64,000 nucleotides of DNA from Nevskiales bacterium (GTDB lineage Bacteria > Pseudomonadota > Gammaproteobacteria > Nevskiales > JBOICV01), in assembly GCA_050740255.1 (NCBI GenBank), contig JBOICV010000051.1:7118-71117 (forward strand). The letters are read 5' to 3'. The notes under the pieces are model-generated. The model was not told the DNA's origin, made no database searches, and was given only the letters and a program-made list of their open reading frames with translations. Shown here one piece after another: positions 1 through 64,000 of this stretch. The translations under genes were made by a program, and so were the position numbers. Each line of letters opens with the position of its first letter. The stretch's first letter is position 1.

Positions 1-92
1 CGCACGCAGCCGCGGCTTGCTTTCCTAGCGTCACCGCGGCGGCGCTATACTCGGACAGACCGGCCACAGAGCCGGCGCCACGGAGAGGAATC

Positions 93-230
93 ATGACCTT
101 ATGCCCCATCGCTTTAGCGGTCGGCTGCAAGAAGTGCTTCATGTTCAACGTCTGTCCGGTCAAATCCATCATCGGCGACTACAAGCCGGAGCAGGATACG
201 AGGAGCAGCCCGCCATCTAAGCCGCAGTAG
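93..230 (+). CDS. small Cys-rich protein (45 aa), below the ORF-track size cutoff
   Basis: ATG at 93 lies 4 nt after GGAGAGG (82-88). Hand translation gives MTLCPIALAVGCKKCFMFNVCPVKSIIGDYKPEQDTRSSPPSKPQ, stop TAG 228-230. Four Cys within 21 residues and mostly G/C third positions. Confidence 0.4.
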   Translation: MTLCPIALAVGCKKCFMFNVCPVKSIIGDYKPEQDTRSSPPSKPQ

Positions 231-250
231 CACTTTTCCACTTATATTCT

Positions 251-385
251 GTCATTCCGGCGTAAGTCGGAATCCAGTATTTTCAAAGCCTGGACTCCGG
301 CTGGAGTTTATCCCCGGATCGAGTCCGGGGCAGGCTCTGAGCGCAGCCGAAGCCTGTCCTGAGCTTGTCGAAGGGGGCCGGTGTG
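251..385. repeat. REP-like GC-rich hairpin cluster (family A, ATTCCGGC..GCCGGAAT type, plus a CCTGTCCTGAGC..GTCGAAGGG module)
   Basis: gtcattccggcgtaagtcggaatccag (251-277) matches 58496-58522 with 3 mismatches. Further hairpin CCCCGGA-tcgag-TCCGGGG. The tail cctgtcctgagcttgtcgaaggggg recurs at 13462-13486. Confidence 0.6.
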
Positions 386-407
386 ACGGGTTCTTTGAGG
401 GTTTGGG

Positions 408-1385
408 ATGCAGGTATTTGTCACTGGCGGCTCCGGCTTTGTGGGCCGCAATATTATTCGCGCGCTCGTTGCGCGCGGTGATCGAGTGCACGCGCTGGCG
501 CGTTCGGACGCCGCGCTGCAGGCGGTGGCAGCGCTGGGTGCTCAAGGCATCCGTGGCGACTTGCATGATTTAGCGGCGATGCAAACCGGCATGAAAGGCT
601 GCACTGTGGTGTTCCATGCCGCGGCCCAGGTCACCGACTGGGGCGATCCGCAGCTTTACCACGACATCAATGTGCGCGGCACGGAAAACGTATTGACCGC
701 AGCCCGCGCCGCCGGTGTGAAACGCGTAGTGCATATCAGCACGGAAGCAGTGCTGGCCAACGGCATGCCTTTGCACAATGTGGATGAGACGCGTCCGCGG
801 CCCGACGACGCCCTGCCGCGCTATCCGCAGAGCAAGGGCCTGGCCGAAGCCGCAGTGCTCAAGGCGAATGGCGGCGGCATGCACACGGTAGTGGTACGAC
901 CGCGTTTCATCTGGGGCCGGGACGACACTTCGTTATTGCCGCAAATTCTGGCGGCCGTGAGGCAGGGCAAGTTCATGTGGATCGACGGCGGGCGTTATCT
1001 GTCGTCCACCTGCCATATTGATAACGTCGTGGAAGGCTGTCTGCTGGCAGCGGAAAAGGGCCGGCCGGCCGGAATTTATTTCCTCACCGACGGAGTACCG
1101 GTGGAGTTCCGCGAGTTCCTTACGCAGTTGCTCGCGACCCAGGGCGTGGCCCCGGGCAATAAGAGCCTGCCACGGGCTCTGGCCTGGACGCTGGCCGTGA
1201 TTTCCGAAGCGATCTGGAATCTTTTCCGCGTCAAAAGTCCGCCGCCGATCACCCGCGTCGTGGTCAATCTTATCGGCCAGGAAGTCACGGTAAACGACGC
1301 CAAAGCGCGTCGCGAACTGGGTTATCAAAGCAAAATGTCGCGCGCAGCGGGGTTGGCGGATCTCGTCGCGCGCGCGACTCGCTAA
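408..1385 (+). CDS. NAD(P)-dependent epimerase/dehydratase (extended SDR, 3-beta-HSD-like)
   Basis: N-terminal Rossmann motif VTGGSGFVGRNI and catalytic YPQSK (YxxxK). 325 aa. Confidence 0.85.
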   Translation: MQVFVTGGSGFVGRNIIRALVARGDRVHALARSDAALQAVAALGAQGIRGDLHDLAAMQTGMKGCTVVFHAAAQVTDWGDPQLYHDINVRGTENVLTAARAAGVKRVVHISTEAVLANGMPLHNVDETRPRPDDALPRYPQSKGLAEAAVLKANGGGMHTVVVRPRFIWGRDDTSLLPQILAAVRQGKFMWIDGGRYLSSTCHIDNVVEGCLLAAEKGRPAGIYFLTDGVPVEFREFLTQLLATQGVAPGNKSLPRALAWTLAVISEAIWNLFRVKSPPPITRVVVNLIGQEVTVNDAKARRELGYQSKMSRAAGLADLVARATR

Positions 1386-1432
1386 GTCAGCATCGTCATG
1401 ACGCTGTCCTTCGACTGGCGTGATACACAAAC

Positions 1433-2806
1433 CTACTGTCCCGCAATCGTCATCCCATCAATCAATATCGACGGCGACCGAATATTGCCGCGTACATCGA
1501 CATCATTGCCTAGCAGAGCGATCTTTTTGTACATCTCGCGCAAATTGCCGGCGATGGTGATGTTCTCGACCGGATAGGCAATCGCGCCGTTTTCCACCCA
1601 GAAACCGGAGGCGCCGCGGGAGTAGTCGCCGGTGATGAGATTCGCGCCCGAGCCCATCAGCTCGTTAACCACCAGCCCACGCCCCATCTCGCGCACAAGT
1701 CCATCAAAACTCTGCCGGCCCGGCTCGATCACGAGGTTGAATACGCCGCCGGAGTTGCCGGTGGTCTCCAGGCCCAGGCGCCGCGCCGAGTAGCTGTCCA
1801 ATACCCAGCCCTGCAACACGCCATCCTTGATCAGCTCGCGGTCCACGGTAGCTACGCCCTCGTGGTCGAAGGCGGCGCTGCCAATCGCTTCCGGCAGCAG
1901 CGGCCGCTGGCTGAGCTGGACCTGCGCAGCAAACACCGGTTTGCCGAGCTGGTCCAGCAAGAAACTGGCCTTGCGATACAGCGCACCGCCGCTAATCGCG
2001 CCGACAAAGCTGCGGAACAGTCCGCGCGCCAGCTCAGCTGGAAACAGCACCGGCGCGGTACAGGTCGCCAGCGGACGCGGATCAAGCCGCGCGCAAGCGC
2101 GGCGGGCAGCGATGCGTCCCACTTCGGCTGCGGACTCCAGCACGCCCGCGCGGCGTGCTGCGGTATACCAGTAGTCGCGCTGCATGGCTTCGCCCTGCTG
2201 CGCGATCAGTGCGCAGCTCAAGCTGTGCTCGCTGCCGCGGCTGCTGCCCAGGAAGCCATGACTATTGGCATAGAGGGACATCCCGCGGCGTGTGTCGAGG
2301 CCCGCGCCTTCGCTATTGGCGATGCGCGCGTCGGCTGCCAGACCCGCCGCTTCGCAGTTACGCGCCAGCTCGATCGCCTGCTCGACCGACAGCGGCCAGG
2401 GGTGATCAAGCGCCAGTTCGGGAAAGGTCCTGGCCATGCGTTCGGCAGGCGCAAGGCCGGCATAAGGATCGGCGCCGGTGTGGCGTGCGATGGCGCAGGC
2501 GGTTTCGACCGCTTCGGCTACCGCCGCAGGCGCAAGATCGGCGGTGGTGGCCGACCCGCGCCGCTGGCCGAAGTACACGCTCACGCTTAAATCCCGGTCG
2601 GCTTGGAATTCAATTGTCTCCGGCTCGCCTTTGCGCACGTTGACCGTCAAGGCGCGGCTGACGCCGAGCGCCGCTTCGGCCGCGCTGGCGCCTTGCGCTT
2701 TGGCGAGATTCAGGGCACGTTCGAGCACCGGCGCAAGCGTGTTTGCCGCGGGCAATTCTTCCCCCAGCATAGAACTTGCTGCCGAATTCGCGATCGGAGA
2801 AGTCAT
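1433..2806 (-). CDS. pmbA: PmbA/TldE-family metalloprotease
   Basis: 457 aa, the length expected for PmbA. TldD/PmbA-type conserved blocks, including the C-terminal GxxxxNGxIxxPVxxxTIAGN...I(D)GMTIAG. Confidence 0.85.
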   Translation of the reverse strand: MTSPIANSAASSMLGEELPAANTLAPVLERALNLAKAQGASAAEAALGVSRALTVNVRKGEPETIEFQADRDLSVSVYFGQRRGSATTADLAPAAVAEAVETACAIARHTGADPYAGLAPAERMARTFPELALDHPWPLSVEQAIELARNCEAAGLAADARIANSEGAGLDTRRGMSLYANSHGFLGSSRGSEHSLSCALIAQQGEAMQRDYWYTAARRAGVLESAAEVGRIAARRACARLDPRPLATCTAPVLFPAELARGLFRSFVGAISGGALYRKASFLLDQLGKPVFAAQVQLSQRPLLPEAIGSAAFDHEGVATVDRELIKDGVLQGWVLDSYSARRLGLETTGNSGGVFNLVIEPGRQSFDGLVREMGRGLVVNELMGSGANLITGDYSRGASGFWVENGAIAYPVENITIAGNLREMYKKIALLGNDVDVRGNIRSPSILIDGMTIAGQ

Positions 2807-2907
2807 AGAGCGCGCAGTCTGCCACAGGCCGGCGCGCAGTAGCGGAAGGGGAAACTGGCGATGTTGCCACGACAGCGCGATTTGATCTGCAAGCCTCGGG
2901 CGCGACC

Positions 2908-4359
2908 GTGAAGTTGCGTCTGAAATCTCTTACTGGCCTGGCGCTGGCCGGCTTTGCGCTGGTGGTGCTGCCGCTGATTGCGGTGCTGGCCGCGGCCAAT
3001 ATCTACGTCGAAACGCTGGCCGAGCAAAGCGAGCAGCTTATCGTTCAAGGCGTGCGGCTGGCGCGCCAGAGCAAGGAACTGGAAGAAAAAATCATCGCGA
3101 TGGAGCGCAACGTGCGCCAGTACCAGGTACTGGGCGATTACGCGCTGATTGACCTGACCACGGAGCGTTACCGGGAACTGGAAGCGGTGTTAAGCAGCTT
3201 GGAACAATCGCGCGGTCATGCGGCGAGTGATTGGCATCTGGACGAGATTAGAAGCGCCTGTCTGGCGATTCTGCGAGCGCTGCGGGACCATCCGCCACAA
3301 TCGGCGCAACTGGCGGGCGAGCTGGAACGCTTCAGCCGGCTGCGCGAGCTGGCCGCATCGATCCGCACCCAGGGCTATCAATTCATCAGCGCCAAGTCGG
3401 AGCTATTGCAGGCCACAGCGAGCGACGCGCGCCGCCTGTTGTTGCTGATGGCCATTACGCTGATTCCGGCGGTGATTGTGCTCTCATTGTGGTTCACCGT
3501 ACTCATCACCCGGCCTATCAATCAGCTTGAGCAGGCCATTATGGGCCTGGGCAAGGGCGCGTTCACCGAACCGATCGTGGTCGGCGGCCCGCATGAGATC
3601 GCCGCACTCGGCAGCCGGCTCGACTGGTTGCGCCGAAGGCTGACGACGCTCGAGGCGGAGAACAACCGTTTCCTGCGGCATATGTCGCACGAGCTTAAAA
3701 CGCCCCTGTCGAGCATCCGCGAGGGCGCCGAGTTGCTGCTGGATGGTACGGTCGGCGGACTGAGCGACACCCAGCGGGAAATCGCCGATATCCTGCGCAA
3801 CAACAGCCTTGAGTTGCAATTCCTGATTGAGAATCTGCTGGACTATGAGCAGTGGCGCGAAAAGTCCGCGGAGCTCGAAATTTCCGACTTTCCATTGCGT
3901 CCCCTGCTCGAATCCACCATCCGGCGGCATCAACTGCCCATCGCCAGCAAGGGTTTGCTGATCGAGACGGCCGTTGAGGATTTCAGCCTGCAGGCCGACC
4001 GCGAGCGCATCCGCATGACGCTGGACAATCTGATCTCCAACGCGGTGAAGTTCGCGCCAGCGGGCGGTACCGTGTATATCAAGGCCCGCAAGCGGCCCAA
4101 TTCCGGCGAACGGGATCTGATTACGATTGACATCGCTGACACCGGACCCGGCATTCCCGCCGAAGAACGGTCGCGAGTGTTCGACCCGTTTTACCAAGGT
4201 AAATCTGCCGGCGGCGGTTATTTGCGCGGAACCGGCATCGGCCTATCCGTCGTGCGCGATTGCATTCATGCGCACCGCGGCACGATTCAAGTTATTGAAG
4301 GAGAGTACCCAGGTGCCCATCTTAGAATTCAGCTGCCGTCGCCGCCTGCTGCGCGCTAG
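2908..4359 (+). CDS. glrK: membrane sensor histidine kinase, GlrK/QseE-like
   Basis: GTG start. Two TM segments plus HAMP. H-box HMSHELKTPL, N-box DNLISNAVKF, G1 DTGPGIP, G2 GTGIGLS. Gene order kinase-lipoprotein-sigma54 regulator matches E. coli glrK-yfhG-glrR. Confidence 0.8.
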   Translation: MKLRLKSLTGLALAGFALVVLPLIAVLAAANIYVETLAEQSEQLIVQGVRLARQSKELEEKIIAMERNVRQYQVLGDYALIDLTTERYRELEAVLSSLEQSRGHAASDWHLDEIRSACLAILRALRDHPPQSAQLAGELERFSRLRELAASIRTQGYQFISAKSELLQATASDARRLLLLMAITLIPAVIVLSLWFTVLITRPINQLEQAIMGLGKGAFTEPIVVGGPHEIAALGSRLDWLRRRLTTLEAENNRFLRHMSHELKTPLSSIREGAELLLDGTVGGLSDTQREIADILRNNSLELQFLIENLLDYEQWREKSAELEISDFPLRPLLESTIRRHQLPIASKGLLIETAVEDFSLQADRERIRMTLDNLISNAVKFAPAGGTVYIKARKRPNSGERDLITIDIADTGPGIPAEERSRVFDPFYQGKSAGGGYLRGTGIGLSVVRDCIHAHRGTIQVIEGEYPGAHLRIQLPSPPAAR

Positions 4360-4876
4360 CGCCAGCCTGGCGACGGCGCTCGCGCTAGCGGCTGCGGGCC
4401 TGCTCAGTAGCGGCTGCGAGACCTTGCAGGAGGTCGTTGCTCCGGAGCCGCCGCCCGCCAGCACCGGCATGCTGTCATTGGAGCAGTATCTGGCCTATAC
4501 GCGGCTGCTGACGGCGGCGCGTCCGGCACAACAGAAAAAAGTCTATCAGCAAGCCGTTTCAGCCTACCGGCGCAATCCCACGCCGCATAACCAGCTGCGC
4601 TACGCGCTGACCTTGAGCGTGCTCGACAGTCCCTACGGCGACTCGGAGCAGGCGCACAAGTTGTTCAAAGCGCTCGCCGCAACGCCGCTGCCGCGGGACC
4701 TGGGAGCGCTGGTCAATCTGCAGCTCCACGTGTTGCAGCATCGACGCGCGCTGACGGACCGAGTCGCCATACTGAGCAAAGCCTTGGACGATGCGGCGGC
4801 CAAAATCGATGCGCTGACCACGATCGAACAGAAACTGGAGCGACCCGCCCGCGAGCAGGACATTATTCAACGATGA
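4313..4876 (+). CDS. qseG: lipoprotein occupying the QseG/YfhG position
   Basis: I prefer the GTG at 4313, preceded by GAAGGAGAG (4297-4305), over the track start at 4127. Signal peptide RRRLLRASASLATALALAAAGLLSSGC has a lipobox. Its stop overlaps the glrR start (ATGA at 4873-4876). The assignment is by position and architecture only. Confidence 0.55.
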   Translation: MPILEFSCRRRLLRASASLATALALAAAGLLSSGCETLQEVVAPEPPPASTGMLSLEQYLAYTRLLTAARPAQQKKVYQQAVSAYRRNPTPHNQLRYALTLSVLDSPYGDSEQAHKLFKALAATPLPRDLGALVNLQLHVLQHRRALTDRVAILSKALDDAAAKIDALTTIEQKLERPAREQDIIQR

Positions 4877-6213
4877 GTGAACCCTGCGGCAAATTACTGC
4901 TGGTAGACGACGATCCGGACCTGCGGCGTCTGCTCAGCATCCGGCTGCGCGCGTCGGGTCACGCGGTCGAAACTGCCGATGGCGCGGCGCAAGCGCTGAA
5001 CGTAATCCCGAGCTTCCAGCCGGATCTGGTGATCACCGATTTGCGCATGGAACAGATGGACGGCATGCAATTGTTGCGCGAGCTGCAGCGCCTGCGGCCC
5101 GGCCTGCCGGTGCTGATCATCACCGCGCACGGCACCATCCCGGATGCGGTCCAGGCTACCCAGCACGGCGCCTTCGATTTTCTGACCAAACCGGTCGACA
5201 AGGATTTGCTGCTGCGGCGGGTCGGCGACGCGCTGCGGCTGTCCGGCGCCGCTATGCCGGACGACGACTGGCACGCCGATATCGTCACCGGCAGTCAGGT
5301 CATGCTGGAGCTGCTGGCCGACGCGCGTCTGGTCGCGGGCTCGGATGTGAGCGTAATCATCACCGGCGACAGCGGCACCGGCAAGGAGCTGCTGGCACGC
5401 GCGATTCACAAGGCCAGCCCGCGCCGCGGCCACGAGTTCGTCGCCATCAACTGCGGCGCCATGCCTGAGAATCTGCTGGAATCGGAGCTGTTCGGGCACG
5501 AGAAAGGCGCCTTCACCGGCGCGACGCGCGATCACGCCGGACTGTTTCGCGCGGCCGCGGGTGGCACCGTTTTTCTCGATGAGATCGGCGACATGCCGCT
5601 GCCGCTGCAGGTGAAACTGCTGCGCGTATTGCAGGAGCGCGCTATCCGGCCGATCGGCAGCACCCGCACGATACCGGTGGATGTGCGGGTGATCTCGGCC
5701 ACCCATCGCGATTTGCTGAACACGATGGCTGAAGGCCGCTTCCGCGAAGACCTCTACTACCGCCTTAAAGTGGTGTCGCTGGCGCTGCCGCCGCTCGCGC
5801 GGCGTACCGGGGATATCCCGCTGCTGGTGGCGCACTTCCTCAAATTTCTCGCGGCCCGCCAGGACGGTCAAAGGAAAGTCTATTCGCCCGAGGCGATGGA
5901 GATGCTGGTCATGGCGGAGTGGCCCGGGAATGTGCGCCAGCTCTACAACATGGTGGAGCAGAACGTGGCGCTATCGCCGACGCCGGTCATCAGCGCCGCG
6001 CTGGTCGAAAAAGCCCTCGGCGGGGGCGGAAAATTACCCTCGTTCGCGCAGGCGCGCGACGAATTCACCCGGAATTATCTGATCCAGCTCTTGCAGATTA
6101 CCGGCGCCAACGTCAGCCAGGCGGCGAAACTGGCCGAACGCAATCGCACGGAGTTCTATAAGTTGCTGGCGCGTCATCACGTAAGTCCGGCCGACTTCAA
6201 ACAAAAGCACTAG
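4873..6213 (+). CDS. glrR: sigma54-dependent two-component response regulator, GlrR/QseF orthologue
   Basis: Receiver domain (DLRMEQMDGMQL, TKPVDKD), AAA+ sigma54-activation domain (GDSGTGKE, ESELFGHEKGAFTGA with the GAFTGA loop) and C-terminal HTH (NRTEFYKLL). As I recall the E. coli GlrR sequence, the similarity extends along the full length. Confidence 0.9.
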   Translation: MSEPCGKLLLVDDDPDLRRLLSIRLRASGHAVETADGAAQALNVIPSFQPDLVITDLRMEQMDGMQLLRELQRLRPGLPVLIITAHGTIPDAVQATQHGAFDFLTKPVDKDLLLRRVGDALRLSGAAMPDDDWHADIVTGSQVMLELLADARLVAGSDVSVIITGDSGTGKELLARAIHKASPRRGHEFVAINCGAMPENLLESELFGHEKGAFTGATRDHAGLFRAAAGGTVFLDEIGDMPLPLQVKLLRVLQERAIRPIGSTRTIPVDVRVISATHRDLLNTMAEGRFREDLYYRLKVVSLALPPLARRTGDIPLLVAHFLKFLAARQDGQRKVYSPEAMEMLVMAEWPGNVRQLYNMVEQNVALSPTPVISAALVEKALGGGGKLPSFAQARDEFTRNYLIQLLQITGANVSQAAKLAERNRTEFYKLLARHHVSPADFKQKH

Positions 6214-6231
6214 AAGGCTCCTCACTAACTC

Positions 6232-6365
6232 CTGTCGCCAAAAAGCGACGGCCTGCTTTCCAGCAAATCCCCATAAAACAGCGATTTCACGCTTTGCTGC
6301 AGCGCCAACTGTCGGCAATTCACGACAGTTTTGCGGGTTTTCACGGCTGTTTCCTGCTACCGACC
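6232..6365. promoter_or_regulatory. GlrR-type upstream activating sites (TGTC-N10-GACA boxes)
   Basis: Perfect AACTGTCG-N8-CGACAGTT at 6307-6330, which contains TGTC-N10-GACA at 6310-6327. Near copy TGTC-N10-GACG at 6233-6250. Weak TGTT-N10-GACC at 6348-6365. The boxes lie about 60-190 bp upstream of the sigma54 promoter. Confidence 0.55.
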
Positions 6366-6421
6366 GAAACGCCTCCGGTCATCTGTGCACACGAGTCTGT
6401 TTTTTAAGGATTTTTTTAGAT

Positions 6422-6436
6422 TGGCATGCAGCTTGC
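6422..6436 (+). promoter_or_regulatory. sigma54 (-24/-12) promoter
   Basis: TGGCATG-N4-TTGC against the consensus TGGCACG-N4-TTGCW, with exact spacing. An A/T-rich tract (6396-6419) sits between the boxes and the promoter, as at IHF-bent sigma54 promoters. Confidence 0.65.
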
Positions 6437-6446
6437 CCTAGTTTTC

Positions 6447-6520
6447 GTAACGCGAGTCTGTGATCGTGACCCCCGGACGGTCTGCTCCTCCCCCTCCCGC
6501 TAGGCCGTCCGGGGTTTTTT
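6447..6520 (+). ncRNA. candidate sigma54/GlrR-dependent small RNA (alternatively an attenuated 5' leader of the next ORF)
   Basis: The predicted +1 lies about 11 nt after the -12 GC, and the transcript ends at an intrinsic terminator (6471-6520). The hairpin loop carries the C-rich CUCCUCCCCCUCCC. The 5' end is inferred, not observed. Confidence 0.4.
6471..6520 (+). terminator. intrinsic terminator
   Basis: CCCCGGACGG (6471-6480) pairs with CCGTCCGGGG (6505-6514), followed by TTTTTT (6515-6520). Confidence 0.75.
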
Positions 6521-6533
6521 ATCAGGAGAGCGC

Positions 6534-6758
6534 ATGCATCACCCAGCAGCACCGCTATTCGTCGCAGCTATATTTTCGATAGCTATGTTGGTCGGCTGCG
6601 ATTTGGACAGGCCGCAAGAATTGCCGCCCGATCTCGGCCCGACCGATTCCGGAGCAGAACGCAGTCCTGCGCCCGAATCCTTGGATCGGCTGAGCCAACC
6701 ATTCGAGCCATTCGATCGTAGTCAACCGCAGCCCCGGCCGGTGTTTCACACCTGTTAG
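6534..6758 (+). CDS. small putative lipoprotein (74 aa)
   Basis: AGGAGAG RBS at 6524-6530. Signal peptide with lipobox MLVGC. Third-position composition is less G/C-biased than in neighbouring genes, so coding status is uncertain. Confidence 0.4.
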   Translation: MHHPAAPLFVAAIFSIAMLVGCDLDRPQELPPDLGPTDSGAERSPAPESLDRLSQPFEPFDRSQPQPRPVFHTC

Positions 6759-6817
6759 AGACTGGGGAAGCGCAATCGGTTCGCTCAATTTCCGCAACAC
6801 GCATAAGGAGTGTGCCC

Positions 6818-7048
6818 ATGCCAAATATTTTCTTCGCATCGCTGATTGATTTGCTGGTGGCAGGAACCGCCGGCATCTTCTGGTATTTGAACGCGCTTTC
6901 GAGCGTGGCCAAGCTGCTGTTTTTTCTTTTCCTGGGTTTGTTCGCCCTCAATCTGATCGTCGGCCTTATCGGCCGGCTGGCCGGCGAATGGAAAGATCAG
7001 GACGCTGGCGCCGTATTCGCACCCATTCCTGCCGCGTACAACGAATAG
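6818..7048 (+). CDS. small membrane protein (76 aa, two hydrophobic helices)
   Basis: AAGGAG at 6805-6810 lies 7 nt before the ATG at 6818 (the track starts at the GTG at 6812). Hydrophobic segments LIDLLVAGTAGIFWYL and LLFFLFLGLFALNLIVGLIG. Confidence 0.5.
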   Translation: MPNIFFASLIDLLVAGTAGIFWYLNALSSVAKLLFFLFLGLFALNLIVGLIGRLAGEWKDQDAGAVFAPIPAAYNE

Positions 7049-7270
7049 GCCGGAGCGGAGACCGCTAATGAATCATCATGAGAATTTGCCCGTACTGACA
7101 CTCAAACACCGCCCGCATCGGGACGATCAAACGCTCCACCCGCAACCCGTCTGCATACTGAAGCGCTGCCACTCGCAAACTCGGTGCTTGGTTTATACCA
7201 AGCATCCGCGCCGGCCGGCGCTACGCCAGCAATGGTCTGCCGCTCAGCGCGGCTGAAGGAAGCCCGACAA

Positions 7271-8107
7271 ATGCTTCCCCTGCGCCGCAATTTTCGCTTT
7301 CGCCCGCCACCTGACAGGATCAAAGCCTGGCACCCGATGGGGCCGCAGGTGAGTCACCTGCTCAACGCCCTGTCCATTTTCTTTCCTGTAGGCGAGCGTT
7401 TCTTCATTCATAGCGTGCGGCACTACCGCGACCGAATTGGCGACGCTGAGCTGCAGCAAGCTGTTACCGCGTTTATCGGCCAGGAGGCCCTGCACGGCCG
7501 CGAACATGAGCGATACAACCGCGCTCTGCTTGAAGCCGGACTGCCAGTGGAACGCCTGGAGGCACAGGTCGCAGGCTTGCTCGAAACTTTCAAGCGACGC
7601 TTGCCGCCGGCGGCACAGCTTTCCGTCACCATCGCACTGGAGCATGTGACTGCGATTTTCGCTGATCTGCTGCTCAAGGAACCCAGTATTGTCGGCGGCG
7701 GCGAACCGCACTTGGCGACACTATGGCGCTGGCACGCGTTGGAGGAAACCGAGCACAAATCCGTCGCCTTCGACGTTTACGAACGTGCAGTGGGTCGCGA
7801 CACCAAAGCCTATGCGCTGCGCTGCCTGGGATTGTGCGGCGCCAGCCTGATCTTCTTTACCTTGATCGCCCGCTACCAGCGGCAGTTGGTCAAGGCCGAT
7901 CCGCAGGCCCGCGGCTGGAGCGGCTGGGCGGGGCTAAGCAGTTATTTGTTCGGCTCACCCGGCGCGCTGCGGCGATTGGCTGCGCCATGGCTGGGTTATT
8001 TCCGGCGGGATTTTCACCCCTGGGATTACGATAACCGCGCTTTTCTTGCGGAACTCGACAAATTCAACCGCAAGCTGGAGGCTTTGCCGCTGCCGATCGC
8101 GGCGTGA
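7271..8107 (+). CDS. predicted metal-dependent hydrolase (COG3687-type, two ExxH motifs)
   Basis: I prefer the ATG at 7271, after GAAGGA, to the track start at 7184. Motifs QEALHGREHERYN and EETEHKSVAFDVYE are typical of this family. Confidence 0.7.
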   Translation: MLPLRRNFRFRPPPDRIKAWHPMGPQVSHLLNALSIFFPVGERFFIHSVRHYRDRIGDAELQQAVTAFIGQEALHGREHERYNRALLEAGLPVERLEAQVAGLLETFKRRLPPAAQLSVTIALEHVTAIFADLLLKEPSIVGGGEPHLATLWRWHALEETEHKSVAFDVYERAVGRDTKAYALRCLGLCGASLIFFTLIARYQRQLVKADPQARGWSGWAGLSSYLFGSPGALRRLAAPWLGYFRRDFHPWDYDNRAFLAELDKFNRKLEALPLPIAA

Positions 8108-8180
8108 TCTGGGCGAATAATAAGGCGGCTGATTTACCCAACGCGTTGTGGCCGCGCCTTCGCATAATGTATAAAGCGGC

Positions 8181-8462
8181 ATGCACCGCTTGAAATATCT
8201 TCTCTGCATCTGCCTGCTCGTTGTCAGCACGAGCTGCGCCCGCACCGCAACGCTGTTACCGCAAGCCGATTCGAGTTACAAAGTCGTGACCTTGGGCAAA
8301 GACCTGAAGGAAGCACGCAAGGCCGCGCGCGCCGAGGCGGAAACCGCCTGCCGGCGCGAAAAGGGCAAATACGAAGGGATAGCGGAAGACCCGCCCGAAA
8401 CCATGCCCGACGGTCAAATCCGCTTGCGCTGGCGCTTCCGCTGCGTGGAGCGCGGCTACTAA
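8181..8462 (+). CDS. small lipoprotein (93 aa)
   Basis: Signal peptide LLCICLLVVSTSC with a lipobox-like Cys. G/C-rich third positions. Confidence 0.55.
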   Translation: MHRLKYLLCICLLVVSTSCARTATLLPQADSSYKVVTLGKDLKEARKAARAEAETACRREKGKYEGIAEDPPETMPDGQIRLRWRFRCVERGY

Positions 8463-8466
8463 AAAA

Positions 8467-8495
8467 ATAGGGCCGGGTTCTTAGCCCGGCCCTAT
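8467..8495. terminator. hairpin between convergent genes (bidirectional terminator candidate)
   Basis: ATAGGGCCGGG (8467-8477) pairs with CCCGGCCCTAT (8485-8495). The A7 run at 8461-8467 supplies a U-tract for the minus-strand gene. Confidence 0.55.
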
Positions 8496-8505
8496 TCACA
8501 AGATA

Positions 8506-10107
8506 CTACTGCGTGCGGATGGCGATCCCGCGGATGTTCAACGGCGTGCCGCCGCCGATGGGCATGGTGCCGACTTGCGTCGCTGCGCCAGTCGTAATAT
8601 TGATGCTGTAAAGATTCGACGCTCCACCCACCCGCAGCGCCGCCAGCGCCAAGCCGTTCTGGCCGCCGGCGATATCGAAGCTGTTGAGCGGGGAATTTTC
8701 CACCGCAATGCCCAGCGCCCCAGTCGGCGTCAAGGTTCCGTTATTGGGCGGGTTTTGCAGCTTGAGCATGTCATCGCCCGAATCGATTACGAACAGTTCC
8801 GTCGTGGTGGCGCCGGCAAAGTTGTTGGTATAGGCCGCCGCCACGACGTTGCCGGCAGGGGTCAGGTTGGCGTCGGTAAAGGTGTTGCCGGCGTCCGGAT
8901 TGACCACCCGCAGATTCTGTTCGGCATCGCTGACGACACGTAAAGCGACCGGACCGGTCGGATTGAAATCCAGACCGAAGGCCGTGCCGCTCAGCGTGGT
9001 GAAGGGCGTTGTGGCATCCATAATGTCGGCGGAGAGGACCGAAGCCAGTGTCGCCGCGCCGGTCAAGGTGTTGAGCTGATAGACGCGGCCGCTGCTGCCC
9101 AGCGCGTAAAGCAAACCATTGGACGGTCGGAAATCGAGCCCGTGGATGTTTTCTGCGGCTTGCAGACCGCTGATCGCGCCGACCGTGGTCACGGTTTGCG
9201 GCGTGCCGGGTGCGAAACGCACCAGCGTATTGGTGTCCGTGACGCCGAATACCGTGATCTCCGGCGGCGCCAGCGTGAGTCCACGAATGATTTCGCCGCC
9301 GCCAATCGTGCCGATAATCGTTGCCAAACCGGTCGCAAGATTGATGCTGTAAAGCTGCGAATTGGCGCCGACATTGAGCGCGGCCAGCGCGCGGCCATTG
9401 CGGCCATCGATTTCGAAACCGGTAACGCCGGGGGTATTCACCCCGAGCGCACCGACGGGGATCAGCGTACCGTTGTTCGGTGGATTCTGGATATGCAGCG
9501 TGTCGCCGGCGGCACCAACGGCATCAATCACGTACAAGGTGGTAGCGCTCGCGCCGGGGACGCTGTTGGTATAGGCCGCAGCCACGACGTTGGGCGTGCC
9601 GGGATTCAGATTGTCATCGGTAAAGGTGTTGCCGGCGTCCGGATTCGCCACCCGCAGGTTCTGGCCGCTGTTGCCGACGATGCGTAAAGCCACCAGTTCG
9701 GTGGGATTGAAGTCCACGCCAAAGTCGGTGCCGCTCAGGCCGGCGAAAGGCGATGAGGCATCGGTCGGATCCGCGGCCAGCGTCGAGGCCAGACTGGCCG
9801 CGCCGTTGAAAGTATTGAGCTGATACAGCCGGCCGTTGCTGCTCAGGCCGTAGAGCACGCCGGTGGACGGCCGGAAATCGATGCCGAGGATATTCTCACC
9901 CGCCTGCAGGCCGGAGATCGCGAGTATGCGCCGCGGTTGCTGCGGAAGATCGGAGTTGAATGAAATCAGCCGGTTCGAGGTGGTTACTGCGAACAAATCA
10001 CCGAACTGAAAAACGTCATCGTCGTCATCGTTGCTGCAGCTATTCATCGATAGCACCGCTAACACCACGACCAAGCTGCGTAACCCGCCACGGGCAATAG
10101 TAAACAT
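8506..10107 (-). CDS. secreted protein with two tandem DUF4394-like domains
   Basis: Signal peptide followed by NSCSNDDDDD. Two homologous halves of about 245 aa, each carrying GLDFRPSxGxLYxLxSxGRxYQLNTxxGAAxLAS and NLRVxNPDAGNTFTDxNL. Confidence 0.7.
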   Translation of the reverse strand: MFTIARGGLRSLVVVLAVLSMNSCSNDDDDDVFQFGDLFAVTTSNRLISFNSDLPQQPRRILAISGLQAGENILGIDFRPSTGVLYGLSSNGRLYQLNTFNGAASLASTLAADPTDASSPFAGLSGTDFGVDFNPTELVALRIVGNSGQNLRVANPDAGNTFTDDNLNPGTPNVVAAAYTNSVPGASATTLYVIDAVGAAGDTLHIQNPPNNGTLIPVGALGVNTPGVTGFEIDGRNGRALAALNVGANSQLYSINLATGLATIIGTIGGGEIIRGLTLAPPEITVFGVTDTNTLVRFAPGTPQTVTTVGAISGLQAAENIHGLDFRPSNGLLYALGSSGRVYQLNTLTGAATLASVLSADIMDATTPFTTLSGTAFGLDFNPTGPVALRVVSDAEQNLRVVNPDAGNTFTDANLTPAGNVVAAAYTNNFAGATTTELFVIDSGDDMLKLQNPPNNGTLTPTGALGIAVENSPLNSFDIAGGQNGLALAALRVGGASNLYSINITTGAATQVGTMPIGGGTPLNIRGIAIRTQ

Positions 10108-10215
10108 GTCTGCTCCTTGATATGTAGCGCCGAATGCGGCAACAAACTTACCGAGTCAGCGTGTTTCCTTAGTACGCCGTTCCCAGGCATCCAGGACGCG
10201 CTGATTTAGTCTAGC

Positions 10216-11595
10216 TCACTGTATAGGGTGTTCTGCAAGCCGTTTCAGCAACTTAGCGTGGATGCCGCCAAAGCTGCCGTTGGACATCACGACCACCCGA
10301 TCACCGGGTTTGGCCGCCTGGCCCACCGTCTGAACCAAACCGTCCAGATCGCCAATCACCTGCGCTCGTGCGCCGAGCGGCTTTACTGCAGCGGCGAGAT
10401 CCCACTTAAGTTCCGGCCCCTGATACAGGAACGCCAGGTCGGCGCCCTTGAGCGATTCGGCCAGCTCACGTTGATGCAGGCCCATGCGCATCGTGTTCGA
10501 GCGCGGTTCCAGCACGGCGAGAATGCGCTGCTTGGGGAAGCGCGCCCGCAGGCCGGCGAGCGTGGTGGTGATCGCCGTCGGGTGATGGGCGAAGTCGTCG
10601 TAGACGGCGATGCCGTTGACTTCGCCGCGCAACTCCAGCCGGCGTTTTACATTCTTGAACCGGCTCAATGCCACGCAGGCCGCGGCCGGAGCGACGCCGG
10701 CATGACGCGCCGCGGCGATGGCAGCCAGAGCGTTGGCGACGTTGTGCTGGCCCAGTAATTCCCACTCAACGCGGCCCTGTGTTTGCTGTTTGAACCGCAC
10801 TTCGAACCGGCTGCCGTCGGCCGCGAGCAACCGCGCTTGCCAGTCACCATCCGCACCAACGCCTTCGACCCCAAAACCTTCGACAGTGGTCCAGCAACCC
10901 ATTTGTAAAACGCGTGTGAGGCTCACGTCCGCGGCATTGCTGACGATCAGGCCGCGCCCCGGCACCGTGCGCACCAGATGATGGAACTGCCGCTCGATGC
11001 TGGCGAGATCCGGAAAAATGTCGGCGTGGTCGTATTCGAGGTTATTAAGCACCGCAGTCAGCGGACGGTAATGCACGAACTTTGAGCGCTTGTCGAAGAA
11101 GGCGGTGTCGTATTCGTCCGCTTCCACCACGAAGTGGCGGCCTTCCCCCAGACGCGCGGACATGCCGAAATTTTCCGGAATGCCGCCGATGAGAAAGCCG
11201 GGTTTTAACCCGGCGTGCTCCAGTATCCAGGCCAGCATGCTGCTGCTAGTGGTCTTGCCGTGCGTGCCGGCGACCGCGATCACGTGCCGGTCTTGCAGCA
11301 CATGTTCGGCCAGCCATTGCGGGCCCGAGGTATAAGGCAGACCCTGGTCGAGCACATATTCCATGGCGGCGTTGCCGCGCGAGATCACGTTGCCGACCAG
11401 GACCACATCCGGCGCCGGTTGCAGGTGTTCGGGTTGGTAGCCTTCCATCAAACCGATTCCCAACTGTGCGAGCTGGGTACTCATCGGCGGATAGACGTTC
11501 TGGTCGGAACCCGTGACCTTGTGACCGGCGGCGCGAGCGAGCGCCGCAACGCCGCCCATGAAGGTGCCGCAAATGCCCAGGATATGCAGGTGCAC
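10216..11595 (-). CDS. mpl: UDP-N-acetylmuramate:L-alanyl-gamma-D-glutamyl-meso-DAP ligase
   Basis: N-terminus MHLHILGICGTFMGGVAALARAAGHKVTGSD and the Mur-ligase P-loop AVAGTHGKTT. 459 aa. Confidence 0.9.
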   Translation of the reverse strand: MHLHILGICGTFMGGVAALARAAGHKVTGSDQNVYPPMSTQLAQLGIGLMEGYQPEHLQPAPDVVLVGNVISRGNAAMEYVLDQGLPYTSGPQWLAEHVLQDRHVIAVAGTHGKTTSSSMLAWILEHAGLKPGFLIGGIPENFGMSARLGEGRHFVVEADEYDTAFFDKRSKFVHYRPLTAVLNNLEYDHADIFPDLASIERQFHHLVRTVPGRGLIVSNAADVSLTRVLQMGCWTTVEGFGVEGVGADGDWQARLLAADGSRFEVRFKQQTQGRVEWELLGQHNVANALAAIAAARHAGVAPAAACVALSRFKNVKRRLELRGEVNGIAVYDDFAHHPTAITTTLAGLRARFPKQRILAVLEPRSNTMRMGLHQRELAESLKGADLAFLYQGPELKWDLAAAVKPLGARAQVIGDLDGLVQTVGQAAKPGDRVVVMSNGSFGGIHAKLLKRLAEHPIQ

Positions 11596-11600
11596 GCGCG

Positions 11601-12191
11601 TTAACTTCCCGTCAGCCCGGCGACGACGCGTATCATCACCAGCAGCAGCAGTTCATAGAGCAGCGCCAGCATCGCGCCGCGGCCCAGCGTGACCTCGAGC
11701 GCGTGCCGGTAAACCTGCGCCATCGCCAGCAGGTGCCAGAGGCTTATCGTCATATAACCGAGTAGCGCCAGAACCGGCGCCGGCGGCGGCTCCTGGCCGT
11801 CTTTCAGTACGCGCAATTGTTCGAGAAAGGGCTGCAGCTCGATCATGCACGGCAGCGCCGCCAGACCCAGCGCGATGCCGATCATGAGCAAGGCGGTAAA
11901 AGTTTGCGCGAAGCGCACATCCTTGCCGGTGCGCCGCAGCAGCCAGCGCGTGTACAGCGCCAGCATCGCGCTTACCGCCACCGCATGCAGCACCGCCTGG
12001 GCCTCGCTCATGCCAAGGCGCAGCACCAGCGCGTTCAGCAACACGTACGCCGCAACCAAGCCGCTCAGCAAACGCCAGGAGGACGGCAGGTCCTGTGGAC
12101 CGGCGCGCAGCAGCAGAATCTGGACAGTAACCCGCAGGGTTTGCAGCAGCACTGGGCAGGAGTTTGGGTGGCGGATGCGTGACGCGCGCAT
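11601..12191 (-). CDS. integral membrane protein, unknown function
   Basis: Several TM helices and a conserved-looking RAGPQDLP segment. Its stop is 5 nt upstream of the mpl start, so the two are probably co-transcribed. The true start may be the internal GTG (VLLQTLRV...). Confidence 0.6.
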   Translation of the reverse strand: MRASRIRHPNSCPVLLQTLRVTVQILLLRAGPQDLPSSWRLLSGLVAAYVLLNALVLRLGMSEAQAVLHAVAVSAMLALYTRWLLRRTGKDVRFAQTFTALLMIGIALGLAALPCMIELQPFLEQLRVLKDGQEPPPAPVLALLGYMTISLWHLLAMAQVYRHALEVTLGRGAMLALLYELLLLVMIRVVAGLTGS

Positions 12192-12229
12192 AATACCGGA
12201 CTCTTTGCGGCGCTCATATTTTTCCCTCC

Positions 12230-13387
12230 ATGCCCGACGCGCAGTATGTGGATCAGCCGCAGGCGCTCACGGAACTCTGCACCCGCCTGGGCAGCGCCGG
12301 CTGGCTGGCGCTCGACACCGAGTTCATGCGCGAGAAGACCTATTACCCCAGGCTCTGCCTGATTCAAATCGCCAGCATTGACGCGGTGGCGGTGATTGAT
12401 CCGCTCGCGCTGCCCGATCTCAAGCCGGTGTTCGAACTGCTGGCCAATCCCGCCTGCGTAAAAGTGCTGCACGCCGCCGGGCAGGATCTGGAAGTGCTGT
12501 ACCAGGCCGGCGCGCCGGCGCTGGCGCCGCTGTTCGATACCCAGCTCGCCGCCGCCCTGCTGGGGCATGGCGAGCAAATCGGCTACGCCGCACTGGTCAA
12601 GGCGCTGCTGGGTAAGGAATTGCACAAAGCGCATACGCGCGCCGACTGGAGCCGGCGGCCGCTCGATGCGGACGAATTGACCTACGCGGCCGACGATGTG
12701 CGTTATCTCGGTCCGCTTTACGCACAGTTGAACGACGAGCTACAGAGCACCGGGCGCAAGGACTGGCTAAGGCAGGAAACCGCGGCGCTGGCGGATCCCG
12801 TCAACTATCAACCCGATCCACAGGATCAGTGGCAGCGGCTGCGCGGCCTGCATCGGCTTGCGCCAGGCGCTCAGCATATTGCGGCGCGACTCGCCGCGTG
12901 GCGGGAAACGACCGCCATGCGGCTGAATCGTCCGCGCAAATGGATATTGGCGGACGAGGTTTTGACCGACATCGCGCAACGCGCGCCGCGCAACTTGGAG
13001 GAACTCCAGCGCTTGCGTGATATGCCGGAACGCACGCTGGCGCAACATGCCGATGCCTGGCTTGAATGCGTGCGGCAAGGATTAAGCGAGGCGGCGACAC
13101 CCGTGGTCGCGCCGCCGCAGCGGCTGAGTCCGGAACAGGCACCGCTGGCGGATTTGTTGATGAGTGCCTTGCGTCAGCTCGCAAGCGCCCAGCGCATCAG
13201 CCCGGCGCTGCTAGCGACGCGGGATGAAATTGATCGTCTGGTGCTGGGTCAGCGTGACCTTGCACTACTGCAAGGCTGGCGCGGAGAACTTGCCGGGCAG
13301 ACTTTGCTGGCGGCGCTGGAAGGGCAAGTGGGATTCCGAATCGCAAATGGCGAGCTGCGACTGGAAACTTTGGTGAAGTCGTCCTGA
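12230..13387 (+). CDS. rnd: ribonuclease D
   Basis: DEDD exonuclease motifs (LALDTEF, HAAGQDLEV, YAADDVRYL) followed by an HRDC region. 385 aa. Confidence 0.9.
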   Translation: MPDAQYVDQPQALTELCTRLGSAGWLALDTEFMREKTYYPRLCLIQIASIDAVAVIDPLALPDLKPVFELLANPACVKVLHAAGQDLEVLYQAGAPALAPLFDTQLAAALLGHGEQIGYAALVKALLGKELHKAHTRADWSRRPLDADELTYAADDVRYLGPLYAQLNDELQSTGRKDWLRQETAALADPVNYQPDPQDQWQRLRGLHRLAPGAQHIAARLAAWRETTAMRLNRPRKWILADEVLTDIAQRAPRNLEELQRLRDMPERTLAQHADAWLECVRQGLSEAATPVVAPPQRLSPEQAPLADLLMSALRQLASAQRISPALLATRDEIDRLVLGQRDLALLQGWRGELAGQTLLAALEGQVGFRIANGELRLETLVKSS

Positions 13388-13395
13388 GCCATCCA

Positions 13396-13500
13396 GTAGC
13401 CTGGATGAAGGCGCGACGCGCCGGAATCCGGGGTTAAGCGCTCAACCCGGATTCCGCTTAGCCTGTCCTGAGCCAGGTCGAAGGGCTCCATCCGGGCTAC
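13396..13500. repeat. REP-like nested palindromic element (family A)
   Basis: Outer arms GTAGCCTGGATG and CATCCGGGCTAC. Inner hairpin CGGAATCCGGG..CCCGGATTCCG. It contains cctgtcctgagccaggtcgaagggc, as in the 351-382 copy. Confidence 0.6.
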
Positions 13501-13515
13501 GGCTAGCCGGGAGAG

Positions 13516-14169
13516 TCAGAGTTTTTCCATCGCGCCGGTAATGCGGTGAAAGATATCGTCAATACTGCCGGAGTCACCCTTCACGCTGGTCAGCAGGCCG
13601 TGATCCATGTAGTACTCGACCAGCGGCTTGGTTTCACTCTGATAGACCTGCAGACGCTTGCGCACGGTGTCTTCGTTGTCATCGGCGCGACGCGTGAGAT
13701 TGTGCCCCCCGCAGACGTCACAGATATTAGCCTTGGCCGGCGGCGAAAAATAGGTGTTGAACATCTGGCCGCAGTCGGCACAGGTAAGCCGGCCGGTGAT
13801 CCGCTTCATGATCACTTCCAGATCCACATCAATCAGCAGCGCCGTATTCAGCGGCTGGCCGAGTCCCTTGAGCAATTCGTCCAAGGCCTTGGCCTGCGCC
13901 AGATTGCGCGGAAAACCGTCGAGGATGAAGCCTTTCTTGGTGTCACCCTGACCAAGGCGCTCCTTGAGCAGGCCCAGCACCAGCGAATCCGGCACCAGCT
14001 CGCCGGCATCCATTTTCGCCTTGGCCTGTTTGCCCAGTTCGGAGCCGGTCTTGACCGCGGCGCGCAGCAAGTCGCCGGTGGAAATCTGCGGCACGCCGAG
14101 ATGCTTTTCCAGCTTCTTGGCTTGGGTGCCTTTGCCCGAACCCGGAGCGCCCAGAAATACCAGTCTCAT
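13516..14169 (-). CDS. adk: adenylate kinase
   Basis: MRLVFLGAPGSGKGTQ P-loop and a Cys-containing LID (CADCG...CDVCG). 217 aa. Confidence 0.95.
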   Translation of the reverse strand: MRLVFLGAPGSGKGTQAKKLEKHLGVPQISTGDLLRAAVKTGSELGKQAKAKMDAGELVPDSLVLGLLKERLGQGDTKKGFILDGFPRNLAQAKALDELLKGLGQPLNTALLIDVDLEVIMKRITGRLTCADCGQMFNTYFSPPAKANICDVCGGHNLTRRADDNEDTVRKRLQVYQSETKPLVEYYMDHGLLTSVKGDSGSIDDIFHRITGAMEKL

Positions 14170-14347
14170 CGGTTCCTCTTCCTCCCCGGGAAGTATATAA
14201 ATGACAAGGGCCGCCGAGCGCCTGGGCGGCCCAAAAAATGAATTTTACCGTACCGCGAACAGCCGCGCCGCGTCAATTTGTATCGCTGCGCAGTTGGCCG
14301 CTTTTCCATTATCCTTAGCGGCCTTCATCGCTGCCCTGACTCCCCAT

Positions 14348-15616
14348 ATGGCTGCTCGGAACGCCTTTTACGCACAAAGCGGCGGCGTTACCGCCGTGAT
14401 CAATGCGTCCGCGGCGGGTTTGATTGAAGCCGCGCGCAAATATCCGCAGAAAATCGGCAAGGTTTACGCCGGGCGCAACGGCATCATCGGCGCGCTCACC
14501 GAAGACCTGATTGATACCAGCCAGGAACCGGAGGACTTGATCGCGGCCCTGCGCCACACGCCAGCCGGCGCCTTCGGCTCCTGCCGCTACAAGCTCAAGG
14601 GTTTCGACAAGAACCAGGCTGAGTATGAGCGTCTGATCGCAGTGTTCAAGGCGCATGACATCGGTTATTTCTTCTACAACGGCGGCGGCGACTCCGCCGA
14701 CACCTGTCTCAAGGTCAGCCAGCTGGGCGAGAAACTCGGTTATCCGATTCAGGCGATTCATGTGCCCAAGACCATGGACAACGACCTGCCGCTGACGGAC
14801 ACCTGTCCCGGCTTTGGCTCGGTCGCCAAGTACACCGCGGTAAGCATTCGTGAAGCGAGCTTCGACCTCGCCAGCATGGCCAAAACCTCGACCAAGGTGT
14901 TCATCCTGGAAGTGATGGGCCGCCACGCCGGCTGGACTGCCGCCGCGGGCGGTCTCGCGGCCGAAAGCGAGGGCGAAGGCCCGCAGGTGATTCTGTTCCC
15001 GGAAATCGTGTTCGACGAAGCAAAGTTCCTCGGCAAAGTGGATGCAACGGTCAAGAAAGTCGGCTGGTGCACCATCGTCGCCAGCGAGGGGCTGCACGCG
15101 CCCTCCGGCGAATTCCTGTCGGAAACCGGCAGCAAGGACGCCTTCGGTCACGCCCAGCTTGGCGGCCTGGCGCCGCTGCTGGCGAAGATCATCAAGGACA
15201 AGCTGGGCCACAAGTATCACTGGGCCGTCGCCGACTACTTGATGCGCGCGGCACGGCATATCGCCAGCAAGACCGATCTGGATCAGGCCTATGCCACCGG
15301 CCGCGCCGCGGTCGAGTTCGCCGTCGCCGGCAAGAGCGGCGTGATGGTGTCTATTGTGCGCAAATCCGACGATCCTTACGTCTGGGAGATCGGCGAGGCG
15401 CCGCTGACCCAGGTCGCCAACGTCGAGAAGAAGATGCCGCGCGACTACATCACGGAAGACGGCTTTCACATCACCGAGAAATGCCGCCGCTATCTGGCGC
15501 CCTTGATTGCCGGTGAGGACTACCCGCCCTTCACCAAGGGCCTGCCGCGTTACGCGATCCTGAAAAACTCGCCGGTGCCGAAGCAGCTCGCCGCTTTCGA
15601 ATTCAAGAAGTCATAG
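14348..15616 (+). CDS. pfp: pyrophosphate-dependent 6-phosphofructokinase
   Basis: I prefer the ATG at 14348 (MAARNAFYAQSGGVTAVINAS...), which gives 422 aa. PFK motifs GGGDS and PKTMDNDL, and a PPi-type N-terminus. Confidence 0.85.
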   Translation: MAARNAFYAQSGGVTAVINASAAGLIEAARKYPQKIGKVYAGRNGIIGALTEDLIDTSQEPEDLIAALRHTPAGAFGSCRYKLKGFDKNQAEYERLIAVFKAHDIGYFFYNGGGDSADTCLKVSQLGEKLGYPIQAIHVPKTMDNDLPLTDTCPGFGSVAKYTAVSIREASFDLASMAKTSTKVFILEVMGRHAGWTAAAGGLAAESEGEGPQVILFPEIVFDEAKFLGKVDATVKKVGWCTIVASEGLHAPSGEFLSETGSKDAFGHAQLGGLAPLLAKIIKDKLGHKYHWAVADYLMRAARHIASKTDLDQAYATGRAAVEFAVAGKSGVMVSIVRKSDDPYVWEIGEAPLTQVANVEKKMPRDYITEDGFHITEKCRRYLAPLIAGEDYPPFTKGLPRYAILKNSPVPKQLAAFEFKKS

Positions 15617-16117
15617 ACCCTGCGCGGGCGACAACAGAATAAGTAGCCGGGGGGCCCTGGAAAGCGTAGCGGCTTCGGCGCTACCGATCCCGTTCGCGCG
15701 GTTCAATCAGCCACGGTACCCAACCGCGCTCACGACCCCAGCGACTGCTGCCAAGCATAGCTCCGCCCAGATCAACCTTGGGCCTTACGCTTTTGCCGAC
15801 CCGAATGGCCGAAGGCCGGATTTCCGCGCGGCGAGCGGCGCCGGGCTGGCCTATACTATGTACTGGCGCGCGCGACACGGTGAAATTCTCTCGGCCGTAG
15901 CACGTCCCGCAAGGGGCGGCGCGCAATGCGGGTTCCTGAGAGGCCCCGCCGCGCGCCTCATTTCACTTCCAGCTTCCCTCGATCACGCTTCCGTTGCGCA
16001 GCAGGCTGCGCATATCCCTGTCGTTGCGGCGGCGAAGTGATGTTCCGAACAGCTTATCGCCGCGCGCCGTTGCCGGTTCATCATCCGGGAGTCCGGGGGA
16101 ATCGAGCTCGCGCTGCG

Positions 16118-17077
16118 TTACAGCAGCCGCGCAAGATGAAACCGGTGCAAGGGCGCGCCGGTGATCGGAAAGTGCACCAGGGACTCGACGCCTTGCCGCC
16201 CGCGCAGCGCTTCGAGGAAACGCGCTACAGCGCCCAGTGAATCGCAGAGTGCGATGCCGACGACGTCGTAGTGTCCCAGGCAGGTCACGAGCGCAGGGAT
16301 TTCTGCGCGACTGGATAAATATTCGACGATTCTGCGGCGAGATTTTCCCGGCGCGCGCAAGGCGAAGTAGGAGATCACGGCTTCACCGAGCGCGAAAGGA
16401 TCAAACATCGCGATCACGCGCACCATGCCGCTGTCCTCGAGTTGACGCAACCGCGTGCGGATCGTGTTCTCGCTGACTTTCAACTGCCGCGCGATCTCGC
16501 GATTGGATTGATGCGCGTCGTTGATCAGGCAGTTCATCAGCCGGTGATCAAGTTCGTCCAGTGGAATCGTCGTAACGGCAAATTCCCTGGGACTCCAGCG
16601 CGCTTGCGGCAGCGGCGTGCGATCGAAGACGTAGCGGTGATATTCGACGATCGGCAGGAATTCGACCGAAGCGACGCCTGCGATGCCGCCGATTTCGTCG
16701 GCCATGGCGCGCAGCTTGGGCAGGTCCTCTCCAAGCACGTGCGCGATCAGATCCACCGAACCCAGCGTATGACTTACCGACTGCACGTTGCTGCGGGCGC
16801 CGAGCACCTTGGCGACCGCTGCGCTCTGTGCACCCTCCAGCCGGATCAGTGCGAACGCCGAGACATGATAGGCGGCAAGCCGCCAATCCACGACCAGCGA
16901 TGCCGCCACGAGATTGTCGTCGCGCAGGCGCCGCAGCCGATTGGCGATTGACCACTCGGACAGGCCGGTTTCACGCGCCAGTTGCCGATTGGTCGCGCGC
17001 ACGTCCTTGACCAGCAGCCTGATCAGGCGCCGGTCGATTTCGTCGCAGCGACGCACGGGCATGTTGAAAGTGTGCAT
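16118..17077 (-). CDS. tandem (fused double) Lrp/AsnC-family transcriptional regulator
   Basis: Two HTH_AsnC units (IDRRLIRLLVKDVRATNRQLARETGLSEWSIANRLRRL and LDHRLMNCLINDAHQSNREIARQLKVSENTIRTRLRQL), each followed by a RAM-like region. I prefer the ATG at 17077, after AGGAGGG. Confidence 0.8.
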   Translation of the reverse strand: MHTFNMPVRRCDEIDRRLIRLLVKDVRATNRQLARETGLSEWSIANRLRRLRDDNLVAASLVVDWRLAAYHVSAFALIRLEGAQSAAVAKVLGARSNVQSVSHTLGSVDLIAHVLGEDLPKLRAMADEIGGIAGVASVEFLPIVEYHRYVFDRTPLPQARWSPREFAVTTIPLDELDHRLMNCLINDAHQSNREIARQLKVSENTIRTRLRQLEDSGMVRVIAMFDPFALGEAVISYFALRAPGKSRRRIVEYLSSRAEIPALVTCLGHYDVVGIALCDSLGAVARFLEALRGRQGVESLVHFPITGAPLHRFHLARLL

Positions 17078-17250
17078 TGCTCCGGCCCTCCTGCGCAATA
17101 GAGCGTCCTGAGTATTTTTGGGTTAAACCTATATTTGCGACGCAATTGTATGCATATTACATCGCATAGTTGACAAATCGGTCCAATAAGCTCTACATTG
17201 CATGGCGGTAGCAACAGGGCCGTAACGACCCGTCAGCGTCAGGAGCGCGT

Positions 17251-19005
17251 ATGAACAAGTACAGCCTGGTCATTCGCAATGGACAGATCGTGGACGGCAG
17301 CGGCGCGGCGCGCTATGTCGCCGACCTTGGCATCGCCGCCGGGCGCATCGCGCGGATCGCGCCGACGGGAGCCATCCCTTCCAGCGAGGCGGATGAATCT
17401 ATTGACGCCACGGGGCTGATCGTCGCGCCGGGCGTGATTGATCTGCACACGCACTACGACGCGCAGATCCACTGGGACCCGTACTGCACGACGTCGTCGT
17501 GGCACGGCACCACCAGCGTGGTGGTCGGCAATTGCGGTTTCGGTTTCGCACCCTGCCCGCCGGAGCTGCGCGAGCGCTACATGCAGATGATGGTGAACAC
17601 CGAGCAGATCGCCTATAACGCGATGCGCGCTACGCTGCCCTGGAACTGGGTGACCTATCCCGAATGGATGGCGCGCCTCAAGCAGAAAACCAAGGGCATC
17701 AACATCGGCAGCTACCTGCCGCTGAATTCGCTGATGATGTTTGTAATGGGCGCCGACGCCGCGAAAACGCGCGCGGCGACGGCCGCCGAACGCGCGCGCA
17801 TGCGTGCACTGCTGCACGAAGCGATGGACTGTGGTGCCATCGGTTTCGGGTTCTCGCATCTGGGGCAAATGAACAGTCACAAGGACTTCGACGGCTCGCC
17901 GATGCCGACCGACACGATGGCGGTGGAGGAGGCCTACAACCTCGCCGATGTGCTGCGGGAGCGCGGCGAAGGCTGCATCCAGGCCTTGTGCGAATTGCCG
18001 GGAATGCCCAATCGCCAGGTAGTCGAGGAACTGGCGCGGCGCTCAGGCCGGCCGGTGATTCACAACGTCATCGCCGTGCTCGACCTGATGCCGGATTTTC
18101 ACACCGGCGTGATGCAGTGGCTGGATAGCTGCGTCGCACGCGGCCTCGACATCTACAGCCAGGCGCTGTCCACGCGTGTGTGGACCGAGTTCCGGCTGCT
18201 CGAATACAACGCCTGGGATCAAGTGCCGGTGCTGGCCGAGTTCTCCAATTGCGGCCTGAGCGTCGCGGATAAATTGAAGAAGGCGGGCGACGCGGATTGG
18301 CGCGCGCGACTGCGCAGCCAGTACCAGCCGGCGATGATGGTCATTGCTGGCGGACCCTTTGAAAGTTTCTACCTGCACGACGCCAAGGCTGCGCCGGCTT
18401 ACGAAAAGTTCGAGGGGCAGTTGCTCGGCGAGATTGCCGCGCAACTCGGCGTCGCGGTGACGGATCTGATCTTCGACATCGGCATCGCCAGCGGCATGCT
18501 GGCTGATTTTCGCACCAGTATCGCCACCAGCCAGGACCCGGACAAAGTCGCCGCCATGCTGTTGCACCCGCGTGTGCTGATCGGCACCTCCGACGGCGGC
18601 GCGCACGGCAAGTTCTACAGCGGTGGCCATTTCTCGACCGATGCACTCACTTGGCTGGTGCGCGAGGAGAAGCGCATCGGACTGGAAGCGATGCATCAGA
18701 AATTGAGCAGCCTGCCGGCGCGTGTCCTTGGGCTCGACCGCCGCGGCGAGTTGCGCGAGGGCTGGGCCGCTGATCTGATGATCTACGACTACGAACGGCT
18801 CGACTACACGCGCAACCGCTACCTCGTCGCGCACGATGTGCCCGGTGACGAGTGGCGGCGCGTGGTGCCGGTGCGCGGCATTGATTGGGTCGTGGTCAAT
18901 GGTCAGGCGATTTTCCGCAATAACAACTGTCAGGGCGCCGTGCCGGGACAAGTTCTGAGCCTGTCGCGACGGGCTCATGCACGGACAACCGCGGTGAACG
19001 TCTGA
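17251..19005 (+). CDS. N-acyl-D-amino-acid deacylase (D-aminoacylase) family amidohydrolase
   Basis: N-terminus IRNGQIVDGSG...ADLGIAAGRIARI...DATGLIVAPGVIDLHTHYD, typical of the D-aminoacylase/amidohydrolase-3 family. No signal peptide. Confidence 0.85.
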   Translation: MNKYSLVIRNGQIVDGSGAARYVADLGIAAGRIARIAPTGAIPSSEADESIDATGLIVAPGVIDLHTHYDAQIHWDPYCTTSSWHGTTSVVVGNCGFGFAPCPPELRERYMQMMVNTEQIAYNAMRATLPWNWVTYPEWMARLKQKTKGINIGSYLPLNSLMMFVMGADAAKTRAATAAERARMRALLHEAMDCGAIGFGFSHLGQMNSHKDFDGSPMPTDTMAVEEAYNLADVLRERGEGCIQALCELPGMPNRQVVEELARRSGRPVIHNVIAVLDLMPDFHTGVMQWLDSCVARGLDIYSQALSTRVWTEFRLLEYNAWDQVPVLAEFSNCGLSVADKLKKAGDADWRARLRSQYQPAMMVIAGGPFESFYLHDAKAAPAYEKFEGQLLGEIAAQLGVAVTDLIFDIGIASGMLADFRTSIATSQDPDKVAAMLLHPRVLIGTSDGGAHGKFYSGGHFSTDALTWLVREEKRIGLEAMHQKLSSLPARVLGLDRRGELREGWAADLMIYDYERLDYTRNRYLVAHDVPGDEWRRVVPVRGIDWVVVNGQAIFRNNNCQGAVPGQVLSLSRRAHARTTAVNV

Positions 19006-19069
19006 GATTCGGCTGCCGCGCGCACCGCGTGCGGCGACGGCAGAAGGGCGGTGGGCTGGAGGAGATTGC

Positions 19070-21463
19070 ATGAGACCGACGAGCGCGATGCGCGGAGTCC
19101 GTCGCTGGCCGGGGGCGTTTGCCCTGCTGGCTTGCGCGATGAGCCACACGCTCCACGCTCAGGATACCGTCGCCGGATCAGAGCAAGCGGCTGTTCCGGA
19201 TCCGGTGCAGTCTGGCGGCGCTGCCGAGCAAACCGCGCCGCTGCCGACAATCCCGGTCGAGTTGAGCGCCTCGGGTCCGAAAGAGGACGCCGTCGTCCGC
19301 GAGCCGGAATCGGTTCTGATCGAGGAAATCGTGGTCACCGCGCAAAAGCGCGTGCAGACCTTGCAGGATATTCCGATTGCCGCCAGCGTTATCCGCGCCG
19401 ACGACATTCAGCAGGCGCAGATCGTTTCCCTCTCCGACCTCTCGAACCGGCTGTCGGGATTTCATTTCGGCGAAATCGCCGGCGGCGGGCAGGCGTCAAT
19501 CCGCGGCGTTGGATTCTCCCTGGTCACCGGCGCGGGCGAGGGCTCGGTGGCGGTGCACTCCGACGGTTTGTTTCTGTCACGGCCGGGTTCGATCACGATG
19601 TTGCAGGAGGACATCGCCCGCATCGAGGTGTTGCGCGGACCCCAGGGCACTTTGTACGGGCGCAACGCGACGGCCGGCGTGGTTAATCTGAGTACGCCGG
19701 AGCCGCCGGAGCAGTTCGAGGCCGGCGGCGGCGCACTGACCGGCGACATCGGGCGCCGCAAGTACAGCCTGCATCTGGGCGATAGTTTCGCCGACGGCGC
19801 GTTGCGGCTGCGCGTGAGCGGCGTGACCGACCGCATCGGGGACTATTTCATCAACGAACGATTTCCCGGCGTGGACTATGGGTCGTCGCATCAGGACGGA
19901 TTCCGGCTCGCGGGCGACTGGCTGGCCGCCGACGCGCTTAAGTTGGAGCTGCGCGCCTTTCTGGCCGAGCAAGACTTCGCCGGTCCGCTCTACTCCGCCT
20001 ACAAGCCGCCGGCCAACGCCGTGCTGGCGCCGCCCGGCACCTATTCGAACCAGCCGTATGGAACCCGCGTCAACACCCGAGGCGTTTCGAGCAAGGATCT
20101 GACCGGCGGATCGCTCAAGGCGATCTGGAATCTGGCCGATGAGCTGACACTGAGCAGCCAGACTGGATACGTCAAGTTCGAGTTTGATTCTCCGGAAGGC
20201 TATGACGGCGATGGCACCAGCAACGACATCTTTCGCACCTTCCGCTTCAATCCCTCGCGCACCTTCACCGAGGAGCTGAATCTGAATTTCGAATCGCGCG
20301 ACTGGCAGTGGTTGCTCGGCGCTTTTTTTCTGAAAGAGAAAATCACGTTGAACTTTGACGTGGACCTTGCAGTCAGCGGCGTCGCCAATACGGTGCTATC
20401 GAATCTGCTGCCCGGTCTCGATCCGAATCTGTTGGAACAGCTGCTGGCCGTTGCGGGCCAGAACCAGAAGCTCGACATCCAGAATTACAGCGCCGAGAAA
20501 ACCACCAGCTGGGCGGTGTTCGGTGACACGACCTACTCGATCCTGAAAGACCTGCGCGTGTTTGGCGGTCTGCGCTATCTCAAGGATCGTAAATCGCAAG
20601 TCCTCACCAGTCGCATATTCCCGCGCGCTACACCGCAGGTCGGCGTGACCAACTGTCAGGACCTGACGACGCCCTTCGACGACAGCGCAGCCACCAGCCG
20701 GATTGGCCTGCAGTACGACCTGGCTGCGGAAGTGAAAAGCTACGCGCAGTACTCCACCGGCTATAAGAGCGGGGGGTTTTCCGTGGCCGCCTGCGGCGAC
20801 ACCTTCAAGCCGGAGCAGGTGAAAGCCTATGAAGTCGGCCTCAAGTCGAGCTGGTTGCAGCGGCGCGTGCGTTTCAACGCGGCAGCGTTTCTCTACGGCT
20901 ACAAAAATCTGCAGGTTGAGGAAGTAGTGCTGCCCTCGGTGATTATCAACAATGCGCAGGCCAGGGTCCGCGGCGGCGAATTTGAAGTGAGCGCGCTACC
21001 GTTTCAGACGCTGGAGCTGGGCGTGAATGCGACTTTCCTCGACGCGCGCTACACCGATTTTGTGAACGCAGACAACACCGACGGCGTTCTCGGCGGCCCC
21101 GATCAGCAACTGGCGGGAAATTACCTGAACCGCTCGCCGAAAGTGGCACTGGCCTTGTCTGGCCAGTACACCGTGAGACTCGACCGCTGGGGTTCGCTGA
21201 TCGGCCGCGTCGAAGGCAATTACAACAGCCGCGCCTACCTGCGCGAATTCAATAACAGTACGGACTATCAGGATGCGCACTGGATCCTGAACGGTTATCT
21301 CAACTATCTCGGCCCGGCGAACAGCTTACAGCTGCGCGGCTTTGTCAAGAACGCGACCAACGAGCCGGTGCTCGGCGGATTTCTCGGCATTGCCGGCTAC
21401 AAGGCCGCATCGTTCAATCCACCGCGTACGATCGGCATCGAACTGGCCTACAGCTTCCCGTGA
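19070..21463 (+). CDS. TonB-dependent outer-membrane receptor
   Basis: Signal peptide, plug region EEIVVTAQKRVQTLQDIPIAASV and a beta-barrel C-terminus (...IGIELAYSFP). Confidence 0.9.
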   Translation: MRPTSAMRGVRRWPGAFALLACAMSHTLHAQDTVAGSEQAAVPDPVQSGGAAEQTAPLPTIPVELSASGPKEDAVVREPESVLIEEIVVTAQKRVQTLQDIPIAASVIRADDIQQAQIVSLSDLSNRLSGFHFGEIAGGGQASIRGVGFSLVTGAGEGSVAVHSDGLFLSRPGSITMLQEDIARIEVLRGPQGTLYGRNATAGVVNLSTPEPPEQFEAGGGALTGDIGRRKYSLHLGDSFADGALRLRVSGVTDRIGDYFINERFPGVDYGSSHQDGFRLAGDWLAADALKLELRAFLAEQDFAGPLYSAYKPPANAVLAPPGTYSNQPYGTRVNTRGVSSKDLTGGSLKAIWNLADELTLSSQTGYVKFEFDSPEGYDGDGTSNDIFRTFRFNPSRTFTEELNLNFESRDWQWLLGAFFLKEKITLNFDVDLAVSGVANTVLSNLLPGLDPNLLEQLLAVAGQNQKLDIQNYSAEKTTSWAVFGDTTYSILKDLRVFGGLRYLKDRKSQVLTSRIFPRATPQVGVTNCQDLTTPFDDSAATSRIGLQYDLAAEVKSYAQYSTGYKSGGFSVAACGDTFKPEQVKAYEVGLKSSWLQRRVRFNAAAFLYGYKNLQVEEVVLPSVIINNAQARVRGGEFEVSALPFQTLELGVNATFLDARYTDFVNADNTDGVLGGPDQQLAGNYLNRSPKVALALSGQYTVRLDRWGSLIGRVEGNYNSRAYLREFNNSTDYQDAHWILNGYLNYLGPANSLQLRGFVKNATNEPVLGGFLGIAGYKAASFNPPRTIGIELAYSFP

Positions 21464-23982
21464 ATACGACAGCCGCAACGACACGCGAGCGGCGTGCAAG
21501 GCCAAGTCTGATCCGCGCGCTGGATGAAGCACTCGACGAGCAGCAGTTTGGCGGCAAGGCAGCGTCGCTGTCGCGGGCCGTACGCGCAGGCCTGCCGGTG
21601 CCCGCGGGTTTTGCGCTGAGCACCGAAGCGGTGGCGAATGTCTGTACGAGCGCGGCGCCGGAAGCTCTCGCGCAATTCCTGCAAATGTTTCTCGGGCCGG
21701 TTGCGGTACGTTCGTCGGCGCTCGGAGAGGACTCGTCGCAGGCAAGTTTCGCGGGCCAGCACCACACCGAGCTGGGCGTGGTCGGGGCGGACGCGATCAT
21801 CGCAGCCATTGCGAAGGTGAAGGCTTCGGGCAGCAGCGCCGCGGCGCTCGACTACCGGCAGCGCATGCGGCTTGAGGGACAGGCGCAGGTCGCGGTGGTG
21901 GTGCAGCGCATGGTTCGCGCCGAGCGCGCCGGCGTCTTGTTCACGCGTAACCCGGTCACTGGCGCGCGCGAGTTTGTGATTGAGGCAGCACAGGGCCTCG
22001 GCGAAATGCTGGTGGGTGGCCGCGCGACGCCGGCGCGTTACCGGCTCGCCGATGACGGTGCCTTGATTGAGTTTCAGCCCGGACAGCAGACGCAGGCGCT
22101 GGTGCTTGGCGCAGACGGTCGCGTGACGCCGCGCCCGCTTGATGTGCCGCAACTCGGCGCCGATTGTTTGTCGCAAGCGGCGCTCACGGCGCTGATGGAA
22201 CTCGGCCGGCGCTGCGAGGAAGTTTATGGTGCGCCGCAAGACCTTGAGTGGGCGATTGAGGACGGCGCGCTGTTCCTGCTGCAATCGCGGCCCATCACCA
22301 CGCTGGGCGATCCGGTGTTCGAGAAGCTGCTGCGCTCGCGCAATGTGCTGAACGGCGACGCGGGCGCCGGCGTGTTGTGGTCGCGCGTCAATGTCGGTGA
22401 GGCGATTCCGGGCACCGTCCGCGCGCTGACCGCCGGCTTCCACCGCGACAGCATCGAGCTCAGTCCACAGCGGATGTTCCAGCGCATGGGTGTATTTCCC
22501 GCAGGTCCGGTGCGCAGGCCCGAGCGCGCCGCGGAAAACCCCTCGCAGTTCCTGTGCGGCAAGATGACGATCAACGTGGATTACATGCGCGCCATCGCCG
22601 ATCGCATCCCCGGCACCAGCGGCGATGCGCTGGAAGAGGCCGCATTGGGCCGTGTGCGTCACGGCGTGAAGAGCCGGCCTGAACGCCGCCGCTATCCGAT
22701 CATCGCCGCCAAGCTGTTGTGGATCATCGCCACGCTGCCGCGCCGGCTCGAGCGCCTGCACGAGGAAACGCATCGCTGGTGGCACGCACGCACGCGCGAA
22801 GTGGCGTCGGCCGATCTGACTCGCGCCGTCGCGGTGTTCGAGGAGAGTTGCGAACGCTACGCGCGTATCATCATCAATCAGGGCTTGATCGCGACGCTCA
22901 GCACCGGTTTCTGGGACCCGGTCGCCCGCCTGGTGCGCCGCATCGGCAGCGAGGATGATCTGCTGCAGCTCACCGCCGGCTACGGCAATGTGCTGGAGAC
23001 GCGGATGCTGGAACGCCTCTGGGATGTTTCACGCGGTCGCGGAACCCTCGACAGTTTTCTCGCCGAGTACGGCTACCTCGCCGCCAGCGCCGGCGAGTTG
23101 GCGCATCCAAGCTGGCGTGAGGACCGCCGCACGCTGGAGCAGATCGTCGCCTGCTACACCGGCCAGCCGGAATCCGGGCAACCCGCAATACGCCAGCGTG
23201 CAACTCGCGCGGCGCATCTGCAGGCGCGCGCGCGCGTGCTGGCGGCAGCGCCCTGGCATCTGCGCATCGCGTTGCGCATGAGCCTGCGACTCGCCGGCCG
23301 CATGCTGCCGATCCGCGAAGTCGGCAAGGCCTGCATGGTGATGGGCACCGACGTGGGCCGCGCCGCCGCGCGTCGTGCCGGTGCGCTGCTGGCGCAGCGC
23401 GGCGACATCGCTGGCGCCGACGACGTTTTCCATCTCACACCCTCGGAGTTGCGCGATTCGGTGTGCGTGGTCGCCGACCGGCGCAAGGCCGTTGCGCAGC
23501 TCAAGCGCCTGCATGATTTCTATTCCAGCGTCGAACTGCCGGATTTCTTCACCTCGGAGCAATTGTCGGAGATCCTGCGCAAGAAGATCGAAATTGCTGA
23601 AAACACCGAGCCTGTCGCCGCTTTGAGCGATGCGCTACAGATTCGCGCTATTGGCGTCAGCCGCGGCCGCCACAGCGGCATCGCGCGCGTCATCACTGAT
23701 CCCAACGCGGTGGCGCGCTTCGATCCGGGCGACGTGTTGGTCTGCAACATCACCGATCCGGGCTGGGCCGCGCTGTTCTCCATCGCTGGCGCCATGGTCG
23801 TGGACATCGGCGGCATGCTCAGCCACAGCGCCATCATCGCGCGCGAGCTGGGCATCCCGGCGGTGGTCAACACGCGCGACGGCAGCCGCCGCATCCCGGA
23901 CGGCGCGCGCCTGAGCGTGGACGGCGCCACCGGTATCGTCACCGTATTGCCCGACGAAATCTTGCAGGAGACAGTCGCATGA
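21460..23982 (+). CDS. PEP-utilising phosphotransferase with rifampicin-phosphotransferase-like architecture
   Basis: N-terminal PPDK_N/ATP-grasp (GGKAASLSRAVRAGLPVPAGF, DLEWAIEDGALFLLQSRPIT). C-terminal swivelling His domain (GDVLVCNITDPGWAALF...GGMLSHSAIIARELGIPAVV). No PEP/pyruvate TIM barrel. The GTG start overlaps the TBDR stop (GTGA). Confidence 0.8.
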   Translation: MNTTAATTRERRARPSLIRALDEALDEQQFGGKAASLSRAVRAGLPVPAGFALSTEAVANVCTSAAPEALAQFLQMFLGPVAVRSSALGEDSSQASFAGQHHTELGVVGADAIIAAIAKVKASGSSAAALDYRQRMRLEGQAQVAVVVQRMVRAERAGVLFTRNPVTGAREFVIEAAQGLGEMLVGGRATPARYRLADDGALIEFQPGQQTQALVLGADGRVTPRPLDVPQLGADCLSQAALTALMELGRRCEEVYGAPQDLEWAIEDGALFLLQSRPITTLGDPVFEKLLRSRNVLNGDAGAGVLWSRVNVGEAIPGTVRALTAGFHRDSIELSPQRMFQRMGVFPAGPVRRPERAAENPSQFLCGKMTINVDYMRAIADRIPGTSGDALEEAALGRVRHGVKSRPERRRYPIIAAKLLWIIATLPRRLERLHEETHRWWHARTREVASADLTRAVAVFEESCERYARIIINQGLIATLSTGFWDPVARLVRRIGSEDDLLQLTAGYGNVLETRMLERLWDVSRGRGTLDSFLAEYGYLAASAGELAHPSWREDRRTLEQIVACYTGQPESGQPAIRQRATRAAHLQARARVLAAAPWHLRIALRMSLRLAGRMLPIREVGKACMVMGTDVGRAAARRAGALLAQRGDIAGADDVFHLTPSELRDSVCVVADRRKAVAQLKRLHDFYSSVELPDFFTSEQLSEILRKKIEIAENTEPVAALSDALQIRAIGVSRGRHSGIARVITDPNAVARFDPGDVLVCNITDPGWAALFSIAGAMVVDIGGMLSHSAIIARELGIPAVVNTRDGSRRIPDGARLSVDGATGIVTVLPDEILQETVA

Positions 23983-24965
23983 ATCTCTACAGCGACGAGG
24001 ACTTTATCCACCCCATCGGCGCCGATGCCGATTGGCAGGAATCCGTGGTGCTGATCTTCAGCGATGAAGCCAGCGGACTCGCGGGATTTTTCCGCATCGG
24101 CTCGGAACCCAACTTGGGTTTGTCGCAAGTTTATTTCAACCTGGTCTCGCGTGACGGTCTGCGCTTTCGTCACAACCCCTTCGATCTGGCGATGCAGCCG
24201 GGCGACCGCACGGCGGACGGTTTCGCCGCCGAGTCATTGCACTGGCGTATCCCGAAGCGAGAGTTCGTGCACTTGACGGGAACGCATGGCGAAGTTTCCG
24301 TCGATCTTCGCCTGCACGATTTCTATCCTTCGACGCCGTGGCAGATGCTCGGCACTGGCGGCCTGGAGAAACTGGCGCCGGGGCACGTCGAAAGCTCCGG
24401 CCGCGTGGAAGGACGCGTCGTCGTCGGCGACCGGGTGTTCACAATCGACAATGCATTGGGTCACCGCGATCATTCCTGGGGCCGCAGGGACGTGCGCGTC
24501 ATGCGCAGTTTCCGTTGGGTGGCTGGCACCTGTGGGCCACAGCTTTCGTTCAGTGGCTTAGTGCTGCACATGGCCGACGGCCATTTCATGCGCGCCGGTT
24601 TCATCCGGCGCAACGACGTGCTGTGCCCCCTGCGCGATTTTGACGTGCTTGCGCAGGTAAACCCCGATGGGCTGACCGTCCGCGGCGGCACGGCCGAGTG
24701 GACGCTCGCCGACGGCGCCCGTGTTGTGCTTGAAGCCTCAGTCATCGACGGCGTCATCACTTCCTACCGCTCCGATCACGGTGGCCGAGGCAGTCACATC
24801 GGGGTGGAGGGATTGTCGGTCGCGCGCTGTGGAGCGTTGAACGGCTTCTGCGATTTCAACGTCAGTAACAACCTCGCAGGCGGCGAACAACCGGCGCCCA
24901 GCGTCTGTGAAGAATATGCAACGCTGAAGTCAGGGCTGAGCACGCGGCCGCAAAGAAATTTTTGA
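23979..24965 (+). CDS. uncharacterised protein (328 aa), translationally coupled to the kinase
   Basis: ATGA overlap with the upstream stop. G/C-rich third positions. Conserved-looking GHRDHSWGRRD. I cannot name a family. Confidence 0.6.
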   Translation: MNLYSDEDFIHPIGADADWQESVVLIFSDEASGLAGFFRIGSEPNLGLSQVYFNLVSRDGLRFRHNPFDLAMQPGDRTADGFAAESLHWRIPKREFVHLTGTHGEVSVDLRLHDFYPSTPWQMLGTGGLEKLAPGHVESSGRVEGRVVVGDRVFTIDNALGHRDHSWGRRDVRVMRSFRWVAGTCGPQLSFSGLVLHMADGHFMRAGFIRRNDVLCPLRDFDVLAQVNPDGLTVRGGTAEWTLADGARVVLEASVIDGVITSYRSDHGGRGSHIGVEGLSVARCGALNGFCDFNVSNNLAGGEQPAPSVCEEYATLKSGLSTRPQRNF

Positions 24966-25290
24966 AGCTGCCGGTGGCGCAACCCGTGCCCGGACGACGC
25001 ATCGAAAAACGGCGCCGGCGAATCCTGACGCACGATTTCACCGTGATTCATGAACAGCACGCGCTGCGCCACCGCGCGGACGAATCCCATCTCGTGTGTC
25101 GCCACCAGCATGGTCATGCCTTCGAGCGCGAGTTGCCTCATAACGTCCAGCGCTTCGCCATCCATGCGGATTTCGCCGCCACTGATTAATTCCAGCCCAT
25201 TGAGCACGCGCAGCAATGTGGACCTGCCGGAACCACTGGGGCCACTCCAGGGGGCCGCGAAACAATCTCGCTTAATACGGATCAGTCTGC
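24940..25290 (-). pseudogene. decayed polar-amino-acid-type ABC transporter ATPase
   Basis: Walker A SGPSGSGRSTLLRVLNGLE..GGEIRMDGE is joined directly to the post-Walker-B end ALDVMRQLALEGMTMLVATHEMGFVRAVAQRVLFMNHGEIV. The Q-loop, signature motif and Walker B are missing. No start codon. The 3' end is overlapped by the convergent gene that ends at 24965. Confidence 0.7.
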
Positions 25291-25304
25291 GTGAGATCGC
25301 TTCG

Positions 25305-26213
25305 TCACCGCGTTCCTCGCGATGACACGTTAGTCAGAGTTTCCTTGGCCGCGTTCGCCGTCGCGAGTATCCAGTCCGCGGCATCGCGCCACAGTGTGTC
25401 GCGCAATGCGTCCCTGAAGAAACCCAGGTGGCCGATACTTTTGACGCTGGCCTCCTGCGGTGCGATGCGGCGGCGCGTCAGTTGCAGATTCGGCATCTGG
25501 GCCAGTAAGGCGTCCACCGCGGCGGGCGGCGCAAAATCGGCATCGTCGGTGAACTCCAGCACCAGCGCCGGCGACCGCAGTTGCCGATAGCGCGCGGTAT
25601 CGTGGCCGTGCGCGGAATTGAACAGATAGCCCTGCGAGCGGCCCCAGCGCGCCCACTGGCGAATCACCCCCGCGGGGACATCCACCGAGGAAAGTCCCAG
25701 CCGCCGCATCGGGAAACGCGCGCGGCCGGCAGCCAGCAGCGGTGCCAGCAGATACCACAGCACCAGAATGCGCAAGCGAGCCTTGCCGCGCCACTGTGAA
25801 GCATGCGGTGCGTTGGCCGCCACCAGCACCAGCCCTGTCAGTTTTTCGGCCGCCGCGGCGAGGCCCACCAGTTGCCCGCCGGCCGAATGGCCCGCATGAA
25901 ACAGCGGTACGCCGGGGAAGCTCCGCAAACTCCAGTCCAGTACGGCGTCAATGTCCAGCCGTCCCCACTGTTCCATATCCACGGCGGCATCCTCCGCCGT
26001 GCTGCCCTGCCCTTCGCCGACGCCGCGGTAGTCGAAGGTCAGGGCGGTGATGCCGCGCTGCGAAAGATAGGCCGCGAACTTGTCGTAGAAGCGGCGCGGT
26101 ATGCCCAGACCCGCGGCGATGACCACCACTGCCCACGGCGGCACCGCGCCATGCACCGTCGCCGGCAGCATGCGTCCGTCCGCGCAGGGGATTTCGACTT
26201 GCCGCGTACTCAT
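25305..26213 (-). CDS. alpha/beta hydrolase
   Basis: I prefer the start at 26213 (MSTRQVEIP...), 302 aa. Nucleophile elbow GHSAGG. ATGA overlap with the upstream membrane-protein gene. Confidence 0.8.
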   Translation of the reverse strand: MSTRQVEIPCADGRMLPATVHGAVPPWAVVVIAAGLGIPRRFYDKFAAYLSQRGITALTFDYRGVGEGQGSTAEDAAVDMEQWGRLDIDAVLDWSLRSFPGVPLFHAGHSAGGQLVGLAAAAEKLTGLVLVAANAPHASQWRGKARLRILVLWYLLAPLLAAGRARFPMRRLGLSSVDVPAGVIRQWARWGRSQGYLFNSAHGHDTARYRQLRSPALVLEFTDDADFAPPAAVDALLAQMPNLQLTRRRIAPQEASVKSIGHLGFFRDALRDTLWRDAADWILATANAAKETLTNVSSRGTR

Positions 26214-26587
26214 GCGCCGCGCCGGGTGAGATAAATGATCAGCGCAAGGGCGAGCGCGAACGATGCGGCGCTGTCGGCGATGACGATTTTTCTGAGCTGC
26301 GGGTTGTAGTCGCCGCTTGCGAGCGCCAGCGCCACGAACGACAACATGCTGACGAATCCCGCTGCGATGGCATAGGGCCGCAGCGCCGGCGTGAAGGCCG
26401 ACAACAGGATGCAGCCGCCGATGAGCCCGAACAGCACCGCGCGGTGGCGCATCAGAATGGCCAGATTGCCGTCCGCGAAGGAGATGCCATAGAGCGCGCT
26501 GAGCTTGTCGGCGCCAAGCACACCCGCCAGCGGCGCGATATTCACGAGCCCCACCAGCAAGAGCAGTGCGATCAGAATTTTTTCCAT
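26210..26587 (-). CDS. small 4-TM membrane protein (DUF4345-like, tentative)
   Basis: 125 aa with four hydrophobic helices. Coupled to the downstream hydrolase gene. Confidence 0.6.
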   Translation of the reverse strand: MEKILIALLLLVGLVNIAPLAGVLGADKLSALYGISFADGNLAILMRHRAVLFGLIGGCILLSAFTPALRPYAIAAGFVSMLSFVALALASGDYNPQLRKIVIADSAASFALALALIIYLTRRGA

Positions 26588-26681
26588 GCGAGTTCCTATT
26601 CGTCAGGTCAGCAAGGATTGACCTCGATGGGGGTCTGGGCAATTACCTTGCAGGTAATTCTGGCGCCCTCGGACGAGTACA

Positions 26682-27881
26682 CTAGGGCCTGCGCCGGGCC
26701 TCCACCCGGATTTCGACCACGATCTTGCGCGAGACATACTGCGCGTCCGGATCGGATTCCATGCCCAGATCGGCCTCGCGCCGGTCCACTTCGAAGCGGC
26801 CGCTGATCCTTGCAAGCTCCCCCTCAATGCTGAGCGTCAGCGGCGGCAATGTCAGCTCATGTCCCTTGATCGTCAGCACGCCGTCCACTGCATAAGCGCC
26901 GGCGCCATCCGCTGTGATGCGGGTGCTGCGAAAAGTGGCCAGCGGATGCCGGGTCACATTGAACCACTCCGCCAGCGACAGGGACTCGTCGTGCAAGGGC
27001 ACCCCATCAGTAGCCGATGCGGTTTCAAACGTGCCGCCAATCTGTGAATGTTCGAGGTCGGCCGGAGTGAAGCGGATGTCCGCCTGCCAGCGCGTGAAGC
27101 GCCCCTGGAATGGCAGACCCGCGTGCAGGCCGGAGAATTTCACCTCACTGCGCGCCGGGTCCACAATCCAGTTGCTTGCGGGATTGCTGGTGATCGCGGC
27201 CACGGCGCCGGTGGTCCCGGGCGTTCGCGTCAGCGTCCAGGCGAGCGCCAGCACCGCAATGAGGATGACACCGAGGCCCGCGGTGAAAACACGCGGCCCC
27301 GGCAGCATGTGCGCGAGCACCTCGTCCCGATTCACAAAATGATGTTTCAGCGCAGCCGCGACGTGCAGAACCAGCAGCGCGCCCATGCTCCAGGCCAGCA
27401 GCTCATGCGCTTGCAGCGTCAGCCCAGCATAGGACTGGCGCAGCTCGCGCGTCATTTCATGCAGGCCGAGCAGATGCGGCACCTCGATGAGCCCAAACCA
27501 GAGCGTGGGCACATTCAGCGGGTGGTTGCCGCGCCACTGGGTTGAGACATACAGCCAGCCACTCAGGGGCAGCCCGATCATCAGTGCGTAAAACGCCCAG
27601 TGTGTCAGCCGCGCCGCGAGTTTTTCCCAGCCCGGCATCGCGGCCGGCAGGGGCGGTGGCGCGTGCCACCAGCGCCACGCCAGCCGCGCCAGGCTCAGCG
27701 CCAGAATCGTCAGGCCCAGCGACTTGTGCAACTGGAACGCCGCAATCGCCCGGGCCTGAGTTTGCGCCACATCAATGGCCTGATGCATCCACCAGCCAAG
27801 CAGGAAGTTGGCGACGATGGCGGCCGCGATCGTCCAGTGCAGGGCGATCGCGACCGCGGTATAGCGCACCGCCGCGGGCAT
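26682..27881 (-). CDS. cytochrome b561 / YceI-domain fusion protein
   Basis: N-terminal cytochrome b561 motif (YTAVAIALHWTIAAAIV..., His-containing TM helices). C-terminal YceI-like domain (WIVDPARSEVKFSGLHAGLPFQGRF). Confidence 0.85.
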   Translation of the reverse strand: MPAAVRYTAVAIALHWTIAAAIVANFLLGWWMHQAIDVAQTQARAIAAFQLHKSLGLTILALSLARLAWRWWHAPPPLPAAMPGWEKLAARLTHWAFYALMIGLPLSGWLYVSTQWRGNHPLNVPTLWFGLIEVPHLLGLHEMTRELRQSYAGLTLQAHELLAWSMGALLVLHVAAALKHHFVNRDEVLAHMLPGPRVFTAGLGVILIAVLALAWTLTRTPGTTGAVAAITSNPASNWIVDPARSEVKFSGLHAGLPFQGRFTRWQADIRFTPADLEHSQIGGTFETASATDGVPLHDESLSLAEWFNVTRHPLATFRSTRITADGAGAYAVDGVLTIKGHELTLPPLTLSIEGELARISGRFEVDRREADLGMESDPDAQYVSRKIVVEIRVEARRRP

Positions 27882-27905
27882 GCGGAAAATCTGATCCGCG
27901 GCGAC

Positions 27906-28658
27906 TTAGCTCGCGGGTGAAGCCGCCGGCGCCGCTGCGGGCGCGGCGGCCTGCTGATGGAATTCACCCTCGAAGCGGATGGTGACCTCATCGCCCAGCA
28001 TCTGCAGATACTCGGTCATGCCGAATTCCGAGCGCTTGATGCGGGTCGTCGCGGAAAATCCAATTGCGCCGATCTGGGTGAACGGATGCGCCGCGACCGA
28101 ACCGACCACCGTGGTGTCGAGCGTCACCGGCAGGGTCTTGCCCAGAAACCCAAGATCGCCGGTGATCGTGAATCTGCCCGGCGCGGTCTGCTCAACCCGC
28201 TTCGAGGTGAACGTAATCTGCGGGAACGCGCCGGAATTGAAGAACTTGGCGTCCTTGGCCAGCGCCTCGTCAAAAGTCTTGTAGGGCGTGTCCTTGTGCG
28301 TTGCGGGGTAATCGCCGGAGAAATCGGTGCGCACCGAAGCCGGTTCGATGGTCGCGGTGACGGACGAGGCCGCGAGATTCGCGGGGTCGAAATTGAGAGT
28401 GGCCTGGTAACGCGTGAAGCGCGCGACGTAATTGGACAAGCCCAGATGATTGATGCCGAAGCTGATGCTCGAGTGATAGGGATCCAGCGTATAGGTTCCG
28501 GCTGGGGCGGTGATCTGTACCGGCGCCGGCGTGGGGGCTGCGGCGACCGATGGTTTGGCCGCCGGCGGCGCTGGCGATTCCGATTTCGAGCAGGCGGCAA
28601 GCGCGAAGGCGGTGGCGCCGACAATCAATATAAGGCGGGGGGAGTGGAATGACTTCAT
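27906..28658 (-). CDS. YceI-family periplasmic lipoprotein
   Basis: Lipobox FALAAC, then YTLDPYHSSISFGINHLGLSNYVARFTRY, typical of YceI. Confidence 0.85.
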   Translation of the reverse strand: MKSFHSPRLILIVGATAFALAACSKSESPAPPAAKPSVAAAPTPAPVQITAPAGTYTLDPYHSSISFGINHLGLSNYVARFTRYQATLNFDPANLAASSVTATIEPASVRTDFSGDYPATHKDTPYKTFDEALAKDAKFFNSGAFPQITFTSKRVEQTAPGRFTITGDLGFLGKTLPVTLDTTVVGSVAAHPFTQIGAIGFSATTRIKRSEFGMTEYLQMLGDEVTIRFEGEFHQQAAAPAAAPAASPAS

Positions 28659-28839
28659 GTTTTCAGGCTCCTGACGGGTTTGGCGGGGGCGATAAGCTTA
28701 CTACGCCGGGCCAACCTGGCTTTCTAGCGCGATAAATAGCAGTTAAACTACGCCGCCGTTGGGCGCGCCGCGCCGGCCCAGGGGGTCGGATTGCGGCAAA
28801 AAACTAAGCACTAAATCTTCAATTCCACAGGGGAATCGC

Positions 28840-30861
28840 ATGTTGGTTGAATACGGTCTTTGGATCTCGCTGGCCTGCGGTCTGGCGGCTATCATTTACG
28901 GCGTGGTTTCGACGCGCTGGATTCTGGCCAAGTCGCCGGGCAATGCACGCATGCAGGAAATCGCCGCCGCCGTGCAGGAAGGCGCGATGGCCTATCTCAA
29001 TCGCCAGTACACCGCCATCGGCGTCGTCGGTGTGGCGCTGGTCGTGGCGCTGGGTCTGGCGCTCGACTGGTACACCGCCGTGGGCTTCATGGTCGGTGCG
29101 GTGCTGTCCGGCGCCACCGGCTACATCGGCATGAACATCTCGGTGCGCGCGAACGTGCGTACCGCGCAGGCCGCGCATGACGGCATGAACGCGGCGCTGG
29201 CCGTCGCCTTTCGCGGCGGCGCCATCACCGGCATGCTGGTGGTGGGCCTCGGCCTGATTGGCGTGGCCGGCTACTACATGGCGGTCAAGGCGATGGGCGT
29301 GAGCGAAGACACCGCTCTGCATGCGCTGGTCGGTTTAGCTTTCGGCGGCTCGCTGATCTCCATCTTCGCGCGTCTGGGCGGCGGCATCTTTACCAAGGGC
29401 GCGGACGTCGGCGCTGACCTGGTGGGTAAAGTCGAGGCTGGCATTCCCGAGGACGACCCGCGCAACCCCGCCGTGATCGCGGACAACGTCGGCGACAACG
29501 TCGGCGACTGCGCCGGCATGGCGGCTGACCTGTTTGAAACCTACGCCGTGACCGTGGTCGCGACCATGGTTCTCGGCGGCCTGATGGCGGCCACGCTCGG
29601 CGCGAACGCGGTGCTGTATCCGCTCGTACTCGGCGGCGTATCCATCATCGCCTCCATCATTGGCACCTTCTTCGTCTCGGCGGGTGAAGGCAAGAAGATC
29701 ATGGGCGCGCTGTACCGCGGCGTGATCGTCTCCGGTGTGCTGGCGGCGATCGCCTTCTATCCCATCACCAAGGCGTTTTTCACCGCCGAACTGGCGATGA
29801 ACCTGTACTGGTGCGCGCTGATTGGTCTGGCGCTGACCGGCGTGATCATGTGGATCACCGAGTACTACACCGGCACCACCTACGGCCCCGTGCAACACAT
29901 TGCGGCCGCCTCGCAGACCGGTCACGGCACCAATATTATCGCCGGCCTGGGCGTATCCATGAAGTCCACCGCCCTGCCGGTGCTGGCGGTCTGTGCGAGC
30001 ATCTTTGGCGCGTATGAACTCGCGGGCCTGTACGGCATCGCCATCGCGGCGACCGCGATGCTCTCGATGACCGGCATGATTGTGGCGCTCGATGCCTATG
30101 GCCCGATCACCGATAACGCCGGCGGTATCGCCGAGATGGCGCATCTGCCCAAGGAAATCCGCGCTATCACGGATCCACTGGACGCAGTGGGCAATACCAC
30201 CAAGGCGGTGACCAAGGGTTACGCCATCGGCTCGGCCGGTTTGGCCGCGCTGGTGCTGTTCGCGGACTACACGCATCAGCTCGCCGCCAGCAACCCTGGC
30301 GTGAAGTTCAGCTTCGACCTGTCCGATCACATGGTCATCATCGGCCTGTTCATCGGCGGCCTGGTGCCCTACCTGTTCGGCGCGATGGCGATGGAAGCGG
30401 TCGGCCGCGCGGCCGGCTCGGTGGTGGTTGAAGTGCGCCGCCAGTTCCGCGAGATCAAGGGCATCATGGAAGGCACAGCCAAACCCGAATACGGCACGGC
30501 GGTGGACATGCTGACCAAATCCGCGATCAAGGAAATGATCATCCCCTCGCTGCTGCCAATCTTCGTGCCCGTGCTGGTGGGTTTGATCCTCGGCCCGAAG
30601 GCCTTGGGCGGCGTGCTGATCGGCACCATCATCACCGGCTTGTTCGTCGCGATTTCGATGACCACTGGCGGCGGCGCCTGGGATAACGCCAAGAAGTACA
30701 TCGAGGATGGCCACTTCGGCGGCAAGGGTTCCGAGACGCACAAGGCCGCGGTCACCGGCGATACCGTCGGCGACCCCTACAAGGACACCGCCGGCCCGGC
30801 CATCAACCCGCTGATCAAAATCATCAACATCGTGGCGCTTTTGCTCGTACCTCTACTCTGA
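28840..30861 (+). CDS. hppA: membrane-bound proton-translocating pyrophosphatase
   Basis: I prefer the ATG at 28840 (MLVEYGLW...), 673 aa. Motifs [39 protein letters not shown] and [11 protein letters not shown]. Confidence 0.95.
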
Positions 30862-30923
30862 GTTCACCGCCTGTTTTTACAGTCGCGGCAGGGATGCCGC
30901 GTTCTGTTACCGGGATGTAGAAC

Positions 30924-30955
30924 AAGGCCCCGTACGCGGGGCTTTGTTATTTTTA
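30924..30955 (+). terminator. intrinsic terminator after hppA
   Basis: AAGGCCCCG-tacg-CGGGGCTTT, followed by gTTATTTTT. Confidence 0.65.
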
Positions 30956-31180
30956 GTTCCCAACTTCCGCTTTCGTTGGTGGTGGGATCGGGGCGCTGCA
31001 CTATCAGCTTTTCTACTTGTGGGGTGCGCCGAATGCCATCAGATCGATCTTGGTCGGCTTGAATCGACCCCTTTCTGCCATTTCCTTTTTTCTATTCTTG
31101 CGAATTATAGATGAAATGCAAGCTTCAACTGATCCTTCGTCCAATTGCCGGTTGACACTGCAATTCTCCAGCTGTTCCGA

Positions 31181-31591
31181 TTACACCCAATGGATCTTTA
31201 TCTCGCCCTCAACCTGTTTGAACTCCTTGTCGCCTGTCAGCAATTCGGTTTTCTTCTCTTTCGCGAGAGCTGCAGCAAAACAGTCTGCATATGACATCTT
31301 CCCTCTTGTCTTGAACAGGCCTGCGGCACGCGCCAACGGCCATGTCACGTCCACAAACTCGACGCCAAGCTGCCTCAGGTCGGTAATGGCCTTGTCAGCT
31401 TCGGCCTGGGAAACTTCCCGCGCGATGATGTACCAAACCTCCCCCGCATTCACCACGGACAGGAGCAGCGGGATACCATCTTTGTGGGCATCAGCGATCA
31501 GGTCGGCGACTGCCTGCCCCGAGCTTTCATCTTCCAGATAGGCGAGCACGGCCCAGGAATCCAGCACGATGCCCCTGGACTTGCGCGGCAT
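31181..31591 (-). CDS. vapC: PIN-domain toxin (VapC family)
   Basis: 136 aa. N-terminal acidic motif IVLDSWAVLAYL and C-terminal ADCFAAALA...LLTGDKEF. Its start overlaps the antitoxin stop by 1 nt. Confidence 0.85.
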   Translation of the reverse strand: MPRKSRGIVLDSWAVLAYLEDESSGQAVADLIADAHKDGIPLLLSVVNAGEVWYIIAREVSQAEADKAITDLRQLGVEFVDVTWPLARAAGLFKTRGKMSYADCFAAALAKEKKTELLTGDKEFKQVEGEIKIHWV

Positions 31592-31821
31592 CAGGTCTCG
31601 CGCTTCCGCTTTTTCTCCGCCGCGAGCGATTTCAGCAAGCCTTTACCTCGATACTTGCCGCGCAAACCCTGGATGTATTCGCGCGTGATGGGCGTCAGGA
31701 CAATCCTGTGTCCCGACTCCTCAACGTCAACCTGGATTCGCGTTCCTTCGGTAACTCCGAGCTGTCGCCGGATCTTCGAGGGGATGACGACCTGCCCCTT
31801 GACCGTCATGTATGTTTCCAT
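31591..31821 (-). CDS. vapB: AbrB/SpoVT/MazE-fold antitoxin (VapB)
   Basis: TVKGQVVIPSKIRRQLGVTEGTRIQV swapped-hairpin motif. 76 aa. Lies immediately upstream of the PIN gene. Confidence 0.8.
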   Translation of the reverse strand: METYMTVKGQVVIPSKIRRQLGVTEGTRIQVDVEESGHRIVLTPITREYIQGLRGKYRGKGLLKSLAAEKKRKRET

Positions 31822-32050
31822 AGAATCTCCTACTAGTGATATATAATCTTACATAACTTATAAAGTAAGTCAAATTAATTATGGCTTACTTACTGTGGGT
31901 GACGCGGATCCGCAAGCCAATTTCTGAACATAACCGAGAAATGACCGTGCCTGCCAGTGCTGGTCCACTCCAAAGTGGAGGTCTTTGACTCGGCGACGTC
32001 GGGCCTGGTTCTTTATAATCCTCTGCTCCTGTCCTACCTAGGAGCTTTTC

Positions 32051-32599
32051 ATGGCCCTGGATCTCGTCAAGACCGGCAAGGACGTCCCCAACGACGTCAA
32101 CGTCATCATCGAAATTCCGATGAACAGCGAACCGGTGAAGTACGAGGTGGACAAGGATTCCGGCGAGATCTGCGTCGACCGCATCCTGACCACGCCGATG
32201 CGTTATCCCTGCAACTACGGCTATGTGCCGCATACCCTGTGCGGTGACGGCGACCCGCTCGATGCGCTGGTGATGATGCCGGTGCCGCTGATCCCGCGCT
32301 GCGTGGTCAACTGCCGCCCGATCGGCATGCTGGAGATGAAGGACGAGGCCGGTTCCGACGAAAAATTGATTGTCGTGCCGAACAGCAAGATCAGTCCGCT
32401 CTACCGCGACATCGCCACCGTGCGCGCCCTGCCCGCGCTAATCCGCGACCAGATCGCGCATTTCTTCGAGCACTACAAGGATCTGGAAAAGGGCAAGTGG
32501 GTGAAGATCGAGGGTTGGCACGGCCCAAACGATGCCAGGAAGGCGATTCTGGATAGCGTAGCGCGGTTTAAAAGGGCGAAAAAGCGGCCTAATTTTTAG
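32051..32599 (+). CDS. ppa: soluble inorganic pyrophosphatase (family I)
   Basis: VIIEIPMNSEPVKYEVDKDSGEICVDRIL...YPCNYGYVPHTLCGDGDPLDALV. 182 aa. Confidence 0.95.
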   Translation: MALDLVKTGKDVPNDVNVIIEIPMNSEPVKYEVDKDSGEICVDRILTTPMRYPCNYGYVPHTLCGDGDPLDALVMMPVPLIPRCVVNCRPIGMLEMKDEAGSDEKLIVVPNSKISPLYRDIATVRALPALIRDQIAHFFEHYKDLEKGKWVKIEGWHGPNDARKAILDSVARFKRAKKRPNF

Positions 32600-33416
32600 G
32601 GCTCGAGCTGGCGCTGAGTGGGGTGCTTGCAAGCTCGGTACGTGCTGGCTCAGCAGCGGGCTCTTCAATGCGGAAATTCTGCGGCCGTTTACGCGAGTGC
32701 CAATGCTGGCGCACCATCTCGTAGGCATCCGGGCAGCTATCGTCACTCGGCCGCGCACCGACATAGCGCTTCAGCACGATGGTTTTGTCCGAGCGGCAGG
32801 TCAACTCAAAGTCGGGGAAGTTGAAGTCATTCGTCGCCTGCTTGACGGAGAAGGGACCGCAGAACATCGCCAGCAGATGCCGGCGATAGGCGGTCAGCAA
32901 GGCCTGTTCAAACAGGGGCTTGCTGTCCTTCGCGGCGACCCGCGCGAATTCGCGCAACTCCTTCACGCTCAGTTGCAGCAGAGAGTCGAGCCGGATGCCG
33001 TCCACCAGAATCGGGCCGGGTAGTTGCTCGCTCCAGGACGTATTACGGCGCTCGACAGGCCGGTCGCCAGCTGGCGCGGATACTGGCTGAAACAACTTCG
33101 CCGCGGGCGCGGCTTTTGTCGCCGGCATGCGCGGTAGCGCCTCGGCCACTGCGTCTTGATCCGGCGCTATGATCTGCTTGACCAACTGCAGAATGCCATT
33201 GCGGATTTCTCCCGCCCGGTGGCGTGAAAGCATCAGGCTATCCACTCGCAGTTGCAGGATATGCAACAGCAGCGCCAGTACCACGCGCAGGGCCATGCCG
33301 AGGTCAAGCTCAGTCAGCAGCAGCCGCGCAACACCGACATCGTCAATTCTGACGGGCTCGCGCCGGTGCGTTTTGAATCGCGGACGATCCGTCCGCAGGC
33401 TGTGCGTGGCGTGCAT
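32589..33416 (-). CDS. hypothetical protein (275 aa)
   Basis: Strong G/C third-position bias in the region I checked (VAAKDSKPLFEQALLTAYRR). No recognisable motif. Its 3' end overlaps the ppa 3' end by 11 nt. Start uncertain. Confidence 0.5.
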   Translation of the reverse strand: MHATHSLRTDRPRFKTHRREPVRIDDVGVARLLLTELDLGMALRVVLALLLHILQLRVDSLMLSRHRAGEIRNGILQLVKQIIAPDQDAVAEALPRMPATKAAPAAKLFQPVSAPAGDRPVERRNTSWSEQLPGPILVDGIRLDSLLQLSVKELREFARVAAKDSKPLFEQALLTAYRRHLLAMFCGPFSVKQATNDFNFPDFELTCRSDKTIVLKRYVGARPSDDSCPDAYEMVRQHWHSRKRPQNFRIEEPAAEPARTELASTPLSASSSPKN

Positions 33417-33569
33417 CTGCGCGCTCCTCTCAAACTCCGGCCCATCACGTGTGGCCGTGGGATGAGTATGAAGAGTCGTGCGGCTGCGCTATATCAGACG
33501 GATCGGGGAGTTGTCGTAAGCCGTTTCCTACGCGTTCCCGACCGTCGCTTGGGCGATACGGCGCGAGGA

Positions 33570-34094
33570 CTAGGGCCGGATCTCGATCGGCGTGCCGTCC
33601 GGCACTGCTTGCCAGATTTCCTGGATGGCACCGTCGTGCACTGCGATGCAGCCGTCGGTCCAGTCCCATAACGCCAGAAAACCGGCGAGCCAGCCCCAGC
33701 CATTGGGCGAGCCATGCAGCATGATGTCGCCGCCCGGCGAAACGCCCTGCGCCCGCGCCTGCGCGCGGTCCTCGGCATTGGGATAGGAGATATGCAGGGA
33801 ACGGAAAAACCTGCTGCGCGAATTGCGTGAATTCAGCTTGTACAAACCCTCCGGCGTACGCTCATCGCCTTCGCGCTGCTTGTGACCGCTGGGGTTGCCG
33901 CCGAGCGAGATGCGGTAGGTCTTGATCACCTCACCACTGCGCATTAGCGACAGGCGCCGGTCGGATTTGTCGACCAGTACGCGATCTGCCCGCGGCAGCT
34001 TCGTGTCCACTTCTTGCGCCGCGTACCAGCCGTAAGCAAAGATGCCGCCAGCGAGGACCAGTGCCGCCAGCATGGCTAGTGCCAGCGTACGCAT
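33570..34094 (-). CDS. L,D-transpeptidase (YkuD domain)
   Basis: TPEGLYKL...IMLHGSP...TDGCIAV catalytic His/Cys motif. N-terminal signal/anchor. Confidence 0.85.
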   Translation of the reverse strand: MRTLALAMLAALVLAGGIFAYGWYAAQEVDTKLPRADRVLVDKSDRRLSLMRSGEVIKTYRISLGGNPSGHKQREGDERTPEGLYKLNSRNSRSRFFRSLHISYPNAEDRAQARAQGVSPGGDIMLHGSPNGWGWLAGFLALWDWTDGCIAVHDGAIQEIWQAVPDGTPIEIRP

Positions 34095-34975
34095 CAGGGA
34101 ATAGGCTCCTCCGCGCTGACGGTTTGCTGTTGCAGCAGTGATCCCAGCGGCGGCGCCAGCAACTCCGCCAACTCGGGCGTCAGCGGCAGTCCTTCCTGGA
34201 TGTCACAGGAAGCGGTCGTGGCTGCTTCCAGAAATTGATAGCGGCCGTCCGCGAAATATTCCTCGGGTGGCCGGCGCGTGGTTTCGAACAAGTCATAGCC
34301 TTGCTTGAGGTTTTGCCAGAAGCCGTGCCATGGCGACTTCTCGAAACGCTTGAGATTCGCCTCGGTGAGCGGGAACGGAAAGATATGAACCTTGAAATAA
34401 GGCTGGCCGGCGCGGATGGCGGCTTCGCCGAGCGTATAAATCTCCTCGATTCGGGGATCGGTCATGGCGATACAGCCCGAGGAGTTGCAGCCGCCGTGCA
34501 CCATGATGTTGGCGCCGGTGTATTTGTGAAACTGATCGTAGTCGTTGGGATAGCGCACGTTGAAAGCGAGATGGTAATCGCTGAAGGGGTGCATCCAGTG
34601 CGGGTTTACCGAGTAGAAACCCTCCGGCACCTGGTCATCGCCGCGCGAACGCTTAGGTCCCAGCCCGCCGGCAAATTCGCAGATGGGGTAGGTTTTGAAC
34701 AGCTTGAATGTTGCATCCTTCTGCTGGAGCCAGAGTTCCAGCTTGCGCGGTTGTTTGAAAATGCGCATGAAAACCGGCGCGCCCCATTCCAGCCCCTGCG
34801 TGGCCAGCTCACGCTTGAGCCGCGGCGTCACGCGAGCGCGCGCCTCGATGGATTCCTCGCTGTAGACGAGGCCGTATTCGTCGGCGATCTTGGTTTCCTC
34901 ATCGCTGCCGAAAGCGGCGCCGCTGCCCAGCGCCAGCACGACGCCAAGTGCGTATCTGCTCCAACTCGCCTTCAT
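34094..34975 (-). CDS. YafK-like L,D-transpeptidase-fold protein
   Basis: VPEGFYSV...IMVHGGCNSSGCIAMTDPRIEEIY. Signal peptide. 1-nt overlap with the downstream gene. Confidence 0.8.
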   Translation of the reverse strand: MKASWSRYALGVVLALGSGAAFGSDEETKIADEYGLVYSEESIEARARVTPRLKRELATQGLEWGAPVFMRIFKQPRKLELWLQQKDATFKLFKTYPICEFAGGLGPKRSRGDDQVPEGFYSVNPHWMHPFSDYHLAFNVRYPNDYDQFHKYTGANIMVHGGCNSSGCIAMTDPRIEEIYTLGEAAIRAGQPYFKVHIFPFPLTEANLKRFEKSPWHGFWQNLKQGYDLFETTRRPPEEYFADGRYQFLEAATTASCDIQEGLPLTPELAELLAPPLGSLLQQQTVSAEEPIP

Positions 34976-35026
34976 GGTTAGATATTAAAGCGGCCGCAGG
35001 CGCAGCGATAGCACCCTGAGGGAAGC

Positions 35027-37510
35027 TTAACGCCCACGCGGCTTGGCGCGGGTAGTGGGCAGGGCTTGTGCCGGGTTATCGGGCCAGGGATGTCTCGGAT
35101 AACGCCCCTTCATGTCCTTTTTGACATCCAGATAACCACGCGCCCAAAACCCCGCCAGGTCTTGCGTTACCGCGATGGGCCGGCGCGCGGGTGAGAGCAG
35201 ATGCAGCACGAGCTTGAGGCGACCCTCGTTGACCGTCGGCGTGTCCGTACAGCCAAACATCTCCTGCAGTCTGACTTCCAGTGACGGCGCCTCGGGCGGG
35301 TTGTAGTGCAGCGCGTGGCGCTGACCCGAGGGCACGGCGATATGGGTTGGTGCAAGCCGCGTCAGCGACTGCTGGCGCGGATAGTCCAGTAAGTTGTTCA
35401 GTATGCCGATAAGGTCGAGCTGCGCGAGATGCGCGCGGCGCGTCACGCCATCCAGATAGGGTGCAAGCCAGCGGTCGAGCGCGGCCGGCAGCGTCGCATC
35501 ACCGACCTCCGGCCAGTCTTCCGCCGGCCGCCACGCGCGCAAGCTCATCACCCGGGCCTGCCACTGACGGGCTGCTTCCGTCCAGGGCAGGCAGCTCAAG
35601 CCGAGACTGCGGATGCCTTCCAGCATCGCCGCGCGCGCAGCCTCTCCCGCTTCGCGTAGCGGCCGCGCGCTCAGCACGATGGCGCCCAGCCGCTCCTGTT
35701 CCTGTGCCACGACTGACTCGGACTGCGCGTCCCAATAAACCACGGGTTTGCGCGTAATGCGCGGCGCGTGATCCGCGCGCACTTCGTCCTCGCTCAGCGC
35801 GACGGCCGCACGGATTTTCCGCGGAGGACCCGGGTCCCAGTGCGCAATCGCCAGCCATGGCTCGCGCGCGAGCGGATCGGTCTCGGGCAGGCGCGCTTCA
35901 CCGCCGTCCACGCAAAGAAACGCAGCTTCCTTCTGGCCACGCAGACCGTCGCGGCGCCAGGCGATGCGTTCCGGATAAGCCCAACTCACGATGCGCCCAA
36001 GCGGCGCATCGACCCAATCGGTTTCCGTTTCCTCGACCTGGCGTAAGAGCTGACGCGCTGAATCACGCACGCGCCGCGTCAGGCCAGATTCGGCGCGGCC
36101 CTTACGCACAGCGTTGATCAGCTCGGCCAGATCCGTTGTACCGCTTGAGCGTTCGTCGAGTATCGCGGCAGTCCACGCGGCGGGCGTGGCCAGCCCCTGA
36201 CGCCTTGCCTCCAGCAGCATGTGTGCGCGGCGCGGCATCGCCGGCAGGCGCGCCAATTCCCGGCCATGCGGCGTGATCCGGCCCTGCGGGTCGAGCGCAC
36301 CGAGCGCTTGTAGCAGCTCACGCGCGTAGTTCCAGTTGCTCTCCGGCGGCGCGTCGAGCAAGGCCAGCGCGGACGGGTTTGCATGACCCCAGGCCGCGAG
36401 CTCGAGCACGAAACGCGTCAAATCGGCGGCCAATAGCTCCGGCGTGTCATGCGCCGTCAAACGGCCATGCTGCTCCGCACTCCACAGCCGGTAGCAGACG
36501 CCGGGCGCCAGCCGGCCGGCGCGCCCGGCGCGCTGCTCGGCGCTCGCGCGCGACACGCGTACCGTATCGAGCCGGTTGGCACCGGCGCCTAAATCGAAAC
36601 GCGCCACGCGCACATAACCGCCGTCAACTACCGTGGTCACGCCCTCGACCGTGAGGCTGGTCTGAGCGAGATTGGTCGCCAGAATCACTTTGCGCCGGCC
36701 AGCCGGATCGGGCAGCAAAGCGGCGTCCTGCTCGGTGGCGGCAAGCTCGCCGTATAGCGGATACACACCGATAGCGCGGGCGGCAGCGTACTCATGTGCC
36801 TCCACGCGTCGTTGCGCAGCGCGGATTTCACGCGCGCCCGGCAGGAAGGCCAGAATGTCGCCGTCCGTCTCATCCAGGGCGCGCAATACCGCATTCGCCA
36901 GCGCGCTGTCGAACGGCTCCGCCGCGCGGGGTGTCGCGTAGCGGATATCGACCGGATAAAGCTGACCGCCGGCCTCGACTACCGGCGCGTCACCCAGCAG
37001 TTTGGCGACACGCTGGATGTCGAGCGTGGCGGACATGACCAATACACGCAGGGCGGGAACCAGATTCGCGCGGGCGTCGAGCGTCAGCGCCAGCGCGAGA
37101 TCGGCGTCGAGACTGCGCTCGTGAAACTCGTCAAAGATCACGAGGCCGACACCCGCTAACTCCGGATCGCTTTGCAGGCGGCGCGCCAGCAGACCTTCGG
37201 TCAGCACCTCGATGCGGGTCCGGCTGGAGATGCGCCGCTCAAAACGGATTTGATAGCCGATGGTCTGGCCGACGCTTTCGCCGACCAGGCTCGCCATCCG
37301 CGCCGCGGCGGCGCGCGCCGCCACCCGCCGCGGCTCCAACAGCACAATGCTTTTGCCCTGCAACCACGGTTCCTCAAGCAGGGCCAGCGGGATGGTCGTG
37401 GTCTTGCCTGAACCCGGTGGTGCGGCGAGCACCGCCGCACCCTGCCCGGCCAAAGCCCGGCGCAAATCGAGCAGCGCACGCAGCACCGGATAGTCAGGGA
37501 GTTTCATCAT
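35027..37510 (-). CDS. hrpB: ATP-dependent RNA helicase HrpB
   Basis: DEAH-box motifs (APPGSGKTT, DEFHERS, SATL, QRAGRAGR) and an HrpB-type C-terminal extension. 827 aa. Confidence 0.9.
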   Translation of the reverse strand: MMKLPDYPVLRALLDLRRALAGQGAAVLAAPPGSGKTTTIPLALLEEPWLQGKSIVLLEPRRVAARAAAARMASLVGESVGQTIGYQIRFERRISSRTRIEVLTEGLLARRLQSDPELAGVGLVIFDEFHERSLDADLALALTLDARANLVPALRVLVMSATLDIQRVAKLLGDAPVVEAGGQLYPVDIRYATPRAAEPFDSALANAVLRALDETDGDILAFLPGAREIRAAQRRVEAHEYAAARAIGVYPLYGELAATEQDAALLPDPAGRRKVILATNLAQTSLTVEGVTTVVDGGYVRVARFDLGAGANRLDTVRVSRASAEQRAGRAGRLAPGVCYRLWSAEQHGRLTAHDTPELLAADLTRFVLELAAWGHANPSALALLDAPPESNWNYARELLQALGALDPQGRITPHGRELARLPAMPRRAHMLLEARRQGLATPAAWTAAILDERSSGTTDLAELINAVRKGRAESGLTRRVRDSARQLLRQVEETETDWVDAPLGRIVSWAYPERIAWRRDGLRGQKEAAFLCVDGGEARLPETDPLAREPWLAIAHWDPGPPRKIRAAVALSEDEVRADHAPRITRKPVVYWDAQSESVVAQEQERLGAIVLSARPLREAGEAARAAMLEGIRSLGLSCLPWTEAARQWQARVMSLRAWRPAEDWPEVGDATLPAALDRWLAPYLDGVTRRAHLAQLDLIGILNNLLDYPRQQSLTRLAPTHIAVPSGQRHALHYNPPEAPSLEVRLQEMFGCTDTPTVNEGRLKLVLHLLSPARRPIAVTQDLAGFWARGYLDVKKDMKGRYPRHPWPDNPAQALPTTRAKPRGR

Positions 37511-37555
37511 CCGCTATGTTAGCTTTACAGCGATTTTGCGCTCCGGAACACCATC

Positions 37556-37921
37556 ATGCTGACCCCTATCAATATCGTCATCGCCCTGAATCTGGCTGCC
37601 TTGCTGATTCTCGTCTGGCGTTTCGCGCGTCTGCAGCGGCTCGGCACCGCGCTCGCAGTCGCCGCAGCGCCCATCGTGCCGCCGCCGACCTCGCCACCGG
37701 AACTGGAAGCACTGCTGGCCGAAGGCCGGCGTATGTTGATCAGCATCGAGATCCTCAACCCGATGCAGCTTGCCGCGAAGGAATCCTGGTTTGCGAGCGT
37801 GTTCGGCACGCTCTCGCCGGCTCTGATCAAAAAAATAGTCAACGAACGCACGCAGAAAATGTTGGAAACCCAGCTAAAGGACTATGGCGTCGAAGCGGAC
37901 GTAAGGCTGCACCGTGCTTGA
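37556..37921 (+). CDS. small N-terminally anchored protein, unknown function
   Basis: One N-terminal TM helix (INIVIALNLAALLILVW). First gene of a tightly packed three-gene operon. Confidence 0.55.
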   Translation: MLTPINIVIALNLAALLILVWRFARLQRLGTALAVAAAPIVPPPTSPPELEALLAEGRRMLISIEILNPMQLAAKESWFASVFGTLSPALIKKIVNERTQKMLETQLKDYGVEADVRLHRA

Positions 37922-38360
37922 ACTGATGTTGGCGGCTTGCTGCCTGCTGACTCTGCTGGCTGCAGTTCAGGCGGTGAGTCTGGCGCGTCAGCAGCGCGCG
38001 TTGGCTTTGCAACTGCGCCGCGTCGCCATCCATCAAGCCGAAACCAGGCTGCTGGCTGCAGCCCGCAAGCGGCTCGCCGATGTGCAGGAATTGACCGAAG
38101 CTGCGCTTGCCGGCAGTACCACCGCGGTACGTAGCATTCACCGGGGCATCGCCGCCATTCCCTTCACCATTCTGGAAAACATCCCCGCGACGCGCGACAC
38201 CACCAAGCTGGTGCGCGGCATTCATGACCTCACTGCAGACACGGTGTATGGCGCCATCTCGGCCATTAACCGCGCGCTCGGCAGTCAGCTGCGTCAATCG
38301 CTCAAACCGAACGGGCAGGATGCGCCGGGTTCGGCGCGCCTGCCGCCAAAAGAAGAATAG
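37914..38360 (+). CDS. small Arg-rich helical protein with N-terminal hydrophobic segment, unknown function
   Basis: The GTG start overlaps the upstream stop (GTGCTTGA). 148 aa. Ends 6 nt before the methyltransferase start. Confidence 0.55.
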   Translation: MLELMLAACCLLTLLAAVQAVSLARQQRALALQLRRVAIHQAETRLLAAARKRLADVQELTEAALAGSTTAVRSIHRGIAAIPFTILENIPATRDTTKLVRGIHDLTADTVYGAISAINRALGSQLRQSLKPNGQDAPGSARLPPKEE

Positions 38361-38366
38361 ATACGC

Positions 38367-39317
38367 GTGAGCGAAATCGAATACCAGCGCAAGCTGCTCG
38401 GCGACGGCGTTCGCAATCAGGCCTTTCACGCGGCCTTGCAACGCGTGATCGTACCGGGTGAAACGACACTCGTGGATGTCGGCGCCGGCACTGGCTTTCT
38501 GAGCTTTCTCGCACTTACGCTCGGCGCGCAGCATTGCACGCTGATCGAGTACAGCGACACGCTAAAGCTGGCGCAGGATATTGCCCGCCGCAACCGGCTC
38601 AGCAAGCTGAGTTTCATTCAAAAGCATTCCACTGAAGTAAAAAAGCTTGCTCGGTCGGACGTGGTGCTCTCGGAAACGCTCGGTAACTACGCGCTGGAGG
38701 AAAACCTCATCGAGACGCTCAACGACGCCCAGCGCTTTCTAAAGCCCGGCGGGGTGGTCATCCCCGGCGCCGTGCAGCAGTTCGTCGCGCCGGTGATCAG
38801 CGGCCGGCTACAGAAGGAATTGGATGTGTGGCCGCGGGTAGGTTTCGGCCTCGATCTCGCGCCGGCACGCCAGGTCGCGCTAAATAATATGTACGTGAAA
38901 AGCGTCATGCCGGCGGACATCGGCGGCGATACGGAAGTCGCGCGTTGCTGGGATCGCCTGCTATTCGCTGCGGATCAGGAAGCCCCGGCGAGCCTGCGAC
39001 AGAGCCGGCAGAGCTGGAGCAGCGACGAGCTTCGCGCACGCGGCGCGCAACAGGTATACGGCTATGTGCTCTGGTGGGAAGCGGAGCTGGTGCCCGGCAT
39101 CAGATTAAGTACCTCACCCTTCGCGCCCGCGACCCATTGGGAGCAGGTTTATCTACCCTTGCTCGACGCCGTGGCGCTCGGGCCGAAGCAGCAAATCGAG
39201 CTCACACTGAAATCCGATACGCGGGCAGCTGTGTGCGTTACTTGGCACACACGCCTGCTTAGCGGCGTCCAGTGCTTGCAGGATGTGAAGCAGGATATGG
39301 CGAAAGGCCGGCTGTAG
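38367..39317 (+). CDS. protein arginine N-methyltransferase (PRMT)-like class I SAM methyltransferase
   Basis: Motif I VDVGAGTGFLS. Double-E-loop equivalent LSETLGNYALEE (compare SEWMGYxLxxE). THW-loop equivalent STSPFAPATHWEQ (compare STSPxxxxTHWKQ). A PRMT-like beta-barrel-length C-terminal half. Confidence 0.8.
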   Translation: MSEIEYQRKLLGDGVRNQAFHAALQRVIVPGETTLVDVGAGTGFLSFLALTLGAQHCTLIEYSDTLKLAQDIARRNRLSKLSFIQKHSTEVKKLARSDVVLSETLGNYALEENLIETLNDAQRFLKPGGVVIPGAVQQFVAPVISGRLQKELDVWPRVGFGLDLAPARQVALNNMYVKSVMPADIGGDTEVARCWDRLLFAADQEAPASLRQSRQSWSSDELRARGAQQVYGYVLWWEAELVPGIRLSTSPFAPATHWEQVYLPLLDAVALGPKQQIELTLKSDTRAAVCVTWHTRLLSGVQCLQDVKQDMAKGRL

Positions 39318-39362
39318 TTCCTGCAACGCTGGAAATAAATCGGTTTACCTTGCAGCTCGCGG

Positions 39363-40802
39363 TCAACGCTGGTCGTCGGTGTCGGCGCTGACCGGGTGCC
39401 GCTCCAGCGGTATGCCGCCCTTGATCACGGCACGAATCCGCGACAGCGCATGCAGGTCGGTGCTTGGATCGCCTTCAACCAGCAGCAGGTCAGCCTGTTT
39501 CCCCGCGGCGACGATGCCGAACTCCGGCTCCTTGCCGTTGGCAAGAAAGCGGGCGGCATCCACGGTGGCGGCTCGGATCGCCTCGGCGGGTGTCAATCCA
39601 GCCTCGGTGAGCAGATGCAACTCGCGGTGTAGCCCGGGGCCCGGGAACATACCCGTCTGCGTATCGCTTCCGGCAAGAATCGTGACTCCGGCGGCGTGCA
39701 GGCGCCGCACATTGTCGCGCCACGCGGGCCGCAGTGGCCGCAGCATTTCCAGGAAGGGGCGGAAGTATTCAAGATTCTTGGCCTTCGGCACATGGTTGAA
39801 TGCGGCAAGAACCTCGGCCGACACGGTCTCGCGTTCGAGCGGCGTTGGCTCGCGCGGGCCCTGTCCGAGCAATGCGTGGCTGTCGAATACAGCCATGGTC
39901 GCCACCATCGGAATCCGGTAGCCGGCGAGCCGTGCGATCTGGCCGTCCGGGATCCGCTCCTTGTAAACGCCATGTACCCAGAGCGCGACTCCGGCATCGG
40001 CGGCGTCGATGGCGTCTTCCACCGACCCGATGTGCGCCACCGCACGCAGGCCGCGCTGCCTGGCTTCGTCCACTGCCGCGGCCACGACCTCGCGGCTAAT
40101 ACGCGGCGCCTGATCAGGGATGTGATCCACCGACAGCTTGATGACATCGGCGCCGAGCCCGGCGATTTCCTGCACCGCGGCCCGCGCCTGTTCGGCGGTG
40201 TCCACCTGTCGCGTGAAGCGCGGGATCAGATACCAGCGGATCCACCACGGCGCGAGGTATTCGAGAAGGGCCACCGGATGCCCGCCGGTAGCGGTCACCA
40301 TTGGCCCGGCGGCAAAAATCCGCGGCCCTAGCAGTTCGCCGGACATCACCTGCGCGCGACGCTTGAAGGCTTGGCTCGAGAGATCGGCCGGGTCGAGGAC
40401 GGTGGTCACACCGCAGTAGAGGTAGGAGAGCATATTGCGCTCGGGATCCGGCAATTCGCCCACCCAGCTGGGCGCCGATGCGTTGCCGAGGTGGCCATGC
40501 ATGTCGATCAGCCCCGGCAGCAGCGTCGCGCCGCTACCGTCTATTTCAAGCGCGCCGGCCGGGGCCCTGGCTTGGCCCACCGGCGTCACGGCCGCAATCC
40601 GATCTCCCGCCAGGAGCACGTCACGATTCGACGTCACGGCGCCGCTTTCGACGTTCAGCACCGCCACGTTCTTGATCAACACCGCCGACGGCTTTACCGA
40701 CGGCGGCTGCACCAGTTCCGGCCCTTGGTCGCCGCAGGCGCTGACTAGCAGCGTCGCGGCGATCACAGCCAAAGCCATTGCTGTTGCGTGGTATCCCTTC
40801 AT
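39363..40802 (-). CDS. periplasmic amidohydrolase-family metallohydrolase (lipoprotein)
   Basis: Lipobox LLVSAC. PGLIDMHGHL metal-binding HxH motif. Amidohydrolase C-terminal blocks. Confidence 0.85.
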   Translation of the reverse strand: MKGYHATAMALAVIAATLLVSACGDQGPELVQPPSVKPSAVLIKNVAVLNVESGAVTSNRDVLLAGDRIAAVTPVGQARAPAGALEIDGSGATLLPGLIDMHGHLGNASAPSWVGELPDPERNMLSYLYCGVTTVLDPADLSSQAFKRRAQVMSGELLGPRIFAAGPMVTATGGHPVALLEYLAPWWIRWYLIPRFTRQVDTAEQARAAVQEIAGLGADVIKLSVDHIPDQAPRISREVVAAAVDEARQRGLRAVAHIGSVEDAIDAADAGVALWVHGVYKERIPDGQIARLAGYRIPMVATMAVFDSHALLGQGPREPTPLERETVSAEVLAAFNHVPKAKNLEYFRPFLEMLRPLRPAWRDNVRRLHAAGVTILAGSDTQTGMFPGPGLHRELHLLTEAGLTPAEAIRAATVDAARFLANGKEPEFGIVAAGKQADLLLVEGDPSTDLHALSRIRAVIKGGIPLERHPVSADTDDQR

Positions 40803-40903
40803 GGTGATCTCTCCCTGTTTTGCTGATTCACGTTAGTTATTCTTGGCGCGGCCAATGTCAGAACGGGCGCCGGTGGCGGCGGCAACGCGATGGCTGAGCG
40901 ATT

Positions 40904-42277
40904 TCACGCCGCAATCCCGCATGCGGTCTCAAGCTCGGCGAGCGCGTGCTCGGTGAAATCCAGCAGGCGCTGCATGCTGGGTATGGACCGCCGGCAGGCG
41001 GTGTAGCCGAAAGCCACCTGGTCGCAATAGCTGGTCAGAGTGATGTTGAGCGCCTGACCGTCAATCGGAATCGAAACCGGATAGCTCTCCTCCAGCCGCG
41101 CGCCGTTCCAGTACAGCGGCCTGGTGGGGCCCGGGACATTGGAAATCACCACGTTGAACGCCGGTCGGATGCGATCAAAGCCGATCAAGGAGGTGGCGAA
41201 CATCGGGCTGAGCGCGGCTGCGGAATAACCCATCTGTTCCAAACGGCTCATCTGCGACATGCGCTCTTTGGCGCGCTGAGTTGAAGCCACGATCGTTTCC
41301 AGCCGCTGCGCGGGGTCTTCGATCTGGCTGCCCAGGTTGGCCAGGATCACCGCGACCTGGTTGCCGCCTTCCGGCCCATCCGCTGCACGTACTGAAACCG
41401 GCACCATCGAGATCAATGCTTGCTCAGGCAGCGCATTGTGCGCGATCAGATATTCGCGCAGGGCCCCGGCACACATGGCCAGCGCCACATCGTTGACGGT
41501 CGCCCCGGCCGCTTTGCCGACCTTCTTGATGCGCGCCAGGGAGAAGGATTGCGCGGCGAAGCGGCGTGAGCTGCTGATGCGCACGTTGAACATCGTCGGC
41601 GGTGCCTGGTAGGGCGTCGCATCGGTTAAATCGTGCCGGCTTTTACGCAGCAAATCCTTCAGGCCGCGCGCCGCGCCGGGGATGATCCGGTAGTTGACTC
41701 CGAGGGTTTTCACGAGCGCATTGAGCGGGCTGCCCGGATCCGCCAGTACGACGTCGTCTTGCTCGCGCTTAGCCCTCGGCCTGGCCCAGGGCGGGGGCAT
41801 ATCGCGTTCACCGGGGTCCTCGCTAAGCGCCTTGCGCGCTTCGCGCGTTGCAGCCACCCCATCGAACATGGCGTGATGCACCTTGGAGAAAATGGCGAAG
41901 CGTCCATCGTGCAGCCCCTCGATCACATTGGTTTCCCACAGCGGGCGGCTGCGATCCATGAGACTGCCGTGCAGGCGCGAAGTCATCGCCAGCAGCTCGC
42001 GGATACGGCCGGGCTGCGGCAGCGCGAGGTGCCGGAAGTGATGATCCAGATCGAACTGCTCGTCTTCCCGCCACAACCAGCTGCCGCGGAATACCAGACG
42101 CTGGTTATAGGGTGTCAGCGGCGCCTGATGAACGCGCATCTTCTCGACCAGCTGGCCGACGAACTCGGACGATGCTCCTGCGGGCAGGCTGAAAAGTTGC
42201 AGGCCGGCAACATGCATCGGCTGACGCCGGTGTTCCGCAATCAGAAACATGGCATCCATGGGGGACAAGGCTTTCAT
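40904..42277 (-). CDS. wax ester synthase / diacylglycerol acyltransferase (WS/DGAT)
   Basis: Catalytic HHAMFDG (HHxxxDG). N-terminal LSPMDAMFL. 457 aa. Confidence 0.9.
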   Translation of the reverse strand: MKALSPMDAMFLIAEHRRQPMHVAGLQLFSLPAGASSEFVGQLVEKMRVHQAPLTPYNQRLVFRGSWLWREDEQFDLDHHFRHLALPQPGRIRELLAMTSRLHGSLMDRSRPLWETNVIEGLHDGRFAIFSKVHHAMFDGVAATREARKALSEDPGERDMPPPWARPRAKREQDDVVLADPGSPLNALVKTLGVNYRIIPGAARGLKDLLRKSRHDLTDATPYQAPPTMFNVRISSSRRFAAQSFSLARIKKVGKAAGATVNDVALAMCAGALREYLIAHNALPEQALISMVPVSVRAADGPEGGNQVAVILANLGSQIEDPAQRLETIVASTQRAKERMSQMSRLEQMGYSAAALSPMFATSLIGFDRIRPAFNVVISNVPGPTRPLYWNGARLEESYPVSIPIDGQALNITLTSYCDQVAFGYTACRRSIPSMQRLLDFTEHALAELETACGIAA

Positions 42278-42293
42278 AGCGATTCCTGTTGGC

Positions 42294-43286
42294 TCAGCTC
42301 TTTATGTGGCCGGTCTGCTTAAACCAAGCCAGCGCGCGGCGGATGGCATCGTCCAGAGAGGTTTGTACGCGAAAACCCAGCTCGCGCTCGGCCTTGGCGC
42401 CGCTGAGAAACTGGCCCGCCGACATCACAGCGATCGCGGTCGCATCCACCTTCGGCAGCGGTCCCTTCAGACATTTGTAGCGCAGCGCCTGCACCGAGGC
42501 AACCACCCTCGCCACCGGCAAGGGGATCGCGCGCGGCGCCGGTACTCCGGCGAGTTGCGCGATTCTGGCCACCAGCTCGTCCATCGTCACGTTGCTGCCG
42601 GTGAGCAGATAACGTTCACCTGCTCGCCCGTCTTCGCAAACCCGCACCAGGCCAATACCTGCATCGCCGGCATAGATCACGTTACGTTTACCCTTCACAT
42701 AGCCCGGCAAACTGCGGTTGGCGATCTCCACGATCAAGCGCCCGGTGGTTGAGCCGGGGTCGTAGTCACCGAAGCTCATCGTCGGAATACCGATCACCAC
42801 CGGCAGGCCGTCCTGCGCCTTGCGCCGCGCCTGCGCGTCCATCGCCCACTTCACTTGCAGGTAAGAGTTCTTGTTAGCCGGCGCTTCGGTGTACTCCAGT
42901 GTTTCATCGCCCGGCTCCCCGCTCGGATGCCGCCGCAGCGCGATGGCGCCGCCCAGGTAAACGATTTTCTTTAGCGAGTGCCGTGCGCAGGCCGCGTAAA
43001 AGTGATCCATCTGCGTGAGCGCGGTGGCGACTTCCTCCCGCCAAGGGCGCGGCACCGTGGGGTAGTAAGCCGCGCAGTTGATGACCGCTTCGGCGCCATC
43101 CAGCGCTTGCGCCAGTGCATCCGTGTCGTTCAGGTCGGCCACCACCGAGCGGAATTTCAAATCGGCCAGCGGCTGCAAATTGCTGGAGGCGCGACGGATC
43201 ACGATCAACTCGTGTCCGCGTGCCAGCGCCGCGCGCGCGGCGTGCTGGCCCAGCAAGCCGGTGGCCCCAAGAACGGCAATACGCAT
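42294..43286 (-). CDS. NAD-dependent epimerase/dehydratase-family reductase (SDR)
   Basis: GATGLLG Rossmann motif. 330 aa. Lies 16 nt upstream of, and co-oriented with, the WS/DGAT gene. Confidence 0.85.
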   Translation of the reverse strand: MRIAVLGATGLLGQHAARAALARGHELIVIRRASSNLQPLADLKFRSVVADLNDTDALAQALDGAEAVINCAAYYPTVPRPWREEVATALTQMDHFYAACARHSLKKIVYLGGAIALRRHPSGEPGDETLEYTEAPANKNSYLQVKWAMDAQARRKAQDGLPVVIGIPTMSFGDYDPGSTTGRLIVEIANRSLPGYVKGKRNVIYAGDAGIGLVRVCEDGRAGERYLLTGSNVTMDELVARIAQLAGVPAPRAIPLPVARVVASVQALRYKCLKGPLPKVDATAIAVMSAGQFLSGAKAERELGFRVQTSLDDAIRRALAWFKQTGHIKS

Positions 43287-43338
43287 AATTTTTTCTCCGA
43301 ATTTGTAGCGCGCTATCCGCCGCGACTATCATCCCCGT

Positions 43339-44241
43339 ATGTACGAGCACGATCATCATAGCCACGATTCCAGCACCGAGCAGGCGCTGACCCGCGCGCT
43401 GCTGTTCACGCTCGGCTTTGCAGTGGTGGAAGGCGTGGTTGGCTATTGGGCCGGCTCGCTGGCGCTGCTCAGCGACGCGGGCCACATGTTCACCGATGCC
43501 AGCAGTCTGGCGCTCGCCGCGCTGGCCGCCCATATCGCGCGCCAGCCGGCCAGCCGCCGTCACAGCTGGGGCATGGGCAGGGCCGAGGTTTTGGCGGCGC
43601 TGATTAATGCTTTGCTGATGCTGGCGATTGTTGCAGGTGTGGTGTACGGCGCGATTCTGCGCCTGCAGCAGCCGGTGCCGGTCAACGGCGGCGCGGTATT
43701 TGTAGTCGCGGCATTGGGCCTGGCCCTGAATCTGCTGGTGTTACGCACCCTGACGCACAGCCACCAGACGCTTAACACCCGCGGCGCGATTCTGCATGTA
43801 CTCGGTGACGCGCTGGGCTCAGTCGCGGCGCTAGGCTCAGGCGTCGTGATCATGCTCACCGGCTGGACGCCGATAGACCCGATTCTGTCGCTGGTGATCT
43901 GCGGCTTGATTCTGACCTCTGCCTTGCGGCTGTTGCGCGAGGGCTTGCACGTCGTGATGGAAGGGGTGCCGCGGCATCTCAGCCTGGAGGAGATCGGCAA
44001 GACCATGGCGCAGGTGCCGGGCGTGACCGCGGTGCATGACTTGCATGTCTGGCAAGTCAATTCGGACCGCATCGCGCTGTCGGCGCACGTGGTGCTGCGC
44101 CGGATGGAGGATTGGCTCGCGGTTCTGGCAGAACTCAACCGCCGCCTGAAACAGGACTACGGGATTGATCACGCGACGTTGCAACCGGAACCATTGCCAA
44201 CAGTGCCGCTGCCGATGCCCGGTGCGGCGCACCGCAGTTAA
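43339..44241 (+). CDS. cation diffusion facilitator (CzcD/ZitB-like) transporter
   Basis: His-rich N-terminus (HDHHSHD). TM2/TM5 motifs LLSDAGHMFTD and HVLGDALGS. C-terminal cytoplasmic domain. Confidence 0.9.
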   Translation: MYEHDHHSHDSSTEQALTRALLFTLGFAVVEGVVGYWAGSLALLSDAGHMFTDASSLALAALAAHIARQPASRRHSWGMGRAEVLAALINALLMLAIVAGVVYGAILRLQQPVPVNGGAVFVVAALGLALNLLVLRTLTHSHQTLNTRGAILHVLGDALGSVAALGSGVVIMLTGWTPIDPILSLVICGLILTSALRLLREGLHVVMEGVPRHLSLEEIGKTMAQVPGVTAVHDLHVWQVNSDRIALSAHVVLRRMEDWLAVLAELNRRLKQDYGIDHATLQPEPLPTVPLPMPGAAHRS

Positions 44242-44264
44242 CTAAGAAAGCGGCAGGTCTCCAC

Positions 44265-44342
44265 CCGTTCGCCCTGAGGTATCGAAGGGCGAACCGACAG
44301 GAGAGCGCGCCGTTCGATGCTTCGATACCTCAGCACGAACGG
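44265..44342. repeat. REP-like imperfect inverted repeat (family B)
   Basis: ccgttcgccctgaggtatcgaagg (44265-44288) against the reverse complement of gcttcgatacctcagcacgaacgg (44319-44342). Intergenic, after the CDF gene. Confidence 0.6.
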
Positions 44343-44367
44343 AACGTATGCCCGCTGCCAACGACTG

Positions 44368-45759
44368 TCACGGGCTGAACATCACCGCCATTTCGCCGTA
44401 GGAGCGCAAGCCGAGTCCGATTCCGTGTTCGAATAATTGCGCCCGTGTCGGCTGCGTTCCCACCAACCCGCCCCAAAGATCGAAGCCCGGCGCATCAACC
44501 CGCGCCAGCTCGGTGTCGAGCCAGGCCCGGCGATCCGCCACTTCTTTTTCCATCGGCCAGTGCGCCGCGGCTGCAAGCGTTTCGGCGAGCACCGGCTGCT
44601 CCGCCCAGCGGGTATGCCAACCCAGCGGATTGAAGCGCGTTGGCGCGAGCTGCAGATCGGCGAGCCGCAAAGCGTTCTGCGCCGGGTCGTAAGCCAAGTC
44701 GCCGGTGAGATGGAGTTTGGCGCGATCGCTCCACCAAGCGTCGTCCCTGCGGCTGCGCACTGTCAAGCTGAGCGCCAGCCGCTCGCCCGCGGGATACATT
44801 TCCAGCTTTTCGATCAGCACTGAACCGGCGGGCAAGCGGATGGCCTGCCCCGCGATTTGCCCGAGCACCCGCTCGGCTGCGTCCGCGTAAGACAGCACTA
44901 AGCGGTGATCCAACACCAGTCGATTCGCTGGTGGTTTACCTTTTTGCAGTTCGGGCAAAGGCAGGCTGCCGCCAGGCGGCGCCTGCTCGCCCTCCAGCAT
45001 CAAGGGCTGCGCGCCTATCCAGAAATTGATTCGAATGTCGGTTGCATCGCTGGTGACCGGCTCGAGCCAGGCCGCGTGCGGCCGCAGCAGCAACCACTGC
45101 GGCGGTTCGGCCGGGCGCGGGCTTTTCAGCGCAATGGGCGTCTGTAATTGCTTCCAGCCGGCTTCGGCCAGTTGCCGCAGCTTGAAGCGTTCGCGCGCGG
45201 TTTGTTCGATCTTGGCGCTTTCCTGATTAAGCGCCTTCTGGATATAAGGTTCCAGCCGATCGCCGATGCGGATGCGGAAGGGCCAGAAGCCGACCCGCGG
45301 TTGCCAGTCCCAGCGGAAAGTGGTTTTAACGTCAAGCGCCGGATTCCAGTCGGGCGCGACGTCGAAACGGGCATCCGTAATCAGGGTGATCTCACCGTCG
45401 GTTTCGAGGTCGCCCTCGATCTCGAACTCGAGCGGCAACTCCATATGCAATCTGGCCTTGCGCAGCCACAAGACCAGCGGCCCATCGCGCTCCACCGTTA
45501 CCTGCAGATCCCGGCCCGGGACTTTTACCGTTTCGGCAAACAATTTCTCCGACAGCGATTCGCGCACCGTGGACTTGATCTGCTCCACCGGCAGCACAAA
45601 GGGAATGGCGAGGTAGGCTGCGGGCGCTTCGATTGACGCCGGCGGCGCCAGGGCGCGCTCCGGAGCGGCCGTCAGCGGCATTGGATAAACCGCGCTGGCA
45701 AGCGCGGCCAGAATTGCACCCGCGATTATGACCAGAACTATCAGAGTCCAACGCATCAT
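44368..45759 (-). CDS. exported protein, DUF4403-like (tentative)
   Basis: N-terminal TM/signal segment. 463 aa. Consistent G/C third positions. The family label comes from recollection of overall architecture only. Confidence 0.6.
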   Translation of the reverse strand: MMRWTLIVLVIIAGAILAALASAVYPMPLTAAPERALAPPASIEAPAAYLAIPFVLPVEQIKSTVRESLSEKLFAETVKVPGRDLQVTVERDGPLVLWLRKARLHMELPLEFEIEGDLETDGEITLITDARFDVAPDWNPALDVKTTFRWDWQPRVGFWPFRIRIGDRLEPYIQKALNQESAKIEQTARERFKLRQLAEAGWKQLQTPIALKSPRPAEPPQWLLLRPHAAWLEPVTSDATDIRINFWIGAQPLMLEGEQAPPGGSLPLPELQKGKPPANRLVLDHRLVLSYADAAERVLGQIAGQAIRLPAGSVLIEKLEMYPAGERLALSLTVRSRRDDAWWSDRAKLHLTGDLAYDPAQNALRLADLQLAPTRFNPLGWHTRWAEQPVLAETLAAAAHWPMEKEVADRRAWLDTELARVDAPGFDLWGGLVGTQPTRAQLFEHGIGLGLRSYGEMAVMFSP

Positions 45760-45861
45760 CGTTCTACCAGCCTGTAAACGTCGCGGTTACATCATCGCCT
45801 GAATATGGTGCTGAACGCCACGCATTGCTAGGCTACGAGCCCCGTCCCGTTCGATCATCCC

Positions 45862-46791
45862 ATGCGCCGCGTACTGCTTGTTCTTGCCATCCTGCCGGCT
45901 CTTCTGCTCGGCGGCTTCGTCGCCTTTGATCGGCTATTCCCCGAAGCAGCCGCGAATCTCTACATCGGGATGCAGCGTTCGCGCGCCGATCTTGAACCAA
46001 AAAGCGTCGCCATCCCGGGATTCGAGATTGCGTATCTCGAAGGCGGCAGCGGCGAAACCTTGGTGCTCATCCACGGCAGCGGTGCGGATAAAGGCAACTG
46101 GATTCCTATCGCGCGCCATCTCACTCCGCATTACCGCGTCATTGCGCTCGATCTGCCCGGTTACGGCGACAGCAGCAAGCCGGACGCGGCGCGTTACCGC
46201 ATCGCGGAGCAGCTTATCCGGCTTGACCAGTTCTTCGACGCCCTGAAGCTGGACTCGGTGCATCTTGGCGGTAACAGCATGGGTGGTTTTATCGCAGGAG
46301 CTTACGCCGGCACCCATCGGCAGCGCGTGAAGAGTCTCTGGCTGCTGGCGCCCGGCGGTTTGCGTACCGCCAAGGAATCCGAAGTGCGCCGCATTTATCG
46401 CGAGACGGGTCGCTCGCCGCTATTCCCGGAAAAACCCGAAGACTTCGATCGGGTGCTGGAGTTCGTTTTCGCCAAGCCGCCCTTCATTCCGCATGGCATC
46501 AAGACCGTGCTGGCCGCGCGCGCGGTGCGCAACTTCCAGCTTCACAGCCGTATTTATTCCGAGATCGCCAGTGATGACCTGCGGCTTGAGTATCTGTTGC
46601 CCAGTGTTACCGCGCCAACGCTGGTGTTGTGGGGCGATCAGGATCGTGTGCTGGATGTGTCCGGTGCCGAGATCGTGCAGCAGTTGCTACCGTCGGCCAA
46701 GGTCGTCATTCTGACCGGCGTCGGCCATGTGCCGATGATTGAGGCGCCGGCAGCGAGCGCCAAGGCCTTGCTGGATTTTCAGGCCAGGTGA
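45862..46791 (+). CDS. alpha/beta hydrolase
   Basis: HGSGADKGNW, nucleophile elbow GGNSMGG, C-terminal GVGHVPMIEAP. N-terminal anchor. Confidence 0.85.
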   Translation: MRRVLLVLAILPALLLGGFVAFDRLFPEAAANLYIGMQRSRADLEPKSVAIPGFEIAYLEGGSGETLVLIHGSGADKGNWIPIARHLTPHYRVIALDLPGYGDSSKPDAARYRIAEQLIRLDQFFDALKLDSVHLGGNSMGGFIAGAYAGTHRQRVKSLWLLAPGGLRTAKESEVRRIYRETGRSPLFPEKPEDFDRVLEFVFAKPPFIPHGIKTVLAARAVRNFQLHSRIYSEIASDDLRLEYLLPSVTAPTLVLWGDQDRVLDVSGAEIVQQLLPSAKVVILTGVGHVPMIEAPAASAKALLDFQAR

Positions 46792-46914
46792 GGGCGCGGT
46801 CGCATAGATCAATTCAGAATAAGAAACTTCCTAACAATTACTTTTAATTTTTTCCGCATTGCGGCATTCTACGCGGCCTCGCGCTCCGGATGAGCGTGTT
46901 TTTTTAGAGGCAGC

Positions 46915-47970
46915 ATGAGCATTCACACGGATACGGTTATTGTCGGCGCAGGCCCGGTCGGCCTGTTTCAGGTCTTCGAGCTGGGCCTGCTGGGCATCCA
47001 TGCGCATGTGATTGACAGCCTGTCCGCGCCCGGCGGCCAGTGCACCGAGCTGTATCCGGACAAACCCATCTACGACATTCCCGCGCTGCCCTCGGTCGGC
47101 GCGCAGGAGCTGATTGAGCGCCTGCTGGAACAGGGCAAGCCGTTCAATCCGACCTTCCATCTCGGCCAGCAGGTGCAGGAAGTACATCCCCTGCCGGGCG
47201 GCGGCTTTTATCTGAAAACCAGCAAGGGCACTGAGTTTCACACCAGGACCGTGATCATCGCGGGCGGCGTCGGTGCGTTCCAGCCGGTGGCGCTGCATGT
47301 ACCGGGCGTCGAGCGGCATCTCGACCAGCAGGTGTTCTACCGCGTGAAGGATCCCAGCATCCATCACGGCAGGCACGTCGTGGTGCTGGGCGGCGGCGAT
47401 TCGGCGCTCGACTGGAGCTTGAATCTGGTTGGGAAAGCGGAAAGCGTGATGCTGATCCATCGCTCGGAGAAGTTCAAGGCGCAGCCGGCGTCGGTCGAGA
47501 AGATGCGCAAGCACTGCGAGCAATGGGATATGCAGTTCCTGCTCGGCAGCGTTAGCGGGATCCACGAGGAAAACGGCCAGCTCAAGCAGTTGCTGGTGAC
47601 CGGCGGTGACAGTGTGGTGCGCCGCCTGGACCTGGATCATCTGCTGGTGTTCTTCGGCCTGCATCCCAAGCTCGGTCCGATCGCCGAGTGGGGCCTGGAG
47701 TTGAACAAGCACCAGCTCAAAGTGGACACCGAGAAGTTCGAGACCAATGTGCCCGGCATCTTCGCCGTGGGCGATATCAACTGGTATCCGGGCAAGAAGA
47801 AACTGATTCTGTCTGGCTTTCACGAGGCCGCGCTTGCCGCTTTCGCCATCAAGGCGCGGCTGAATCCGGGTGAAAAGGTGCATCTGCAATACACCACCAC
47901 CAGCCCGATCATGCACCAGCGGCTGGGCGTGGACGATCCGTTCGCTGCCGAAAAGAAGCGCGTCGCGTAG
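46915..47970 (+). CDS. thioredoxin-reductase-like ferredoxin-NADP+ reductase
   Basis: VIVGAGPVGLF...PGGQCTELYPDKPIYDIP, second dinucleotide motif VLGGGDSALD, and AVGDI. Confidence 0.9.
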   Translation: MSIHTDTVIVGAGPVGLFQVFELGLLGIHAHVIDSLSAPGGQCTELYPDKPIYDIPALPSVGAQELIERLLEQGKPFNPTFHLGQQVQEVHPLPGGGFYLKTSKGTEFHTRTVIIAGGVGAFQPVALHVPGVERHLDQQVFYRVKDPSIHHGRHVVVLGGGDSALDWSLNLVGKAESVMLIHRSEKFKAQPASVEKMRKHCEQWDMQFLLGSVSGIHEENGQLKQLLVTGGDSVVRRLDLDHLLVFFGLHPKLGPIAEWGLELNKHQLKVDTEKFETNVPGIFAVGDINWYPGKKKLILSGFHEAALAAFAIKARLNPGEKVHLQYTTTSPIMHQRLGVDDPFAAEKKRVA

Positions 47971-48032
47971 ATTTCATTTGCCGTGTCCGCCCCGTTCAGG
48001 GCGAACGGCTGATTTCCGCCGCATAATGCTAG

Positions 48033-48083
48033 TGTAGGAGCGGCTTTAGCCGCGAAGGGGTCGCGACTGAAGTCGCTCCTACA
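48033..48083. repeat. REP-like palindromic element (family C)
   Basis: TGTAGGAGCG...CGCTCCTACA outer arms enclose GCGGCT-tt-AGCCGC and GCGAC-tgaa-GTCGC hairpins. Confidence 0.6.
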
Positions 48084-48154
48084 AATCCGCGCTTTGAGAG
48101 CGGGTCGCGCGCGGCGCGCTCCTGGACCAACCCCGCCAGTGTGAGGATGCGGTC

Positions 48155-48574
48155 GTGAAAAGCCATCGCAAAGAACTCTGGTTCAACACGCCGGACCGCA
48201 CCGCCTTCATCAACATCACGCCGCAGGTTGAAGAGGCGCTGAGAGAAAGCGGCATTAAGGAAGGTTTGGCGCTGATCAATGCGATGCATATCAGCGCCTC
48301 GGTCTTCATCAACGATGACGAGTCCGGCCTGCATCAGGATTTCGCCCGCTGGCTGGAACAGCTCGCCCCGCATGAGCCCATCAAACAGTGGCGGCACAAC
48401 GACACCGGCGAGGACAACGCCGACTCGCACATCAAGCGCCAGGTGATGGGTCGGGAAGTGGTCGTCGCGATCACCAACGGCAAGCTCGACTTCGGTCCGT
48501 GGGAGCAGATTTTCTACGGCGAATTTGACGGTCGCCGCAAGAAACGCGTGGTGGTGAAAATCATTGGAGAGTAG
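48155..48574 (+). CDS. YjbQ/UPF0047-family protein (secondary thiamine-phosphate synthase fold)
   Basis: [12 protein letters not shown]...[17 protein letters not shown]...NADSHIK motifs. 139 aa. Confidence 0.85.
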
Positions 48575-49475
48575 TAGCAGTTCTTGAACACTCCAAACGC
48601 ACCTGCTCGCGAATAATCTCCGCCAGGCGTGAAGCGGCGCGGCCGGGGTAGTCACGATCGGCGAACACGAGATACAGCGTGGCCTCGCGGACTGCGCCTT
48701 CGGCCAGTGGCAAGGGCTTGAGTTGACCCGACTGGAGTTCCTCGCGGATGTTGTCTTCCGGATACCAGGCAAAACCGTGGCCCAGCACAGCGGCGCGGAT
48801 GGACGTAGCCTTGTGCGACACTGTCCAACGTTGCTCGGCGCCCTCCCACACGCCGGCCCGGGTGCGTTGCGTACCGGAGTCGCGGATCACCAGATGGCGA
48901 TGCTTGCGCAAGTCGCGATAGTTGAGCCTGCGGCCAAGCTGGTGCAGCGGATGCGAGGGTGCCGCGGCAGCGATGAAACGCAGGCGCATCAGTGGATCGG
49001 CCAGAAAACCCGGCGGCACCAGCGAGACGATGGCCAGATCCACGCGACGTTCGAGCAATAATTCGTCAGTGCCGCCCAGCACCGATTCATACAGCTCGAC
49101 GCGCGTTCTGGGATGTTCCCGCCCGAATGCGCCAAAGCATTCGAGTAACAGCCAGGTGGGGAAAATTACCTCCACTGCCAGCTTCACCTCTGCTTCCCAA
49201 CCTTGCGCCAGATCCGCCGCACCGTCTTCCAACTGGCTCGCCTCCTCCAGCAGGGTGCGTGCACGCCGGTATAGCACTTGGCCCGCTTCGGTGAGCACCG
49301 CCTTGCGACCCTGAATCCTGAAGGCCTTCAGATCCAGCAGCTTCTCGATTTTCTGCACCGCATAGGTCACCGTAGATTGCGACTTGTGCAGTACAGCCGC
49401 CGCCTGCGCGTAGCCGCCGGCTTCAACTACGGCCGCTAGCGCACGCCATTGTTCTAAGGTGATTTTTGGATTCAT
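48561..49475 (-). CDS. LysR-family transcriptional regulator
   Basis: N-terminal HTH ([38 protein letters not shown]) plus a LysR substrate-binding domain. Divergent from azoR. Confidence 0.9.
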
Positions 49476-49476
49476 T

Positions 49477-49491
49477 ATCTATTAATTAGAT
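49477..49491. promoter_or_regulatory. candidate LysR box (T-N11-A palindrome)
   Basis: Perfect 15-bp palindrome ATCTATTAATTAGAT in the LysR/azoR divergent intergenic region. Confidence 0.4.
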
Positions 49492-49574
49492 CATATAAGT
49501 CGAAATATTCCGCTTTTTTATCTATCAAATCAATACTTAAATAGGCTCACATCCAAATACCACTGGAGTGAGTC

Positions 49575-50195
49575 ATGCCCACACTATTGAAGATCAACAG
49601 CAGCCTGTACGGTGAAACCGGCCAGTCTTCACAGCTCGCCGAACGCTTTGTACAGATCTGGCGCAAACAGCAGCCCGACGGCCGCGTCATCGCGCGCGAC
49701 CTGGGCCAGCAGCCGATCCCACATCTCAGCACCGAGCGTTTCCAGGCTTTCATCACCAAGCCGGAACAGCGCAATGCCGAGCAGCAGGCGGTCGCCGCGG
49801 AGAGTGATGCGCTGATTAATGAGCTGAAGCTGGCCGATGTCATCGTGCTTGGACTGCCGATGTACAACTTCGGCGTACCTTCGCAGCTCAAAGCCTATTT
49901 CGATCACATCGCCCGCGCCGGTCTGACCTTTCGTTACACCGCGAACGGGCCGGAAGGATTGCTAAAGGGCAAGAAGGTTTACGTGTTCGCCACGCGCGGC
50001 GGTCAATACGCCGGCACGGCGCTGGACACGGAAACCCAGTATGTGCGCGACTTCCTCGCCTTCCTCGGCATCACCGACGTCGAGTTCGTATACGCGGAGG
50101 GTCTGGCCATCAGCGCGGAATCGAAGCAGGCTAGTCTGGTCCAAGCTCAGAGTGCGATTAAGCGCCTGACCGAGCCGGCCGCACTTGCTGCTTAA
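49575..50195 (+). CDS. azoR: FMN-dependent NADH-azoreductase
   Basis: LKINSSLYGETGQSSQL...PMYNFGVPSQLKAYFDHIARAGLTFRYTANGPEGLL. As I recall E. coli AzoR, the match is collinear. Confidence 0.9.
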   Translation: MPTLLKINSSLYGETGQSSQLAERFVQIWRKQQPDGRVIARDLGQQPIPHLSTERFQAFITKPEQRNAEQQAVAAESDALINELKLADVIVLGLPMYNFGVPSQLKAYFDHIARAGLTFRYTANGPEGLLKGKKVYVFATRGGQYAGTALDTETQYVRDFLAFLGITDVEFVYAEGLAISAESKQASLVQAQSAIKRLTEPAALAA

Positions 50196-50222
50196 CGCAT
50201 TAATCCCACTAGGAGACCTGCA

Positions 50223-50612
50223 ATGAACAAACTCGAACACTCCGCTGAACTCGCCGGCCGCATTCTGCTGGCCGCCATCTTTCTGCTGGCGGGCCTGAGC
50301 AAAATCACCGGCTACGAAGGAACCCAGGCCTATATGGCTTCGGCCGGTGTGCCTGGCATGTTGCTGCCGCTCGTGATTGTGCTGGAGGTCGGTGGCGCGC
50401 TGGCGCTGATTGCGGGTTTCCAGACCCGCCTGGCGGCGCTCGCCTTGGCCGGTTTCAGTCTGCTGACCGCCGCCCTGTTCCACAACAAGCTCGGCGATCA
50501 GATGCAGTTCGTTCTGTTCTTCAAGAACCTAGCGATCGCCGGCGGCTTTCTGATCGTCGCGGTAAATGGCGCAGGCGCGTGGAGCCTGGATCGAAAATTT
50601 GCCCGAAGCTGA
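50223..50612 (+). CDS. DoxX-family membrane protein
   Basis: 129 aa, 4 TM. GRILLAAIFLLAGLSKI and typical DoxX spacing. Confidence 0.85.
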   Translation: MNKLEHSAELAGRILLAAIFLLAGLSKITGYEGTQAYMASAGVPGMLLPLVIVLEVGGALALIAGFQTRLAALALAGFSLLTAALFHNKLGDQMQFVLFFKNLAIAGGFLIVAVNGAGAWSLDRKFARS

Positions 50613-50638
50613 CACCACGAATCTTGAGGAGCTTGATC

Positions 50639-51502
50639 ATGACCACACGCAGCTTGCAACAGGTCATTCCCTCCGTGCCGACTTCGGACGGCGCGGGCGT
50701 CAAGCTGCGCCGCAGCCTCGGCGCGGCGCCGGGTCTGCGGCTCGATCCATTTCTGATGCTGGATGAGTTCTTCTCCGACAACGCGGATGACTATCTCGCC
50801 GGCTTCCCTTCGCATCCGCACCGCGGCTTCGAGACCGTCACCTATATGCTTGACGGCCATATGCGTCACGAAGACCACATGGGCAACCGCGGCGACCTCG
50901 GCCCCGGCGATGTGCAATGGATGACCGCCGCGCGCGGCATCATTCACTCGGAAATGCCCCAGCAGCTCGAGGGGCGCATGCGTGGTTTCCAGCTCTGGCT
51001 CAACCTGCCGGCCAAGGAAAAAATGAAGCCAGCGGCTTACCAAGATATTCCCGCGGCGAAGATTCCGGTCGTCTCCCTGCCCGGCGGCGGCAGCGTGAAG
51101 GTTATCGCCGGCGCTGCAGTGGTAAATGGCGCGACCACGCCCGGACTGGTTCAGGGTGGCAGCACCGAGCCGATTTATTTTGACGTCAAGCTGCCCGCGG
51201 ACGCGCGCTTCGCGCATTCCTTGCCGGCCGCGCATAACGCTTTCCTGTATGTATACGAAGGTTACGTGACCGTCGGACTACGCAAGCTGCAGAGTCATGC
51301 CGCTGGTGTACTTTCGGAAGGCGATAAGTTCGAAGCCGTTGCCGGCCCTGGAGGTGCGCGTTTTATTCTGCTGGCCGGCAAACCGCTGCTCGAGCCCATC
51401 GTGCAATACGGCCCGTTCGTGATGAATACGCGCGAAGAAATCGAGCAAGCGGTGGCGGACTATCGCGACGGCGTACTGGCCCGACCCCACGCCGCCGCCT
51501 AG
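50639..51502 (+). CDS. pirin-family protein
   Basis: I prefer the ATG at 50639, after GAGGAG. Motif FPSHPHRGFETVTYML. Bicupin length of 287 aa. Confidence 0.9.
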   Translation: MTTRSLQQVIPSVPTSDGAGVKLRRSLGAAPGLRLDPFLMLDEFFSDNADDYLAGFPSHPHRGFETVTYMLDGHMRHEDHMGNRGDLGPGDVQWMTAARGIIHSEMPQQLEGRMRGFQLWLNLPAKEKMKPAAYQDIPAAKIPVVSLPGGGSVKVIAGAAVVNGATTPGLVQGGSTEPIYFDVKLPADARFAHSLPAAHNAFLYVYEGYVTVGLRKLQSHAAGVLSEGDKFEAVAGPGGARFILLAGKPLLEPIVQYGPFVMNTREEIEQAVADYRDGVLARPHAAA

Positions 51503-51545
51503 GACTGATCAGTTTGTTCCTTGGACAATTCGTCTAAGCGCGACT

Positions 51546-51575
51546 ATATTATGACTGACGCGTCAGTCATAATAT
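51546..51575. promoter_or_regulatory. 30-bp perfect palindrome (candidate TetR-type operator)
   Basis: ATATTATGACTGACG|CGTCAGTCATAATAT. It lies upstream of the TetR-acyl-CoA dehydrogenase unit. Confidence 0.45.
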
Positions 51576-51624
51576 GGGTAGGCCGTGAAATCCGTTATTA
51601 TACAATGGCATAAGCTATGTTATC

Positions 51625-51928
51625 GTGATGGGGTTGGGGGGCGAACCTGTGCTCATCATGCTCTCCGCGAATCCCGGCGAGAGCCGCGATTTCGACGCTA
51701 TCGCCCCCACCCTCGCGCGCCTACGCTGGTTACCAGCGGCAAATACGATCCGGTCATTCCTGCCCGCACCGATGGGCGTTGCGCAGCCGCCGCCATCCCG
51801 GCGCCAGGCAAATCATCATGAATAGCGGTCACGCACCGTTCGCGGAAATCCCTGAGGACTTTCTCGCTGCAATTGAGCCTTTTCTTGACAGTCTCAAACA
51901 ACAGGAGCCGGTTCGTGCCACGGGCTGA
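51625..51928 (+). pseudogene. decayed alpha/beta hydrolase remnant
   Basis: An N-terminal piece GGEPVLIMLSANPGESRDFDAIAPTLA. C-terminal pieces TLVTSGKYDPVIP and, after a frameshift, IIMNSGHAPFAEIPEDFLAAIEPFL. The nucleophile-elbow core is missing. Confidence 0.6.
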
Positions 51929-52460
51929 TCGCGCCAGCACGCGCCGGCAACTGCTCGCGGCGGGTCTCAATCTCGCGCAACAGCGGCCGCTGGCGAGCCT
52001 GCGTATCGATGATCTGGTACAGGCCGCGGGTGTCGCCAAGGGCACGTTCTACCTGCACTTCAAAGACCGCGCCGAGTATCTGGTTACGCTGCACAGTAAT
52101 CTTCACGACGAAGTAATGCGTAACGTGCAGCACGCCGTCGCGGGTCAAGCACCCAGTCTGGAACGGCTGCTGCTAGGCAGCTTCGCCTATCTCGACGCCT
52201 GCCGGCGCGGCCATCCGGTGAAAGCTTTGCTGATGGAAGCGCGAGTCGAACCCGCCATTCAAATGGAAGTGCAAACGCAGAACGCCCGCTTTGCTCAACG
52301 CGCCGAGCGTGAGTTCGCCGCTGCGCGCTGGCCAGAGTCCCGCCAGGCTGCGCGCCTGTGGGTCGGCATGATGGTGGAAGCGGCGCTGGCAGAGGCAGAG
52401 GCCAACGCGCCGCTGCCTGAAATCCGTAGCAATTTGCGGCGTTTTCTGAATTTCGCCTGA
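51915..52460 (+). CDS. TetR/AcrR-family transcriptional regulator
   Basis: HTH region LRIDDLVQAAGVAKGTFYLHFKDRAEY. I prefer the GTG at 51915, after AGGAG (51902-51906). The track ORF opens at the TTG at 51873. Confidence 0.85.
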   Translation: MPRADRASTRRQLLAAGLNLAQQRPLASLRIDDLVQAAGVAKGTFYLHFKDRAEYLVTLHSNLHDEVMRNVQHAVAGQAPSLERLLLGSFAYLDACRRGHPVKALLMEARVEPAIQMEVQTQNARFAQRAEREFAAARWPESRQAARLWVGMMVEAALAEAEANAPLPEIRSNLRRFLNFA

Positions 52461-52581
52461 TCCCACCTTCTCGGGCCTCGTAGCACCCCACCTGCCTAAA
52501 CTGGCCCAGCCGCGTTAGGCTGTGCGTACAGAATCAGCGGGCCACCCAGGCCGCGTCTCACTATTAGATCCGGAGAGGTCC

Positions 52582-54381
52582 ATGCCCCAATACAACCCAC
52601 CGCTGCGCGACATGAAATTTGTGCTGCACGAGATGTTTAACGTAGAAAAACAGTTGCGCAAGCTGCCGCCGCACGCCGACATTGATGCGGCCACGATTGA
52701 TACCGTGCTGGAGGAAGGCGGCAAGTTCTGCTCGGAAGTGCTCGCTCCACTTAACCCGGTCGGCGACCGCGAGGGCTGCAAGTTACAAGGCGATGGCGTC
52801 GTCACTACGCCGACCGGTTTTAAGGAGGCCTACAAGCAGTTCGTCGAGGCCGGCTGGCCCTCGCTGGGCTGCGATCCGGAATATGGCGGCCAGGGACTGC
52901 CGCACGTGGTGGATAGCGCCTTCATGGAAATGATGAACTCCGCCAACCAGGCTTGGGGCATGTATCCGGGCCTGTCGCATGGCGCTTACAACGCGCTGCA
53001 GGCCTTCGGCACGCCGGAACAGAAAAATCTGTACCTGCCCAAGCTCACCTCGGGCGAGTGGACCGGCACCATGTGTCTCACCGAGGCGCACTGCGGCACC
53101 GATCTGGGCCTGCTCAAGAGCCGCGCCGAACCCAGTGTCGATTTCGGGGCCGACGGCTCCTACTCGATCACCGGCACCAAGATCTTCATCTCCGCCGGCG
53201 AGCACGACATGGCCCAGAACATCATCCATCTCGTGCTCGCGCGGCTGCCGGACGCGCCCGGCGGCACCAAGGGCATCTCGTTGTTCATCGTGCCCAAATT
53301 CGTACCGAAAGCCGATGGCGCAATCGGCGAGCGCAATGGCGTGAAGTGCGGCTCGCTCGAACACAAGATGGGCATACACGGCAACGCCACCTGCGTGATC
53401 AACCTTGACGGGGCGAAGGGCTGGCTGGTCGGCCAACCCCACAAAGGTCTCAACGCGATGTTCGTGATGATGAACAGCGCACGTCTTGGCGTCGGCATGC
53501 AGTCGCTGGGTCTGGCCGAGTTTGCGTATCAAAACTCGCTGGCCTACGCGAAAGATCGGCTGCAGGGCCGTGCGCTGACCGGCCCCAAGCTGAAAGACAA
53601 ACCGGCCGATCCGATCATCGAACATCCCGACGTGCGCCGCATGTTGCTCACGCAAAAAGCTTATGTCGAAGCCGCACGCGCGTTTACCTACTGGGCGGGT
53701 CTGGCGATCGATTTCGAAAAGAAGCATCCGGACGAAAAAATCCGCAAGGACAACGCTGATCTGGTCGCGTTACTTACTCCCGTCGTCAAGGGTTTCATCA
53801 CCGACAATGGCTACGAGTCCACCACGCTCGCTATGCAGGTGCTGGGCGGTCACGGCTATATCGCCGAGTGGGGCCTGGAGCAGTGCGTGCGCGACGCGCG
53901 CATCAATATGATTTACGAGGGCACCAATACGATTCAGGCGCTCGACCTTCTGGGCCGGAAAGTGCTGGGCGATATGGGTGCGCGGCTGATGAAGTTCGGC
54001 AAGGTGATTCAGGACGTGATCAAGTCGCATGCCGACAACCCGGCGATGAAGGAATTCACCGAACCGCTGGGCGCGTTATCGGCGGAAGTACAAAAGCTCA
54101 CCGGCGAGATCGGCCAGAAGGCGATGAAGAACCCGGACGAGGCCGGCGCTGCCGCCGTGCCTTATCTGCGCATCATCGGCCACCTGGTATTTTCGTTTTC
54201 CTGGTGCTATGCCGCTGGCGTCGCGATCAAGAAACTCGACTCGGGCGATCCTTTCTACAATGCCAAGCTCATCACCGCGCGCTTCTACTTCGCCAAGCTT
54301 TACCCGGAAACCGCGGGCCTGATCAAGCAGGTGCGCGCCGGCGCCGCGCCGCTGATGGAGCTGGAAGCCGCTTCCTTCTAA
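52582..54381 (+). CDS. long-form acyl-CoA dehydrogenase (about 600 aa, with C-terminal extension)
   Basis: I prefer the ATG at 52582, after GGAGAGG. ACAD blocks LTEAHCGTDL, GEHDMAQNIIHLVLAR and QVLGGHGYIAEWGLEQCVRDARI. Confidence 0.9.
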   Translation: MPQYNPPLRDMKFVLHEMFNVEKQLRKLPPHADIDAATIDTVLEEGGKFCSEVLAPLNPVGDREGCKLQGDGVVTTPTGFKEAYKQFVEAGWPSLGCDPEYGGQGLPHVVDSAFMEMMNSANQAWGMYPGLSHGAYNALQAFGTPEQKNLYLPKLTSGEWTGTMCLTEAHCGTDLGLLKSRAEPSVDFGADGSYSITGTKIFISAGEHDMAQNIIHLVLARLPDAPGGTKGISLFIVPKFVPKADGAIGERNGVKCGSLEHKMGIHGNATCVINLDGAKGWLVGQPHKGLNAMFVMMNSARLGVGMQSLGLAEFAYQNSLAYAKDRLQGRALTGPKLKDKPADPIIEHPDVRRMLLTQKAYVEAARAFTYWAGLAIDFEKKHPDEKIRKDNADLVALLTPVVKGFITDNGYESTTLAMQVLGGHGYIAEWGLEQCVRDARINMIYEGTNTIQALDLLGRKVLGDMGARLMKFGKVIQDVIKSHADNPAMKEFTEPLGALSAEVQKLTGEIGQKAMKNPDEAGAAAVPYLRIIGHLVFSFSWCYAAGVAIKKLDSGDPFYNAKLITARFYFAKLYPETAGLIKQVRAGAAPLMELEAASF

Positions 54382-54388
54382 TCTGGCT

Positions 54389-55456
54389 ATGTACAAATCC
54401 CTGCGCGCCCAGACCTTGCATTATTTCGCGCGCCCGCACGAGCGGGTGCCGAGCGAACCACTCAAGCTGCCGGCTGCCTGGCGCGGCGCGGAGATGCGCA
54501 AGCGGGGCGACTGGCGGGTGCAGCTCAGCACGGCAGAAATCCAGGAGCTGAAATCCGCCGTGCAGCACGCCCAGACGACCGGCAAACCCCTGGGCGAGTT
54601 AAGCAAACAGGACTTCCCTCTGCCGACGCTGGCGGCGCGCATTGACGCGTGGCGCCACGAAATCCGCCACGGCCGCGGCTTTGTATTGATTCGGGGCGTG
54701 CCGGTGCAGGACTGGAGCGATGCGCAGTCCTCGATCTGTTACTGGTGCTTCGGGCACTACCTCGGCATCCCGGGTGCGCAGAATCCGCAGGGTGACCTGC
54801 TTGGGCATGTGCGCGATCAGCAGACCAATGCCGACGTGCGCTTCTACCGCACCAATAAGAATATAGCCGTGCACTGCGACGCCGCGGATATTGTCGGCCT
54901 GCTCTGCCTGCAGCCGGCAAAAAGCGGCGGCCTGTCACGCATCGCGAGCTCGGTTGCGGTTTACAACGAACTGCTGCGCCGCAAACCACAGCTCGCACCC
55001 CGCTTATTCAAGCCGTTCTACTTCGACACCAAGGGTGAGGGCGGCATTAAGGCCTTCCCCATTGCACCCTGCGCCTATGCCGACGGCGAACTCCGGACGT
55101 TCTGGCAGAGCGACTATTACCGCAGCGCCTCGCAGCACAAGCATGTGCCGCAGCTCACCGGCGAGGAACAGGAACTGCTCGACGCTTACGACGCTATCGC
55201 CGAGTCCGAGGAGTTCTACCTCGACATGGAGTTGCAGCCGGGCGACATCCAGCTACTGTCCAACCACAGCATGCTGCACGCACGCACCGCCTTCGAGGAC
55301 TGGCCGGAGCCCGAGCGCCGCCGCCATCTGCTGCGGCTGTGGATATCGCTGCCGGAAAAACGCCCGCTCAAGACACGCCTGCAAATCGCGCAAAGCTGGG
55401 CCGGATTGTTCTACACCTCAACCAAGGAAATCCTGCGTAATCGGCTCGCGGCTTGA
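54389..55456 (+). CDS. TauD/TfdA-family Fe(II)/2-oxoglutarate dioxygenase
   Basis: HCD iron-binding motif (NIAVHCDAADIV) and distal LSNHSMLHARTAF. 355 aa. Confidence 0.8.
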   Translation: MYKSLRAQTLHYFARPHERVPSEPLKLPAAWRGAEMRKRGDWRVQLSTAEIQELKSAVQHAQTTGKPLGELSKQDFPLPTLAARIDAWRHEIRHGRGFVLIRGVPVQDWSDAQSSICYWCFGHYLGIPGAQNPQGDLLGHVRDQQTNADVRFYRTNKNIAVHCDAADIVGLLCLQPAKSGGLSRIASSVAVYNELLRRKPQLAPRLFKPFYFDTKGEGGIKAFPIAPCAYADGELRTFWQSDYYRSASQHKHVPQLTGEEQELLDAYDAIAESEEFYLDMELQPGDIQLLSNHSMLHARTAFEDWPEPERRRHLLRLWISLPEKRPLKTRLQIAQSWAGLFYTSTKEILRNRLAA

Positions 55457-55494
55457 AGGCTTTTCACGTCGAGGCTCATCGGCATCGTTATCTC

Positions 55495-56067
55495 TTATCG
55501 GGCGAGCCTTCCACTCGCCCTTTGAGGGATTTCTGCGAGTTCGCGCTCGCTCACTGTCCGCCACTCCGGCACCGGTACGCTCGGCGAGGCATTGACCAGA
55601 TGCAGCGTGGTGGCGGTAAAAGTCACATCCAGACGATTGCCCAGCGCGGTGGCGAGTTCCGGCTTGAGCGAGCCATGCGGATCGCCATACATCAGGCTCA
55701 GATGCGGCTCATACGGTTCGGGCGGGTTCATCTCGAAGACCTGGTGCGCCAGTCGCTTTGCCGTCGCCAGTTCGTCGCTCAATTCGACCGTTGCAAATAG
55801 GCAGCGGTAATACTCGTGGCGCCAGTCCAGCTTGCCCAAGCGCACCGTGAATGGCTGGATGCGCGCAGCCAGAGATTTCAGTTTCGATTCCGCATCAAGC
55901 AGCGTAGTCTCAATGCCGCCCAGCAAGGTCACATGCGCTTGTATTCGCGGGCCGCCGCCGCGCCGATGGACCTCGTTAATCGCTGTTTGAATCTGCTCGA
56001 GTGCGGCGCCGTTCGGCCGTATCCAGACCGCCGCGCGGATGATGTCGCTAATGTCGCGATGGGCCAT
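55495..56067 (-). CDS. 2H-phosphoesterase superfamily protein (LigT / cyclic phosphodiesterase-like)
   Basis: Two HxT/S motifs, HVTLLGG and HLSLMYG, at the spacing expected for the 2H fold. 190 aa. Confidence 0.7.
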   Translation of the reverse strand: MAHRDISDIIRAAVWIRPNGAALEQIQTAINEVHRRGGGPRIQAHVTLLGGIETTLLDAESKLKSLAARIQPFTVRLGKLDWRHEYYRCLFATVELSDELATAKRLAHQVFEMNPPEPYEPHLSLMYGDPHGSLKPELATALGNRLDVTFTATTLHLVNASPSVPVPEWRTVSERELAEIPQRASGRLAR

Positions 56068-56203
56068 GTTCGCCTCGGAAAGTCATAGGGTTTGACCTGC
56101 TTATGCCGCTAAGTATCCAGGCCAATGTCTTTTAATTCTGCGTCGGGCACATGTGGGCAGTTGCTCTGGTCGAACACTGCGCGTAGGGTAAATCGATGAT
56201 GTG

Positions 56204-56467
56204 AGGGGCTGTTGACCTACGTTTCACGCGAGCGACGGAGGCCCATTTTGCACAGGGCGCGAAACGAGGAGCGTTGCAATGACTCATTGTGAGCGACGAG
56301 TGACAAAGTCCTGTGCAAAAGGGGCCCCGTCCCTGCGGGTTGCGCCCCAAAACGCGCCATGCGGCGTTGCTCGCCTTGGCCATAGAGTCTATGACTCTGC
56401 GGCTCGCGCCTTGCCTGACACGTTTGGGGGCAGCAACGCACGTGCGAAACGTAGGTCAACAGCCCCT
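56204..56467. mobile_element. MITE-like non-coding element with 22-bp perfect terminal inverted repeats
   Basis: AGGGGCTGTTGACCTACGTTTC (56204-56225) is the exact reverse complement of 56446-56467. The interior holds nested complementary blocks (CCCATTTTGCACAGG / CCTGTGCAAAAGGGG) and no credible ORF. Confidence 0.5.
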
Positions 56468-56478
56468 TGGAGGCGACA

Positions 56479-56778
56479 ATGAAAATCCTCCAGGTTGTGC
56501 CGCGTAGAACGAACAAGAAAACCCTCAAGACCCAGTTGATCAACAAGGAGCGCGAGCTGCGCGGCCGCACCACCTTCCTGCGCAAGCGCGCCGGCCGGTG
56601 GCAACATTTGAAATATCCCGGCTGGATTGGCTGGGACGAGGCGAGCGGCGGCATTCTCATTGCGGAGATTCACAGCCGGGAGCCCGCAGAAGAGTGGAAG
56701 TTGCTGCAGTCCTTCATCGGCTATCTGGACCGCCATCTTTCCGACCAGATCGAAACCATTACCGTTTTTTACCGCTGA
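56479..56778 (+). CDS. hypothetical protein (99 aa)
   Basis: ATG at 56479, after GGAGG. G/C-rich third positions throughout. No recognisable motif. Confidence 0.55.
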   Translation: MKILQVVPRRTNKKTLKTQLINKERELRGRTTFLRKRAGRWQHLKYPGWIGWDEASGGILIAEIHSREPAEEWKLLQSFIGYLDRHLSDQIETITVFYR

Positions 56779-56800
56779 CGGTTCCGGCCTGGCGGCTCAG

Positions 56801-57214
56801 CTATTCCGCCGTTCGCAACACAGTCAATCTGGCATCCGCCAGCGCCGCGGTCCGATGCACGGTCGAAGCCTGGTAATCCGGCATCGCCAGCATGCTCAGG
56901 AATGCCTGCAGGCTGGGATAGCGCACCAGCAGCATCTCGTCCCAATCCTCACCTTCCGGTCCGATGAAACGCGCCAGCGCATCGAGCATCACCAGCGGTT
57001 GACCACCTACCGCGGCGACTTTCTTCACCGCCACCGCTGCGTAACGCTCGTAGGCTTCCTTGCCGGAGCAAGGCTTGACCTTCGCGTTTGGGGGATATGC
57101 AGCCTGCGGCCGATAGCGCAGCAGGTTCAGCATCGTCACCGGCGTATTGGCCGGCACGGTTTGCGCCAGGCGCTTGATGTCGGCGCCGGTAGGATCAACG
57201 GTTCGAATAATCAT
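56801..57214 (-). CDS. DUF1330-like (dimeric alpha/beta-barrel) protein
   Basis: VTMLNLLRYR...WDEMLLVRYPSLQAFLSMLAMPDYQ pattern, typical of DUF1330. Confidence 0.6.
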   Translation of the reverse strand: MIIRTVDPTGADIKRLAQTVPANTPVTMLNLLRYRPQAAYPPNAKVKPCSGKEAYERYAAVAVKKVAAVGGQPLVMLDALARFIGPEGEDWDEMLLVRYPSLQAFLSMLAMPDYQASTVHRTAALADARLTVLRTAE

Positions 57215-57285
57215 TGAAATGATATGGCAGGATGCGGGACTGCCAGTGTGCCAGCTTGGGATAAATTAGCGCTACTGTAAAAGAG

Positions 57286-58464
57286 ATGGGAACCGAAACC
57301 GAGGACAAGCAGCAACAGGACGCCGAGGCCGAGGCGAAGGAGCATGCGCGCGCCGCGGGCTTGCGCTACGTCTCCGATACCGACCCTGGCATCAAACGCT
57401 TGCGCGAGGGAGAAAAAACCTTCCGCTACGTCAGTCCGGACGAGCGCGAAATCGAGGATGAAGCTGAGCTGGCCCGCATCCGCAAACTGGCCATCCCGCC
57501 GGCCTACGAGGACGTCTGGATCTGCGTCAGCCCGCGCGGCCACCTGCAAGCCACCGGCCACGACGCGCGGCGGCGCAAGCAATACCGTTACCACCCCGAA
57601 TGGCGCGCCGCACGCGACAGCCACAAGTTCGACCGCATGGTCGAGTTCGGCGAAGCCCTGCCGCGTCTGCGCAAACGTCTGAAGAAAGACCTCGCGCTAA
57701 AAAGCCTGCCGCAGGAAAAAGTGCTGGCCGTGGTGGTGGCTTTGCTCGACAGCACGCTGGTGCGCATCGGCAACGTCGAATACGCGCGTGACAACAAGAG
57801 CTTCGGCCTGACCACGCTGCGCGACCGCCACGTCCGCTTCATCCGCGACGGTCGCGCCGTGATGCAGTTTCGCGGCAAGGGCGGCATTCCGCACGAGATC
57901 ACCATCAACGACCGGCGCCTCGCGCGCATCGTGCGCCATTGCCAGCAACTGCCCGGGCAGCACTTGTTCCAGTACATCGGCGACGACGGCGAGCACCACC
58001 AGATTGATTCCGATCAGGTCAACGACTACATCGCCGAGGCGATGGGCTCGGATTTCACCGCCAAGGATTTCCGCACCTGGGGCGCCACCGAGCGCGCCAT
58101 CGCGCTGATGAGCTGTACGCCGCTGCCGGAAAACGCCAGCGACAGCGCGCTCGCCGCCTGTATCGTCGCTACCGTGAAGGAAGTCGCCGCCGAACTGCGC
58201 AACACTCCCGCCGTGTGCCGCAAGTCTTACATCAACCCCGCCGTGTTCGAGGCCTGGCGCGAAGGCAAGCTGCACAAATTGGTCCGCGAGGATGTCACCA
58301 GCGCGCCGCGCAAAGCGGAAAAAGCCGCGCTTAAGTTCCTGCGCTGGCAGGCGCAACAGGCCTCGCGCGCCGCCAAGCGGCCGCCGCGTAAAACGAAACA
58401 GCGCCAGCAAGCTGCGCCAATCACGGCCGCAGCAAGCACGCCCGCCAATACTGAGGTGACGTAA
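57286..58464 (+). CDS. DNA topoisomerase IB (poxvirus-like bacterial type)
   Basis: GLRYVSDTDPGIKR, IPPAYEDVWI, GHDARRRKQYRYHP, TTLRDRHV, FRGKGG, FTAKDFRTWGAT and a C-terminal catalytic-Tyr region (CRKSYINP). Confidence 0.9.
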   Translation: MGTETEDKQQQDAEAEAKEHARAAGLRYVSDTDPGIKRLREGEKTFRYVSPDEREIEDEAELARIRKLAIPPAYEDVWICVSPRGHLQATGHDARRRKQYRYHPEWRAARDSHKFDRMVEFGEALPRLRKRLKKDLALKSLPQEKVLAVVVALLDSTLVRIGNVEYARDNKSFGLTTLRDRHVRFIRDGRAVMQFRGKGGIPHEITINDRRLARIVRHCQQLPGQHLFQYIGDDGEHHQIDSDQVNDYIAEAMGSDFTAKDFRTWGATERAIALMSCTPLPENASDSALAACIVATVKEVAAELRNTPAVCRKSYINPAVFEAWREGKLHKLVREDVTSAPRKAEKAALKFLRWQAQQASRAAKRPPRKTKQRQQAAPITAAASTPANTEVT

Positions 58465-58495
58465 CCCAGGGAAGTTCTGACTAAATTCTTCTTTA

Positions 58496-58622
58496 GTCAT
58501 TCCGGCGAAGGCCGGAATCCAGGAGACTCTCAAACATCCCTGTCACTGGATCCCGGCCAATCCCTGACCGGGATGACGTACTGGACACCTCCCGGCGAAA
58601 GCCGGGATCGCTACGGTGTGAC
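58496..58622. repeat. REP-like GC-rich hairpin cluster (family A)
   Basis: Three hairpins: ATTCCGGC-gaa-GCCGGAAT, ATCCCGG..CCGGGAT and TCCCGGC-gaaa-GCCGGGA. The first 27 nt nearly match 251-277. Confidence 0.6.
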
Positions 58623-58696
58623 GAATTGTTCAGAGTTTCTTGCGATTGATGCCCGCTGCAGCGCAGCCGCTGGCCTGCCTGTAAACTGCGCGCCCC

Positions 58697-60655
<1,959 letters not shown>

Positions 60656-60687
60656 GACAGCTGGAATTCTCCGAATGTCCGCTGTCA

Positions 60688-61233
60688 CTAATCCTCTGCA
60701 CGCAGCCGCGTCACGAATTCGCGATACTTTTCCAAACCGTTTTCTTCTGCCGCCCATCGTTCCACATCTTTCATGTTCACGGACTGACGCTTGGTAATCG
60801 CAACCGCCTGTTCAAGACTCTGCCTGTCATTCCAATGCACATACGCCGCAAGCCGGTCTTTGACTGAATCCGTCGGCGTCAGCAGCCTTACCGTCCCGTA
60901 TTTGGTCTGTCGCTCTGCAAAGCGGTGCAACACTTCCCGCCCTACCGTCGGCACACTTCCCGGAAACTCCACATGAAAAGGCGAATCGGGGTGTCTGAAG
61001 TGACGACCGTCTGCTTTCTTAAACCCCAAGCGGAGCATGGTTTTCCCGACAGCCTTCGCCATGCCCGGTACGATGAAATCCAGATCCCAGGATTCGAACT
61101 CATTTGCCGTATAAATGGAGACCACCGAGCCGCCGGTGAGAATCGCATCAATGCCGTCGGCCCGAAGCGCCTCCGCTACGATTGCAGCCACTTCCTCACG
61201 TGAAAGTCCCGGCCGTATGGCTGATTTCCTCAT
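60688..61233 (-). CDS. minimal nucleotidyltransferase-fold protein (candidate toxin/effector)
   Basis: A GGS-x13-DLD pattern (TGGSVVSIYTANEFESWDLDFIV) fits the NTase G[GS]-x9-13-Dh[DE]h signature. 181 aa. Its start overlaps the stop of the upstream wHTH gene by 1 nt. The region is A/T-richer by eye. Confidence 0.55.
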   Translation of the reverse strand: MRKSAIRPGLSREEVAAIVAEALRADGIDAILTGGSVVSIYTANEFESWDLDFIVPGMAKAVGKTMLRLGFKKADGRHFRHPDSPFHVEFPGSVPTVGREVLHRFAERQTKYGTVRLLTPTDSVKDRLAAYVHWNDRQSLEQAVAITKRQSVNMKDVERWAAEENGLEKYREFVTRLRAED

Positions 61234-61562
61234 TATTTGGGCTTTCCTGTCCTGCGCGGCCTGCGCCGCTGCATGAAGTACCGCCGGCGCTCCACCTCCG
61301 GCAGCAGTTCCACTGCTCTGGCCAACAAGGCTCTAAGTTCAGGTAACAGGGCATAGCGCGGATTCCATGAATAAATCCGTGTGCGCCCCTTGAGCTGACT
61401 GACCAGCACGCCCACCCGCTCCAAGCGGATTAACTGTTTATAAACTTCGCTGACCGATATCCCAAATGCCGTAGCCACTTCGCGGGCATAAGTCTCCCCG
61501 TAGCTCTGCATGTACAACAGAACCTTTTCCGCGGCAGCACTGCCAAACAGGTCGGCTATCAT
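61233..61562 (-). CDS. winged-helix (ArsR/MarR-like) DNA-binding protein (candidate antitoxin/regulator)
   Basis: YAREVATAFGISVSEVYKQLIRLERVGVLVSQLKGRTRIY HTH plus wing. Basic C-terminal tail. 109 aa. Confidence 0.65.
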   Translation of the reverse strand: MIADLFGSAAAEKVLLYMQSYGETYAREVATAFGISVSEVYKQLIRLERVGVLVSQLKGRTRIYSWNPRYALLPELRALLARAVELLPEVERRRYFMQRRRPRRTGKPK

Positions 61563-61581
61563 GTTCTATATTATAGAACAT
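61561..61581. promoter_or_regulatory. 21-bp palindrome at the wHTH gene start (candidate autoregulatory operator)
   Basis: ATGTTCTATA-T-TATAGAACAT overlaps the start codon. A further GAGAACAT half-site lies about 15 nt upstream. Confidence 0.4.
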
Positions 61582-61685
61582 ATGATCTATAAATGAGAAC
61601 ATATTAAATGTGGCGTGCTGGAATCGCTAGTTACCATTAACCGCACCGCGCGGCATTTCGTCCGCGTGGCGCGCTGCGACTCAAA

Positions 61686-62054
61686 TCAGCTTCCGCCAAA
61701 AATCGCCAGCAGCAGTAGCGCGTATCCCGTAACCGCAGCGGCCGCGTGGCCGACGACGAAGTGAATGGGCAGTGGCAGTTGCTTACGGTGAAACTGCAGA
61801 TTGATCGTTAAGCCACCGATTGCCGCCAGCACAAATAAACCCAGCGCGATCTGCGCCATCTTGGGTACCCCCACAGTAAATGCGGCGTAGGCCAGCAGCA
61901 CCACACCGGTCGCTGCCGCCAGTCCATGCCCGATCGGCATCCAGTCAGGCGGCCGCGGCGTACCGCGAAAACGCATCACCGCCATGGTCAGACCGCCAAG
62001 AGCTGCGAGCCCAAGCAGGATCGCTGCGTTCTGCATTGTTGCGAAGGTTTCCAT
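61686..62054 (-). CDS. small 4-TM membrane protein, unknown function
   Basis: I prefer the ATG at 62054, after GGAGGA (the track opens at the TTG at 62069). Four hydrophobic helices. G/C-rich, unlike its neighbours. Confidence 0.6.
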   Translation of the reverse strand: METFATMQNAAILLGLAALGGLTMAVMRFRGTPRPPDWMPIGHGLAAATGVVLLAYAAFTVGVPKMAQIALGLFVLAAIGGLTINLQFHRKQLPLPIHFVVGHAAAAVTGYALLLLAIFGGS

Positions 62055-62156
62055 TGTCAGTTCCTCCAATTTCTAAGCGTGATTGAAGTGGAACTTGCCG
62101 GGTACCACCTTGCCCAGCACTAGCCCAATAATAGCCAAAAAAGGCCGCCGTGTTTC

Positions 62157-64000
62157 TTAATCGTTAGCCAGGCGCATCGCTTGCACGATCCGTGTCGTCT
62201 CAATGCTCACCGTCGTCACGCGGGCAAGAAGTTCAATAACTTTTTCCTTGTAGTCCGCGAAACGGTAGGTGTTGAATTTCTCGCGGATGGTCGGGTCCTT
62301 GGGCGTCTTTTCCTTGTATTGGTCCAGCACCCACTCCAGCGCACTGCGGTTACCGAGCTTGTAGTCCCAGGCTTCGGACGGGATACCAGACAGTACAGTT
62401 TCACTGTCGAGCCGGATTGTCCCCGCATCCCTGTCGGCTTTGAGCATTGCCTTGGGTGTCACGGCCCCCTCTCCACGCTTGCCCTTTTTTCTCCCCTCCC
62501 CCGCCTGCGGGGGAGGGCTGGGTGGGGGCGTATCTGTGCGCTTCAGCCTGAATTGCTCAACCGATTCATAGCCGATGTGCAGGTCCATCAGCGCCTTGCC
62601 CCAGTCCGCCCACTGCCAGAAGTCGTCGTAGAACGGGATGCGCGGAAATTCGCGCTTGAGGTTCAGCGCGTATTTCTCGCGGTAGGCCGGGTTGTGCAGA
62701 ACGCCGTAGACATAATGGAAGATCGCTTCCTTGGTGACGGGGCGATCCTTCTTGCCGCGGCCGGGCTGGTAGTGCTTGCGGAACTTATCCAGTGCCCAGT
62801 CCGTCACGCCGGCATTTGGCTGCGAATCTAGCTCGCCGCCGCAAAACTCAATGACCACTGCAGCACTCGGGACAAAGAAATCCAGCGACGCTGGTGTTGA
62901 AGTCGCTATAGCACTAAAGTCGGAGCGTCCGCCCGTAGAGATCGCGATAAACCAACTCTTGGCAGGTTTATCAGGCTCAAAGCTTCTCAACACCCCTCTG
63001 CGATCAATAAATAGTTCCGAATCGTAAATTACACGGGTGCAAAAGGGACGGTACGCCAAAATCTTAACTTGCGCCGGATTGAGCGGCTCTGTTTTGCCCG
63101 CGCTGCGGTGTCGCTTAAGGGTCTCAGACCATTTAATGGCCGGGTCGTATCCATCGCTCGATGCTTCATAGTGCTGACTTAGCACGCGCACCTTTTTAAG
63201 CAGATGTTCCGTTTCGAAGTCGATCAACCAAGAATCCCGATTCGTCGAAACCCCTAAAGCCGAGGCCATCATGATCGAACGCGGATTTTTCTTTGAGCCC
63301 TTTGCTGGAACAAGCGTCAGGCTGCCGCCAAAGTCGCCCCCAAAACCGCCGAGCCATCGTCCTTGATCGTCAAGACTAATCGACTCCATCGCCAATTCGC
63401 TCAGCATTACTTTCGATAACAGAGCAAGTCTTTGATCCCGAGTTGGTTCACGTACTCGAACGTACCTAACTTGACGGCTCTTCTTTTGACGGTCGTCCCG
63501 CACTAGGAAGCAGATTGCTACGCCGATTTTTATTCCGAATACGTTCGCTTTAGCCTCGATCGCGTCCTGCCGAAGATCGCCGCCGAGATCCACGATGTAC
63601 GTGGCGTTGAACTCCTCTTCTATGCAACGCCTGAAACCATCGGCCTCTTTGGCATCCAGGAAATTTCTATTTGTGATGAATGCGATGATCCCTTGCTCGG
63701 CGATTCTGTCACTCGCCCACCGGTAAAAACGGCTGTACATGTCATAGCGTTTCGTTTTCGTGGCAGAGCTTCGATCGATGTAGGTTTCCTTGATGCGCTT
63801 GTCGATCTCCGGGTATTCGCGGTTCGTGTTGTTGTCGTTCTCGTTCGGTTGGTTCGAGTTGTACGGTGGGTTGCCGATGATGACGCTGATGGTCTTGCTG
63901 TTCTGGCGCTTGATGCGGCCTATGTTCTCGTCGCTGACAGAGCCGAATAGGTCATCCATATGCCCTCTGTGTTTGCGTAGCGCGCTGGTGTTGTCTAGCG
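62157..64000 (-). CDS. type ISP-like restriction/modification enzyme, methyltransferase plus C-terminal specificity part (5' end outside the window)
   Basis: N6-adenine MTase motif IV IGNPPYN. Type-ISP-C-like block YVYGVLHNPAYREKYALNLKREFPRIPFYDDF. The reading frame stays open upstream of the track's first Met through to position 64000. Confidence 0.8.
   Translation of the reverse strand, partial: LDNTSALRKHRGHMDDLFGSVSDENIGRIKRQNSKTISVIIGNPPYNSNQPNENDNNTNREYPEIDKRIKETYIDRSSATKTKRYDMYSRFYRWASDRIAEQGIIAFITNRNFLDAKEADGFRRCIEEEFNATYIVDLGGDLRQDAIEAKANVFGIKIGVAICFLVRDDRQKKSRQVRYVRVREPTRDQRLALLSKVMLSELAMESISLDDQGRWLGGFGGDFGGSLTLVPAKGSKKNPRSIMMASALGVSTNRDSWLIDFETEHLLKKVRVLSQHYEASSDGYDPAIKWSETLKRHRSAGKTEPLNPAQVKILAYRPFCTRVIYDSELFIDRRGVLRSFEPDKPAKSWFIAISTGGRSDFSAIATSTPASLDFFVPSAAVVIEFCGGELDSQPNAGVTDWALDKFRKHYQPGRGKKDRPVTKEAIFHYVYGVLHNPAYREKYALNLKREFPRIPFYDDFWQWADWGKALMDLHIGYESVEQFRLKRTDTPPPSPPPQAGEGRKKGKRGEGAVTPKAMLKADRDAGTIRLDSETVLSGIPSEAWDYKLGNRSALEWVLDQYKEKTPKDPTIREKFNTYRFADYKEKVIELLARVTTVSIETTRIVQAMRLAND
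62491..62528. repeat. GC-rich palindromic repeat (family P variant) inside the type ISP ORF
   Basis: CTCCCCTCCCCCGC-ct-GCGGGGGAGGG-ctg-GGTGGGGG, read in frame on the minus strand as PPPSPPPQAGEG. Confidence 0.6.

Follow-up and report, generated by a model that had tools for sequence, protein, structure and literature searches.

A bacterial protein arginine methyltransferase family member and a neighbouring pair of small, predicted membrane-anchored proteins in Nevskiales

Introduction

Does a bacterial gene that resembles eukaryotic protein arginine methyltransferases (PRMTs) encode a genuine member of this family, and does it form a functional module with the two small genes directly upstream? 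This question is raised by a locus in a 64,000-nt stretch of DNA (hereafter, the window) from a Nevskiales bacterium (contig JBOICV010000051.1 of assembly GCA_050740255.1). The original prediction, made from the letters of the window, described a eukaryote-like PRMT homologue in a tight operon with two small proteins, and proposed that the three genes are a self-contained module.

PRMTs are usually regarded as a eukaryotic family. The double-E loop of these enzymes carries two glutamates that clamp the guanidinium group of the substrate, and the type I subclass (PRMT1, 2, 3, 4, 6 and 8) forms asymmetric dimethylarginine (ADMA). The original prediction held that bacterial homologues are sparsely characterised. 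This agrees with our literature search, which gave no paper characterising a canonical bacterial PRMT in which the double-E and THW machinery is complete.

Results

Organisation of the locus

All three predicted open reading frames (ORFs) were found in the DNA, tightly packed on the plus strand and divergent from hrpB (Table 1). We refer to the two small proteins as p121 and p148, after their lengths, and to the 316-aa protein as PRMT. The GTG start codon of p148 precedes the TGA stop codon of p121 by 2 nt (GTGCTTGA), which gives an 8-nt overlap, and the GTG start codon of PRMT lies 6 nt past the TAG stop codon of p148. The identity of HrpB was established by a Pfam HrpB_C match of 177 bits, together with matches to DEAD, Helicase_C and CON_HrpB. 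A WS/DGAT gene is also present within the window.

Table 1. Features of the locus, with coordinates counted from the first letter of the window.
Feature	Position	Strand	Description	Assignment
hrpB	35027-37510	-	827 aa	DEAH-box ATP-dependent RNA helicase HrpB
Divergent intergenic region hrpB/p121	37511-37555	.	45 nt	
p121	37556-37921	+	121-aa ORF, ATG start	Predicted inner-membrane protein, first gene of pair
p148	37914-38360	+	148-aa ORF, GTG start	Predicted inner-membrane protein, second gene of pair
p148 core motif H76...A80..F84..L87..P91...H104 D105...VY	38139-38258	+	Invariant alignment columns	
PRMT gene	38367-39317	+	316-aa ORF, GTG start	PRMT-family methyltransferase
SAM-binding motif I VDVGAGTG	38472-38495	+	Residues 36-43	
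Double-E loop SETLGNYALEE	38670-38702	+	Residues 102-112, E103 and E112	
THW loop region STSPFAPATHWEQ	39108-39146	+	Residues 248-260	

The promoter or promoters are presumably located in the gap between hrpB and p121. A scan of positions 37300-39600 for the sigma-70 consensus returned no promoter-like sites, and terminator-like sites in the same scan were no commoner than in shuffled sequences. The sequence was found in three DNA runs, all from a cave metagenome, and in no RNA runs. Judged at the sequence level, the three ORFs are not chance reading frames, given the strength of the PRMT6 match (E = 1.7e-26), the invariant N-terminus of PRMT and the conserved homologues of both p121 and p148.

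Family membership and fold of PRMT

A phmmer search of the PDB returned PRMT6 as the best solved-structure match to the 316-aa protein, with the E-value given above, and all 60 PDB sequence matches listed were PRMTs. The Pfam model PRMT_C (PF22528) matched residues 139-282 with 39.2 bits, above its cut-off of 27; the original prediction had noted that the C-terminal half has the length of a PRMT beta-barrel. The AlphaFold model (pLDDT 89.5, pTM 0.88) comprises a Rossmann SAM domain (residues ~1-135) followed by the PRMT beta-barrel (~139-310). At the position of the dimerisation arm, this single-chain model has short helices at residues 147-152, 155-158 and 165-169, in a block with a pLDDT of only 71-77. 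When the model was searched with Foldseek, the best 50 matches were all type I PRMTs (TMq 0.73-0.79), with 4c08 as the best match (E=1.6e-24, TMq 0.78). The 316-aa protein is a genuine member of the canonical PRMT family, and the predicted placement was upheld by the profile search as well as by the structure prediction. A reading of PRMT as part of a defence system was rejected; PADLOC gave a generic methyltransferase-core match alone (mad2, residues 8-132).

The three signature stretches named in the original prediction (VDVGAGTG, SETLGNYALEE and STSPFAPATHWEQ) are all present in the 316-aa product, and HMMER aligns each of them to the corresponding motif or loop of PRMT6. Motif I and the post-I glutamate E61 (CTLIEYS) align to VLDVGAGTG and VYAVEAS of PRMT6, the double-E loop to SEWMGYGLLHE, and STSPFAPATHWEQ to STSPLHPATHWKQ, with PATHWEQ opposite PATHWKQ. 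We checked 14 SAM- or arginine-binding (catalytic) residues in 46 bacterial homologues with identities down to ~45%. Twelve of these residues were invariant, while E61 and G129 were kept in 45 of the 46 homologues. D37, G39, G41 and G43 of motif I, both glutamates of the double-E loop (E103, E112) and T256, H257 and W258 of the THW loop were conserved in all 46. The positions of M48 and M155, which set the product type in PRMT1, may correspond to L10 and L114 here, in our own reading of the PRMT6 alignment.

PRMT begins at MSEIEYQRKLLGD, and its second residue aligns to PRMT6 chain residue 25 or 55, just past the YFxxY motif. The N-terminal alpha-X helix that carries this motif and closes over SAM is absent from the 316-aa protein. 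Because the N-terminal residues S2, E3, I4 and E5 are invariant in the family, the start codon call is confirmed and no upstream extension is missing.

Orthologues with 53-61% identity were found in six or more named genera of Nevskiales (Solimonas, Fontimonas, Sinimarinibacterium, Nevskia, Stenotrophobium and Stagnimonas), and clearly related homologues occur in other phyla; PRMT belongs to a well-conserved bacterial clade. Among the cultured, non-pathogenic species that carry a homologue are Solimonas variicoloris DSM 15731, Fontimonas thermophila and Sinimarinibacterium flocculans DSM 104150. One homologue is annotated as '50S ribosomal protein L11 methyltransferase' in its NCBI record.

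The small proteins p121 and p148

Both small proteins start with a hydrophobic helix followed by basic residues. The Kyte-Doolittle maximum over 19 residues was 2.38 for p121 (residues 2-20) and 2.22 for p148 (residues 5-23). From the positive-inside flank, each protein is predicted to be anchored in the inner membrane by this N-terminal helix, in an N-out/C-in topology that places its remaining domain in the cytoplasm. The earlier description of p121 as a single-pass membrane protein is thus retained, but it does not set p121 apart, as p148 has an N-terminal hydrophobic helix too. Likewise, p148 had been called Arg-rich; its enrichment is mild (14 Arg, 9.5%), and it lacks an RGG/GAR tract.

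Behind its transmembrane helix, p121 has a Pro-rich linker and a conserved C-terminal domain, in which I66, L67, N68 and P69 are invariant in the alignment of homologues. Ten homologues of p121 were found. Searches of Pfam, NCBIfam and the PDB gave no match to p121, and a profile search of PDB sequences gave no hits. The p148 model (pLDDT 91.5) is formed by helices 2-88 and 91-130, and the transmembrane helix (5-23) runs into the first of these. For p148, 672 cluster representatives were found at E<=1e-3, and 258 remained at E<=1e-10. No match to p148 was obtained in Pfam or among PDB sequences (0 PDB hits, profile search included), and Foldseek returned nothing significant for its model (best E = 1.2). 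Pfam searches with 27 family members gave four chance-level matches, each in a single member (E 0.03-0.08), and searches with seven longer members gave none. We conclude that p121 and p148 make up a two-gene family that is widespread and unnamed, encodes small, membrane-anchored proteins and is without a Pfam model.

The two genes are essentially an obligate pair. Among metagenome loci that extend at least 400 nt upstream, p121 was the immediate upstream neighbour of p148, in the same orientation, in 31 of 31. The same order occurs in L070-L077, L115, L117 and L120, where the genes overlap by 4-23 nt in most cases. The genomes and loci that bear the pair range from 41 to 71% GC and have variable neighbours. 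Furthermore, the p148 core is also found as the N-terminal part of PGAP1/DUF676 serine esterases in other Nevskiales (five loci: L010, L012, L013, L020 and L021).

Genomic neighbourhood of PRMT

The most conserved neighbour of PRMT in Nevskiales is hrpB, which tblastn places divergent from it in 16 of the GTDB loci fetched, and which is also divergent in L073-76, L115, L117 and L120. In most Nevskiales loci tesB is located near PRMT as well, and PGAP1-like esterases recur; L010, L012 and L013 have the arrangement PRMT, tesB and an esterase fused to the p148 core. Outside Nevskiales, PRMT abuts mutually unrelated genes (MscS, RecA, another methyltransferase and PD40), and hence there is no shared PRMT context there. 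Clustering of ORFs across phyla, with a greedy procedure confounded by high-GC antisense ORFs, recovered no PRMT neighbours beyond hrpB and tesB.

Linkage between the pair and PRMT

Loci were viewed over ~6 kb on either side, and small proteins in PRMT loci were sought with HMMs because single-sequence tblastn was too insensitive. Of 35 PRMT loci from species-representative (GTDB) genomes that reach 1 kb or more upstream of the gene, none had the pair upstream. Conversely, none of the 24 unbiased metagenome loci that were anchored on p148 and reach 600 nt or more downstream had PRMT downstream of the pair. The co-occurrence of the three genes expected from the original prediction is therefore not seen in most genomes. 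The pair occurs without PRMT in Algiphilus L070 (hrpB, 124 aa, 152 aa, tesB) and in L077 (PGAP1-like, 115 aa, 130 aa, FtsX), and L001, L005, L009, L019, L033, L119 and other loci have PRMT but not the pair. Since each view spans ~6 kb to either side, the pair may sit elsewhere in genomes that lack a PRMT-adjacent copy.

The complete trio was found in at least six further Nevskiales arrangements (L073-75, L076, L078, L115/116, L117/118 and L120). The stop codon of p148 and the start codon of PRMT overlap by 4 nt in four of them (GTGA or ATGA, in L073, L076, L115 and L120) and are 3-6 nt apart in the other two. In a rough neighbour-joining tree without support values, the pair-linked PRMTs fall on several branches and are interleaved with pair-less ones. 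The recurrence of the trio with translational coupling implies that the linkage is real but facultative. Moreover, the preservation of the 4-nt overlap across PRMTs that have diverged to 58% suggests selection for co-expression, and maybe a functional tie. The esterases fused to the p148 core in L010, L012 and L013 also keep a p148-like core close to PRMT, in a different form.

These patterns bear on the most serious alternative, according to which the genes are a dedicated three-gene module, with a p121/p148 complex that anchors PRMT at the inner membrane, p148 as the substrate of PRMT, or both. The tight packing in the window, the overlaps kept in several divergent lineages and the scatter of the trio over the PRMT tree all speak for it, and fusion of the p148 core to a PGAP1 esterase elsewhere is as expected of an enzyme-docking element. 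In addition, R94 and R101 of p148 are nearly invariant and R127 is invariant in the family alignment. Yet these arginines are kept equally in p148 copies without PRMT, and p148 has no RGG/GAR-type motif. Among PRMT alignment columns, none was specific to pair-linked lineages; among those of p148, only four tracked PRMT linkage, weakly and in a phylogenetically confounded manner, and one of these is an arginine. The counts of 0/35 and 0/24 weigh against the module too, as does the coupling of the pair to other genes elsewhere, to tesB in Algiphilus and, in L090, to a DUF748/AsmA-like gene. Thus, of the proposed self-contained module the tight packing and the recurring coupled trio stand, whereas its exclusiveness does not, and there is no indication that p148 is a dedicated substrate. 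We consider a dedicated module unlikely, though the likeliest of the alternatives. A search of 60 ORFs of the window for RG/RGG-rich candidate substrates revealed none with at least five RG/GR dipeptides per 30 aa.

Discussion

The reading that we favour, with a probability of roughly 60%, is that two separate units lie side by side, PRMT and an independent pair of membrane proteins, and that their coupling is facultative. The first unit would be a soluble, cytoplasmic SAM-dependent PRMT with intact SAM- and guanidinium-binding machinery, which most likely mono- or dimethylates arginines on one or more cellular proteins common to these bacteria. The second unit (37556-38360) would be an autonomous and widely distributed cassette of two small proteins tethered to the inner membrane. 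With their helical or small cytoplasmic domains, p121 and p148 probably act as a complex. The cassette occupies the variable slot between hrpB and PRMT, both here and in six or more further arrangements from Nevskiales, and each unit mostly occurs without the other. Given the translational coupling of the cassette to PRMT, the three genes are most likely transcribed as one mRNA.

A more speculative version would give the pair a modular role, as a membrane docking platform that recruits different cytoplasmic enzymes: PRMT here, TesB in Algiphilus, and a PGAP1-type esterase through fusion to the p148 core in Solimonas. We regard this as rather improbable. If true, it would imply membrane-tethered protein-arginine methylation in bacteria, with envelope- or lipid-associated targets. 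We know of no eukaryotic or bacterial precedent for deployment of a PRMT on a membrane platform.

Another alternative concerns the target of PRMT, which might be a guanidino group outside the ribosomally made cellular proteins, such as that of a peptide natural product (proposed for other bacterial PRMT-like methylases), free arginine, or a lipid or metabolite that carries arginine. The lipid-metabolism genes nearby (tesB, PGAP1-like esterases, and WS/DGAT in the window) fit this idea, as does the statement by Aravind et al. (PMC3417536) that the bacterial proteins closest to eukaryotic PRMTs are peptide methylases encoded in operons for secondary metabolites. Against it, the neighbourhoods that we inspected contain no NRPS, dioxygenase or amine-oxidase genes. 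Furthermore, PRMT keeps the full beta-barrel and probably the arm region for the handling of protein substrates, and all solved-structure matches listed, by sequence and by fold, are protein arginine methyltransferases. Such a target seems quite doubtful.

It is very improbable that the gene was recently acquired from a eukaryote, or that it encodes a secreted effector that methylates host proteins, a role that has been suggested for PRMTs predicted in intracellular pathogens. Such an origin would suit the strong similarity to metazoan PRMT6, and Legionella is predicted to encode PRMTs without an assigned role (PMC10117894). But the GC content at the gene (0.63-0.66) is like that of the surrounding DNA, homologues with 53-61% identity are spread over the free-living Nevskiales, where synteny with hrpB and tesB is conserved, and the source of the sequence is a cave metagenome. 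No long N-terminal extension is seen either; the invariant N-terminus aligns from residue 2 to the start of the PRMT core.

Finally, that the 316-aa protein is a generic class I methyltransferase (PrmA, or a small-molecule enzyme of the UbiG/UbiE type) is effectively refuted: one homologue does bear the name of an L11 methyltransferase, and the Pfam PrmA and Methyltransf_31/25/11 models and the NCBIfam UbiG, ArsM and PrmA models do match residues ~23-132, but these matches cover the shared Rossmann core only and fall far under the curated equivalog cut-offs (20.2 bits versus 183.15 for TIGR00406, prmA; 22.6 versus 188 for NF001785; 21.1 versus 103 for UbiG), so that PrmA membership failed, whereas PRMT_C exceeds its cut-off in the C-terminal half, the 60 PDB matches listed and the best 50 fold matches are all PRMTs, and the double-E and THW residues are invariant.

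The presence of PRMT homologues in cultured species makes PRMT-type arginine methylation, and its substrates, directly testable in free-living bacteria. The bacterial clade also raises the question of the direction of descent: eukaryotic PRMTs may derive from such bacterial enzymes, or the reverse. The p121/p148 pair is itself a candidate for a new system associated with the envelope or with lipids.

Comparison with known systems

Like the eukaryotic type I PRMTs (PRMT6, PRMT1/HMT1, PRMT8 and CARM1), the Nevskiales PRMT combines a Rossmann domain with a beta-barrel, into which a helical arm may be inserted as in those enzymes, and its length of 316 aa equals that of a PRMT catalytic core. It has in common with them motif I, the post-I glutamate, the arginine that binds the SAM carboxylate (R16), the double-E loop, motif III (LKPGGVVIP) and the THW loop. 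In contrast to these enzymes, it is bacterial and probably operon-encoded, and it lacks the YFxxY helix and any N-terminal targeting domain, starting instead at the equivalent of alpha-Y. Structural alignment gives only 20-24% identity between the two.

PRMT-like domains are not confined to eukaryotes. Bacterial PRMT-like peptide methylases have been described by Aravind et al. (cited in PMC3417536) either in operons with NRPS, dioxygenase or amine-oxidase genes or within giant synthetases, as one of their domains. Like the Nevskiales PRMT, these proteins are bacterial members of a wider PRMT radiation. They differ in setting: the Nevskiales PRMT is a stand-alone protein, has a housekeeping-type context (hrpB, tesB) and occurs order-wide.

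PrmA, which methylates lysine in ribosomal protein L11, resembles the Nevskiales PRMT in its class I Rossmann SAM domain, to which the Pfam PrmA match (residues 23-132) corresponds. The N-terminal substrate-recognition domain of PrmA is absent from the Nevskiales PRMT, and PrmA lacks the C-terminal PRMT barrel.

The predicted PRMTs of Legionella pneumophila, whose role is listed as 'unknown', and Rv1988 of M. tuberculosis, a non-PRMT arginine methyltransferase (PMC10117894), are likewise bacterial proteins for which arginine methylation has been proposed or shown. Compared by description only, those proteins are discussed as host-directed effectors of pathogens (PMC10117894), whereas the Nevskiales gene belongs to free-living environmental bacteria.

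The p148 protein and the PGAP1/DUF676-type serine esterases of Solimonas and Nevskia have a motif of ~55 residues in common (HRxIAxxPFxxLxxxPxxxxxxxxRxxHDxxxDxVY; profile E 2e-9 to 9e-8). In p148, this motif follows a transmembrane segment and a long helix, without a catalytic domain, whereas the esterases carry it ahead of an alpha/beta-hydrolase domain.

Gene arrangement and surroundings

The best-supported reading of the locus is that two adjacent units, a conserved bacterial PRMT with a putative protein substrate and an independent membrane-anchored pair (p121 and p148), are packed into one predicted operon in the lineage of the window. ORF calling gave three ORFs, all on the + strand, at window 37556-39317, confirming the tight packing described in the original prediction: p121 and p148 overlap by 8 nt (GTGCTTGA), and PRMT starts 6 nt past the p148 stop codon. 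The start codons of p121 and the divergent RNA helicase gene hrpB are 45 nt apart. Downstream of PRMT lie a convergent 479-aa amidohydrolase gene, a WS/DGAT wax-ester synthase gene and an epimerase gene, in that order. The trio has the GC content of the surrounding DNA. The source is a cave metagenome, and the sequence was present in DNA runs only.

In the closest relatives (L115:6954-7946, L117:7034-8026), a 330-aa epimerase/NmrA-like gene is directly convergent on PRMT. Unlike in these relatives, the amidohydrolase and WS/DGAT genes intervene in the window (39363-42277), and their presence therefore looks like a lineage-specific insertion. Just past hrpB, the same relatives carry toxin-antitoxin-like small genes (Unstab_antitox, PIN, HTH_3; L115:1907-2410, L117:1-2189); the corresponding site of the window holds two YkuD L,D-transpeptidase genes (33570-34975) and no toxin-antitoxin-like genes. 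GC content dips from a background of about 0.62-0.65 to 0.57 at 30001-32000 and 0.54-0.58 at 60001-64000, and GC skew is strongly negative at the 3' end of the window. These low-GC stretches may be foreign or differently composed DNA.

Coordinates of the trio, hrpB and the p148 core in the window, and of core-bearing esterases in compared loci
Feature	Source	Position	Strand	Remark
p121, 121 aa	window	37556-37921	+	ORF, ATG start
p148, 148 aa	window	37914-38360	+	ORF, GTG start
PRMT, 316 aa	window	38367-39317	+	ORF, GTG start
hrpB	window	35027-37510	-	divergent from trio
p148 core, HRxIAxxPF...L...P...R..HD...D.VY	window	38139-38258	+	common to esterase N-termini
Core-bearing esterase	L010	3468-4805
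Core-bearing esterase	L012	2735-4138
Core-bearing esterase	L013	2792-4108
Core-bearing esterase	L020	8484-9917
Core-bearing esterase	L021	10147-12666

The small-protein pair

At E<=1e-3 the p148 family comprised 672 cluster representatives, of which 258 also passed E<=1e-10; almost all were 120-180 aa long. Neither the p121 nor the p148 family matched an entry in Pfam, NCBIfam or PDB. We sampled 37 metagenome loci anchored on p148. A p121 homologue lay directly 5' of p148 in all 31 loci that include upstream DNA, and PRMT followed p148 in none of the 24 loci whose downstream DNA extended for 600 nt or more. These loci ranged from 41 to 71% GC, and their neighbours were varied (SDR with an outer-membrane efflux protein, DUF748/AsmA, PspA, alpha/beta-hydrolases, DEAD helicase, GGDEF and a metallo-beta-lactamase-fold protein). 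The pair also occurred without PRMT in Algiphilus aromaticivorans (hrpB, 124 aa, 152 aa and the acyl-CoA thioesterase II gene tesB, which overlaps the 152-aa gene) and in L077 (PGAP1-like hydrolase, 115 aa, 130 aa, MacB/FtsX permease). Hence, p121 and p148 are an autonomous, essentially obligate gene pair, whose family is unnamed. Marine TARA contigs were among the loci with the pair (L078-L114, L070, L077).

Both small proteins carry a single hydrophobic helix at the N-terminus, with 3-4 basic residues after it, a pattern that predicts cytoplasmic C-terminal parts tethered to the inner membrane. The high-confidence p148 model (pLDDT 91.5) consists of helices 2-88 and 91-130, and a fold search returned no meaningful structural neighbour. 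About 55 residues make up the conserved core of p148 (H76, A80, F84, L87, P91, H104, D105), which recurs as the N-terminal region of PGAP1/DUF676-type serine esterases. Such an esterase lies two genes 3' of PRMT in three Solimonas loci (PRMT-tesB-esterase; L010, L012, L013) and farther away in L020 and L021. This fusion and the lipid- or envelope-flavoured neighbours hint at a place for the pair in membrane or lipid biology, and leave enzyme docking by the p148 core as a lead.

Linkage of the pair to PRMT

A clear PRMT family member was present in 38 loci of a scan with one genome per species. hrpB was divergent from PRMT in 16 of the GTDB Nevskiales loci. The slot between the two genes was variable across Nevskiales (L001-L036): gene-free over 18-119 nt in L001, L005, L009, L019 and L033, occupied by a putative MOSC-type gene read from the other strand in L004, L015, L017 and L018 (labelled by eye from translations), by a TesB-like gene in L007, L014 and L036 (labelled by eye, then backed by blastp to Pfam-annotated TesB), or, in further loci, by the small-protein pair. 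Among species loci with 1 kb or more of sequence 5' of PRMT, none of the 35 had an ORF there that matched the p121 or p148 HMM. Outside Nevskiales, the genes abutting PRMT were unrelated to one another. L036 (DATLBT010000031.1), labelled Verrucomicrobiia, carries hrpB, tesB and PRMT in the Nevskiales-type order, and its PRMT groups with those of L007 and L014; the bin is probably mislabelled.

Even so, a subset of loci shows a real linkage. The order hrpB, p121, p148, PRMT recurred in L115/116, L117/118, L120, L076, L073-75 and L078, with PRMT 78%, 73% and 58% identical to the window copy in the first three. Four of the arrangements show a 4-nt overlap (GTGA or ATGA) of the p148 stop with the PRMT start, and the spacing is 3-6 nt in the window and L117. 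The full order ending in tesB was intact in L076 and L120. In a rough neighbour-joining tree of 46 PRMTs, pair-linked copies were scattered over several branches and interleaved with pair-less ones, which fits an old hrpB/p121/p148/PRMT/tesB arrangement from which one component or another was lost many times. Because the tree is rough, the pair may instead have been inserted repeatedly beside PRMT.

The original prediction of a self-contained module thus holds only in part: the trio does recur, but pair and PRMT mostly occur apart. That p121, p148 and PRMT form one dedicated system is unlikely: the recurrent tight spacing speaks for it, the counts of 0/35 and 0/24 speak against it, and neither a PRMT column nor the conserved p148 arginines track the linkage. 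The p148 protein, described earlier as Arg-rich, is only mildly so (14/148 residues) and has no RGG tract. Its R94, R101 and R127 are invariant or nearly so, equally in copies without a nearby PRMT; only four weak columns differed between copies with and without PRMT nearby. Likewise, the PRMT alignment had no column specific to pair-linked lineages. These patterns argue that the task of PRMT would not change with the presence of the pair.

Distribution and identity of PRMT

The protein database held 1437 PRMT relatives at E<=1e-3. The best 120 were 54-86% identical, and those named were all Nevskiales (Solimonas, Fontimonas, Stenotrophobium, Stagnimonas, Sinimarinibacterium, Nevskiaceae). The 38 loci of the species scan include copies with 45-50% identity from MAGs bearing the labels Hyphomicrobiaceae, Planctomycetota, Spirochaetes and Peribacteria. 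Some relatives (JGI; one NCBI record) already carry the label 'protein arginine N-methyltransferase 1', so the family is already annotated in bulk. Some non-Nevskiales loci have much longer PRMT-domain ORFs (L025:4936-6936, L035:5461-6945, L039:3820-6012; 494-731 aa when counted from the first in-frame start), with an N-terminal part that Pfam did not match. Either these are genuine extensions or the ORFs are over-extended in high-GC DNA.

Two reviews came closest to the subject: one traces eukaryotic PRMTs to bacterial peptide methylases encoded in secondary-metabolite operons (PMC3417536), and the other credits Legionella with predicted PRMTs of unknown function (PMC10117894). In line with the sparse characterisation supposed originally, our literature search found no paper characterising a bacterial enzyme of this kind. 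New here are an uncharacterised bacterial member of the PRMT family and an unnamed small-protein pair; the PRMT finding is testable because cultured relatives exist.

Profile and structure comparisons both placed the 316-aa protein among PRMTs, as predicted. With phmmer, 71 PDB sequences matched, and all 60 listed were protein arginine methyltransferases. The best was PRMT6 (E = 1.7e-26, query residues 2-271), whose alignment bore out the three predicted elements (motif I at VDVGAGTG, the double-E loop at SETLGNYALEE and the THW loop at PATHWEQ) and also matched CTLIE to the post-I acidic residue and LKPGGVVIP to motif III. Pfam PRMT_C (PF22528) scored 39.2 bits against a cut-off of 27 (residues 139-282). 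Generic methyltransferase, PrmA, UbiG and ArsM models matched the Rossmann core only, far under NCBIfam cut-offs, and were rejected. An AlphaFold2 model built from 20 homologues (pLDDT 89.5, pTM 0.88) retrieved type I PRMTs as its best 50 Foldseek matches in PDB (PRMT6, CARM1, Naegleria PRMT1; E down to 1.6e-24, TM 0.73-0.79). Among 14 PRMT positions checked in 46 bacterial homologues, down to about 45% identity, twelve were invariant (D13, R16, D37, G39, G41, G43, E103, E112, P133, T256, H257, W258), and E61 and G129 were each conserved in 45. The family assignment, based on sequence and a predicted structure, is secure. In contrast to eukaryotic type I PRMTs, the protein lacks their N-terminal YFxxY helix in the PRMT6 alignment, and the positions that we take to be Met48 and Met155 of PRMT1 appear, in our own reading of that alignment, to be Leu; we therefore assign it to the PRMT family as a whole and to no product-type subclass.
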